Positions 1 to 63,310 of a stretch of 63,310 nucleotides of DNA are shown piece after piece (within the stretch, counting starts at the first letter, position 1; every line of letters begins with the position of its first letter). Made by a program: the position numbers and the translations under genes. A model generated the notes under the pieces. The model did no database searches. It was not told where the DNA came from and was given only the letters and a program-made list of their open reading frames with translations. The stretch covers positions 1 through 63,310 of the forward strand of contig JAQGDQ010001095.1 in the NCBI GenBank assembly GCA_030141605.1. The letters are read 5' to 3'. Source of the DNA: Tubiluchus corallicola. Lineage: Eukaryota; Animalia; Priapulida.

Positions 1-1033
1 GCAGAATTTTTTAGTATTTACCTGTGATTTTAAATGAAGCCAGTTCACTGATCTTTCACAAATCATCAATATCCAAATGAGTAATTCTTCCTTGAGATAA
101 TTTTTATTATACTTATTTTCACATCACTTTGTTATCTATAAGAGTTTTAGTGTCACTAGCCTTGTTGTTTTGAAGGTCTCGTGGGGATACCACACTTACA
201 CAGTAATGCTTCCAGAAAGTATCCACTAAAAAACCACAACTCAAATGTTTGTGTTCACCCCTTTTCTTAGCTTACAATCTCATTACTTTAATTTATATTT
301 TCATTTTCGCAATTCATTTTTAATTCTCTCTAGTGCAACAAGCTTTTGTTGTCTTACTTCCTGATCCTGCAAAGGGTCTCTAAGCCTCTGACTTGGGTTG
401 GCTAATGTATTTTACTTTCCCCTTTGTGCTTCACTTTCAATGCATGTTTTGAACAAATCTAGCAATATCCAGAATAACTGGCTCGAGTCGCTGAGGGTTG
501 ATGTGAGCAACTCAACAGAGCAAAACTGTTCATAGAACAACAGAGGACTTTATTAGCCCATTTGCTCATCCTGATCCTGTAAATACAAACAAATACAGCA
601 AGACGTAGCGGAATAGCATTAATGCAAACATGTCACCTGTAAATTAAAAAAACATTTCAATATCCACAATAATTCACTGATCTTGTTTATCATTGGCCAA
701 TTTCATGTAGTCTCAATTCTTTCTTACTTGTTGTTTTTTTATGCCTCCTCCCATTCCTGTCCTATTTTTAGGGCAAACCATCCTGGGTTACAAAGTTCAG
801 CCCTTCATGTTGAGTCATCATTTGACGGCATAATGATGTTTAAGAATGTATTGATATGAGTTCACAATGATTGATGTACTGAATAGATTGTGGCTAATCC
901 ATGTTGTTGGTACCAAATTACGCTGGATAATGGAAAGGATGGTGATAATTGCGGAAACATCTTTGACTGTGATGACATAATAATATTGACCAGCTCGTGA
1001 TGATAATGATGATAAGTAACATTTTCATTTCAG

Positions 1034-4000
1034 CATTTGCTTTCTCTGTTCATACGCCAGAAAGCAGAAATGGAAGCTGGCGTGATATTATGAAATTTAC
1101 AAAGATCCGAGTAAATTATGGAAATGTTTACTCATCGTCCACGGGTATGTGATTTGCTATAAGCTAACAATGCGTCTCAACAAGAAAATAATATAATATT
1201 TGCTTCTATCATCATAACATCTAAACATTGTTGAAATTTTCTGGCTGACATTTCATTCCACACAACATTAGCGTCCTAGTAGGATTTATTGGAAAATCCC
1301 ACAGGAAAAACCCACCTCACATTCCTTGCTATAATTGTGTAGAATTCTCATAATCTGTTGTATTGATTATCATTACTCCCCATTTTCAGTCTTAAAAAAG
1401 GTTTAATTGAAAAGTAACAAAGTTACAAGGAAACCGCGTCTCAGATGTGGGTGCACTGATCCTCCCTAGAACATTGTTACTTTCATATAATTGCAAAATA
1501 ACGTTATACTTAATGAAAGCAGACAGAATACAAAACAACTACTTGTATTTTCGGCATGATAAGATTTCTCTAGCATTTTTATTATCGTTCTAGACGTGTT
1601 TCAGCCTACTAAGAGCTTCATCAGGGTTTTGATTTGAGAACGCTGTAAATTAACAGAACATACGTGCTTGCATGTGTATATGTGAGGGTGTGTGTATGTG
1701 TATGTGTGTGTTTGATGCGTGCGTGCATGTGGAGCCCTAACTGTAAATCATGGCACCCCATTCCATTGACTTACTATGTTTCAAATATAGACAGCATGAT
1801 TGATCTTAGATCAACATATTTGAATCTTAGGATTTTTATAAAACAACGATTTTAAATTTCCAAATGTTAAAGCTTTTAAATTGTTTCATAAACTGAAATG
1901 ATATCAATATGACAAACTTATTTATTTTGACTGTTTTATTGTCATAATGCTGGTTATAAAAATATGCTTTTTCACCATGGTTGTGTTTAGATAGGCCTTC
2001 GCGTTAATTTGATATGCAAAATATTTAGAAGTTATTTAGTCTAGGTGCTCCAAAGGGACATAATCCGCCTCTAGCTACGCCCTATATTAGCATACCAGGA
2101 ACTTTTTTGGAAGACAACCCTTCAGTTTACAATCAGAGAACTGCTTGAATTCATATAATTATTTACGGGAGACAATCGTAATCCCTGTATATCAACGTAT
2201 GAAAACGATTTGTTATCAGATTCATGTTATTTGTTTTGCTTAATTTGCTTTCTTTCATGGTCCTATTTTTAGCATCAGAACAAGGTTTTGTGAACCTTGT
2301 AAACTGGAGTGACTTTGACCACTGACCAGCATTAAGTTCAGTCAAACACAGCAAGGTGTTAAAGTTATTTTTTTCAAGTTAATGTTGTTACTGATCATGG
2401 GGTGCTAAGTGACATTTGCATTTGAACTTTACAAACGAAATTATGAAAGATGCTGATTTTTATCAATGATGCAGATTAGTCTTGCAAAAATTTTTGTTCT
2501 CGGTACAAATTAAGATGGCCTTACAAATACAATACTTACTACTTTTTCCATCTGTTGCACCGTTTTGCATCACAGAAGCTAATACTTATGTTGAATGAAT
2601 TTTATGCTGGATTTGTTAGGAAAAATCGTGAAATTCCCTGTGCGTTTGACAAGAACACTAGCGTTCGTATTTTACAGAGAAACTACCTAACCGTACGGCG
2701 TTATAACCGTAGCATTAAAACTGCATTGACTGGCTAAAGGCTAGTTCACACTTTACCATTGCAGTTGATGTCACAGTTGCCTGTCTATTGATGATTCATA
2801 CTGATAAACCATTACGAAATGCAGATCGTGTGATTTGCTTAACAGATAATGGATGATCTAATTACATTTATTACATTTATTTTTACATACTCTACAGAAA
2901 AAGCTGAAACATACTTTGTAGGTAGTTTTCTAAGTCGATTCGCTGTTATAAAAAACACTGTTGTTACGTGAAATACGACGATTGACTTTAACTTAGTTAA
3001 ACAAGAAAATGAGATTATTTTCAACTTTTAATTTCGAATTCCGTAATCGTTTCACATAATTGTTTTTCTCTAAGACTTAGTTTTTTGGTCTGTTTTGCAT
3101 TTTAGTCTCTGCGGGTGGTGATTCTTACTTCCTCCCAATCAAAGAGGATACTTCTTTGTCAGGATTGAGGGGGCATGTACGATCATTGATCTTAGTGCTG
3201 GAGTAGGCTAATGAAAAAATTAAAATTGAATTTAAAAAAATGAAATTAAATATGGTTAAGCGTAAATGCTGACAAGGGAATGCAGCAAACCTCTCAGGTG
3301 TGCATGTGAATGTGCCTTTAACTAGAACAAATTGAAATTCTGACTGTGTAGTAGTAAAAACAACTAATCACGTGCACAAAGGGAGCTTCTGAAAAGGGAA
3401 GGTGTACTGTAGATCCTTGTCAGTGGTCAGTGGCGTTCTCTTATCCAGCTCTGTTTACACTCACAGGCTTTGCAACAAACGAGCCACCTGTGTCATTTTT
3501 TCCATTGTTGTCATTTCGGTAAGCTGTGTATGCAATGTGCTTAATAATAAATCGATAATTCAATTTAATTCAATTATATGAATCATAATATTGTTTCAGC
3601 TTAAACATTTGTTAGCTTGAGCATAAACCTGCAACGCAACTCTGTTAGGGCTGCAGTATCATCCTCCTTGCTTCTGTTGTAAATAGACAGCAGTTCAGTA
3701 TTTTGATTTTTAAATGCATTTTTTCTTCAGCACTAAGATTTTATGTACTATAGTACATGGTATGAATAAATTTTACATTACGCTACACAACAAAAGATCA
3801 AAGATCACATATGTGCACCTTTGGGTTAACTTTTAGATGCTTTTTTGATTAAATTTATGCATTAGATAAAGACATAAACGTTAATTTGGTTTTTTACTTT
3901 ACAGGAAAATTCAAGGCGCCTATTGTGGCCGTTCTTAAACATAATGGAAATGATGTTGCACGTCTCTGGCATCCAGGTAAGCTTGTTTAGTAAACTATTT

Positions 4001-7000
4001 GCAATGAAGCATCGTGTCTACACCCATACTAACAAGTTCATTACTCAAGAGTTTTAACTAAACAATTTTTTACATAAACTAATTTTCTATAATAATGTCA
4101 TATTCATTAAATTTCATTTGTTCATTTGTTCATTCATTCACAAGTTGGTGACTGTCCATCCCCTTTGTCGATTACTTATTGATTGTTTAAAGCTCACTCA
4201 CCTTATTTGCAATTCTAGTTTAATTATTCATTAACATAATTACGTTTTCTTCATTTTAATTCGTTTGGTAATGATAATTTGTAAAAGAAGTATTGTTATA
4301 CTTGATCAAAAATGCATAAGTGAAACACATTAAATAGATATAAATACTGTTCTGTTGTCGATACTAGCCACCAGGGTAGTTTTAATAGCTCCTGGATGGT
4401 TTGAACCAGAGCTATCGGTGGGCGAGACGCCATGGTTTGAGTACCTCATCCTGAAACGAGATTAGTGAACCAAATGCCTGGGAGTCATTAATTAGCATTG
4501 ATTAAGTGGCATAAGCCCCGCCCATAATCTTGACTAATTTAGTGATTTTTTAAAATGAAAATGTTAATGTAAGAAAAAACTTTTGTAATGGAAATGAACA
4601 AGCTGGCTAAACACAAAACATAAAAAAGGAATCAACCCTTGAGGGGTTACTTCACAATGGCACCCAAACAGTGAGGAGACATAATAATGAAGGGATCAGG
4701 CTTGTCCTGTTTGGCACTCAAACTAATACCAGTAACCACTGAACTCACGGAATAAGAATGCGGCACTTGTTTTTATAGATTTTGCACAGGTGAAATAGGT
4801 AAGTATTTAAATTTCAGTCAGTCGGAAAGTAGGATTCGTGAATTTCGTTCAGGTAAGATGATTGAATTTCGATTTATAGATGTTTTTATTTTGAAGAGCC
4901 TTTAAAATAACATTCACGTAACATGTTCTGTGTCCTTTAATGAACGAAAGTTTAAACACATAACAGGGCAAAAGCTCCGCCCCCCAACACCATCCCCTCC
5001 CTTTGAAATCAAAGCCCTCCCCCTTTGAATGGAGTTAACATAATAAAGCAAAGCTGAATAATGCCTTCCACAACGTGACCCCAAGAGTTTCAAATGAAAC
5101 ACAAAAGGAAGATAACAGTTTTTGTTGCATAATTTCAAATATCATTAGTCTGTGCTCGAGGCTAATTTTACTAAAATTAAATTTAATTCGTTTAAATTTT
5201 ACTTTATTGGCAGGTTTTATTGGTGCACCTTTAATTACGATTTTGCAAACCTAAAGTGCTGTAAAAAGAGATTTATGTATTTATTTATGGAGCAAGAGCA
5301 TTTTAAGTTAATACAGAAAAATACGGGCTGCAACCAGTCCCATCTCTTGGTTGGTGGTTAACACCAGGCTTAATTGTTCAGTATTAGGCAACAGCTAGCG
5401 ATTCCAGTGGTACAACTAAATGGCAAGACTTCAGTGGAATGTTTGCCAGCATGCAAGTTTCAATTTCCAACTGTGTAAGACTATCGTTCAGCAGAGGATA
5501 AAATGTCTGCCACAAGTCAGGTTGCCAAAAGCAGGTTTCTTCACTGAAACTTCTCGTTATGTTTCTGCAAAATTTTATACTCAGAATTTCTAATGCAATA
5601 AAATAGCAGGTACATTCTACAGGTGTAAGCTAAATTACAAGTAAAAAGCGTACTGAAATAAAAAGCCAAGCCCAAAATTTACATTTGAAAAGTGGGCAGA
5701 GGTCAGTAAGTTAGGCTTGTATTTAAACACTTGACACTGAAAGAATGAACTATTACAGGCAAACTGTTCAAGTTATTCATTCCACACAGTATTGATATTA
5801 AATTTTTACCAACTACAAGGAAAAGAAATAAAGGAAGAGATTGTTAGGTTACAGCCACAGAATAATTAAGAAAAATCAATTAATCGATAAAATAACCATA
5901 CAGACTAAAGAAGAACAAGGGAGTGAGCAGAGCACGGTACCTGTACAATAAACATCATCATCATTCTGTGTTTATCATTATTTCAAGGATTAAATGCAAA
6001 TTACTTCATTTGTCAAAACTTAAAAAAAGATAATTAGCAATACAGAAGGCGTTGCACCACTGAGCTAATGCTCAATGCTGTGATGAAATGCTGGCATGTA
6101 CACATTATAAATTGACCAATTAACAATTATTAAGAAAGTGCGATTATGCAAAAACAAATAAGAAATCATTTTAATACAAAAACCGACCTGTAGGAAAAAA
6201 TGAAGTTTTCGCGAATTTTGCTCTTCGCTGGAGAACTGCAAATTGAAGCAGGTCTGGAAAATCAAGCTTGTGAGCAGCATCATGAAAATTTACAAATATT
6301 TAACTTAGAGCTACGAAGAAGTATCACTGAAGTCATTCGTGCTACTAGGTAATGACTCTTGTTCGTTAGAACAGACAAAACCATGGTAAATTAATGTTTT
6401 TTAAATGATATTACACAGCTGAAGTAATTTCACTGAGTAAAAACTGCTGTCAACAGGAATCGAAGGAGGAATGCCGTTTAAGGTGGTAAGTACGTTTTCC
6501 GGTAAGGTCATAGTAACGGAAGTTACCAAGTTGAGAAGGAGGTTGCCGAGAATGTTTAGGGCAAGCTTTTGGTAAGTCAAAAGCTTCAGCTGCAGTTTCG
6601 CAAGGAGATGACAGGCAAAATGATTCATTGGGGTTGTCATTGGTTGAAATATCAGGTAGGTCAATGCAGGTAAAACTGATTGCTCAGGTAACATTGTCTG
6701 CTGATTTCTCTCAAATTTGTCACCCCAGGCAGGAGATGGCAGAGACTTTTGCAAATTTGTAATAGGCTCCCTCATCTTCAAGTTAACTCTTGCAGGGCCA
6801 ATTTATTTTAGCCATTTTTAGGCAAGAGGAGAACTTTGGGCTACCTGGCAGCCTACCTACCAATCAAATATCATTTGCGTTGTTTATTTCCTGGGATCCA
6901 GGCGGAAATTGAAGTAAAGTGCTGCTGTTAGATATTCAGTGTGTTGTACTAAAACTAAGCAAATTTTAAGATAAAAATTCGAAATTTAAATTTACCGCTG

Positions 7001-7776
7001 TGCTCACGCATGAGCTGTCGAACATATCTAGCATATAACAAAATACCTGTGTGGTAATAATTCTTTCTCGTAAGTCATTTTTGGAAAAAATAGTAAGCCT
7101 TCTTTCAATATTCTAAAAAGCAAATTATTTTGACCTACAGTTTAAGATTGAGTTTGGTTTTGCTTTTAGTGTCGATAGTCGTAGGAAGTCACATCATTTA
7201 GGAATGGACATCTTAGGTCGCAGAACAAGCAGTGTGAGGACAGGAGGGAAGACTATGTGGAATTTTCAGATTCGGAATTAGAATTGATCAAGTTAAACAA
7301 AAAATAATCAAATTACTTAAAATCAGTCTCTCTAGGTTGAGTGCTTTAACTTTAGAAGTACTAGTCTCGTTAGTCAGCTATACTAGATAACCATGATCAC
7401 CAGGAAATGTGGTGCTGAGCGTTTGCCTTGCAAGCAAAAGAGTGCTAGTTCAAATCCCTGCTGCATATAACTTTTTTGTATTTCCTATTTTTCAAGTTTG
7501 GTATCTAAATTTTATAAATTTTGGGTTTGCAAAGTAAAAAATAATCCTAACATTAAGATTAACTGGTGTATTCCTGTGAATATTATTCTCTCTCTGTACA
7601 ACAGTTGTACTTAAAAATAATATTATTTCTTTGCAGGTGATGATGAATATATTACGATATCAGACTCTGACATTCGTCCTCTAGAAACGGGTGACAAAGT
7701 CTTTGTCGCATATAGTGATGGTGCCACCATTTACAATTCTCCTGTCAGCAAATTCCATGGTTATCTGATTGACTAG
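1034..7776 (+). CDS. C1q-domain-containing protein, last three exons (1034-1144, 3905-3976, 7637-7776); 5' exons not identified
   Basis: Spliced translation AFAFSVHTPESRNGSWRDIMKFTKIRVNYGNVYSSSTG-KFKAPIVAVLKHNGNDVARLWHPG-DDEYITISDSDIRPLETGDKVFVAYSDGATIYNSPVSKFHGYLID*. gC1q motifs AFSV, N.GN.Y...TG.F.AP, L..GD.V.V and F.GYL are present; phase-1 GT-AG introns. Confidence 0.85.
1585..1642 (-). ncRNA. Minimal hammerhead ribozyme-like motif (Penelope-associated type)
   Basis: CUGAUGA-AGCU(loop)GGCU-GAAAC-AC-GUC on the minus strand; stem I is imperfect. Confidence 0.5.
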
Positions 7777-8844
7777 GGTTTTTTACCAACTTGAACTTAA
7801 TCACAAACAACATTTAGCCAACAACAACATACATTGTGATGATTCGGGTCAGAAGGGCCACAGGCACCCGAAAATCACCTTTTGACGTAGCGTGTGCTAA
7901 TTTTTAGATATGTTCATAAAATGTTCATGGAAATAAGTACTTTGTTCGTAGTTTTCCTAAATTTCCAGACATTGATTGTCGGTCTATGCAATAGCTATCC
8001 GTTTTTCTAGGTCAGCACAGCTAACGTTGTCCTATAGTACATCCCGCACAGTAATGATATGCAGTACTTGTACGTTATGTTTCAAAGCGAAATTCTTTTA
8101 CCTGGATAAATAGCAGTGTACTGTTACTAAAGCATTTAACTTCACAGATTCATAGACTAAATATTGTATGCTTTGCACATTGCAATAAAAAAGTTTTAGG
8201 CAGAGAATCCCAATAACTACGCAAGGCGTTAGCAGGAATTATTGATTTAGCCACGAATGTTGAATAGTGCATTAGGAAATTTAATTCCATTTTAAATAAA
8301 AGTTTCCAAATGTTTATTTATTGCCGTTTTAATAACTGACAGACAGCTGACCTTGAATGTGCAATTTGTGGTCATACTATGAAATGTATGAGTGGTTGAT
8401 TGCATGAACGAGACTGTGGTTTGAAGAATTTTTGATACGGACATCAATTATTGGATACATTGTGTGTTTGTGTGCCTGTCTAGGTAGTAAAAATACGTGA
8501 GATTGTTGTAACAGTGAAGTAAAAAAATGGTACGTTACACGAAAACCGGCCTTATGCAAAAAAAGCTGGAGGAGTTAAAAAATATTGTTTCTGATTTGGA
8601 CTTACAAGTCTCTCTGCAGCACACCAAAGAGATATTAGCTGAAGTTATTTTAATTGCATAGCAGCGGGATGCGAAAGACAATAGTGCAGCGGACTGTGAT
8701 TCAAGACGCATCTGCACCCTCGTCGAGCACCCCTTTGCATCCGCCCCTTTCACAACATACGCAGCAAACTGGCGCGAAGCCAAAAGTTTCTATAAACAAA
8801 CAGGCGTATTAAGGGAATTTGGGTATTAAGGAAATCTACACATT

Positions 8845-9734
8845 CCCATACTCACCACAGAGTAATGGCCTGACTGAACGTCTTAATGCTACTATCAAGT
8901 CATCTATTCTAAAGATGTTGCATCAAAATTTATCCCCTGGGATAAGATAGTGCCCTTCATTTTGTTTGCATATCGCGCAGTGCTGCAAGAATCACTTGGT
9001 TACTCCAAAATTTTTCTCGACTGGTAACCAAGAAACCAGGTCTTGGTCTTTTCTTGGATTAATTGGCTTCTACCGGCAGTTCGTTGAGAATTTCAGCAAT
9101 ATTGTGGCGCCGCTTTTCGTGCTCACTGAAAACAATGCAGCCTTGACCGTTGAATGGAATGATGCCTGCGAGCAAAGTTTTATTCAATTGCACAGTTGCC
9201 TAAGTTCCAACTCAGTGCTGCATTCGCCTGACTTTTCACTACCTTTTATTCTAACCACTGACGCCAGCTTTATGGGTATAGGAGCTGTCCTGTCACAAGT
9301 ACAAGGTGAACTGGGAGAAGTCCCGATCACGTGGGTATAGGGGCTGTCCTGTCACAAGTACAAGGTGAACTGGGAGAAGTCCCGATCACGTGGGTATTGG
9401 GGCTGTCCTGTCACAAGTACAAGGTGAACTGGGAGAAGTCCCGATCACGTATGTGAGTAGGAAACTGACGGCATGTGAGCAGAATTATTCGGCTGTGGAG
9501 AGGGAATGTTTATCGATTGTGAATGCTGTTGAGAAACTGAGATATTTCCTTGAAGGTGGATGATTTACGATAAGGACTGACCAACATGGACTTCCTGCCC
9601 TACCGCGAATTAAGAAAAATAATTGTCGCCTGTGCAGGTGGAATTTGATTTTGTCAGAATTTAGTTATACCATAGAAGGCATTAGTGGCAATGAAAATAC
9701 CGTAGCTGACGCCTTGTCACGATTAGATGTCTAG
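8845..9734 (+). mobile_element. Degenerate Gypsy LTR retrotransposon pol relic, Gmr1-like order (integrase before RT connection/RNase H)
   Basis: Integrase motifs PYSPQSNGLTERLNATIK and WDKIVPFILFAYR...ESLGYSP precede SFLGLIGFYRQF, TDASFMGIGAVLSQ, YSAVERECL and NTVADALSRLDV*. RT core is deleted; frameshifts and stops present. Confidence 0.85.
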
Positions 9735-11883
9735 GTGTAAAATAACCATTTTTGATTGATATGAGAGAATTAAGGGTATATTTAGTTTATCATATTTTAT
9801 TGTTTTTGACATAGTTTCCATATTTTTGGAAAGAGAATTCAATGTGTTATTGTCAAAGTTAAATTACATCTTGCACTAAGATTTTATTAGTGTATAAACT
9901 ATGCCAGCTGCATCACTGTGTTATTGTTTAACACTAGGAGTAATCTTCATTAGGCAATAGGCCCAATTAGAAATTAAGAGATAATTGACTATACTACAGT
10001 GGTGCTGCAATGACTGTATATTAAAAGCCAGATGCAAGTACTTGTTTAAAAGATTTAGGTGCATCCATTGCCTCCACGGAACAGTGAACTGCTTTTTCTG
10101 TGTTTTGCTGTTTGTTGCTATTTTATAAGTTAACTTATATAATAGTGTAGGGTTTTCGGTAAATTTTGTGGAGGTCTATTATTGGTCATAAGATGCTTAA
10201 TCGTTTTTTGTACAGTTTGTAAAATATATTGTCATATCAGTCCTAATACCCTCATACTAAATTATGTTGTTGTTACATGTCCTGTATTTAGTGTAAAAAG
10301 TGATAAATAAATGACTTACTTACTTACTTACTTACTTACTAAAATGATAATATCAGCTTGAGTTCTAACCTTCCTTGCCCCAAATTCATTAACAGCAAAG
10401 TTAAGTATGTTCAGCATTCGCAAAAACATGGACATAGAACTTAAGACTTGGCAATAAAACAGGAATAAGTGATTGTTGGTCTCTATTATTCTCACAGCCC
10501 ATTTTTCTTCCAATGACGTTATTCTTCTTGAAGAAAAGTAGAGCACTGTTAATCTTTACCAAAAGTATATTTCTTTACAAAAGAATTAGAAAGCTGGTTT
10601 TGTAACTTCTTTTCGTGAACATTGTTACAAATTACAGGTGAAAGATAACATTGTTTGTATCTGTACAACAAGAGATATTTAAATTCATTTTCTTAGATAT
10701 GACATGTAGGCATTTAAATGTATAGCACAACATAATAACCAAAATTAATTACAGGTATGTCATGTACCTATAGTCAGGAAATTTCTTACCTGATTGTGAT
10801 GTGCTTTATTTATTTATTATAAGCATAATGCAGCACAAAATGATTATTATACTGACTATTATACAGTACATAATCATCATAATATACAGTACAAAAATAG
10901 GCACATTTCAGCACAAAAAGCACAATTTTGATTTTTATTCAACATAACATACTGCCATATAACCAGAAAACTGTGCAAAAATAATAATAATATTGACTGC
11001 TATACTGCACACAATTAATTATCATACAAACATAATACAGCAGAAAAATAAGCATAATTGCAAAACTACAAAACAAACCGTGAAAGACAAACCTGTCGAA
11101 ATACACAGCTCAACATTTTAAACTTCAATAAGCGACATGACTGAGTTGTTGATTGCATTATTAATTATTAATGAAACTAACATTCTGAAAAGGCTGTATG
11201 TGACGGTGTAATATTTTTTTGCTGTGTGACTGGTTACGATAAAAAACATGGAGAACATTTTTAATGTCTAATAAAATTTGCAAATTGTAATAATAAGAAC
11301 AATAGATAATAAGAAAATATTTTAGATACACGTTTAAGCGAAAGGCATTCAACGCATTTTTGTTGAAAATTTTGTACAAAACACATAAATCGCCTGCAGG
11401 ACAAAAATTATGGTAAAAAGGGGTCATTATTGAGGTTTACGATAGTTGAGTTGATCATAATAATTTTTAAAGAGAAGTTTTTTCAAGTGTTTTTAATTAG
11501 TTGCAATAGAAACAGTTCTGAGATTCTGACACAAGGAATTTTAATATTTTTGTGCAACAGAAGAAAATGAAACGTGGCGCAAACAAAAAGTCTCTTTTCA
11601 TTTAAAAAGGTACCAAAAGTTCACTATGGGAAGATCTACTTGCCTCTTCAATAGTTTCCCCAGAGCTACAGAGAATTAACTACAAGTTATAAAATTGATT
11701 ACAAAAGTCATCAAAGCAACGTCCTGTTGACCAACTCTCAGAACACAACAGGCTTTTTATCAGAGTCGACCATTTAACATTTTTTACCAAACAAAAGTAG
11801 TCTCGTGGAAAGTTAATCACCTCAAGTAACACCAGTTGTGACCTAGTTAGTTATTGCAGGAGTCTTGGGGTAGGAAGGCTAAA

Positions 11884-12215
11884 AATAGGCCTTAGTCTTA
11901 TGTAGAAGAACTGTAGGTTAAAACTAATTGTATCAAAACAAATCTGTTTATGAAAACTAATATACAAAAATTGGTAAACCAATAAGTACGTGGCGCCATC
12001 TATCGGCAATTTAAAGAAGAAATGTTACAGCTTATGTTATGTTATAGGTATATTTACATCATGAAGCTGTAATATTTCTTCTTTAAATTGCCGATAGCTG
12101 GCGCAACGTACTTATTGGTTTACCAATTTTTGTATATTACTTTTCATAAACAGATTTGTTTTGATACAATTAGTTTTAACTAACAGTTCTTCTGCAAACA
12201 AAACTAAGGCCTATT
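11884..12215. mobile_element. Foldback MITE (~150-bp inverted arms)
   Basis: aataggccttag...ctaaggcctatt; arms nearly perfectly complementary around a ~30-bp spacer. Confidence 0.8.
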
Positions 12216-12869
12216 CAAGAAATCTTAAGCGTTTATTGGTAAGTCAAATGTAGACACATGTCAAATCAAATATAACATTGGTATCTCAAATGTGGATAGG
12301 TGATAAAGTTTAAGGATGTTAAATTTAATCTTCTTTAATTTCAATTTAATAATTGCTCTTAAGTTTAAATAACAACGTTATAGGTTCACTAATATTCTGT
12401 AAACTTTACATACCATTGGAACTGTTAGAGAAAACAATACATTGCTAAAATAAACAATGTTTCTTGAGAGAAACTAATTCATTAATGCAGTGCTAAATGT
12501 ATTGCTGTTTGCCAGGAGGTAATTTTTAACACATTTAACAATAAGAACTCCATGCAGTGTCAAGCAGATGTTTAACATTTAGAACGGTATATTATTCGCA
12601 GTTTTACTTTTGTGATTAAAGGAACAATTCTTAAATTAGTGTAATTCGAAACATTTATATTTGTACTTACGTTCTATACGGTATGGCAGTATTATATGTA
12701 ATTATTGTCAAATGCCCTATGTCTACATTTGACTTACCTAAGTCACATTTAAGTTACCAAACACATTCGAAATTCTTATGTCTACATTTGACTTACCTAA
12801 GTCACATTTGAACTTTCCTGTGTCTACATTTGACGTGTAAAACCTACACTATTTTCGTACAAGACTTAC

Positions 12870-13382
12870 CTTGAACAGTCGCAGTATGTTGGCAACCATT
12901 ATAGGTACCTGGCTTGATGCAGCACCAATCACTCCAGCCACGGGCTTTGGTGGTCTGTACTTGGGTGTCTCACCATCCTCGCATTTAAAACCAGTCATGT
13001 CAACCGTATTAGCCGAAGTACGAATGAAGTCCATGGCTTGTTCTAATGCGTACGTATCTGTAGAACATGTGTCTTTGATTTCTACACCGATTGTAATATT
13101 AGGTAAGATATTCGGATCTCTATTGAGTTTATCAACAGCAAATAGCATAGCCTCCACGCGTTGTATACCCTTCTCTTTTTTAATGGGGCCGCAGGGGGTT
13201 CCCTCGCCGGGCAACCCCGCTTCGTGCATGGGGAACAGTCCACCAAATATAACATCTCCCTGGCTGATGATCTGTTTTGAATTCACGCTCCAGTCGTAGG
13301 TGAGATCGCGGTGGTACCTCCGACTATAAACAAGCTCGGGGCAGATCCCATGAAACCACAAAACCAGCCAAAAGAAATTCAT
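12870..13382 (-). CDS. Metabotropic glutamate receptor (class C GPCR, group II/III-like), first coding exon: signal peptide and start of Venus flytrap domain
   Basis: MNFFWLVLW... then GDVIFGGLFPMH, KKEKGIQRVEAMLFAVD, DTCSTDTYALEQ, GVIGAASS, MVANILRLFK, ending at AAG/GTAAGT. No downstream exon recognised in the window. Confidence 0.92.
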
Positions 13383-14478
13383 GTTTCTCGCGTGACAATA
13401 ATTAAAACTGTCGTCATTTTTTCTTGTCCAGTTTTTGTATGTTTGAAATTTTGAATTTGTTTGATTATCAAGCTGAGAATTATCAACGCGTTTGAATTCA
13501 TATTTCTCTAACTTTCTTAGAGACTGTACAAAATGAAGCCGTTTCTTACACACAAGTGATAAGATCATGAAACTTATTTTGGCTTCAATTATTCCTGCGC
13601 GTCGGTATCTGCTTCAAATCAGTTTTCTTACACGTGAAGTCCACTAGAGAAAGTCACCCTTTTTTTTCTCAAAGATTGTTGCGAAGTTCGTCTAATGACG
13701 CACGGATAAAACGTTCTCTCATTATAATTGAAATTTATTACTGCTGTAAAATTCGCGTGCTCATCAAAAATAGGCCTGCAGCTTAGATAACAAGTCACCT
13801 TGAGTTATTCGAAATGTTCGCAGATTCCATCACGGTAAGCAATGTTTTACTGAAGTTGATTCGACTTCGTCGATACTCGGTCCCATTAGCCGCCACTGCG
13901 CATGCGCGCTGCGAACTTGTCCCCAATCCGCATCGATAGACCTGAAGGGTAAGTGGGGAAAGATAACTGCCTTAATCAGGGATGAGGATGGAACTGTGTT
14001 GAAATACTCAGTAGCTAACTTTGTCAACACGCTGTAGGTCATCATTGATTTTATCCTTCGCCATCATCAAGGGAAATAATTACCGTCACACTAATTGCTA
14101 CAGTCAAGAATATCAATTAATGCATTAAGCGCTGATAGTTATCGTTAACTATGAACCTAACCATCCCCACTTACCCCCCCCCCCCTGAAATAGGGCCTGT
14201 ATCTCGGCTAAAATTAGTTTGATTATTCATTTATTGAACCATTGAGCAAAGCAAATTACAAGGGACAAAGAAAAAAAACATGATACATCGGAACAAAGAA
14301 GCCACGTGTACGTGTGCAATGATTCAAGCACAAAAAAACGACTTGTTTAGTTCATTTCAGTTTAGTTTGACTTTATTTCAGTTATACCTAAGTCAGCTAA
14401 ACTTAGCAGTCCAATTTTAGTTGTTAAATTTTTAATTAAATTTAATTTTATTTAGCTATGTTAATCAAAGTTAACCAA

Positions 14479-14562
14479 AACGTAGCCACTGGTGGGGGGG
14501 GGGGCGCAAGCCAGCCCAACTCACTGCCGGTCCCAAGCCCGGATAAATAGGGAGGGTTAGGG
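14479..14562 (+). ncRNA. Twister ribozyme (degenerate or post-cleavage 5' end of the RTE element)
   Basis: GCCGGUCCCAAGCCCGGAUAAA-UAGG-GAGGG matches the twister core known from the rice twister; preceded by AA-CGUA-GC and a P3 hairpin with a GCAA tetraloop. Confidence 0.75.
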
Positions 14563-14975
14563 TCAGGAAGGGCATCCGCCTGTAAAAACTGCGCCAAAAC
14601 CTTCTATGAATGAGTCGGTGAGACTTAAAGGTAAAGTCCACAAAGAAGTGGTCAGACCCGCTCTAATCTATGGGCTGGTAGCAGCTTCTCTAAAGAAGAC
14701 CGAAGAGAAGAAAATGGGTGTGGTGGAGATGAGGATGTTGAGATGGATGGTGGGAATAACAAGAAGAGATAAAATTAGAAATAATAATATCAGAGGAACA
14801 GTAAAAGTAGTGGAAGCCTCGCAAGATTGCGATGGTATGGACACCTGAAAAGAAGAGTCGGTGAAGATCATGTGGGAAGGGAAGACATAAATGAAGAGAT
14901 GGTCAACAACAGGAATGCGTGGAGAAGACTCATTCACAACGGCGACCCCGAATAGGGAAAAGCTGGGAAGAAGAA
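14479..14975 (+). mobile_element. Internally deleted RTE-clade non-LTR element (5' end joined to ORF2 C-terminus and GAA tail)
   Basis: VRLKGKVHKEVVRPALIYG...EMRMLRWMVGITRRDKIRN is typical of the RTE C-terminus; ends ggcgacccc...gaagaagaag. Confidence 0.85.
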
Positions 14976-15089
14976 GTTATCGTTAAACAAGAGCAGCAGT
15001 AGTTTCCATCAATTTCGTTGCAACCGTTGCCGTTATTCAAAACAAGTTTTCTCTTAAAAAACATCTTAATCACTTTTTTCTTACAGGCA

Positions 15090-15625
15090 CTTATTTAGAT
15101 TTAGATTTAATATTTTATTTCAAACTTCACAAAGTTCATATGCACATCACAAATTAATACAAATAATACAATAAATCATGACACACAACAATAACACAAA
15201 TAACAATATAACAAACTCCGCCAATGACGTCTAATTACAGAAGTAAAGTTTCCATCACTGTTTAAAATGTTCTTGCATATAAAATTTTCACTCTTATTCA
15301 GCCTGACGTATAAACTGTATGCACATTTTCTGTGAATCACATCAAAATAAATAATATTAAGTCTAGTAGAAATATATCTAGCGCTCGTATCATATGAAAA
15401 GTTAAACAGCTTCCGTGTTGATACATTATATGCAACCTTGAGTTTGCTAAGATTGTAAGAATAAAAATGTCTCCAAGTGGACATACAATAAAAAGTAGTG
15501 CAGTAAGCATTAAACAGTTGTCTCTTCACGTTAACTGAACAGTGAGTAAATTTCATGAGTAATTTATTTGCTCTACCATAGTAAATTGAACATTGTCGTA
15601 ATATATCTAAATCATCTACATATGA
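15090..15625 (-). mobile_element. Non-LTR retrotransposon 3' fragment (ORF2 C-terminus)
   Basis: D..DILRQ...YGRANKL...F..CS..VK..LF..YC..FYC...W pattern, AATAAA and (AAATCT)n tail. Clade uncertain. Confidence 0.7.
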
Positions 15626-15629
15626 ACAT

Positions 15630-16275
15630 TTACAGTTAAAAAACAACACAGGTTTGTTAAAACATTCACATTAAAAAGTTAAAATCATGCCAAACGTTTC
15701 GATAGGCTGCTGCTGTCATCATCACCCTTGTATGTTTGTAAATTTAGCACTAATGATGACAGCAGCAGCCTTGTCAAGGATTTTTGTTTGTTAAATTTAA
15801 TATAGCGTTTTACAGTTACAAGTGGCGACATCTGGCTTCAATATTTGCATCCTAGTCAATTTCCGGTCATTCAAGTTTCAATGTGTTCAAGTGATGACGT
15901 GTTTCTGTGTAACTCACGATTTAATGCCAACGATGTATGTAAATTTTATTTAGTTATTTACTGTAAGTCTCTCATTAATTTCACGTAATCGTAATCGATC
16001 TTTTGATAAGAAATGAATTAGTTTATTAAATGAATTTATATATCTTGTTTCAGATAAAATATTTTATTTTGGGTAATGGCGTCTCAGTGTCAGATATGAA
16101 GTAAATGACTAAGGGTCACGTGACGTGAACATGGTATGCAAACAATAAACTGTTATGCTAAGCAAAAAATGACCTTGTTTGTCTTCATAAAACCCAAACA
16201 AGCCTGTCGAAATGCATGGCCTGATTTTAGCTTTTTAGTGTAAAAGTTTTATAAAGTTGTGTTGTTTTTTAAACA
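15630..16275. mobile_element. Penelope-type inverted-repeat element with degenerate minimal hammerhead motifs, interrupted by the solo LTR
   Basis: Left arm reads UGAUGA-UGACAGCAGCAGCCUAUC-GAAAC on the minus strand. The right arm is its inverted copy, split at AGCCT. Confidence 0.55.
15772..16200. mobile_element. Solo LTR (429 bp)
   Basis: TG...CA termini with 5-bp target-site duplication AGCCT (15767-15771 and 16201-16205); internal AATAAA. Confidence 0.8.
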
Positions 16276-17948
16276 TCTTAATGTTGTAAACGTGTTTGTT
16301 GTGTCATTTAGTTAAAATTTTAAATCGACGAAACAAGCCAAGTTTGGACGGTATAGACGTAAAAAATTGTACCGATTATCATGGCTATAAATAACTATGG
16401 AAGTTTTTGCTGAATCAAAGTAATTTATTTATGATATTGCAGCAATGATCAGGCTGAAATAACAACAACAAAATAATTACATATAATACTGCCATACCGC
16501 CTAGAGCATAAGTACAAATATAAATGTTTCGAATTATACTAATTCCAGAATTGTTCCTTTAATCACAAAAGTAAAACTGCAAATAATATACCGTTCTAAA
16601 TGTTAAACATCTGCTTGACACTGCATGGAGTTCTTATTGTTAAATGTGTTAAAAATTGCCCCTGGCAAACAGCAATACGGGTACTCTTCATATGCTGAAG
16701 TCTTCGAGATCCTCTAGGCTACCATAACGAAAATTCCTATAAAGAAATAAATAGGGGTGGTTGACTTGATGACCTGCTGGTCTTTCTCTAAACACTCCAC
16801 ATAATTTGCATTAATTTTCTTATGAACATTGTATTAAAGATAAATAAACTTCTTGAACTGAAAAAAAATGAAAAATTGACTGTACAATGTATACGTGTGT
16901 TCGGCATTAAATGATGTTAATAGTTATTTTATTTATTTTTATTATTATTATTATTATTATCACATTCAGTACAATATAATGACATTAAGCACACAGTGAC
17001 ATCAAAATTATTACGTCATACCGAATTAAATTGTTATGTTTCATACACTATCGTTATCATAAAAGAATAATTGTACTGCAGTGGGCTAGAGAAGCAAAGG
17101 CTTGTATAAACCCACTGTCATGTGAACCCGATAAAAAAAGAATGGATGAGTGAACAAAAAAAGAACTGGGAGAAAGGTTAGATCACACAGGAAGTGTAGA
17201 AGGATTTGTTAGTGGAAAAGGTAGGAAGAAAGATAATAGATTGCGCTATGTTGACATCAGCTCTAAAGATTTATCAATGATGCCTTGTTTTGCATAATCT
17301 GTACCAGAATTGTGGTACATAGTAAAATAATAGAAATATAAAATGATAATATGGAACTTTTGTACAGCAGTTACTGCTAATAAATCACTTGCACAACTTT
17401 TTCTCCAAGTTATAAGAAACAAATTGACAACAACGCGATATTATAGTTGGGGCCAGTCATTCAGTCTACACGAAAGAACTAATGCAAGCAATGTTTCAGT
17501 CAGTCTTGAATCATTTACGTAAACCTTAGCTCAGTTTCCCATTGACGAAGGAAGCGAGTCAAGGCTAGCTCTGTATTGCTTTACTTTCACCACTAGTCTT
17601 ACGCTGCATTTGGTCGCGCAACTGCGAGTGTGTGGTAAAGGAAAACCGGATGATTGTGTAAAAACGAGTTCAAAATAAAGAATATTCTAAAATATTGAAA
17701 ACTACAATAGCTTATTTTAAATGAAAACTTAGATTAAATAATAATTACCTCGGATACTCAAATCTCGTAAAACTTTCAAAGCTACGCGCGGCTCTGTGAA
17801 TCAACTAAGATTGGCAGCGGCGCCTTTTTCTCACATTCGCGTGACTGACAAATAGAAAGCTGTACCGTGATAAGCATGATCATGAACTGTAATGTTAGTT
17901 TCTGACGTCGTATGACGTAAAGCCTATTTTCATCACATTACGCGTTTA

Positions 17949-18537
17949 AGCAGTAACACTTACGCAAACGTGCTTGAGCAGTAACACTTACGCAAACGTG
18001 CTTGAGCAGTAACACTTACGCAAACGTGCTTGAGCAGTAACACTTACGCAAACGTGCTTGAGCAGTAACACTTACGCAAACGTGCTTGAGCAGTAACACT
18101 TACGCAAACGTGCTTGAGCAGTAACACTTACGCAAACGTGCTTGAGCAGTAACACTTACGCAAACGTGCTTGAGCAGTAACACTTACGCAAACGTGCTTG
18201 AGCAGTAACACTTACGCAAACGTTCTTGAGCAGTAACACTTACGCAAACGTGCTTGAGCAGTAACACTTACGCAAACGTTCTTGAGCAGTAACACTTACG
18301 CAAACGTTCTTGAGCAGTAACACTTACGCAAACGTGCTTGAGCAGTAACACTTACGCAAACGTGCTTGAGCAGTAACACTTACGCAAACGTGCTTGAGCA
18401 GTAACACTTACGCAAACGTGCTTGAGCAGTAACACTTACGCAAACGTTCTTGAGCAGTAACACTTACGCAAACGTGCTTGAGCAGTAACACTTACGCAAA
18501 CGTGCTTGAGCAGTAACACTTACGCAAACGTTCTTGA
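17949..18537. repeat. 28-bp minisatellite (~21 copies)
   Basis: Unit agcagtaacacttacgcaaacgtgcttg with a single g/t variant. Confidence 0.95.
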
Positions 18538-20255
18538 CGAGCAAGAGAAGATGCCTGTTATTGCACAATCTGTGGTTACTTTCTGACGTAAGCAATGACT
18601 AAATTGGCACGGGACACTTGGTTAGCGAAACCAAAAGTTTATTTTTGTTCATCACAGCAATTAACACACTTCACTCTGATTCATTCTTAACTAATTATTT
18701 AAGTGAAAAGGCTTAAGTGAAATGCGTTTGCAAGTAACATCAGCGAACTAAATAAAATCGCTTTCTCATCTTGTTCTTGCTCCATTTTCAAGTTATGACC
18801 AGTGTCTGGCGTTCGCGTACAACGTCTAGAAGCCAGAAAGAACGTATATATTGTCAACACAGCAGTGTGTGATGAAACCAAAAATTTCAGCAGCGTCTAG
18901 AAGCCAGACTTGAAAAGCTCTTCCTATTTTTGAGCGTCTTGCGTCCAGCGTCTGTTCCTCAACGAGCTAAAAAGGACCGGTCCTGCGCATTCTTACACGA
19001 ATAAATGGCGTAGAAAAGAGGAAACATTGAAAAATAAATTTGGCATTGTCCATTTTGTTTTTCTGCGAAGAGTAAAAAGAGATTGAACATCAGATGCTCT
19101 TTCGTTACCTGTTTGTTGTGAACAATAGAAGCTGGCAGTTTTGGAGTATCATAAGATTTAACCATTGCTATTGTTCTTCGAGATTTTGTTTATGCTTACC
19201 ATACAATGAAGGATTGCTTTCTGCCCCGCGATAATTATAACCTTCATATAAGCCTAGGGTTTCATATTCAGCAAAGAAGCCATTCTGAGTCAGGTCAGAG
19301 AATAGCGTTGGTTGAATGCAGATATATTCCATTGGCTTCGCACGTGACACGTACCCAGTGTTGTAATACACAACTTACAGAAATAAATAATTATTTGAGA
19401 TTTTAATTTTGCAGATTATCAAAATTTAATATTAAATTAAGTACCACGCAATCACTAAATTTGTGGGAGCAAATTACGTATAAAAAGTTAGATATGGACT
19501 TAGATTTGTAGACTGGACATTTGATTTACAATTTCAGTGCAATGACAATTAAACTACACAGACCTTGTCTTAACTGAAATCAATGCAAGGTTTAATTCTA
19601 TCCTAATAATTGGATTGTTCTACCAAGATTGATCACAAAGGTCTAATGTGGTGCATAGTGGTCATTGCATCGGTACCTGGATAATGTCTCAACTCGCTCT
19701 CATTTCTTCCTCTTTCATATTTTCTAGTTTGTTATTTTGCAGTGGTCAGGAATAGTTGGCGAACCATCTTGTTAAAACTCGAGTTCTTCGCTCGCTGAAG
19801 TTGCAAGTTAGATCAGTGCTCTATTAAAATAACTCAATTCATGCTGTGCTCACAATTTTTTCCATAAATCAAGCAAAATTAATTTCATAACATGATAATA
19901 TTACATTCTTTCTATTTTGGCTGAATAAATTTTGCCTCAGCTTAAGCGTGGTCCTGTGTAACAAGCTGAACCTAATAACTAATTACATGGAAGCCGTATG
20001 AATGTAATGTAACTGTCTTTATTATAATGTAATCATACTAATAAGGGCTCTTCAAGGTGCTCGGTAATTTTCCTACACTTGCCGGAAACGGAACCTACGT
20101 AATTTGTAGCACTATTATTCAACCGCAATTATCAGTGAAGATTAGCAATTTTGACTGACAGATATCAACAATGGCAATTTGCTTATAAAAATTATCATAA
20201 ATTGGTAAAGAGGAGAATGCTGCAGTTAGGACTAGAGAGAATTTTCTTTTTTCAA

Positions 20256-23200
20256 ATGTAGTTAAATGCAGAGAAGGCTGACTTGTCGTAGAACCGGAGC
20301 ATGTAGTTAAATGCAGAGAAGGCTGACTTGTCGTCCAACCGGAGCATGTAGTTAAACGCAGAGAAAGCTGACTTGTCGTCTAACCGGAGCATGTAGTTAA
20401 ACGCAGAGAAGACTGACTTGTCGTCTAACCGGAGCATGTAGTTAAACGCAGAGAAGACTGACTTGTCGTCTAACTGGAGCATGTAGTTAAACGCAGAGAA
20501 GACTGACTTGTCGTCGAACTGAAGCATGTAGTTAAATGCAGAGAAAGCTGACTTGTCGTCGAACTGGAGCATGTAGTTAAACGCAGAGAAGGCCGACTTG
20601 TCGTCGAACCGGAGCGTGTAGTTAAATGCAGGGAAAGCTGACTTGTCGTCTAACCAGAGCATGTAGTTAAACGCAGAGAAGGCTGACTTGTCGTCTAACC
20701 GGAGCATGTAGTTAAACGCAGAGAAGGCCGACTTGTTGTCTAACTGGAGCATGTAGTTAAACGCAGTGAAGACTGACTTGTCGTCCAACCGGAGCATGTA
20801 GTTAAACGCAGTGAAGACTGACTTGTCGTCTAACTGGAGCATGTAGTTAAACGCAGAGAAGACTGACTTGTCGTCGAACCGGAGCATGTAGTTAAACGCA
20901 GTGAAGACTGACTTGTCGTCGAACCGGAGCGTGTAGTTAAATGCAGAGAAGGCTGACTTGTCGTCGAACCGAAGCATGTAGTTCAATGCAGAAAAGGCTG
21001 ACTTGTCGTCTAACTGGAGCATGTAGTTAAATGCAGAGAAGGCTGATTTGTCGTCTAACCGGAGCATGTAGTTAAATGCAGAGAAGACTGACTTGTCGTC
21101 GAACCGGAGCATGTAGTTAAACGCAGTGAAGACTGACTTGTCGTCTAACTGGAGCATGTAGTTAAATGCAGAGAAGGCTGACTTGTCGTCTAACTGGAGC
21201 ATGTAGTTAAATGCAGAGAAGACTGACTTGTCGTCAAACCGGAGCATGTAGTTAAATGCAGAGAAGACTGACTTGTCGTTGAACTGGAGCATGTAGGTAA
21301 ATGCAGAGAAGGCTGACTTGTCGTCGAACATGAGCATGTAGGTAAATGCAGAGAAGACTGACTTGTCGTCTAACTGGAGCATGTAGTTAAATGCAGAGAA
21401 GACTGACTTGTCTTCAAACCGGAGCATGTAGTTAAATGCAGAGAAGACTGACTTGTCGTCGAACCGGAGCATATAGTTAAACGCAGAGAAGGCTGACTTG
21501 TCGTCGAACATGAGCATGTAGGTAAACGCAGAGAAGGCTGACTTGTCGTCGAACTGGAGCGTGTAGGTAAACGCAGAGAAGGCTGACTTGTCGTCGAACT
21601 GGAGCATGTAGTTAAATGCAGAGAAGGCTGACTTGTCGTCCAACCGGAGCATGTAGGTAAATGCAGAGAAGACTGACTTGTCATCAAACCAGAGCGTGTA
21701 GTTAAATGCAGAGAAGACTGACTTGTCGTCGAACTGGAGCATGTAGGTAAACGCAGAGAAGGCTGACTTGTCGTCTAACCTTAGCATGTAGTTAAACGCA
21801 GAGAAGGCTGACTTGTCGTCGAACCGGAGCATGTAGTTAAACGCAGAGAAGGCTGACTTGTCGTCGTACCGGAGCGTGTAGTTAAATGCAGAGAAGGCCG
21901 ACTTGTCGTCTAACCGGAGCATGTAGTTAAACGCAGAGAAGGCCGACTTGTCGTCGAACCGGAGCATGTAGTTAAATGCAGAGAAGACTGACTTGTCGTC
22001 GAACCGGAGCATGTAGTTAAATGCAGAGAAGGCTGACTTGTCGTCGAACCGGAGCGTGTAGTTAAATGCAGAGAAGGCTGACTTGTCGTCGAACCGGAGC
22101 ATGTAGTTAAATGCAGAGAAGGCCGACTTGTCGTCTAACCGGAGCATGTAGTTAAATGCAGAGAAGGCCGACTTGTCGTCGAACCGGAGCGTGTAGTTAA
22201 ACGCAGAGAAGACTGACTTGTCATCAAACCAGAGCGTGTAGTTAAATGCAGAGAAGACTGACTTGTCGTCGAACTGGAGCATGTAGGTAAACGCAGAGAA
22301 GGCTGACTTGTCGTCTAACCTTAGCATGTAGTTAAACGCAGAGAAGGCTGACTTGTCGTCGAACCGGAGCATGTAGTTAAACGCAGAGAAGGCTGACTTG
22401 TCGTCGTACCGGAGCGTGTAGTTAAATGCAGAGAAGGCCGACTTGTCGTCTAACTGGAGCATGTAGTTAAACGCAGAGAAGGCCGACTTGTCGTCGAACC
22501 GGAGCATGTAGTTAAATGCAGAGAAGACTGACTTGTCGTCGAACCGGAGCATGTAGTTAAATGCAGAGAAGGCTGACTTGTCGTCGAACCGGAGCGTGTA
22601 GTTAAATGCAGAGAAGGCTGACTAGTCGTCGAACCGGAGCGTGTAGTTAAATGCAGAGAAGGCTGACTTGTCGTCGAACCGGAGCGTGTAGTTAAATGCA
22701 GAGAAGGCTGACTTGTCGTCAAACCGGAGCATGTAGTTAAATGCAGAGAAGACTGACTTGTCGTCGAACCGGAGCATGTAGTTAAACGCAGAGAAGACTG
22801 ACTTGTCGTCCAACCGGAGCATGTAGTTAAACGCAGTGAAGGCTGACTTGTCGTCCAACCGGAGCATGTAGTTAAATGCAGAGAAGGCTGACTTGTCGTC
22901 TAACTGGAGCATGTAGTTAAATGCAGAGAAGACTGACTTGTCGTCAAACCGGAGCATGTAGTTAAACGCAGAGAAGACTGACTTGTCGTCAAACCAGAGT
23001 GTGTAGTTAAATGCAGAGAAGGCTGACTTGTCGTCTAACTGGAGCATGTAGTTAAATGCAGAGAAAGCTGACTTGTCGTCGAACCGGAGCGTGTAGTTAA
23101 ATGCAGAGAAGGCCGACTTGTCGTCGAACCGGAGCATATAGTTAAACACAGAGAAAGCTGACTTGTCGTCTTACTGGAGCATATAGTTAAACGCAGAGAA

Positions 23201-24387
23201 GGCTGACTTGTCGTCGAACCGGAGCATGTAGTTAAACACAGAGAAGGCTGACTTGTCGTCTAACTGGAGCATGTAGTTAAACGCAGAGAAGGCTGACTTG
23301 TCGTCTAACCGGAGCATGTAGTTAAACGCAGAGAAGACTGACTTGTCGTCGAACCGCAGCATATAGTTAAACGCAGAGAAGACTGACTTGTCGTCGAACC
23401 GGAGCGTGTAGTTAAATGCAGAGAAGGCCGACTTGTCGTCGAACCGGAGCATGTAGTTAAATGCAGAGAAAACTGACTTGTCGTCGAACCAGAGCGTGTA
23501 GTTAAATGCAGAGAAGGCCGACTTGTCGTCGAACATGAGCATGTAGTTAAACGCAAAAAAGGCTGACTTGTCGTCGAACCGGAGCATGTAGTTAAATGCA
23601 GAGAAGGCTGACTGGTCGTCGAACCGGAGCGTGTAGTTAAACGCAGAGAAGGCTGACTTGTCGTCTAACCGAAGGATGTAGTTAAACGCAGAGAAAGCAG
23701 ACTTGTCGTCGAACCGGAGCGTGTAGTTAAATGCAGAAAAGGCTGACTTGACGTCGAACCGGAGCATGTAGTTAAATGCAGAGAAGGCTGACTTGTCGTC
23801 TAACCGGAGCATGTAGTTAAACGCAGAGAAGGCTGACTTGTCGTCCAACTGGAGCATGTAGTTAAACGCAGAGAAGGCTGACTTGTCGTCTAACCGGAGC
23901 ATGTAGTTAAACGCAGAGAAGGCTGACTTGTCGTCTAACTGGAGCATGTAGTTAAACGCAGAGAAGGCTGACTTGTCGTCTAACTGGAGCATGTAGTTAA
24001 ACGCAGAGAAGGCTGACTTGTCGTCTAACCGGAGCATGTAGTTAAACGCAGAGAAGGCTGACTTGTCGTCCAACCGGAGCATGTAGTTAAACGCAGTGAA
24101 GGCTGACTTGTCGTCTAACTGGAGCATGTAGTTAAACGCAGAGAAGACTGACTTGTCGTCGAACTGAAGCATGTAGTTAAACGCAGAGAAGGCTGACTTG
24201 TCGTCTAACCGGAGCATGTAGTTAAACGCAGAGAAGGCTGACTTGTCGTCTAACCGGAGCATGTAGTTAAACGCAGTGAAACTGACTTGTCGTCCAACCG
24301 GAGCATGTAGTTAAACGCAGTGAAGGCTGACTTGTCGTCCAACCGGAGCAGGTAGTTAAACGCAGAGAAGACTGACTTGTCGTCGAA
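20256..24387. repeat. 45-bp tandem repeat (~92 copies)
   Basis: Unit atgtagttaaa(t/c)gcagagaag(g/a)ctgacttgtcgtc(g/t)aac(c/t)ggagc. Confidence 0.97.
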
Positions 24388-24699
24388 ACTACAGTTTTTG
24401 TTAAGCATTCTTGAGTATAATACTGAGAAATGTTTTCCGCTTATTTTTGTTATAAAGAATTAAAGTATCAGAAACTTTTACCTATCTAAAGCATTACTGT
24501 TTTTTATATTTATTCCATAAGTGCACACAGATTAAATTACGATGAATTTCGCTTTTAAATAAACAATGTTTATGTAGTACGTTAATGTTGGTTACATTAA
24601 ACATAAAGGTTTTTTAAATACAAGCAGACTGAAATTGTAATGTGTACTTGTCAAATCCTCGCCTTGCAAATCTTTTATTATTTGTGGTGTTGTGATCAT

Positions 24700-27030
24700 A
24701 TTAATTAATTACACTACAATTTGAGTTCGAGTCATTACTTTATCATAGCAGCCATTCACTAACTCCTCCTTAGTAATCCTTTCAAATTCTGCTTAACTAG
24801 TTATATCCTAAACTGATTCATTGTCTCTTCTGTTTTCTTTCTTTCTAATATTTCATTTTTGCTAACAAATCATTCTAAGGAGTTCTGTCTTCAAAGTGAT
24901 TTGAGACATATTGGCATGTTGGGAACAAGATTTAAAATAATCATTTATGGACCAACAGACTAAGTTTCTCAGTCTCAGGTGATAATTTTCTTCAAATATT
25001 GTGTAATTGTTACGATATATGCAATATGTGTTGTGTCGAAGTAAAAAATGACTGAACTTGAGCAACACGAAGCCTGGCCAGTAAATGAATGGTGACAGTC
25101 GGGAAAACTACTTTACGGCAGTTTCTTTTGCCATATTGCTCTCACAGTATTTATCTCAAAGAGGAAGGAAGTGCACACACCTGAAGTGACAAGACAACTT
25201 TAGCAGGTCATCTCACTTTAGAAGATTATCTGCCATGATAATCTGGATTCCGGTCCCACCACAACCAATAAGTACACCATGACAGCGATAACCAAGTGGT
25301 CAAGGTGAGTGCTTAGGGACCGATATTAAGCAACGTCAAGCCTGGACAATAGGAATCACTGCCATAAGAACTGCCTCTAAGCGACTTTCTTTTCACAGTG
25401 GTCGCATCTACTTCCATCATACACAAGGATCAATTAGTCACACATGGGGTAATAAATCAAGGGTTGAACGAATCCTCTAGAATTAAATATATTAAATAAC
25501 TTGATTGATCAAAATGAAATGAAAAAATCCAGAACTGGTACTGGATTTCAATCACGCACCTTCAGATTATACAGGTGAAACATTTTGTTATACTATTAGC
25601 CACATAGCTTTTAATAATCAAAAATGTCTTCATTCAATCCTAATAGCTTCTCACCTGATGCAACATATCCGATATAACTTTATTACATATTAAATGAGCT
25701 AAGATTTGTTAACTTGACAAATGTTACAGAAGCAAATGCTTAAATTTTTAAGAAAAAAGGGAATAAAATTGATACATTACCTGACACAGTTGATCGGCAT
25801 ACAATTGTATTTCCAACACTTGGTTGCTTTGTCTTTTGCGGCATCCTCTGCTTTGCGATTGCTGAATCTTGAGTTAGCTTGTCGTATTCGTGATCAGCAC
25901 CAGCTGATGCACGTGAACAGAAGCAGAAAAATGAATATTTCTTCGATGGCTCTGATACTTCAATATACCAATTCCTTCTGTCTAATCAGGGATGAATACA
26001 GATTTTAGAACAAAGGTGGGCCCAGCATGAAAGCAGTTAGGGTGTCTAGGGTGGAGCCCCATCCAACAATGCACTTTGCTGTATTTTTGTGCCTGCTAGA
26101 AGCAATTCCTCAAGGAAGTTCACTAATTTAGAGCAGGTGTTACCCAACAGATGGCTCTTTCTTGCTATTATTATGAAATTTTATTTTAAGCGATAGTTTT
26201 TGTGTATTAAGTAACTTCCATTCACAGGCTATGCACTGACAAGCTCCATTGCAGAATTATAGGCAGTAACTGCTCAGCACGACTATCAGAATTACCACTT
26301 CAGTATACAGAAATGAAAACGGTAAAGTAAACTCATTTTTACTGCAGATTTAATAGCAGTATCTTTAGGCTTTGCTTCTCTTTTCATGCAATTCTCAAAA
26401 GCAAAATTTTGTAGTTACTGCCCATTATTTTTGCAAGGCAATATATAGCTCAGTGAAACTGCATTAAATTTACTGATAAATGTTTAAAAAACTCCAAAAA
26501 AATAAAATAACAATAGAAACCTACCCCCACGACAAGCTTGAATGATAAATATTTTTGGTTTCCCAAGCAAATCCACAGCTCTGTGTCCTAAGAATTCATT
26601 TATTATTATCATTATTTACCATTCACCATTATATATATATATATATATATAAAAACATTGATGAAGTCAAATTAACCAAATAAAAGAATTGCTGTATGAC
26701 ACCTTGAAAGCTTGGCTTTTCAAGGTGGCAGAAATGAGTGAATGAAAGAATGGTTAGGGTTAGTAGACATGATGGAATGGAAAATAGTAAGATTAGGGAC
26801 AAGAAGAAGGAAGGGAGGAGAGGATGAGTTAATGAAAGAATGGCTAGGGTTAGCAGACATGATGGAATGGAAAAAAATAGTAAGATTAGGGATAGGAAGA
26901 AGGAAAAGAGGAGAAGAAACGATCACAGTGCATGTTTAATTTACATAGAGCTATATTAAAACAATTGACTGGAGGCCATATATTGCGACTGCATGAGACA
27001 TGCAAGCATTAAAATGTATTATAAGTATGA
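24700..27030 (-). pseudogene. Partial direct duplicate of the caspase-STING gene interior (copy of ~34228-36886) with the QACRG exon (26587-26525) and linker exon (25903-25781)
   Basis: Near-identical over ~2.3 kb; both exons keep open frames and splice sites; no THG or SWR exons found nearby. Confidence 0.85.
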
Positions 27031-28968
27031 CTTGAAATCTAAACAAAAGTTAAATATAAACAAAATAACGTTATTTATATGTGACAATAAATGAAATGGT
27101 ACATGTCAAATAAATCTGCATAACAATAGCATCTTGAACGCTGCAGAGGGGACCACAAACAGGACTACATAAAAATGTACCACATCTTGCCGCAAAATTG
27201 GTCAGCATAGTCAGATAAAGTTCAAAGGATTTAATTCACACTCTCCACCACATGCCAAGCTTACTATTAAAAAGACACTTTATTTTTTCTCCTTTACTAT
27301 GAGTATAGTATGATGATAAATTCAAAATAAATGATTGCTCATTGAATGTGAGTAATTATCAAAAAACAAAGAACAAAAGTTGGCAAATTACATGTATTGA
27401 TAATCTTGATCTTAACAAGTTAACAAATGAACAAACGCATGTCATGACGATGGTAACGAACATTACTGGGAAATCTTATTCTTACTGCAGACGTAGCTTC
27501 TTGTGCTTTTTCCGCCTTTACTAAAATTGTGTATATATCTATTGCTAATGATAGTAACTGGAATAATCAGGAATATACATATATACACGTATTAGAACCA
27601 TTATTCGTTAGTCGTTATCATTTCCTGCTTACATTACACTAGTGCATATTCTGCATAATGCTCTCCTTAAAGAGATTATAATACAGCTTGGTATTGGTTA
27701 CACTGGCAGACACTAAGCGATTTTTCTTTAGCAGTTCTTCTTTTAACAGTTTCTAAGTGACACTGGCCGACATTTTTTATACAAAATATTATCTTATAGC
27801 TCTTGACCGAGTTTACCTAAAGTACATATACTTAGATATCTATTTTAATACATAAAAACTAGTTTAGTGCTTCACATTATGGATTTTTAAGAAGAATGAA
27901 TTCAGTTTTAATCACATTTTTCTAGGAAAGCAGTCAATACGTTTATCATTGATAATAAATAACAAAAGTAAACTAAACATGGCCTGACTAAACTAATTAG
28001 ACGACATTGGCATCAGACAAATGAGGAATACGACTTTCTTGCGATTGTTCCATGTTCATAATCACTAGGTAATTTTGCGTATAAATACACTTATAATCAA
28101 CAATGCACGAACATCCTACATAGTCCTCATTTATAAAGCAAAGCCAGTAGCAGCTTTTACTGAATTAAAGTTATAAGGTTATAGACAGAGTACAGACTGT
28201 ATAATGGATGACGTCAGAACAATGGTTTTGCGTCAGCAGTTTTCCAAGCGAAAATCGTGCGAAATGGAACCTCCAACCAACTCATTACAGCTCCTCAGGA
28301 AGGAAGCATCCTAAAACATAGCCCAGATCATCGTGTCGCCCTGTTCTTCCTCTTTCTAAAGAGCTATATATCTCCTTTCGAGAGTCCCACCAGGTGCCGC
28401 TAGAACGTTTTTCTACAGGCCATTTGGTCAAAATTTCGAAAAAATCCGGAATTGGGTCCAGGAAAATGTCCGTTACGGGACGCCGTGGCCCTCTCGCGAA
28501 TTCTAAATATGCCTATTACACCCACCGCTGAACAGGCTATCTATCCATACCCAGCACCACCATCGGCCCATTCCTGTTCTCCAGAAGTAAGAGATATACG
28601 TTTTGCAAAAAACGGCCAAAAAATGGCCATTTTTGGAGCTTTTTTGCCCCCCCCCCCTCCCCGTTCCTCCCGGTGGGCCCGATTCGAAAAATAAATGTCC
28701 AATGGCACGAAACTGGGTCGAGACCTCTTTTTTGATATATAGATCGCCACAAATGGTGCCGTCGTCCGAGCTGTAGCCTCGAATCTTATATATATATATA
28801 TATATATACGAGCGAAGTTAATATATACGATATATATGATAATTATACTATAATATGTATAATATTCGTATAATTAGTTGCGGTTGTGTCATAAAGTCGA
28901 TGACTACCTGTACTAGAAAGAAAATTAATTCTGCTATCATAAGTTTTTTGCACACCATGATTTAATCA

Positions 28969-29427
28969 TTATTTTCCTTCCCCCAAGCAAGAATGCTGTA
29001 CTGCAAAAATACCACGCAATTCGGTCACAAGCGGCGGCCCAATAGTTTTACGCGTGTCATTGTAACTAACAACTTTATAATTTTTCTCCAATATGGTGTT
29101 CTCGTCCAGCAAACTTTCCAGTCTAATGCAGAACTGCTCATAGAATGTGTTGAGCAAACTGTCATCTAGCACTCCATGATCTCGCATGTATCTGAGGAAA
29201 CGTAATGGCGTAGCAAATTCAGCAATAAAGTAGTCGTCATCCAGCTTGTATACTGTACTGTGCCCAACGTATCTCTGCTTATCTGAAAGACAGAACTTGG
29301 CAGAATCTCCCTGTAGACTGTCTAGGTTGCCCTTGACTTCAATTTCAGGTACGTTTTCCAGTGAGTCGAGAACAATACAGGATGACGGAAGAAGAACCAG
29401 CAGTTTGTTGATAGTAAATTTAACACC
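28969..29427 (-). CDS. STING-like domain 2 core, terminal exon
   Basis: GVKFTINKLLVLLPSSCIV...HSTVYKLDDDYFIAEFATPLRFL...FYEQFCIRLESLL...YKVVSYND, ending in TAA; in frame with the ORF-track ORF 28969-29187. Confidence 0.88.
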   Translation of the reverse strand, partial: GVKFTINKLLVLLPSSCIVLDSLENVPEIEVKGNLDSLQGDSAKFCLSDKQRYVGHSTVYKLDDDYFIAEFATPLRFLRYMRDHGVLDDSLLNTFYEQFCIRLESLLDENTILEKNYKVVSYNDTRKTIGPPLVTELRGIFAVQHSCLGEGK

Positions 29428-32400
29428 CTGTTACGAAAAAGTAAAATTAAAATCAAAAAACAAAATCGTTAAATTGACTAAAGATGCTTATATTGTTGCG
29501 TTTTCTCAAAAAAAAGATCCATAATCATAAATCGTCGTCCTGTTTTTTGTCAGAAAGAATTATCCAAAAATGTTGGCACCAACTCAGTGAATGCTAGAAG
29601 GGCAAAAGCTTGAACTTGGTCACCACAGTTTACATGCAAAATAGCTGAAGTGGCAAAGCACATCACTTGCAACTGAATCCAAAGATGTCATTAGAAGTCT
29701 TCCTTGGTATGCAATTTTTTAACAAATAAATAATGAGATATTTACTAGTAATTCGTTTTAAATTAAGTAAAATGGCTCAAACCTAATGATTTTCCCACTT
29801 ATAGTTTCACTAGCTGAACAAAAAAGCTCCTACTAAGATATTTATAAAGAAAAAACATTCTCTTAGTTATACTTTTCCTCATATAAGTAAATTGGTACTT
29901 GAAGTTCAGTTAATCTATACACTAAATTAAAACCAAGACCTAAATTAAAAAAAGCAATAACATCATTAGATGGATGGAAACCTCCAGATACATTCTTCTA
30001 TAAGCACAAAATAGGTGCCAATACTGTCACATTTGCCTTAAGATGCTGCCAATGCAGTGCCATTTTGCTCAGCTTCATACATTCTAATAAAATTTACTAT
30101 GAAATGAACCTTTTCAGTGGTTCTTTAAACATTTTCTGGATTATGCAGATTTTGGAAATCATTTCCTTGTTGTCATTCCTGTTCTGTTCGTTGTGTGTTT
30201 TGGTGCCAATAACATTGCAATGTCATTTTAGAAAAATAAACAACTTGGATAGACAAAGGCTTAAAAACAACAGATGTTTAACTATTAAAATCTCTTCATT
30301 ACAATGTGCAGTCACTGGATTAGCACAGCAGTTAAAAGAGACTAATACTATAAACAACACAGTTCTATTAGTGATGCAAGATTATACATGTTGCATACCT
30401 GGTCGTCTGTTTCCATCAGTTCATCATCCTCATCATCGTCATCATCACTGTCTGACTCGACATTCTGCTGTGCACCTGGCCGTTTAAACTGATTCAAACG
30501 CTCTTGAAGATTAATTGAATAATTGTGGAAATAATGCCCAGCATACCTGTACCAGAAAAAGTGCAAGTTGACGAACAAGTTGAATGTCATTATAAATTTG
30601 ACAATTATAAAAGTTAAATTTTAATACCAGTCATTAGAAACTTTGCACAATCTAGCACATGACTTGAAGGAAAAAGTCATACAGACCTTTCTGCTATAAG
30701 AAATCCAACTGGCATCTCAGCAGTAAGATTAAAATAACTAGCATCTGACTTAGCCACCCATGCAGGTAAATCCCAGCCAGTGCCTGGACCCCTCAAACAG
30801 GAACCCACGTTGGGCTTTTCGAACTGTTTGCAAGCTTCCTTTAAGACAGCTCTAAGTGTCTCCTGTTCATCGTCATATGGTAGCAACACAAATGGAATTG
30901 ACTCAGCACGTTCCTGTGTCACAATGTCTTGCAACGTCTTGTGAAATGCAGCTACCTCTCCTAGCTGCTGTCGGATATTGTTAGTGTTGGCTGGAATGGC
31001 TTTTATAGCACTCGGGTAGTCCACTGCAACATAGAATTTCTTCTCGTCCGGCCCGATAGGCCATACCGTAACTCCGTATTTTCGACCTTTCATGCCGGCC
31101 ATATCTTTTGTAATGTTGAACACATGAGCAGCTTCCTTAAACTTGTCAATTTCATCAGAAACACGGCTTCCTAGACAGCTTTGTGAATAGACAATAATTT
31201 GTTTCGGGATGACATGCTCCAAACTTTTATCAGTCTCTTTCCACTTTGATATCTCTCGTTCAAAGTCATCCTTGATAACTGCAGGATAACCAATCCAGTG
31301 CCAGTAAGCAAGTGCTATACCTAATCCTACTGGATCAGTTTCCTAAAAAGTTTTAGACTTTACAAGGAAGTGAGATAACGGTTTTCATAACGCTGTTGTT
31401 CAGAAAAATTGTAAACTACATAACAAACTTTAAAAATGCTGATTATTAATTTTAAATATTATACACAAAATGTATCTATTGCAACAAGTATTGATAGTAC
31501 AAAAATGTAATATAGGACTTATATGCATCTTACAATGCGAAATTGGGCACTTACAAGTGGTGGATTGAAAAATAGTCTTTTCATCAATGAAGACTCCAAT
31601 TCGGGAACTTGAGTATCAGGATCCTTCTCAAAACCAGCAAACACTTGACGATGTACCTAAAACAACGCACTTCGATGAATATTTTAATCTGAGACTGTTC
31701 TCAGCATGTCAATACCTTTCTGGTTCTTAGGGGAAAAGTTGCTATCCCAACTTTGGTTCTAATGTGTGCCACACTAGCTAATATACATGGTTAGTGTACT
31801 AACAGCAAGCAATGAAAAATAATACTAGACCGTGTTTATGACAAAGTCATAAAGTAAGTCAAAACTTAAGATTCTGCATTAGAGCTAAAATTGCAAAGTT
31901 CTGCTGACTGTGAAAAATCTTTCTTGACTTGATCTTTGTCTCAAGATCATAATTTTTCTGTTGCTGAATTTTCCGTACTTGATTACCTTGAATATATATA
32001 TATAAATATATACTCCCTCCTGTACCACACTGTGGCTACGCAAGTTAAGTGCGCACCCTGAAAGTTTCGTGATTCTAGTTCTTACACTTATGGAGTTATT
32101 GACCAGACCCCATTTTAACACTCTCGCTCATGTCACGTGACCTGGCGAATGCCCACTTTTCAAAAAATACTTAATGCACATCTACTCTAGCCCGCTTACT
32201 TACATATACATAAACCACGGCTCTTAGTTTAAAACTATAAGATCAGTTGAGTGACAAAGTTATTCGACCTAATTTTCACAGTTTGGGTCCTGCTGCTGTG
32301 GCCTTTGACCCTGAGGTCAGAATATTAATTATCTCCAAGATCCTCAAAACAAACTAGTAAAAAGAGTTCTACACCTAATGCTGTGTACAATTAATGCTGT

Positions 32401-35400
32401 GTAATGCTGTGGTACTGCAATTAATATAAATCTTTAGCTTTGTAGAAATATGTCAAGCATGACTGCTGCCAGCTGGGAGGATGTTCCTCCTCTTGCAGGT
32501 CACGCCAAAATAGTTGTAAAATTGGGGAATGCTGATAAAAAGCATCTCTTTTTACCCGGAAAGACAAAGGAGCGAGAGCATACAAATGAAAATGGTGAAT
32601 CACACAGACCACTACAAAATAAGCTACATCAAATGCAAGAATTGACTGTTACTGCCTTCAGTGTCTATGGCTACGTGTGAGTTTACTCTCACAGTTTCCA
32701 TGGTGAACAGAAAGTTTTCGTCCAGGCAATTTTTTGTAGTTTACTTTAGCTTACTCTATTTATTTTTAGTGCATGGTAAGTTATTTTTAGGGTATTATAT
32801 GATAATTTTACATAAAAGGTGAATTGAATGGAATTTACCGAGTAACTACGATCATGCAAATCAAACGTGCTCATTAATACTTAACACTTTGCACAGAAAA
32901 GTTAGAATGCTAAGCATAGCATCAATAAAGATCGACGCAATCATTGTAATATTAAATGTAAATAAATTAATTAAAACAATAAATGTAAATAAATTAATAG
33001 CTAACTGATCTGTATCTTCCTTTCGATTTTGGTTTATCAAATTGGTTTATCACTTTGCACTCCACATTTGCTGTAATCGCTTTGCAACTTCGCATGACAT
33101 TATTCCTTATAATGGAGTCTGTAAACCCTTATTATTAATAATATTTAATGGCTGCCCATTGACAGCAATTGTTTTTGCATTAGCACCAGCAATAGCTGTA
33201 GTTTGGCAATGGTAGCTCATGTTTGGACAACAGTGTTTCTTTTTTAACATTTTGGACTCATTTCCTACTGGTTCACTGTGTTGTTTTTTCACTGCTTCCT
33301 CAAATACAGAATGATACATTTATTCTCTACTCAATGTAGCAGACGTGTACCTGTGCACACTGCAAGCGAAGGTTTCCCACATTGCGTTTTAGTCATCATG
33401 TTATCGCAATCCTAAATAGTCTATTTTCTAATTAAATAATTTAAATATCTCTTGTTTCATTAAAACTTATCTGACATGTTTATTCAAAAGCATTTTCAGG
33501 AAGGTCGTTAATTGTTAAGAACTGGTTATCAAGCATTAGTGATAACAAGTATTATGCAGGATTAATTATTGAAATGTACTACTAGAATTTTTGGATCCGG
33601 GACCCAGGACAATTTTTGCCCGTTCCGGTGCACCCTTAGCATTAACTCACCCTAGTCATTAATTCATGAATATGTAGACAGCTAGCATTCTGCGCAAACT
33701 CTGTCACCAGTTTTCTGATGAACGACGTACCCTCAGTTTCAGACCTCCATGAAACATATCCTGCACAGCCAAAAACAATGTTAATGAAAAATTGGTAACA
33801 TAAAAATGGATTTTTCTATCATTTGGGGCTCTAGAAAGCTGTAGTAGCAGTGTTATCATTACGTCATTATGTCAAGACTTTTGCTACCTTACTGTCGATC
33901 AAAACTGGCTAAACATTCTATTACATATATAGGATACACATTACATTACACATATACATCATTAAGGTACACTTTAAATCTTACTATTAAATCTGCTATA
34001 TCAATCAAAAGTTTTAAATTATGTTATTAGTCAGAAAAATTTAACAATTATCATGATAACTAGTGTCTTAATTTGTCTTGATTAATACATAAGAAGATAC
34101 ATCATTATCATATTAGCAGGATCAGTACTTAATTGCAGCTTAATGAGTCTATTGTTATTAATACAGATCCAAATAGTGAACTTTACAGCAGCACAGAATT
34201 TCATTGAACTAAAACCTGATATAATATAATTAATTACACTACAATTTGAGTTCGAGTCATTGCTTTATCATAGCAGCCATTCACTAACTCCTCCTTAGTA
34301 ATCCTTTCAAATTCTGCTTAACTAGTTATATCCTAAACTGATTCATTGTTTCTTCTGTTTTCTTTCTTTCTAATATTTCATTTTTGCTAACAAATCATTC
34401 TAAGGAGTTCTGTCTTCAAAGTGATTTGAGACATATTGGCATGTTGGGAACAAGATTTAAAATAATCATTTATGGACCAACAGACTAAGTTTCTCAGTCT
34501 CAGGTGATAATTTTCTTCAAATATTGTGTAATTGTTACGATATATGAAATATGTGTTGTGTCGAAGTAAAAAATGACTGAACTTGAGCAACACGAAGCCT
34601 GGCCAGTAAATGAATGGTGACAGTCGGGAAAACTACTTTACGGCAGTTTCTTTTGCCATATTGCTCTCACAGTATTTATCTCAAAGAGGAAGGAAGTGCA
34701 CACACCTGAAGTGACAAGACAACTTTAGCAGGTCATCTCACTTTAGAAGATTATCTGCCATGATAATCTGGATTCCGGTCCCACCACAACCAATAAGTAC
34801 ACCATGACAGCGATAACCAAGTGGTCAAGGTGAGTGCTTAGGGACCGATATTAAGCAACGTCAAGCCTGGACAATAGGAATCACTGCCATAAGAACTGCC
34901 TCTAAGCGACTTTCTTTTCACAGTGGTCGCATCTACTTCCATCATACACAAGGATCAATTAGTCACACATGGGGTAATAAATCAAGGGTTGAACGAATCC
35001 TCTAGAATTAAATATATTAAATAACTTGATTGATCAAAATGAAATGAAAAAATCCAGAACTGGTACTGGATTTCAATCATGCACCTTCAGAATGATAATC
35101 TGGATTCAGGTCCCACCACAACCAATAAGTACACCATGACAGCGATAACCAAGTGGTCAAGGTGAGTGCTTAGGGACCGATATTAAGCAACGTCAAGCCT
35201 TCTGATTATACAGGTGAAACATTTTGTTATACTATTAGCCACATAGCTTTTAATAATCACAAATATCTTCATTCAATCCTAATAGCTTCTCACCTGATGC
35301 AACATATCCGATATTCCTTTATTACATATTAAATGAGCTAAGGTTTGTTAACTTGACAAATGTTACAGAAGCAAATGCTTAAATTTTTAAGAAAAAAGGG

Positions 35401-38400
35401 AATAAAATTGATACATTACCTGACACAGTTGATCGGCATACATAAAATTGATACATTACCTGACACAGTTGATCGGCATACAATTGTATTTCCAACACTT
35501 GGTTGCTTTGTCTTTTGCGGCATCCTCTGCTTTGCGATTGCTGAATCTTGAGTTAGCTTGTCGTATTCGTGATCAGCACCAGCTGATGCACGTGAACAGA
35601 AGCAGAAAAATGAATATTTCTTTGATGGCTCGGATACTTCAATATACCAATTCCTTCTGTCTAATCAGGAATGAATACAGATTTTAGAACAAAGGTGGGC
35701 CCAGCATGAAAGCAGTTAGGTTGTCTAGGGTGGAGCCCCATCCAACAATGCACTTTGCTGTATTTTTGTGCCTGCTAGAAGCAATTCCTCAAGGAAGTTC
35801 ACTAATTTAGAACAGGTGTTACCCAACAGATGACTCTTTCTTGCTATTATTATGAAATTTTATTTTAAGAGATAGTTTTTGTGTATTAAGTAACTTCCAT
35901 TCACAGGCTATGCACTGACTAGCTCCATTGCAGAATTATAGGCAGTAACTGCTCAGCACGACTATCAGAATTACCACTTCATTATCTAGAAATGAAAACG
36001 GTAAAGTAAACTCATTTTTACTGCAGATTTAATAGCAGTATCTTTAGGCTTTGCTTCTCTTTTCATGCAATTCTCAAAAGCAAAATTTTGTAGTTACTGC
36101 CCATTATTTTTGCAAGGCAATATATAGCTCAGTGAAACTGCATTAAATTTACTGATAAATGTTTAAAAAACTCCAAAAAAAAACAATAGAAACCTACCTC
36201 CACGACAAGCTTGAATGATAAATATTTTTGGTTTCCCAAGCAAATCCACAGCACTGCTACCTAAGAATTCATTTATTATTATCATTATTTACCATTCACC
36301 ATTATATATATATATATATATATATAAAAACATTGATGAAGTCAAATTAACCAAATAAAAGAATTGCTGCATGACACCTTGAAAGCTTGGCTTGTTAAGG
36401 TGGTACAAACGAGTGAATGAAAGAATGGTTAAGGTTAGTAGACATGATGGGATGGAAAATAGTAAGATTAGGGACAAGAAGAAGGAAGGGAGGGGAGGAT
36501 GAGCGAATGAAAGAACGGTTAGGGTTAGTAGACATGCTGGAATGGAAAAAATAGTAAGATTAGGGATAGGAAGAAGGAAGGGAAGGGAGGATGAGTGAAT
36601 GAAAGAATGGTTAGGGTTAGTAGACATGATGGAATGGAAAATAGTAAGATTAGGGATAGGAAGAAGGAAGGGAGGGGAGAATGAGTGAATGAAAGAATGG
36701 TTAGGGTTAGTAGACATGATGGAATGGAAAAAATAGTAAGATTAGGGATAGGAAGAAGGAAAAGAGGAGAAGAAACGATCACAGTGCATGTTTAATTTAC
36801 ATAGAGCCATATTAAAATAATTGATTGGAAGCCATATATTGCGACTGCATGAGACATGGAAGTATTAAAATGTATTATAAGTATGAATCAAAAATTGTCC
36901 TTTTAAAGTACTTTTTGAAACTATAAATAGTTTTGTGTATTTTTACTTGGGCACTTATTTTATTCCAGTTGTTGGGGGTTGTGAATTTAATAAAGTGAAC
37001 CCTAAACCTATATCTGTATACTTAGATGGGAACTAAGTCTAGACTGGTAGGGGTGTCCTAATGAAACGGGAAGCTTTGGCTTCGACACAAAAACTGAAAA
37101 AAATCAGTCGTACTTTAACCATGTTTCGGATTATGGTACATTATTTAAGAATGCCGTTAAAGCAATATCATTATCATTAAGCAATGCCATTATATGTACT
37201 TTTCAAATAATTAATGGCCTACCACTAAATAAAGGTAAAATCTGCACAGAAAAGTCCAAATGGCCGTCTCTAGTGAGTAACAGGTCACCTTTGTCGCCAT
37301 GGGTTAGTATTGCCACAACACATGAATCAACACTACGATGCTTAGTATCTTGCGCAAACTTTTTAATGACAGACAGCGTATCCTGAAAAAAAAATTGCAT
37401 AAGTATAAATAGCAGTGATACTATCAAAATATCCGTGCAACTTTCCAAAAGAGAATTATCTGAATCCAGTATTTGAACACAAAAACTGGCTGTAAAGAAT
37501 ATTGAAATAGTAAAAAATCTGGTGGATTATTAACACTCAGGTTAGATGCACCTTGAATGTTTACAGCTGGTCTCTATAATTTACGATGTTCAGAAGTGGA
37601 GATGTGCTGGTACTGCTTCTTTGCCAGACAACAATCCCTACAGATGCATCTCTGCAAAACTTAAAATAGTTTTCAGCATGAAAAGTTACCAAAGTTTGCA
37701 GCAGCAAATGACTTTTTGATTTTAGGCAAATTATAAAGAAAAATTTAATCTGACAATCATGAAAACTGTATGCTTGTACTATGCAACAAAAACAGATGGT
37801 GTGTACCAAATGCAGTCAATGAAAACCAGAATTTGTTACACTACAGGCCAGCCAAAGTAATGTATTAATGTTTCTTGATAGCAGTATCTAAGCATTTACA
37901 GTAATAAGTTACTATTGTTTTATTATTACCCAACAGTGCTACAAGCTTTACAGTTTCTGTATTCAGCACGTTGTCGTGAATAGATTTATGAATCGATAAT
38001 TTGGAGATAAAATCGGATGCCTCCCTGATTAGATGATTTGATAAGATAAATTTATTGATTAATAGAGGAACTCCTCCAGCTGGTGAGCACGGATTTAATG
38101 AGAAGCAAATTATTCTACAGAGGTGTTTTGTTATCATTTGCTGAGGGTAAACAGGCGTCTGTTCAGTGAGGACATAATCGTTCTTTATAGCCCTATGCAG
38201 AGTTGCACTTAATTAACAGAAAAGTTGCAATAGGCAAATTTCTTTGGATTGGCCAAGCTTGTATCGGCGCTCGAAGATGCCAAGCGAAGAGGTTCTAAAG
38301 AATCGCAGATAATTGGGATCTTTCTCGTGGAGCAGAAAAACTCGAAGGCCACCATAAATCGCCCGGTAGGGGATACCAGGGTAATTCAAGGATGTCACCT

Positions 38401-41358
38401 GTCGCCTGATGGCATTTGGCGCGAATTTCGCAAGGCCAAGCTCTTCGGGATATAAGCTCTGAGCTGGGAACATGAGTGAGTTAGTCGGGCGTGAGTCAGT
38501 GAGCGGACATTGAGAGAGTCAGGAGCCAGAGAGAGGCGACACAGAGAATCTGACAGGGAGCGGAGACATCGTTTGACACCAGCGTGGAACAGGTCTACGT
38601 CCTCAGCAGATCGACTGGGCACTGGATCGATGAATAGTCTCACAATACCATTGGAGTTGACCAAGTGTACGAGAGTTGCATTGCGGTCATTCCACCGAGT
38701 TAAGTAATCTTAACGCATTTGTAACTGAGAGTAACTCTGCATAACTGTAGTTCACATTGTATTAAGCACCTTAAGTGCAGCATACTGAATATTTGTTAAG
38801 TGAATTGCTTGAGTATCTTTTTGGAGCTATACATTAGTTGTGAACGCCTACAAGCGTGTAAGGACAAATCTTGTACAGCTACCTAGATAAAAGTAAATTT
38901 GTAAACCAATAAAGCTGATTCACTTTGACGTAACTTATGAGTTCATGTATGCTTTAAAGTGTTTGAAGTTAAGCAACACAAAATCCGACATACGATCCTG
39001 TAGATTCGCATTGCATTAATTAATTAGATAAAGCTCAATTGCGGGAGCTAGGCTAGATAGCTTTAGGACGAAAGACTTTACTCACAACGTGAAGTCGAAG
39101 TGTCAGTCTTGAGGGACAAGATTATTGCCCGATAGACTCATCTAAAGCCCTAGGTAGCAATTAATTATATAGGAAGCGAATCGATTAAATTATTATACAA
39201 ATTACTTGAATACTATACGATCACAAAATACAAAATAAGAAAGTGATAACGTAATCTGTGGACTTCATAATTATACAGGCTTGAACAAACAAAATTTCAT
39301 CTGATCAGTTTGACTGTATTTGCACTTGCCCTGTATCATACCTTAGACGTCAGATTGGACTGCGTGTCAACAACGTATCCCAGTTGGTCAAACAAACTCC
39401 TTAGCTTTTCTTCGTCCACATCAGAACCTTTTCTAGTTTCTGGTTTGCAATCAATACCACAACAACCTTTTCTTACGTCAAACTCAACCATATTAATGAT
39501 CAAGCAGTAGCCACGTGGTTCGGAACCCATGCGATATACCTAATAAGTAACAACATTTGATAACAACAGTTTGCCAAGCAACAGTGACAAATCTCATGAC
39601 TTATGCTGTTTGAGACACATGCATTGATTAGAAATGTTAAACATATGCAGTAGTTAAGTGATGACCTCATGTAACAACACTAGAAATGTGGGTCTGTATT
39701 GCACAGGTTATACAGTAGTGCATGCACAGTTGGTCCAGAACGTGTAAGTTATGTGGCAACATACAAAATGTGGGGCCTAACGTGAAAATCATGACGTAAC
39801 CACATGAAATATGGACCGAGAATGTGCAGATTATGGAATACTGACTTTATTGATCCTACTGACCTCTGCTTAATGTGGAGCTGCCGAATAACCAAAACCT
39901 ACCTTCACTAAGCTTGTTCTGTTTTGAACATCAATATTGCAGATCTGCCATGGGGAGTTAAATAACATTCTGACACACAACCAGCCACATTTATTGGATG
40001 ATGAATGACCGGTACTTCTGGAAGGTTGCTTAAAGCATTAACAAGATCATGCGCATCTTCGCTAGTTTTGAAGAAATATACAGTTTTGTTGTGTGTTTGG
40101 AAAAAAATAGTAATTTAGTAATGTGGAATTAAATCAAATAAGTTAAACTAAGAAATCAAAACAATTTTTTTTTAAAATCTATGTTCAAAATGTTTTTTTT
40201 ACATTCCATCAAAGTGGCAAAATATTAATCAAAAAGACAGAATTGTTGCTATACAGAGAAGACACTGTGAATACAAATGGAATGCATCACAGACACCTCT
40301 ATGTAATATTTGCTTCCCGAATCTGTTGAGGCTTCTCCTAAATTTCAAACACAGATAAGGTCTAACTCCATGAAGAGACTGCATGATTGCCAACCACAGG
40401 TGCATCACACTGAGCAACAGCACCTCTATGTAATATTTGCTTCCCGAATCTGTTGAGGCTTCTCTTAAAATTTCAAACACAGATAAGTTCTAACTCCACG
40501 AAAAGACTGCATGATTGCCAACCACAGGTGCACCACACAGAGCAACAAAATACTAAACTGCCTACCTCACAGTGCTCTTTCATGTATAAAGCATTAACAG
40601 GCAACTTTTTGCATGCCACCTCAGACATTTCAAACATGGCTGACTTGGCCTCAGGGTCATTCCATGTCAATTGACCAAAAATTTTGGATCATCTACACCC
40701 GACCATTTTGTATTTTGATGAAACTTGGTGCGATTATTGGGCTTTTTGACAATATTTTATGTTCAAAATTTTGGGTCAATTGGTCCACCCATTCAAAAGT
40801 TATGACAATTTGAGATCTTGAGCTTTTCACACTCTTTCGCGTTAGCCCGAAATCTCAAAAATCCATATCTCAACACCTACTGAATCAAAATGCATGTGAG
40901 AGGTGTTGTTTTAATCAGAAAAAATACCTAGAATCCAAATCCAAGCTCAAATGTAAATCTATCTGATGATTTTCAGTTGATGAACTTTTAACCCAGGTTT
41001 TGACCTTGACCTTGAGACCCCTGGATAAAAAATCCTTGACCAGCAAGTTAGTGAGGATGTTGGAGAAGTGTTACATGTGTATTTGTATCTGTAATTTGTG
41101 ATAATTACAAATTGTCTTTATTTATTATTATTATTCACAAAGTAACCAAAAGGGAATATTTTTTATCAGACTTAGGAAAAGTAAACCCACTGACAACTGA
41201 GTAATTTATTTGGTTGTTTTTACGAACTTAATAACATGGCATGCGACATCAAATTAGTAACTCACATTTTCTTGAGGTGGACTCCCATATCTTGCATTCA
41301 CTCTTGTCCCTTTCAGCACCTTGACGGTAGATGGAACATTGCCACCTCCAGTTGCCAT
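28969..41358 (-). CDS. Caspase (peptidase C14A) fused to two tandem STING-like CDN-binding domains; 10 coding exons, ~703 aa
   Basis: Exons (minus): 41358-41266, 39539-39342, 37382-37223, 36260-36198, 35582-35460, 33760-33651, 31656-31555, 31342-30687, 30546-30399, 29427-28969. Total 2112 nt = 703 aa + stop. All introns GT-AG with matching phases (0,0,1,1,1,0,0,2,0). Caspase motifs: YRMGSEPRGYCLII, RKGSDVD, ILTHG, GKPKIFIIQACRG, STVSGYVSWR, QVPELESSLMKRLFF. STING-like motifs: LAYWHWIGY, AGMKGRKY, VAVDYPSAIKAI, FHKTLQDIV; then KLLVLLPSSC, STVYKL, IAEFATPLRFL, FCIRLESLL. Confidence 0.88.
30399..30546 (-). CDS. STING-like domain 2 N-terminal helices plus acidic insertion (RYAGHYFHNYSINLQERLNQFK...DSDDDDDEDDE)
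   Basis: cag/gtatgc boundaries, phase 2-0; NLQERLNQFK resembles STING ELQARIRTYN. Confidence 0.8.
30687..31342 (-). CDS. STING-like domain 1 and start of STING-like domain 2
   Basis: 656-nt open exon. Manual alignment to the STING ligand-binding domain: LAYWHWIGY ~ LAWSYYIGY; AGMKGRKY ~ AGIKDRVY; VDYPSAIKAI ~ LEYATPLQTL; FHKTLQDIV ~ FCRTLEDIL. Confidence 0.85.
31555..31656 (-). CDS. Caspase C-terminal exon without a stop (VHRQVFAGFEKDPDTQVPELESSLMKRLFFNPPL)
   Basis: Q.PE..S.L.K.L.F caspase C-terminal motif; ends in gtaagt donor at phase 0, leading into the STING exon. Confidence 0.88.
33110..33410 (-). mobile_element. Possible decayed hAT transposase fragment (intronic)
   Basis: IAVNGQPLNIINNKGLQ weakly resembles the hAT I..D..P..VE..GF motif; interrupted by stops. 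Confidence 0.3.
33651..33760 (-). CDS. Caspase small-subunit exon (GYVSWRSETEGTSFIRKLVTEFAQNASCLHIHELMTR)
   Basis: GY.SWR....G(S/T).FI motif; cag/gtgagt boundaries. Confidence 0.93.
35460..35582 (-). CDS. Caspase intersubunit linker and start of small subunit (AGADHEYDKLTQDSAIAKQRMPQKTKQPSVGNTIVCRSTVSG)
   Basis: 123-nt exon, phase 1-1; candidate processing Asp (TQD/S); ST..G motif of the small subunit. Confidence 0.85.
36198..36260 (-). CDS. Caspase exon with catalytic Cys (GSSAVDLLGKPKIFIIQACRG)
   Basis: 63-nt exon, ttag/gtaggt boundaries, phase 1-1. Too short to appear in the ORF track. Confidence 0.95.
36410..36770. repeat. ~90-bp purine-rich tandem repeat (4 copies; 2 copies in the duplicate at ~26735-26910)
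   Basis: gagtgaatgaaagaatggttagggttagtagacatg... repeated, intronic. Confidence 0.85.
37223..37382 (-). CDS. Caspase exon with catalytic His (DSCVVAILTHGDKG)
   Basis: D.C.V.IL(S/T)HG motif; poly-T cag acceptor; donor gtaggc at phase 1. Confidence 0.92.
37972..39086. mobile_element. Probable solo LTR (~1.1 kb) in a caspase intron
   Basis: TG...CA termini flanked by 4-bp duplication ACGT; GC-richer than the flanks; internal TATAA and AATAAA. Confidence 0.65.
39342..39539 (-). CDS. Caspase large-subunit exon (VYRMGSEPRGYCLIINMVEF...RKGSDVDEEKLRSLFDQLGY...NLTSK)
   Basis: Classic caspase N-terminal motifs Y.M...PRG.CLIIN and R.GS..D...L..LF..LG; ag/gtatga boundaries. Confidence 0.93.
40293..40547. 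repeat. 128-bp tandem duplication
   Basis: cacctctatgtaatatttgcttcccgaatc... occurs twice. Confidence 0.85.
41266..41358 (-). CDS. Caspase-STING gene, probable first coding exon (MATGGGNVPSTVKVLKGTRVNARYGSPPQEN)
   Basis: Acceptor tttttcag, then CCATGG context, open frame, donor GTGAGT at phase 0 joining VYRM. Further upstream coding exons cannot be excluded. Confidence 0.7.
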
Positions 41359-41628
41359 GGCTGAAAAATGGCGGTCAGTGTTCTATGTGATGCACTGAAA
41401 AAAGAACCAAAATGCTTGTTTACATGGTTAACAAGTTGGCACCAAGGGAGAGCAAGCCTCCACCACAAAAAGCAAAGAAGTACAAACACTGAAATGTCTT
41501 GTAAAATCGCACATGAATCTAATTTGTTGTGTGTGGGAATTGCAAACTTTAGCCTAATCATCATAATGCAATAAATTTAGTACACTAGGCTGCTGCTTTG
41601 GTGTATGTACTTATTAACAGGGTGCAGA

Positions 41629-41858
41629 ACCTGGGAACTGTGTTGTTTTTAAACAATTTACCCCTAAATTGCACCAATTGTTTTAAATGCCGCACGTGCA
41701 TATAAATTTATAACATTTTAATAAACTTATTAATAGTTTGCAGAACAGTAATAATTATAAGTTTATTAAAATGTTATAAATTTATATGCACGTGCGGCAT
41801 TTAAATCTACGGGTGCAATTTAGGGATAAATTGTTTAAAAACACCACAGTTCTCAGGT
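41629..41858. mobile_element. Foldback MITE / long hairpin
   Basis: acctgggaactgtg...cacagttctcaggt with ~105-bp complementary arms. Confidence 0.75.
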
Positions 41859-42316
41859 CTTACTGGGTCCACTGTCAGTGCTGCTAGTCAGTTAATTCCA
41901 ACTTGCATTATAAATATATCACCTAGCTGACATATTCGAAAACAAGAATATACAACAGTCTAGACATTTCGTTTAAATATGAATTAGCTGCACACTGTCA
42001 ATTTACTGTGAGTAAAATTTCTAAAAGTTGATATCTTGGTGATGGTGATTTATGTCCGAGAATTGCTATAAACAATCCAAGTGTAGTAGTGACCTGTGTG
42101 GAAGTTGTAATTGTACATTTTAATTAGGTGCTGCCATCTATGAACTAATCCTGTTACATTCTACCAGCTAACTTACCCCCAGTATAATTGTACGGACCAG
42201 TGAGTGCATATTCACTGGTTCTCTCCCTATTTTAAAGTAATGGTTTTTGTGAAGCCTTTGCAAGTCTGCATAGGTCAAGTCCTATACCTGTATATACTGA
42301 CTGTTTTTACTTTCTA

Positions 42317-43983
42317 GTCACTCTCACTCTCAGTGTTCAGTGCAGGACTCTCACTCTCAGTGTTCAGTGCAGGAGACTCTCGCTCTCAGTGTTCAGGACT
42401 CTCAGTGTTCAGGACTCTCACTCTCAGTGTTCAGGACTCTCACACTCTCACTCTCAGTGTTCAGGACTCTCACTCTCAGTGTTCAGTGCAGGACACTCTC
42501 ACTCTCAGTGTTCAGTGCAGGACACTCTCACTCTCAGTGTTCAGGACTCTCACTCTCAGTGTTCAGTGCAAGACACTCTCACTCTCAGTGTTCAGGACTC
42601 TCACTCTCAGTGTTCAGTGCAGGACACTCTCACTCTCAGTGTTCAGGACTCTCAATCTCAGTGTTCAGGACTCTCACTCTCAGTGTTCAGGACTCTCATT
42701 CTCAGTGTTCAGGACTCTCACTTTCAGTGTTCAGGACTCTCACTCTCAGTGTTCAGGACTCTCACACTCTCACTCTCAGTGTTCAGTGCAGGACACTCTC
42801 ACTCTCAGTGTTCAGGACTCTCACTCTCAGTGTTCAGTGCAGGACACTCTCACTCTCAGTGTTCAGGATTCTCACTCTCAGTGTTCAGGACTCTCACTCT
42901 CAGTGTTCAGGACTCTCACTCTCAGTGTTCATAACTCTCACTCTCAGTGTTCAGGACTCTCACTCTCAGTGTTCAGGACTCTCACTCTCAGTGTTCAGGA
43001 CACTCACTTTCAGTGTTCAGGACTCTCACACTCTCACTCTCAGTGTTCAGGACTCTCACACTCTCACTCTCAGTGTTCAGTGCAGGACACTCTCACTCTC
43101 AGTGTTCAGGGCTCTCACTCTCAGTGTTCAGGACACTCTCACTCTCAGTGTTCAGGACTCTCACTCTCAGTGTTCAGGACTCTCACTCTCAGTGTTCAGG
43201 ACTCTCACTCTCAGTGTTCAGGACTCTCACTCTCAGTGTTAGTGCAGGAGACTCTCACTCTCAGTGTTCAGGACTCTCACTCTCAGTGTTCAGGACTCTC
43301 ACTCTCAGTGTTCAGGACTCTCACTCTCAGTGTTCAGGACTCTCACTCTCAGTGTTCAGTGCAGGAGACTCTCGCTCTCACTGTGTTCAGTGCAGGAGAC
43401 TCTCGCTCTCATTCTCAGTGTTCAGTGCAGGAGACTGTCGCTCTCATTCTCAGTGTTCAGTGCAGGAGACTCTCGCTCTCACTCTCAGTGTTCAGTGCAG
43501 GAGACTCTCGCTCTCATTCTCAGTGTTCAGTGCAGGAGACTCTCGCTCTCATTCTCAGTGTTCAGTGCAGGAGACTCTCACTCTCACTCTCAGTGTTCAG
43601 TGCAGGAGACTCTCACTCTAACTCTCAGTGTTCAGTGCAGGAGACTCTCGCTCTCACTCTCAGTGTTCAGTGCAGGAGACTCTCGCTCTCACTCTCAGTG
43701 TTCAGTGCAGGAGACTCTCGCTCTCAATATCAGTGTTCAGTGCAGGAGACTCTCACTCTCAGTGTTCAGTGCAGGAGACTCTCGCTCTCATTCTCAGTGT
43801 TCAGTGCAGGAGACTCTCGCTCTCAATATCAGTGTTCAGTGCAGGAGACTCTCGCTCTCATTCTCAGTGTTCAGTGCAGGAGACTCTCGCTCTCATTCTC
43901 AGTGTTCAGTGCAGGAGACTCTCGCTCTCACTCTCAGTGTTCAGTGCAGGAGACTCTCGCTCTCACTCTCAGTGTTCAGTGCA
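42317..43983. repeat. Compound 22-35-bp minisatellite built on ctctcagtgttcag
   Basis: Directly visible; it produces the overlapping low-complexity ORFs here. Confidence 0.95.
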
Positions 43984-44361
43984 GCAGTCATTCTATCCAT
44001 GTGTCTGTAGTTTTAATAAACACTTTTCTGTTTTGTGCAGTGCAAATATGTATTAAAGATTTTTTTATTCTTGTTCTACAAGTGAGTGATCTACAACTTC
44101 AAACATGACTTTCACAACCTGCATGTTTGTGCAAATAAATCCATTTTTAATAATGGCCAAATCGTGTAAGCCGGAAAGTCGTAACAACAAAAACTTTAAA
44201 AATAACCCTAACATACACGTTTGAAAACAAATTAACGGACACACCCAAAATCAGGCAGCACGAACAGATTAGAACATTGCCCGTCGGAAGACCTCATACA
44301 TTCTTGCTCCACCGGAAGACCTCATAAATTTTCCTGCGCAACTAACTTACAAACACATGTT

Positions 44362-45676
44362 CAGGGGCGGAACTAGATTTGACAAGCAGGGGGGCGCAAA
44401 AATTTTCTGGGAAGGAGAGGTATCCGAAGTGGTTAAATAACGATTAAGCCAATTTTAACCCCTTTTATACTGCATGCAGGCCTATAATTAGCGTGTGTGT
44501 AGGACGGCGTAGAGGACAGAGTAATAATGAGAAAATTAACTCTCAGTTAACCTAACGTTATTAATGTGCCTCTAGCTAAATTGTTATTTACAGAAATTTA
44601 TCACACAAGTTTTAAGAAAATAATACGGAGGAAATAATGTCAAAATGAAATGTGGAACGGTACTTCCGTGGACAAAAAAGTGTAAAGTTTTCTGCCTTTT
44701 TCTAGGTTGTACAAGTTTGTCGCCTTCCCTATTCCCAGACATGTTGCGCAGATTTCTGAAACAATTTTGATTAATTTTTGTTCTATCACAAACCATTCAA
44801 TATCACATGATATTCGACACTTTATAAAGTTCACATTCTATAAAGGCAGGTTGATATACATTTTGCCAAGTAGCCCGAATTACACAAATACAGAACTACA
44901 ATAAATTATATGAAGCAATGAAATGAAATTATTACTATAGTGTGTTTAGCAAATTTGTTTTGGCGTGCTGTACCGTACAGAAGGTTTAGGCCTATTCCAA
45001 GTTTAGTGCCGTAACGCTGCTACGCCATGAGAGCTATACGCACAGGGGCACTCAAATTTCAACCTGTGCTGACGCAATCAGAATGGTCACATGACCGGGG
45101 ATTGTTTGGCGCGCACGGGTCTGCAGGAGACGAGTGTAAAAAAGGACGGACATGTTTGTTTAGATTACTAGTGTTATAAAAGGTTTCGTTAACGTCTTTG
45201 TTTGTGAAATTGTCATGGAAGTTTTTGTTTCACACCTCAAGTTGTGTAATACAGAAGATAAATCAATATACATTTAATATCAATATAAATAGTGATCAAT
45301 ACACAAATGTTTGTGGCAAGTTTCGACTGTTTTACGATTTTCGATATACAAGTAAATTATAGATAATTAGCTCTAAAACTTGGGCAAAGTGACAGGGCAT
45401 CGCCACAGTACCGCTGCTCTACCAGCTTCCCATAGCTCTGCACACAGACCTGTTGGCCTGTGTGTGGTCCCTGTAGGCCTACACTGTGATAGGCACCTCT
45501 ATGCACACTGAGTTTTGTCTGCACGCACACTGAAGCTACCAAACATTTTTTTTACCTAATTTTAATTCATATTGAAAATGATTACATGCGAACTGCAATT
45601 TTCACTGCAAAAAAAATTATTTGTCCGATTTTGCAGGGGGCGCCCCCCCCCTCGCTCCTCCCTAGTTCCGCCCTTG
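44362..45676. mobile_element. Non-autonomous DNA transposon (hAT-like TIRs)
   Basis: caggggcggaactag ... ctagttccgcccttg terminal inverted repeats; no clean TSD seen. Confidence 0.55.
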
Positions 45677-45694
45677 CAGTTAGCGCCCCCCTAG

Positions 45695-45970
45695 TTGCTG
45701 CTGTTACATACTGTAAACACACGCCCAGCTGCTTGCAAAACTGTTCAACTCAGGCTGCTGTTACATACTGTGAACACACGCCTACGTGCTTGCAACAAGC
45801 AAAAGTGTTCAACTCAGGCTGCTGTTACATACTGTGAACTCACGCCTAGGTGGTTGCACAACTGTTCAACTCAGGCTGCTGTTACATACTGTGAACACAC
45901 GCCCAGCTGCTTGCAAAACTGTTCAACTCAGGCTGCTGTTACGTGCTGTGAACACACTCCCAGGTGCTGC
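45695..45970. repeat. ~58-bp tandem repeat (~5 copies)
   Basis: gctgctgttacatactgtgaacacacgcc...ctgttcaactcag repeated. Confidence 0.85.
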
Positions 45971-46744
45971 TAAATTACCTTTCTAATAATAACCTGAGAT
46001 AATTAGCACAGAGCAGATTAACGTCGCTGCTACGATGGGTTGCTATACAACCGCAAAGCAAAATTTTTATTCATTAGTCTGTTTCTTCAACTTTTTCAAA
46101 TCCAGATAACGAAAAAAACAACAGAACTTTGTTCTTATACGATTCAGTTTTACGTTGACAGTCTCTTTTCGGAATTTCATTGAATTTAGAGGTTTGAAAG
46201 TTCAGTTAATAAGAATTTCTTTTTAGCCGTCACAGATGAGGGGGGGGGTAAATATATGTAAATATATATGCTTGTCAGGCAGGAGTTGAGGTCAGTAAAT
46301 TTTGTTTTTCATCAGATAATGACCATGCATTTTACAGCACGATTTTACCATGGCAATGAGTTAACAGTTGTTGACATTTCACTAATAAGAGCCATTGATT
46401 TTCCCTGACAAGATTTTTGACTTCATATGAATAAGTTCTTATACAATTATAGAGATAAATCAAAAGAGATATTTCAGCTAATTGTAAAGTAGTAATGCTT
46501 ACATCACGAGTATGGTGTAAACCAATGTGACAGAGGGGAGTGTTGGCACAATTGAAACCATAGTGCTCTTACATGATATCTAACTTAGGGTAATCGGCAA
46601 TATTTCTTTAGGGATAGTCAGTCTTGTTGTTGGCAGCAAAAATGACACAAAAACAGAAACTGGAAATTAATAATGGAAGGCCTGATGGAATTTGAGTAAA
46701 TTTGCTACGAATGTAATAATATTACAATCATAATGTAGCAGATT

Positions 46745-47046
46745 AAGCCACTTAGCAGGCCTACAGTTGGCCTACGTTCATGGCTCACAAACATGGAAAC
46801 TCATTAGAATAACCTAATCTAGCCACTTAGTAGGCCTACAGTTGGCCTACGTTTATGGCTCACAAGCGTAGAAACCCATATTACAATAACCTAATCTAGT
46901 CACATAGTAGGCCTACAGTTGGCCTATGTTTATGGCACACAAGTGTAGAAACCCATATTAGAATAACCTAATCTAGTCACATAGTAGGCCTACAGTTGGC
47001 CTATATTTATGGCCCACAAGCAAAGAAACTCATATTAGAATAACCT
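46745..47046. repeat. ~77-bp tandem repeat (4 copies)
   Basis: taggcctacagttggccta...aataacctaatctag repeated. Confidence 0.85.
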
Positions 47047-48324
47047 GCTATTCATTTGTGTTAATATCTAGCTAACAAAAATGTTTTAAAAAAATTGCAT
47101 TAGTTTGAGAAAGTAAAATCTGAATTTTTAATTTTTTTAAACTATAATTTTTTATATTAAATTTCTTCTAAGATCAAGGACTTAAAATGAAACACCTTTA
47201 ACAATAAACATTAGCATACTTGTATGATTATATGCTTCGATGATACTATCTTCCATGTGTATTTAGTAATAGTCACTATTAATCATCGAAATAGTTTAGA
47301 TTTAAGAGAGCCCTGTTCTGCAAATATGTAAACTTTCAGTTAACAAAAATGTTTTAAATAAATTATAATAATCTGGGAATATTTAAGCTGCAATATTTAA
47401 AAAATTCAAGTTTAAATTTTATAAAAAAATTTTAAATTAAATTTTCTTAAAATGAAACGTTTCAGTCATAAAACATCAGCATGTATTAATAAAATGTATT
47501 TAAACTGTAATAGTAACTGTTAATCACCGAAATAGTTTACATAAGAACACCCTGCTGTGCATGTAAACTTCCAGCTAACAAAAATGTTTGGAATAAATTC
47601 TGGTCAACTCAACTCAAAATCAAATCAAATTTATTTATATTTGACGTAAATAACAAACATATTGGTATACAAGTAAAATTACGAGTATATATTAGTAAAA
47701 AAAACTACTTAAATGGGACGGGGTGGCGAAAACGTGACGTTACCGAATCAGACACCCCTAATAGTTTGAGCATACTACACGTGGGACGAAAAATAAAAAA
47801 AATCGGTTACATTCACGTTTAAATTAGCTGGGATTCGTTTAAGAAACACCCAAAATGAGGCTACAAATTTATGCCACGTAGTTGCCTGTGTCCGCCATGT
47901 TGGAAGTTTTAAAATTATTTTCTTACCTCACAAGTTTGTACGAATATAACATCGGTCAGTAATAATAGTATAAAATACTTACACTAGAGTCTTCTAAATA
48001 ACATTATTCAGGTAAAAAACACAAATGACAATAATAATAACTATTCACACAGTAAAATAATAGTATTAACACTTTACACTACAAAAAAGGGATGACGCCA
48101 TACTTACAATCGCTCAGACAAAAAGCAGACTGTATCTCGCTTATCTGCTTGTACAGTGGGCGTTGTTTAGTAGCAGGCTTAAGCTAACATGTTTAGCTCA
48201 ATATAAAAGTTTTATCAACTGTTAATGCCCATGTGGGCCGAAAATGAGTCATATTCGTTAACCAAAGCTGCCGAAGTGAATTCTCTCTTTCCCACTTACT
48301 CTACCAAGCCCTGATGTGTCATTC

Positions 48325-48600
48325 CCATTTCCTCTCTCTCTTTTCTCTATTTCTATTTCTGTCTTTCTTTGTCTCCCCATTTTATTTTTTCTCTTCCCTT
48401 CTCTTTGTCACTCTCTCTCTCTCTCTCTCTCTCTCTTTCATCCTCTCTACTCCCTCTCTGAGTCCGCCTACTTTCTTTTTTTTCTCTCCATCTTTTTCTT
48501 TCTATCCCCCTCTCTTTCTGCTCTCTCACATTCTCTACTTTCTCTCATTTTCTTTCTCCCTCTCTCTTGCACCTTCACTTTTCCCTTTGTCTTTCGACGT

Positions 48601-48663
<63 letters not shown>

Positions 48664-48705
48664 ACTCTTTTTCGGGTTTTAATTCTTTTCTCTTTTTATT
48701 TTCCG
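48325..48705. repeat. CT-rich low-complexity region and (CT)n microsatellite
   Basis: Polypyrimidine tract containing a long (ct)n run. Confidence 0.9.
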
Positions 48706-50276
48706 TGAGCTTGAGCTGTTGTATGTATGTGTGTTGTTGAAAATTATGTTAGTTTGTGACGTCATCAAAAGGTGGGGTCGATCACCGTTAATTAAGTTTT
48801 TAATCTATTGTTTAATTGTTATAACCGCTTTTGCAGTATTAATTGTGTTAAAATATATTCTTTTTATCGTACTTGATAATGGTAGTATATGAAAAATCAT
48901 CGTGTCTTTCTTTAAACTTATAATTTACTCTTACAAGTAAATAAAACTGTTTTACAGCTAAGTTTAAAAATGCATAAAAATTTATTAAGTTATAAAAATC
49001 GTAAAACAATCACGCAGTATTAATGAGTATTGTGCAGTATGACTATGACAAAGACGCTACTGACATCATGCGTACGTTTTAGCTACAAAATCACTTAGAT
49101 CTAAACAAAATTATAGTAACGGATTTGGCCGCTAGGCGGCAGCACCATACCACAACTCTGATTTACAAATTCCCTTGGAAATCACATAAACATTATAAAA
49201 CAATTCAAACTGTAAGTTCTATAAACGTTCACCAGAAAGAAAACCAATGTAAGCTATCACTACGATGGTTTTCAATGGTTTACTAGAAAAGTGATGGTTT
49301 GTCGCCATAAATACCGTAAATCTACTTCAAAACTACACTAAATGTTATCACAAAAGTTTGGAATTTATCAACTTCAACTCGTCAAAACCAAATCTTCCTC
49401 CAGACCGATAGCCCATGATTAAGATTAATCGTTTCTTAGCATGGAAGAACTGGTACAATAATTTAAATTGCTATTATATAAGAAAGGCCACGGGAAGTGG
49501 GGCGTGTGAGGCCCCTGGGGGGGGGGACGAAACGCGGAGGGGCGGTGTTTTTTTGAACTGCTAGAATGCCGGAGAAGCATTTTCGAAGAGAAAATATGGA
49601 GTTATACAGTTGTTAAAGGAAAGAACAATTGAAAGAAAAACTGCTTTATTCTCAAGACCAGTCCTTAATACAAATCAAAAACAACATCTTTGCAATATGT
49701 CATACCGTACTCTCACTTCCGTACAAGCCTGTGTTAGAAATTCCGAAATTGAAAACAGCTGAACATCGGTGCTCGTGCGGCAAGAGAGGGAGGGGGAGGG
49801 AAGAGGTAGTATGTTCGCATAAAGCAAAAAAGTTACCTCGGTGCGAGCCTCTCCTAGAGGGTGAGGCCCCGGGGAAGTATCCCCACTCCCCCCCCCTTGA
49901 AATAGGGCCTGCAATTAACAGATTTCTACGAAAGAAGCGTGAAGAAAGTGGGTAATGGACAACTCGCAATGCTTCAAGATTACAATGCAAACAACAACTT
50001 AACATATGGCAAGCCTTAATATTCTTTTTATCATGCCACTGTTTTATTTGTTATTGTATTGTTGCTTGGTGTTGTCATAATTGTTATGATATAAAAAATA
50101 TGATCTAAAAAAGTAAAAAAAACTAACTGAATAAAAGCACGCAGGAAGCAGAATTTGCAAAGAAAACATCAATGTTCAATGTTCGCATGTAAATTGGCAA
50201 GGATTAATACAACGACAAGCGAATTTAAATATATGAGGTTTTCAGCAAATGCTTCAAACCCTATAGCAATTACTGA

Positions 50277-50760
50277 TCAATTATGAATTATGAATTTATT
50301 CCACAGCAACTCAAACATACATATAAATTGATATAACATTGAAAAAAAAAACTATGCGAGTTGCTGTGAGGAGGGGGAAGCAGCATTTAGCTTTCGAGTC
50401 CTCCTCCAGATAAGTGAAACAATTCACAATTAACATTACATTTTCATCGGTTATAGCATACATTAGAACAAAATAAGTTTTGTTAGTAACTTAAGATCAG
50501 GATGAGTAAACAAGTGAGTTAATTATACCGTTGTAGTAGGTAATTCTTTGATGCTTTTTTAAATTGATAAAGATTAAGAGTTTTCATTTCACGCGGAATT
50601 GATGAACATATTTGAATAGCATTATATTTTGATGACAGTTTCATTATATTTGTTTTTGGAAGGGGGAGTACATAGTTGTCCACTGAATATCTTGTGTAAT
50701 GATCATGTTGATTTGAAACTGGACTAAAGTATGACTGAAAAGTATGATTAAGCGTGGAAA
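50277..50760 (-). mobile_element. CR1/L2-group LINE 3' fragment
   Basis: Minus-strand translation HDHYTRY...LPLPKTNIMKLSSKY...IPREMK...FKKASKNYLL*, followed by an AATAAA(TTCATAA)n tail. Confidence 0.6.
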
Positions 50761-51639
50761 GGCTATTTAATAAAAAAACCGATTAATTCAGTAACTTTCA
50801 AAGGTGATTCTATGCAGGCAGTACAGCTAATTGAGCTGAAATTTGGCAGGATGATTTAATTGGGATATCTTTAGCTAAGAACGTAAAAATTGCAGCGGTT
50901 CGATAGTTTGTTTCGTTAATTTCAATTTTTCCCAACTCCAAATAAATTTAATGAAAGGTCAAAGGTCAAAAATTTGGTAGGATGATTAGTAGGACATCTA
51001 ATGCTAGACTGCTAAGGCACTAGAATGCAGGTAGAATTCAAGTAAAATACAGGTGAGCTTTATTTTTATAAATCATTAATAACACTATACATTGCTCTCT
51101 CAGTTTAAGTCACATGCTTACTCAGTGATCTCTGAAAGCCAGCTGACCAGGTAAGTTTTTCCATGAAGCAATGAAGCCAGCAATTCAATGAAGGTAAATG
51201 TTATGCATACTAGTTCAAGGATGAAAGTTTAGACTGTATATAAAGAAATAGACTTATTTTACAGATGAAATTTCTAATGTCAGCTATAAAGTGTGGGATT
51301 TCTAATGTTTTAACAAGAGAATGTAATAATATGATTAATGATCATAATTAAGAACTAATAAAAAAAATCAAGAAATCGTGAGCTTCACGACAACTTATGA
51401 TGCCTCTGTTTTCATTTATGTGGGCAAAGCTTTAGGAACAAGCGCATTTATTTCTCATTATAGTTTCCCGATTTTTTGTAAATAATTTGCTTAAACAACC
51501 ACCAGGGAGCAGCAGCAACTAATGAAAGCGTTTGCCACAGTGTTAGCTGTTATAAATGTTGTTGTTGGCATCCTTCTGTCTCGGAAGACAATAGAGTGTG
51601 CGCCAAGAGAATCAGTTATTGATCACATTGATGGAGCTG

Positions 51640-52640
51640 CCAGGGCACACGCCTGGGCAAGGTGTATGGAGATCCTGAGTTGCCCAGACAACAGGAACCC
51701 CCTCTCTTCCTCGCTGGTGTAAGACAAAAATCCTTGAACCACTGGAGTGACCTATTCAGGGCACACGCCTGGACAAGGTGTATGGAGATCCTGAGTAGCC
51801 CAGACAACAGGAACCCCCTCTCTTCCTCGCTGGTGTAAGACAAAAATCCTTGAACCACTGGAGTGACCTCTTCAGGGCACACGCCTGGACAAGGTGTATG
51901 GAGATCCTGAGTTGCCCAGACAACAGGAACCCCCTCTCTTCCTCGCTGGTGTAAGACAAAAATCCTTGAACCACTGGAGTGACCTCTTCAGGGCACACGC
52001 CTGGACAAGGTGTATGGAGATCCTGAGTAGCCCAGACAACAGGAACCCCCTCTCTTCCTCGCTGGTGTAAGACAAAAATCCTTGAACCACTAGAGTGACC
52101 TCTTCAGGGCACACGCCTGGACAAGGTGTATGGAGATCCTGAGTTGCCCAGACAACAGGAACCCCCTCTCTTCCTCGCTGGTGTAAGACAAAAATCCTTG
52201 AACCACTGGAATGACCTCTCCAGGGCACACGCCTGGACAAGGCGTATGGAGATCCTGAGTTGCCCAGACAACAGGAACCCCCTCTCTTCCTCGCTGGTGT
52301 AAGACAAAAATCCTTGAACCACTGGAGTGACCTCTTCAGGGCACACGCCTGGACAAGGTGTATGGAGATCCTGAGTAGCCCAGACAACAGGAACCCCCTC
52401 TCTTCCTCGCTGGTGTAAGACAAAAATCCCTGAACCACTGGAATGACCTCTCCAGGGCGCACGCCTGGACAAGGCATATGGAGATCCTGAGTTGCCCAGA
52501 CAACAGGAACCCTCTCCCTTCCTCGCTGGTGTAAGACAAAAATCCTTGAACCACTGGAGTGACCTCTCTAGGGTGCACGCCTGGACAAGGTGTATGGAGA
52601 TCCTGAGTTCCCAGACAACAGGAACTCCCTCTCTTCCTCC
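51640..52640. repeat. 116-bp GC-rich tandem repeat (~8.5 copies)
   Basis: Unit cagggcacacgcctggacaaggtgtatggagatcctgag...; single-unit homolog at ~53670-53935. Confidence 0.92.
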
Positions 52641-53164
52641 ATGGTGTAGTCCGAAGGAAAGCGGAGCGATACGTTTGGCACCAGGTTGGTTGCAGGAGCT
52701 GCTGGAGGCAGTTATAAATGTGATATTGTAATTTGTATCTATTAGGACTACAGCCTAATAATCCCATAAGTTAGTATATAGGCTGCAGCCTAGGGCTAGA
52801 CATGTACACACCAAAATTAGCCGTTAAAATGATCGTAATTCAGAGGAAGCATCAATACGCATCTTCTAACTAAACTCTTTGCTCAACTTAACTGCCGACA
52901 GATGGCAGCACTACACAGTATACGGCCTACGTGGCCTAGTATTGAGATGCTACAGCAAGAAACAGAAACAGAACAAATGAGCCACAACAATCAGATCTTA
53001 TTATATTAATAATAACAAACATTTTCTATGAAACAAATAATAATAATAATAATAATCTTTATTTAAAGTCTGCTTTTGGGTCAACAATTAACATTAGCCC
53101 AAAGAGCTATTATCGCCGACTGTAAATAACAACCTACAACTACATAACAGATACTATTATTACC

Positions 53165-53309
53165 CCACTTTTACCCTAAATACCACGTGTCAGGCAGGGC
53201 AACAGCAGGTACCATTTTTAAAGTCTTTGGTATGACCCGGCCGCTGGTTCGAACTCACGACCTCCCAGACGGAAAGCAGACGCATTACCACCAGACTAAA
53301 CCGTCTGGT
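53165..53309 (-). mobile_element. tRNA-derived SINE
   Basis: Minus strand: A box TAGTCTGGTGG and B box GAGTTCGAACC, followed by a CCGGGTCATACCAAAGACTTTAAAAATGGTAC body resembling widespread metazoan SINE cores. Confidence 0.75.
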
Positions 53310-54558
53310 ACAAAATATAATATATAATTATAAAATATAATTATAAAATTTGGTAGGATGAACGCAAGGCAAAATATCATACGATAAGCTGACAAAAATG
53401 CAACGGATACAACTTACTGAGTTACACCAATTTCACGTTGACACTTCAATTAATGTTAAACAAATGTCTTTTACAGGCAGATAAATCAATCGCTGAAAAC
53501 AGTAAAATTATTAAGTTGGTTGTATAGTGGTAGTACGTATGTGAGCGATGTGTGTAGCTGTTTATGGACGTTTGAGTAATGTCAAAGCTATAAGACTTTG
53601 ATTAGGAAATAACACGTTTATTAAGTAATAGCACAATATAATTAAATGTATAGCATTGCCAAAAGTTATAAATGTTGTTGTTGGCATCCTTCTGTCTCGG
53701 AAGACAATGGAGTGTGCTCCAAGAGAGTCAGTTATTGATCACATTGATGGTGCTGCGGTGTCGACTGTGGCTGAGCAGTCCGATCCTTGAACCACTGGAG
53801 TGGCCTCTCCAGGGCGCACGCCTTGCCCAGGCGTGTGGAGATCCTGAGTTGCCCAGAGAACAGGAACCCCCTCTCTTCCTCCCGGGTGTAGTCCAAAGGA
53901 AAGCTGAGGGATACATTTGGCACCAGGTTGGCTGCAGAATCTGCTGGAGTCAGTGAGCATGCTGCACTGGTCCACCTTCGGGGCTCCACTCCTGATTTGG
54001 AAGGTTTACTCCTCTACACGTGGCCCAGGGAACTTTGTACGGAAAGTTCTCTGAAATATACATTAAAATTCTCTTTGTCTTTGACATCGCTGATCATTTT
54101 CTGGTATTTTCAAGCATCCAGTTGCATGGCTAATAAGGGATCAAGATGAGCAACTTCTCCTTCCAAGAACATTTCAAAAATCTGGCACATTTTCAACAAT
54201 TCTTTTGACTCTTTGGTTCATCGGTGAGATAAAAGCCTATTTTGTTAATCGTATGCCCTTGGAAGAATTTTATGGAGTCATTGGTTTATTTGACCTGATT
54301 AATATTTTATGCAAATCGTTTGTCTCAAGATTGACTGATTGAACGAAGGATCGTTACCTTACAGCAGCACCACCAACAACAACGGCATCAACAATAACAA
54401 CAGCAACAAAACCTGCTGTGTTTTGTTTCTCGCGGAAGGCTCGTAGAGAAAACCAGAAAACACGTCGTCAAATTAAACTAGTTTATTATGCGAGAATTCT
54501 ACAACACAAAAGTATGAAAAGTCTACAGACTTTATTGTTTTCTGTACTTTGTCTTTAG

Positions 54559-57267
54559 TGATTTCTACAAGTGAACCTCCTACAGAACAAGTGACTGATG
54601 TTACAGAAGAAATGACTGTGACAAAGTCAACAACTGAAGCGACATATTCAACTACAGAAAGCCCTGGTCTGTGTAACTCTTTATAATCATTCTATATAAG
54701 TCTATAACACATACACACTGTTACCTAGGCATGAAAGTAAGACACAGGTCTAACATTGGCCAAGTTTTCAACAGCAAATAATTGGCTGTAATTACTCTAT
54801 TTCGTACGTTTTGAGACACACGTGGGGATGTTAGGATCAGAAAGTTTAGTCTTGTGTTAACGCATCTGCTTTCCGTCTTGAAAATTGCCAATATTACTGG
54901 CGGGTCACACTGTGCAACTTTATTTTCATTGGGAAATTGCACAACAAGTTGCGAGAGAAGTTCCTAAGCCATTCACCCGTGCAACTCTACCCTGAGAGAG
55001 AAGTTGTGCAACATGTTGGCAGCAATTTTTAATTTTAATTAAGTTTCCGTTGCTATAGCTTTAAGTTAAATGCCAGTTGGGAATAAATAAATCGTTTTTC
55101 TTGCACGCAAAATACTGTTCATTGTTTTCAAAATTATACGTTTTTTAAACAGTTAAGTTCCGCCATTATATACAGTCGCCCCCCCCCCCCAATTTTTTTT
55201 GGGTGCACGACGCCCCTGCATGTTGCAAGAGATATCTCTAGGTCTGAACGCTCCTTAATATTCACTCAAATGTTTCATATTTTTGATGGATAGACTATAA
55301 ATTATAAACGCTGTTGTTGCTTACTAAGTCCTGTCAAATGGGCCACCGTCTAAAATTACAAGTAAAAAACTTGGTTTAAACATTTCTTCAGCAATAGAGT
55401 TGTAAGTTTATGCAATAAACTATCATCACATGTGAATGATGCTCCTACTGTAAATGCTGGCAACAGAAAATTAATTAAAAAACGGCTGTCATGTTGATTT
55501 TAGCAAATTTTACTTTATAACAGACACTTGTGAGCAGCTATCTTAGTTCTTTGTGTTTCTGCCGTAATGTTCTAATTATATTATTGTCATCACTTTGTTT
55601 CAATTTGCACTCTTTTTGTTGTATTCCTTTATTATTTTATTTCACTTTTCAACTCACTCGTGTGTTGCACTCTCAAGGTTACGAAAATAAAAAATCTACT
55701 CCAGTGACGGCTCGTAGCTAAAATTAGTGGGGGTGCCGCAAAATTAAAAAAAATTAGCCGTTGTTTTAATACTGTGTAAAATGAAGCAAACATAATTATG
55801 TAATTTTAATATTATAATTTGTAATTAAACAGTTTTATACATAAACCTGGTAACATCTTAAACAAAAAATATTGTTTTTTCGCTAATACTCTAAAGTATG
55901 AAATGCAAAAGTATAAAAAAAGAAATAAAGAAAAACGACTTATTATATTGAATATTACATATAATAATGAGTGAAAACAGGGGGTGCTGCAGTACAGCAG
56001 TACCTATACACGAGCCACCATTGCTCTAATCCCTGTCAAATCCTAAGTAAGTATCTGAAATTCTTCAACATTTTCAATGAGAAATTTTCGCTTTTCCTTT
56101 TTCTAGACTGAATTTTCTTCTATGTTATACATCAGCGAGTTCGTTACATCATTGCTTAGTAGCTAGAAACTAAAACTATGAACAATATGAGACTGATTTC
56201 TTTTTACAGATTTAACGACAACGTTGATATTCATCATTGTACCTACTTCCATCTTGATTGTATGCATCGCTGCAGCGGTTTGTTACTTTTGGAAGGTCAA
56301 AAGGTTGAGCAGTTTTTAATTAATTAATTTATTTATTTATTTGCGTTTTTTTTTCGGTGAACGTCGCTCCTCTAATAGCAACGTATCAAGCAGTTCATGA
56401 TCATAATTATATTATAGTATTGTTTCTGAAAATCTCTTTCTTTAACTTTTCTTTTCCCAGTGTCATAATTGATGATGATCATGCATAGGTCAAAGGTTAA
56501 GTTTATCTGACGACACACTTGTGTTGCTATCATAATAGTCACTGTTTTAATCGCCAGCTAGAAACTTACCTAGTTCGTTTTTTTGTTCTCAAACAAGATT
56601 CTGCTAGCAGTAAAAAAACTCGCTCGAATCGAATGCTCACTCCTGATCAAGACTTGTTTACCAGATTTTTCTCCTTCATTTTAGCACATTTCTTTGTTTC
56701 AGGGTTCGTGTGCAAAAGAGAACAGATGATACAAACACATACGATGCTGTCATTGAACGTCCAACTTCATATCGTCAGTCAAAAGCTCGAGGAAGTCGTC
56801 CATCCTTGACCGGTCACCCCAAATCTGGACAACCTGCGTATCACAGGAACAACACTACAGATATATATAATCAATTACACGAGATACCTCACGTTAACAT
56901 TGATAAAAGTAACTATGCAAGGCTAAATAAAGCTAAGCGAACAAATGCAAGAATGGCTGAAACTGCGCCAACTTATGAAGATATTACAAGTTTTTATGAT
57001 GACAAACAAGAACCAACAGTGCGAGCTAACAGCTTGTATGATACAACTGTAAACTCTGAACGTGGAAATTCAGCACGTGTGAACAGTATTTACGATAGTG
57101 GTCCAAGTACAAGTGAGCATTATAACAGCATTTATGCAAAGAGCAACAAATCAGTTCCAGGTGGAATAGAACATCTGAATAGTTTGTATGCTAAACGTGG
57201 GGATATTGAACACAAGAACAGCATTTATGATAAAAATGATGCTAGGTTTCAACAAGGAAAACGGTAA
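54559..57267 (+). CDS. Single-pass membrane protein, 3' exons: Ser/Thr-rich stalk (54559-54666), TM exon (56210-56303), Tyr-motif-rich cytoplasmic exon (56703-57267)
   Basis: ISTSEPPTEQVTDVTEEMTVTKSTTEATYSTTESP-DLTTTLIFIIVPTSILIVCIAAAVCYFWKVKR-VRVQKRTDDTNTYDAV...; phases 1 and 2 are consistent. Ectodomain exons not identified. Confidence 0.8.
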
Positions 57268-58884
57268 AGTCATCTAATAACTAACTCAGAAATCTGTACG
57301 ATGACAGCTTAATATAAAATATATTTACTCTGTCAGAAGCAATTGATTTGGAATGGAAAAAAATCTCTCATTTTGTTGTTTTGTGTTACAGTTGCAGGGG
57401 AAGCTTTTTTTTAAAGCTTCAAGACAGTTTGCTTGTGTAAACACATGTGAGACAAAGGGTGGTCAAGTTTAAGGTGACATTTACTTCTGATTGCTGATCT
57501 AAGATCGATTTCAATGAGTATCTTGGTAGTTAATAATTTTGCATATTCTTTAGTCTGGATTCTTAGTTTTGTTAACATTTAGGCCTACATTAATATTGCA
57601 GATTTTGAGACAAATTTGTTAGCTTTGTTAACCTGTAGGTCTACATCATTTTTTAAATTTGAAAACCGATTTTTTGAATTTGCTAACATTTAGGCCTACA
57701 TTAATTTTGCAGATTCGTAGACAACCTTGTGATACAGAGTGTGATACAGATTTGCTAGTTTTATTATCGTTTTAGCCTACATAAATTTTGCACATTTGTA
57801 TTCATATAAAATCTTAGTGCTAAAATATTTTTTGGATTACATTGTACAGTGTAAGTCACAAAATGCGTTGAGACTAAATTAAGAGGACATTTCTTATTTT
57901 TTGCTTAATTATTGCTTATCGTGACATGATTTTTTCTGTTTCTCAATATTTCACTATTATATCTTTTATGAATGTGTAAATTATGAATGTGAATGTGTTT
58001 TATTGTTCTCTTAAAGCCTTTTTTGTACTGGTTTTTGTGATCAAATTTTGATTTTTACTTTCGTGCTTAAAAATATGATGTTTTGTGACGCATTTTTTTG
58101 CATTTTGCCTTGTTATCAATTCAGTCAGACAATTTCAATCAATATCTTACTCTTTTAAGGAACCATTAAGCAACTTTGAGTCTTTTAGTTTTAGACTAGT
58201 GGTAATGCATCCACTTTCACCATTCAAGAAAAATTGAGATAGCTGACCAAGTATTACTGTAAAATCGGATACCTGATAGCGCCAGCAATGAGCAATTCAA
58301 GTAAGCTTGTGATACTCTAGTACATATTACTACAAAGTCTGCTACTAGATGGCTCCTGCCACCAGTATTAAAAAAAATTGAGATAACTGATCTCATATTA
58401 CTACAAAATTACCCACTAGATGGCGCCAACAATTAGCAATTCAATTAAAGCACTGATGCTCCACAGCAGATTACTACAACTACTACAAAGTCAGACACTA
58501 GGTGGTGCCACTAAACAGCATTCTAAAAAATTGATATATTGCACTACATATTACTACAAGATCAGCCACTAGATGGTGCTAGTCTTCAGTATTCAAGGAG
58601 CTATTAATTAACAGAGTTTTAAAGCATTGTGAACTGTATCATTAAAAATTTCTGTAAATAAAATAAAATTAATTAGCTTTCAGTGTGTGACTACCACGTA
58701 ATTTCCAAACTACCAGATGCATCAGAACAAGTGCCATTGTGGTATACGGTTAATGAAATTTCTAGTATGAATATGGAGCAATTAATTGAAATAGGACTTG
58801 GTCTTGGCATTAATTTAGATTCAGAAGAATTTACTAAACTCCATTACGCATAGGCAATATTTTCAGTTGCAGGCAAAACTGCAT

Positions 58885-59735
58885 TTCCAGTAAGTATGAC
58901 AGCAGCTTTTTTGAGTCTGGTGGCTGATCCAAGAGCATGGAGGGTTTTCAGTAAGTGTAACAGCAGCTTTTTGAGTCTGGTGGCTAATCCAAGAGCATGG
59001 AGGGTTTCCAGTAAGTATAACAGCAGCGTTTTTGAGTCTGGTGGCTGATTCAAGAGCATGGAGGGTTTCAAGTAAGTATAACAGCAGCGTTTTTTAGTCT
59101 GGTGGCTGATCCAAGACCATGGAGGGTTTCAAGTAAGTATAACAGCAGCTTTTTGAGTCTGGTGGCTGATCCAAGAGCATGGAGGGCTTCCAATAAGCAT
59201 AACAGCAGCGTTTTTGAATCTGGTGGCTGATCCAAGAGCATGGAGGGTTTCCAGTAAGTATAACAGCAGCTTTTTGAGTCTGGAGGCTGATCCAAGAGCA
59301 TGGGGGGCTTCCAGTAAGCATAACAGCAGCGTTTTTGAGTCTGGTGGCTGATCCAAGAGCATGGAGGGTTTCCAGTAAGTATAACAGCAGCGTTTTTTGA
59401 GTCTGGTGGCTGATTCAAGAGCATGAAGGGTTTCCAGTAAGTATTACAGCAGCGTTTTTGAGTCTGGTGGCTGATTCAAGAGTATGAAGGGTTTCCAGTA
59501 AGTATTACAGCAGCGTTTTTGAGTCTGGTGGCTGATCCAAGAGCATGGAGGGTTTCCAGTAAGTATAACAGCAGTGTTTTTGAGTCTGGTGGCTGATCCA
59601 AGAGCATGGAGGGTTTCCAGTAAGTATAACAGCAGCCTTTTGAGTGTGGTGGCTGATCCAAGAACATGGAGGGTTTCCAGTAAGTATAACAGCAGCGTTT
59701 TTGAGTCTGGTGGCTGATCCATGAGTATGAAGGGA
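58885..59735. repeat. 60-61-bp tandem repeat (~14 copies)
   Basis: Unit ccagtaagtataacagcagcgtttttgagtctggtggctgatccaagagcatggagggttt. Confidence 0.93.
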
Positions 59736-62666
59736 GCAAGTCCTGGATGTCAAGCCCGTTTCTACATTTGATCAAAGTCACATCGAGACAGAAGCCAATA
59801 ACGAGGTGCTGCCTACCACGCCACCAGGAGTTTCAGACACTGCAATAGCAACGTCTACTGTAGTGCTGCAGTGAAACCAGAGGTACCCCCTGGAGCCGCC
59901 CATTCATCGCATACTACTGCTCCTTCCTTACATCCTGGCCACCTACCTGGATTTATCCAAGTCACATGACATGTGGGTAAAGGAAAGCCGTCTGCCTTTG
60001 TAAGTTTAGTTACTTCTGTTCTTTTAAGTGGACTTTGCCTAATTTGAGTAGAGTGATTTAATAGCAGACTCTTGCCTGGGAACAAGAAAACATGAACAAG
60101 GCAAGGCTCTAGCTAACTGTTAAAACTGTTACTATCACAAAAGCTTAGAATGCTAGGTGTTGTCAAGTGTACATAAATGATTTGCAAGGTACACGTCTAA
60201 ACCTTTGACCTTTTGACAATCAATATCAATCGCTGTAACTGCGAAAATGTTTATTATCGATACACTAAAAAATTCCATTTCCATTCCGTTTTAGCTTTAG
60301 CACATGAGAGCCTAACAGCTCGCAGAGAGCAAATATTAACTTTTTAATAAGCACATAAGTTTTTCCCTAGGGCAAAATCCACAAAATGGATTACGTTTGC
60401 ATTAAACCAGAGTTGGTACGTAAGAGTTTCGCTTTTATGTCATTTATTCAGTATTTGTTCATAAAGGTAATTTATGAAGTCAATGATATTAGTTCGGTAA
60501 TATTATTGTGAATAAAAATCAAACTAAGTTTAAAAACAAACAAGTTGACAATCATTCTTTGCAAAGAACATTTACAGTGTTTGATCATGAAATGTCGTAA
60601 GCATTTTGTTTGAAAGCCATAATTTTGAGTTTATTGAATTTGCCTTGTTTGGTTACCAAACCAAACCATAGCCAATCTGCAGGCAAGTGTCAAAGATCAA
60701 CTAATCAATCTCCTTTCAAGTTTTACCACTCAGTCCGCCTCATGGAGATCTTTCATCTGATGCGTTGCAATCAACTACATTTCAATTCCAGAAGCAGGCC
60801 TATTTGTCTCTATGACACACAGTGTACGTTTTTCCCTCATCGTGAGGCAAAAGGTAATCCTATCTGGACATAACTAATACCATCATTCCTGTTTCAGTGA
60901 AAAGAAAATTCGTTTTTTATCCCAAAGCAGAAAATTTTTTTCATACACAAAATGGCCCCCATTCACCCTATAACTTTCAAAGATAAATGTGGCAACAAAA
61001 TCAACAATGACAGCAACGGCAGCAAAAGAGCATGCCAGACAGCAACAGCAGCAGTAGCAACAATGGCAGCAACATCACTCCCACCACCAACAACAACATG
61101 CCCAAGCTTAAGTGGTCCCACATTAAGAAGAGCATTCAAAAAGTGTATTTAGACTCACTCGCTTAAACAAAGTGATTGCAACTGCCTGTTCATTAGCTTA
61201 GTGTAAATTACACTAGAATAAATGTGAGCTGATTTTTTTTACACAGTCAAGGTTATTTTGCGTTCTCTACTACTAGTATTAATCATTCACACTAACACAC
61301 ACTCACTGCATGTACATCGGGAATTTACGCTAAGTAATGTCCTTGAACTCTTTGCGTTTAAGCAGTCAAGCAGGTTTGTTAAGTGTCATTCACGATCAGA
61401 TTATGATGAAAATAAAGACCTAAAGACCTAGCCCAGTGCGTGAGAAGATTTCATTATCTCAAAACATGGAACGAACGCAATGACTCCCAGGCAAATAATT
61501 CTGACCTATTTGCCAAAGAAACTATTATTATCCCGACCTTTTCCTAATGTCTTCATTATCATTTCACCTGCGTACGTTCTTATCGTTTGACTGACAGATA
61601 AAGGATTGGTAAATTACATTAAGACTTATTATGACAGGTGCTTGTCATTAAATGACAGGTAATTTTTTGGTAAATTACTATGCCCTACAGACATTCGAAG
61701 TGGAAAAACATCAAACAGCAGTGGAAATTTACCGAGATAATATCAGAGCAGAGCATTGAAAACGAAACCGAAATTTTTCTCTTTCTGTTTAAAAAATATT
61801 TCTGGGATATTGTTTTCCCTGTGAAACGAGTTTTTTTAGGAAAAATATTAGCTGGGAATTTACAGCTGCACATCAGTAACTCTTTGAAGTTGAAGTAAGT
61901 GTTCAACATTGTTGTTGCGTAAATAATGACATATGTATAAATCTATGTGGATGTGCTATGTAAAATGTTATTATTTCGTTTTTTCATTATTGACAGTAAA
62001 TCACCTTTTTTACAATACTTACGACCTTCTTGGTGCAGAAGGCTAATGAAATTGTTGGGCCCTCCTCGGACAGAGCCACCCACTAACTCGTCTGTACCCA
62101 TCTTGAATATATTTTTGCTCATCATATGTTTTAGTGGCATGTACAAAGCTTCAAGTAAACTTGTTGCAAACTTTCTAAATAAACCAGAGGAGCTATCCTT
62201 TGTTTGTCAATGAAAATATTCTATACAAATTCATCACTATTTTGCTATTTATAGTAAACCAAATTAGCACATATTTCAACACGACAGTAGTGTAAATAGT
62301 TGCTTATATTTAAAATTACATTTTCAGTCTTCTTCCTTTTTAAATTTTAGTTTAGTTTTAAATGAATCAAAAGATCAATGCAAAAAGTTAAAATATCCTC
62401 CTGAAATAAAAAATAAGCCCAAAAATCTTTAAGCATGATCTACCCAATTTTGAGTGGCCTATACAACCTATAAGACAAATGGGTCCTGAATATTTGGTAA
62501 CTGAAGTTTGAACTGTATTTGAACTCTCAGCAGTCATACGATCAAAATCATGTGATCTTTTCCTAATGTCTTCATTATCATTCTCCCCTGCGTAGGTTCT
62601 TATCGGTTGATTGACTGGTAAAGTTTGGGTAAATTCCCACTCCCAGGCACAGTTTTTGAGGCTGCT

Positions 62667-62673
62667 ATAAAAG
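62667..62673 (+). promoter_or_regulatory. Candidate TATA box
   Basis: TATAAAAG upstream of the signal-peptide exon. Confidence 0.4.
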
Positions 62674-62752
62674 GCAGCAGTCCTATTAACAAAATTATAA
62701 CAGCCACAGATCAACGACAAAGTTTTAAGCAGGCGTCAGATCCAGAAGCAAG

Positions 62753-63108
62753 ATGTCAGTCACTGCAAAAGTAGCCATTCTACTGGTATTTGCTGTAAGC
62801 GGTAAGTGAATTTATTGTTATCTTTTTTGAAAAGCTACTTCTTAGTTTTTAATTAAGCTCTTTTAGGTAGTATAAACAAGTACTTTTGGTACTTTTAGAT
62901 AAAAATATTGTGTGGAATAATAGTAATGTTTTTACTAACTCTGACGGTTTATTTAGAAAGTTTGCAACAAGTTTACTTGAAGCTTTGTACATGCCACTAA
63001 AACATATGATGAGCAAAAATATATTCAAGATGGGTGCAGACGAGTTAGTGGGTGGCTCTGTCCGAGGAGGGCCCAACAATTTCATTAGCCTTCTGCACCA
63101 AGAAGGTC
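62753..63108 (+). CDS. Putative secreted protein, first two coding exons (62753-62801, 62899-63108); continues beyond the window
   Basis: MSVTAKVAILLVFAVS signal-peptide-like exon with G/GTAAGT donor; next exon ttttag...C/GTAAGT in matching phase; TATAAAA about 85 bp upstream. Confidence 0.6.
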
Positions 63109-63310
63109 GTAAGTATTGTAAAAAAGGTGATTTACTGTCAATAATGAAAAAACGAAATAATAACATTTTACATAGCACAAAGTCATGCCTATTTTGCACA
63201 TAGATTTATACATATGTCATTATTTACGCAACAACAATGTTGAACACTTACTTCAACTTCAAAGAGTTACTGATGTGCAGCTGTAAATTCCCAGCTAATA
63301 TTTTTCCTAA

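Follow-up and report, generated by a model that had tools for sequence, protein, structure and literature searches.

A predicted caspase–STING–STING fusion gene with a remodelled, asymmetric ligand pocket in the priapulid Tubiluchus corallicola

Introduction

Can an animal gene place a caspase under the direct control of STING domains? The question is raised by a contig of the priapulid Tubiluchus corallicola (GCA_030141605.1, JAQGDQ010001095.1; the window analysed is a stretch of 63,310 nucleotides), on which a sequence-only reading had joined a caspase domain to two STING-like domains in ten phase-compatible exons and proposed that both STING domains bind cyclic dinucleotides. We know of no animal caspase that is directly switched on by a small nucleotide, and nucleotide-sensor fusions were reportedly surveyed by Burroughs and colleagues in 2015. 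Here we ask whether the locus is one gene, what its STING pocket looks like and whether nucleotide gating of the protease is plausible.

Gene structure

The gene model starts at an ATG at 41358 and its stop codon ends at 28969 (Table 1). Its ten exons, separated by nine introns that are all GT..AG, have compatible phases and join into 2,190 nucleotides coding for 729 amino acids with 0 internal stops, in which a caspase domain (PF00656) precedes two STING ligand-binding stretches (PF15009), bearing out the proposed layout. Judging from its sequence and that of its relatives, the locus is very probably one spliced fusion gene.

Table 1. Features of the caspase–STING–STING gene and its partial duplicate
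Feature	Position	Strand	Content
Exon 1	41266..41358	-	Start codon and 31-residue N-terminal peptide; aligns with P0001 N-terminus; no Pfam match, no death-fold domain
Exon 2	39342..39539	-	Caspase large subunit start; S1-pocket Arg in RKGS, aa 67; Pfam C14 E 3.4e-7
Exon 3	37223..37382	-	Catalytic His125 (THG); Pfam C14 E 4.7e-5
Exon 4	36198..36260	-	Catalytic Cys169 (QACRG); Pfam C14 E 6e-4, slightly below cut-off
Exon 5	35460..35660	-	Inter-subunit linker, candidate self-cleavage site Asp210-Ser, first small-subunit strand; alternative acceptor 35582
Exon 6	33651..33760	-	Caspase small subunit, S1-pocket Arg244 (SWR); Pfam C14 E 1.3e-4
Exon 7	31555..31656	-	Last caspase strand (dimer interface); Glu296 at caspase-3 Val266 position; ends FFNPPL, no stop
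Intron 7	31343..31554	-	212 bp, GTAAGT..TTTTTAG, phase 0, caspase–STING junction; no AATAAA/ATTAAA
Exon 8	30687..31342	-	STING domain 1 (aa ~313–489), ~30-residue linker, STING domain 2 start; STING_LBD E 1.6e-10
Exon 9	30399..30546	-	Remainder of STING domain 2 helix 1 (Tyr533) and acidic insertion
Exon 10	28969..29427	-	Remainder of STING domain 2 and stop codon; STING_LBD E 7.3e-11
Partial downstream duplicate	24702..27030	-	Copy of intron 3 to intron 5 with exons 4 and 5, splice sites intact; outside coding model

Use of the alternative exon 5 acceptor would give a protein of 703 residues; the 729-residue form agrees with the Priapulus residues that follow QACRG. An exon 5 end at 35499 was tried and dropped because the strand preceding SWR is then lost, which the end at 35460 restores. 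The exon 8/9 join is spanned by the Arg528 codon (Ser162 position of STING domain 2). The partial duplicate is 94–99% identical to the gene with no other exons copied, and in the window family profiles run over 1,962 frames matched no STING or caspase exon other than those of the gene and this duplicate.

A pyrimidine tract and an AG at 41361 lie before the start codon, so that there may be a further exon upstream; the N-termini of the homologs fall at nearly this position. A profile scan for death-fold families gave no match in 72 open frames upstream or in intron 1, a set that leaves aside six of the 69 listed upstream frames (low complexity, ~48.3–48.8 kb), three repeat blocks and everything beyond 56.7 kb. 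Neither these frames nor the short N-terminus thus contain an initiator-type CARD or DED prodomain. The hydropathy maximum over 19 residues, 1.62, lies within a β-strand of STING, so that no transmembrane helix is predicted; the STING_TM profile found no canonical four-helix module in the scanned exons or homologs, and a profile search of exons and homologs for TIR domains was equally negative. The earlier statement that CARD, DED and transmembrane segments are missing therefore stands for the frames scanned, subject to the possible upstream exon.

Caspase domain

Taken singly, exons 2, 3 and 6 match the C14 profile above cut-off, as do exons 8 and 10 the STING_LBD profile; exon 4, at 20 bits, stays below its 21.4-bit cut-off, exons 5 and 7 alone have no C14 match, and exon 7 alone has no solved-structure match either. 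All four motifs previously called intact, namely the catalytic dyad in THG (37304) and QACRG (36213) and the S1 arginines in RKGS (39434) and SWR (exon 6), were located, and they align with caspase-3 and CED-3 via the family profile. Among solved structures the domain is closest by score to CED-3, caspase-2 and caspase-3. A preference for DEVD is not assured because the position of Trp214 in the S4 pocket of caspase-3 is occupied by Ser. At the place of the candidate self-cleavage site, all three Priapulus caspase-bearing models have Asp-Ser or Asp-Ala. According to PMC2805924, Glu at the Val266 position renders caspase-3 active without cleavage.

A family in Priapulus and beyond

The search for the same architecture in other invertebrate proteins yielded three Priapulus caudatus RefSeq models with caspase–STING–STING order: XP_014670077 (LOC106811066), XP_014664583 (LOC106806925) and LOC106806933. 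An unnamed Logan protein (P0001, 655 aa, PF00656 and two PF15009 stretches) aligns over aa 11–721 at 40% identity with the junction in register, and its contig is most likely a transcript, since 2,188 bases leave no room for comparable introns. These proteins share domain order, junction, domain asymmetry and the acidic insertion of domain 2 with the Tubiluchus protein at 30–40% identity near full length. They differ in being automatic predictions without name or function; P0001 also misses the catalytic His and the linker, and Lys replaces Arg238 in STING domain 1 of Priapulus. Both catalytic residues are kept in two of the four caspase-bearing homologs; in P0001 the His and the second S1 Arg are missing, and the P0011 isoform has no Cys segment, so that not all family members would be proteases. 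One of the six representative-search matches, a Prymnesium LRR protein (P0005), was discarded as a spurious repeat match.

The architecture had been thought undescribed in animals. No description of it was found in the literature searched, but it is not unique to the Tubiluchus genome and sits unnamed and uncharacterised in RefSeq.

STING domains and ligand pocket

STING residues were assigned with mouse STING motifs and are given in human numbering, which is in part provisional for positions 158–166. The two domains score 41.1 and 42.2 bits (cut-off 27) and are 14% identical to each other. Domain 1 has its best solved match in oyster TIR-STING (6wt6, E 2.6e-8), and domain 2 compares with coral STING (8gjz) at E 0.028. 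Sequences of domain 1 (100/99) and domain 2 (100/99) from the family form two clades.

Domain 1 carries Trp323 (Ser162 position), Tyr328, Arg396, Tyr398, Asp417 and Ser420, and domain 2 Arg528 (Ser162 position), Tyr533, Arg629, Val631, Glu647, Thr650 and Pro651. The equivalents of Tyr167, Arg238, Glu260 and Thr263, all among the residues required for cGAMP recognition (PMC4117786), are Tyr, Arg, Asp and Ser in domain 1 and Tyr, Arg, Glu and Thr in domain 2. Throughout the family, 16 of 16 STING domains have Arg or Lys at 238, Glu or Asp at 260 and Thr or Ser at 263; Tyr or Phe is found at 167 in 11 of 16, with Leu in five of the six Priapulus first domains.

Other pocket positions are remodelled. 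The position of Ser162, a binding-pocket residue (PMC4381552), holds Trp in all eight first domains and Arg in all eight second ones, and Ser, Gly or Gln in seven STING domains from outside the family. Arg232 is lost in all 16 family domains (Met/Ser in those of the 729-residue protein), all eight second domains have Val or Ile in place of Tyr240 (Val here), and Gly158 is replaced by Ala or Thr in domain 1 and by Leu in domain 2. A canonical cyclic-dinucleotide pocket, with a small residue at 162, Arg232 and an aromatic residue at 240, is thus not what this protein presents. This asymmetry, with Trp/Arg at 162 and Arg232 lost while Arg238, Glu260 and Thr263 or similar residues are kept in 8 of 8 family members, is new here. 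Because the pocket is remodelled in a conserved and asymmetric way, a non-canonical ligand, or none, may apply; the sequences suggest a single-chain pseudo-dimer with a ligand that is perhaps other than a standard cyclic dinucleotide, or with no ligand. The proposed cyclic-dinucleotide binding by both domains keeps its backing at 167, 238, 260 and 263 and loses it at 162 and 232 and, in domain 2, at 240.

Folds were compared through AlphaFold models of homologs, which are of low confidence (mean pLDDT 54 and 47). In the P0001 model the caspase fold matches caspase-9 (1jxq; Z 19.2, rmsd 3.0, 193 aligned) and STING domain 2 matches 6nt5 (Z 14.7, rmsd 3.7, 161 aligned), and a second homolog comparison of domain 2 gave Z 12.1 (rmsd 3.3, 140 aligned). 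The fold check hence supports domain 2; domain 1 is of low confidence in these models, and the structural matches listed were taken up by the other domains. With the P0001 model, Foldseek returned only caspases among the matches listed, and for whole P0001 the ESM Atlas gave only caspase clusters (score 0.80) and nothing usable for the STING part. Two complex predictions of P0001 domains 1 and 2 scored 0.00 in a setting in which the controls did not fold, no alignment was used and the partner fold was uncertain.

Possible nucleotide gating or fixed scaffold

Since STING functions in dimeric form, the first and second STING domains of a single chain would pair with each other; the ~30-residue linker could bridge the distance, and a Trp/Arg pair on the two-fold axis fits unlike partners better than like ones. 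An immune nucleotide, perhaps not a standard cyclic dinucleotide, would then bind the asymmetric pocket through the Tyr167, Arg238, Glu260 and Thr263 equivalents, and liganded units might pack side by side by analogy with TIR-STING filaments. Such packing would gather the caspases because their dimer-interface strand lies only ~6 residues before STING helix 1. The caspase dimer would become active, possibly uncleaved given the acidic residue at the Val266 position, and may cut its own linker at Asp210, after which the small subunit would remain attached to the STING domains. The output could be cell death or the processing of a signalling protein, for instance a Relish/NF-κB precursor. That STING assembly driven by a nucleotide dimerises and activates the fused caspase, making a soluble nucleotide-gated protease, is by analogy slightly favoured overall; given the fusion, nucleotide gating itself is somewhat more probable.

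The changes at 162, 232, 240 and 167 could hinder a standard cyclic dinucleotide, and the STING pair of a real fusion may have ceased to bind nucleotides altogether, Trp and Arg filling the pocket floor and the module serving as a fixed scaffold of, or restraint on, the caspase. The protease would then be freed or clustered by a protein signal, be it a STING oligomer acting upstream, an anti-STING factor of a pathogen or cleavage of the acidic loop. Besides Trp/Arg at 162, loss of Arg232 and Val for Tyr240, this reading draws on Ala/Leu for Gly158, as the G158A exchange makes human STING active without ligand (PMC12217682), on the Glu at the Val266 position, which, if it acts as PMC2805924 describes for caspase-3, would require restraint, and on the lid of STING domain 2, which varies among copies as a pathogen-facing surface might. 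Against it, Arg238, Glu260 and Thr263 or similar residues are retained by all 16 domains of proteins that are only 30–38% identical, for which a dead pocket has no obvious need, and we regard a nucleotide-free scaffold as unlikely.

For the favoured nucleotide-gated protease, activation by induced proximity, as the sequence-only reading proposed, is a sound idea with several precedents. TIR-STING proteins likewise place a soluble enzyme domain directly before the STING domain (bacterial SfSTING, PMC9402430; oyster, 6wt6), and their filaments switch on the fused enzyme according to PMC9402430; among molluscs and brachiopods, STING domains in tandem are seen in the repeated TIR-STING units of Lingula and scallop (P0007, P0006). 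The present gene differs from these effectors by its caspase instead of TIR, by STING domains that adjoin with no effector between them and by its remodelled pocket floor. In Drosophila, STING oligomers recruit the caspase DREDD via FADD, with Relish downstream (PMC13144350); gathering of a caspase by STING oligomers for an immune output would be common to both, and the fly relay of three proteins with death-fold contacts and membrane-bound STING would here be collapsed into one chain with no death fold and no transmembrane segment. Nucleotide signals also activate caspase-fold or other proteases in prokaryotes, as in SAVED-CHAT, whose filaments are driven by cA3 (bioRxiv 2023.06.23.546230), the type IV Thoeris caspase (bioRxiv 2024.10.24.620036) and the bacterial trypsin peptidase–STING fusions mentioned in PMC10732462. 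These share the principle of sensor and protease on one chain; they differ in sensor or protease family and operon context, since here an animal gene with introns codes for an Asp-type caspase joined to STING domains. The joining of two CARF domains to give SAVED made asymmetric ligands possible (PMC8204762). More tentatively, and on balance doubtfully, the proteins may represent an old animal family of one-chain nucleotide-activated caspases with an asymmetric STING pocket for a new second messenger and dead paralogs as tuners, which would make them the animal parallel to both the CARF-to-SAVED fusion and bacterial sensor–protease effectors.

If nucleotide gating holds, animal STING would, beyond its role as signalling adaptor, set off a protease fused to it, much as bacterial defence systems do, and the protein would be a one-molecule equivalent of the STING–FADD–DREDD relay. 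The remodelled pocket makes the hunt for a new animal second messenger concrete and feasible, because the protein is soluble and, given a fluorogenic read-out, can itself act as the biosensor; use as a ligand-gated protease tool is also conceivable.

Variation among copies and alleles

Listed exonic differences comprise 23 non-synonymous and 8 synonymous changes, a per-site ratio of ~0.8 that is based on the best-supported rows only (31 differences), mixes alleles with paralogs and is compatible with relaxed constraint. Many amino acid differences among copies fall in the lid of STING domain 2 (aa 617–636; listed as 604–623 to 673). Of eight scorable exonic length changes in other copies or alleles, six keep the frame, and none of nine listed intronic ones is a multiple of three. 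We consider it improbable that this copy is a once-functional fusion in decay within a fast-turnover multi-copy family under relaxed selection. Such decay would fit the ratio, the adjoining partial duplicate, the catalytically dead or truncated relatives and two listed frame-breaking indels, each in single low-depth contigs; it sits poorly with 729 stop-free codons, nine intact introns, a full set of catalytic residues, zero stops among the 31 differences and the prevalence of in-frame exonic length changes, and the ratio itself has the mixed basis just given.

The caspase–STING junction

We infer the join of 31555 to 31342, and homologs carry the same join within one reading frame. The caspase ends ~6 residues before STING helix 1. 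The last caspase exon had been described as lacking a stop ahead of a 212-bp intron; the length is right, and the absence of a stop applies to the spliced form, as exon 7 read into intron 7 meets a stop 12 codons later and retention is predicted to leave a caspase-only product. Two adjoining genes (caspase; STING–STING), or a mainly caspase-only transcript retaining intron 7, are very improbable: this stop and the Priapulus models P0002, P0009 and P0012, which begin within the caspase small subunit and have STING matches only, speak for them, but intron 7 has a consensus donor and acceptor in phase and no poly(A) signal, exon 8 needs an upstream partner because its first in-frame ATG is at aa 390 inside STING domain 1, and four homologs (P0001 and the three Priapulus caudatus models) read through the junction in frame.

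The X4 sequences were considered as RNA, their 0.30 of words being about the exonic share, yet they cover introns and have no splice joints and are therefore DNA-like. Sequences from X6 (guessed to be RNA) and X5 align only to repeats. In genomic DNA, intron 7 is bridged by an X3 contig (31064–31598).

Gene model and domain architecture

Inspection of both strands of the window yielded a gene of ten minus-strand exons and nine GT-AG introns that encodes 729 residues in 2,190 nt without internal stop, in agreement with the phase-compatible exons of the sequence-only reading. An alternative exon 5 acceptor at 35582 gives a product of 703 aa. This short form aligns marginally better than the long form to P0001, an unnamed Logan protein; the long form agrees with the Priapulus caudatus residues after QACRG, and the 3' part of exon 5 agrees with Priapulus under both acceptors.

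Exons of the caspase-STING-STING gene and further features of the window
Feature	Position	Strand	Source
Exon 1	41358-41266	minus	
Exon 2	39539-39342	minus	
Exon 3	37382-37223	minus	
Exon 4	36260-36198	minus	
Exon 5	35660-35460	minus	
Exon 6	33760-33651	minus	
Exon 7	31656-31555	minus	
Exon 8	31342-30687	minus	
Exon 9	30546-30399	minus	
Exon 10	29427-28969	minus	
ANF_receptor exon (E 3e-19)	12849-13613	minus	Pfam
Retrotransposon RT-RNase H fragment, several tandem-repeat blocks and high-copy repeat immediately downstream of gene	8951-9340; 20100-24310; 28071-28780; 42236-44108; 51600-52770; 58844-59832		

Pfam profiles bore out the domain assignments: the caspase domain scored above cut-off in exons 2, 3 and 6 and just below it in exon 4, and STING_LBD matched twice, at E 1.6e-10 on exon 8 and at E 7.3e-11 on exon 10. 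The catalytic residues and S1 arginines, previously read as intact, were located at His125, Cys169, Arg67 and Arg244. The protein has no transmembrane helix and none of 72 frames scanned upstream and in intron 1 matched a death fold, as had been claimed for CARD, DED and TM segments, although the ATG directly follows an AG, which leaves room for an exon further upstream. Structure models supported the STING fold for domain 2 (Z 14.7 and Z 12.1 in two low-confidence homolog models); domain 1 is assigned to STING, provisionally, by sequence matches.

Searching longer proteins with exon 8 returned one match among 753 candidates, P0001 (655 aa, a caspase and two STING stretches), encoded on a 2,188-base contig that is most likely a transcript. 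Further homolog searches (three matches among 5,338 candidates, six in a representative library and five of 7,996 scored) recovered six Priapulus caudatus models. Three of these (XP_014670077, XP_014664583 and LOC106806933) carry caspase and STING, extending the architecture to another proteome; the remaining three begin inside the caspase small subunit.

The architecture is real and conserved and apparently undescribed. STING fusion partners are reported to include TM and TIR and, in bacteria, also deoxyribohydrolase, alpha/beta-hydrolase and trypsin peptidase (PMC10732462), and neither caspase, Peptidase_C14 nor Priapulus matched in five supplementary text files of that source. PNP is fused to STING in fungi (bioRxiv 2025.09.04.674280) and TRADD-N in a coral (PMC8195603), and an oyster protein combines two STING with two TIR domains (PMC11103948). 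No published description of a caspase-STING fusion was among the literature matches listed, subscription journals being mostly outside their scope; the wording "STING-caspase" does occur in one paper on lung injury. To that extent this agrees with the sequence-only reading, which knew of no description of the architecture in animals. In RefSeq it appears in uncharacterised proteins. Caspase-STING-STING belongs with the effector-STING fusions as a variant of them.

The STING pair and a proposed model of activation

The two STING domains of the window protein share 14% identity, and each is 52-54% identical to its counterpart in P0001 and 30-39% in Priapulus. In a tree of 23 domains, only seven of them from outside the family and with long-branch warnings on deeper joins, the first domains formed one clade (100/99) and the second domains another (100/99), which indicates a single origin of the tandem module, with specialisation at an early stage.

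We favour, at somewhat better than even confidence, a model in which both STING domains of one chain would build an asymmetric pocket that is shut by a nucleotide; the closed units might stack side by side, as TIR-STING units do (PMC9402430), and their packing would lead the caspases to dimerise. The CARF-to-SAVED fusion is an earlier example of a pseudo-dimer that was built by fusion and reads asymmetric ligands (PMC8204762), and SAVED-CHAT (bioRxiv 2023.06.23.546230) and type IV Thoeris (bioRxiv 2024.10.24.620036) are precedents for nucleotide-gated caspase-fold proteases. Because fly STING oligomers recruit DREDD via FADD and Relish is cleaved (PMC13144350), the output need not be death.

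The main alternative, which we consider rather unlikely, is a plugged pocket, the STING pair acting as ligand-free scaffold, restraint or decoy.

Recognition of cGAMP reportedly needs Tyr167, Arg238, Glu260 and Thr263 (PMC4117786; human STING numbering), and the family has retained most of these. All 16 STING domains of the eight-member family have Arg238 or Lys, Glu260 or Asp, and Thr263 or Ser, and 11 of the 16 have Tyr167 or Phe; Arg232 is absent throughout and Tyr240 is replaced by Val or Ile in every second domain. Residue 162, which we take to lie near the two-fold axis, is Trp in eight of eight first domains and Arg in eight of eight second domains. Ser162 is a binding-pocket residue of STING (PMC4381552). 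The Gly158 position is occupied by Ala/Thr or Leu, and G158A renders human STING active without ligand (PMC12217682). A scallop protein (Ylistrum balloti, XP_060080375) with four TIR-STING units, STING domains 1 and 3 being alike and 2 and 4 alike and without Arg238, offers another example of unlike STING domains in alternation.

Among solved structures, the family's top scores were to CED-3, caspase-2 and caspase-3, and the low-confidence P0001 model aligned to caspase-9 with Z 19.2 (rmsd 3.0, 193 aligned). A candidate self-cleavage site is Asp-Ser or Asp-Ala at the same place of the linker in the window protein and all three caspase-bearing Priapulus models. The position of caspase-3 Val266 in the dimer strand holds Glu in the window protein and Asp in Priapulus, and procaspase-3 with the V266E substitution is active even when uncleaved (PMC2805924). 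Only some six residues lie between this strand and the start of STING helix 1, which ties the sensor to the dimer interface. His and Cys are kept in two of four caspase-bearing homologs; P0001 lacks the catalytic His and one homolog isoform the Cys segment.

Length changes, substitutions and copies

Among the differences listed from public DNA runs, six of eight scorable exonic length changes keep the frame (+3, +6, -1/+1, +15, +15, +39), and no length among nine intronic events is divisible by three. The two frame-breaking changes (-1 at 31106 in run X3, +1 at 39364 in run X4) each come from one low-depth contig. The 31 substitutions listed for exons 8-10 comprise 23 non-synonymous and 8 synonymous changes and no stops, a per-site ratio of about 0.8 with alleles and paralogs mixed. 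Frame preservation with fast residue change is as expected of an immune family; that the gene is a decaying copy seems improbable, though the substitution data leave room for relaxed selection.

At 31638-31639 (exon 7), the loop that precedes the final caspase strand is lengthened in other copies or alleles by an in-frame insertion of 39 bp. X2 shows the insertion as a joint, and X1, X3 and X4 show it as loose ends; Priapulus is longer in this loop too. Two X1 contigs with depths of 194 and 390 cover 30473-30607, suggesting at least three copies in that sample. A partial duplicate of introns 3-5 (24702-27030, minus strand) includes exons 4 and 5 with intact splice sites and a few amino-acid changes ahead of QACRG.

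Linkage of the caspase and STING exons

The sequence-only reading had the caspase exon, which has no stop, splice across a 212-bp intron into the STING exon, and we likewise infer the 31555/31342 join. Intron 7 has consensus donor and acceptor, phase 0 and no poly(A) signal within its 212 bp; the earliest in-frame ATG of exon 8 is aa 390. P0001 aligns to aa 11-721 at 40% identity, in register through the junction. An X3 genomic contig spans 31064-31598 with 27 differences from the window, so that the linkage also exists in another haplotype or copy. Separate caspase and STING-STING genes are very improbable. Counting against a single protein, a retained intron 7 would bring in a stop after 12 codons.

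Other features of the window

Intron 1 contains an exon-shaped 62-codon open frame (39899-40096, minus strand) with an RRM-like pattern, a weak match to a CELF RRM (E 0.17) and no Pfam match. It has no AG at its start and two stops just ahead of a GTAGGT donor, and is possibly a decayed exon or may be due to chance. The ANF_receptor exon would belong to a metabotropic glutamate receptor-like gene, the receptor name being a reading of the sequence. Without a Pfam family, the 206-codon frame at 56647-57267 (plus strand) has repeated tyrosine motifs (NSIY, NSLY) and resembles a receptor cytoplasmic tail.
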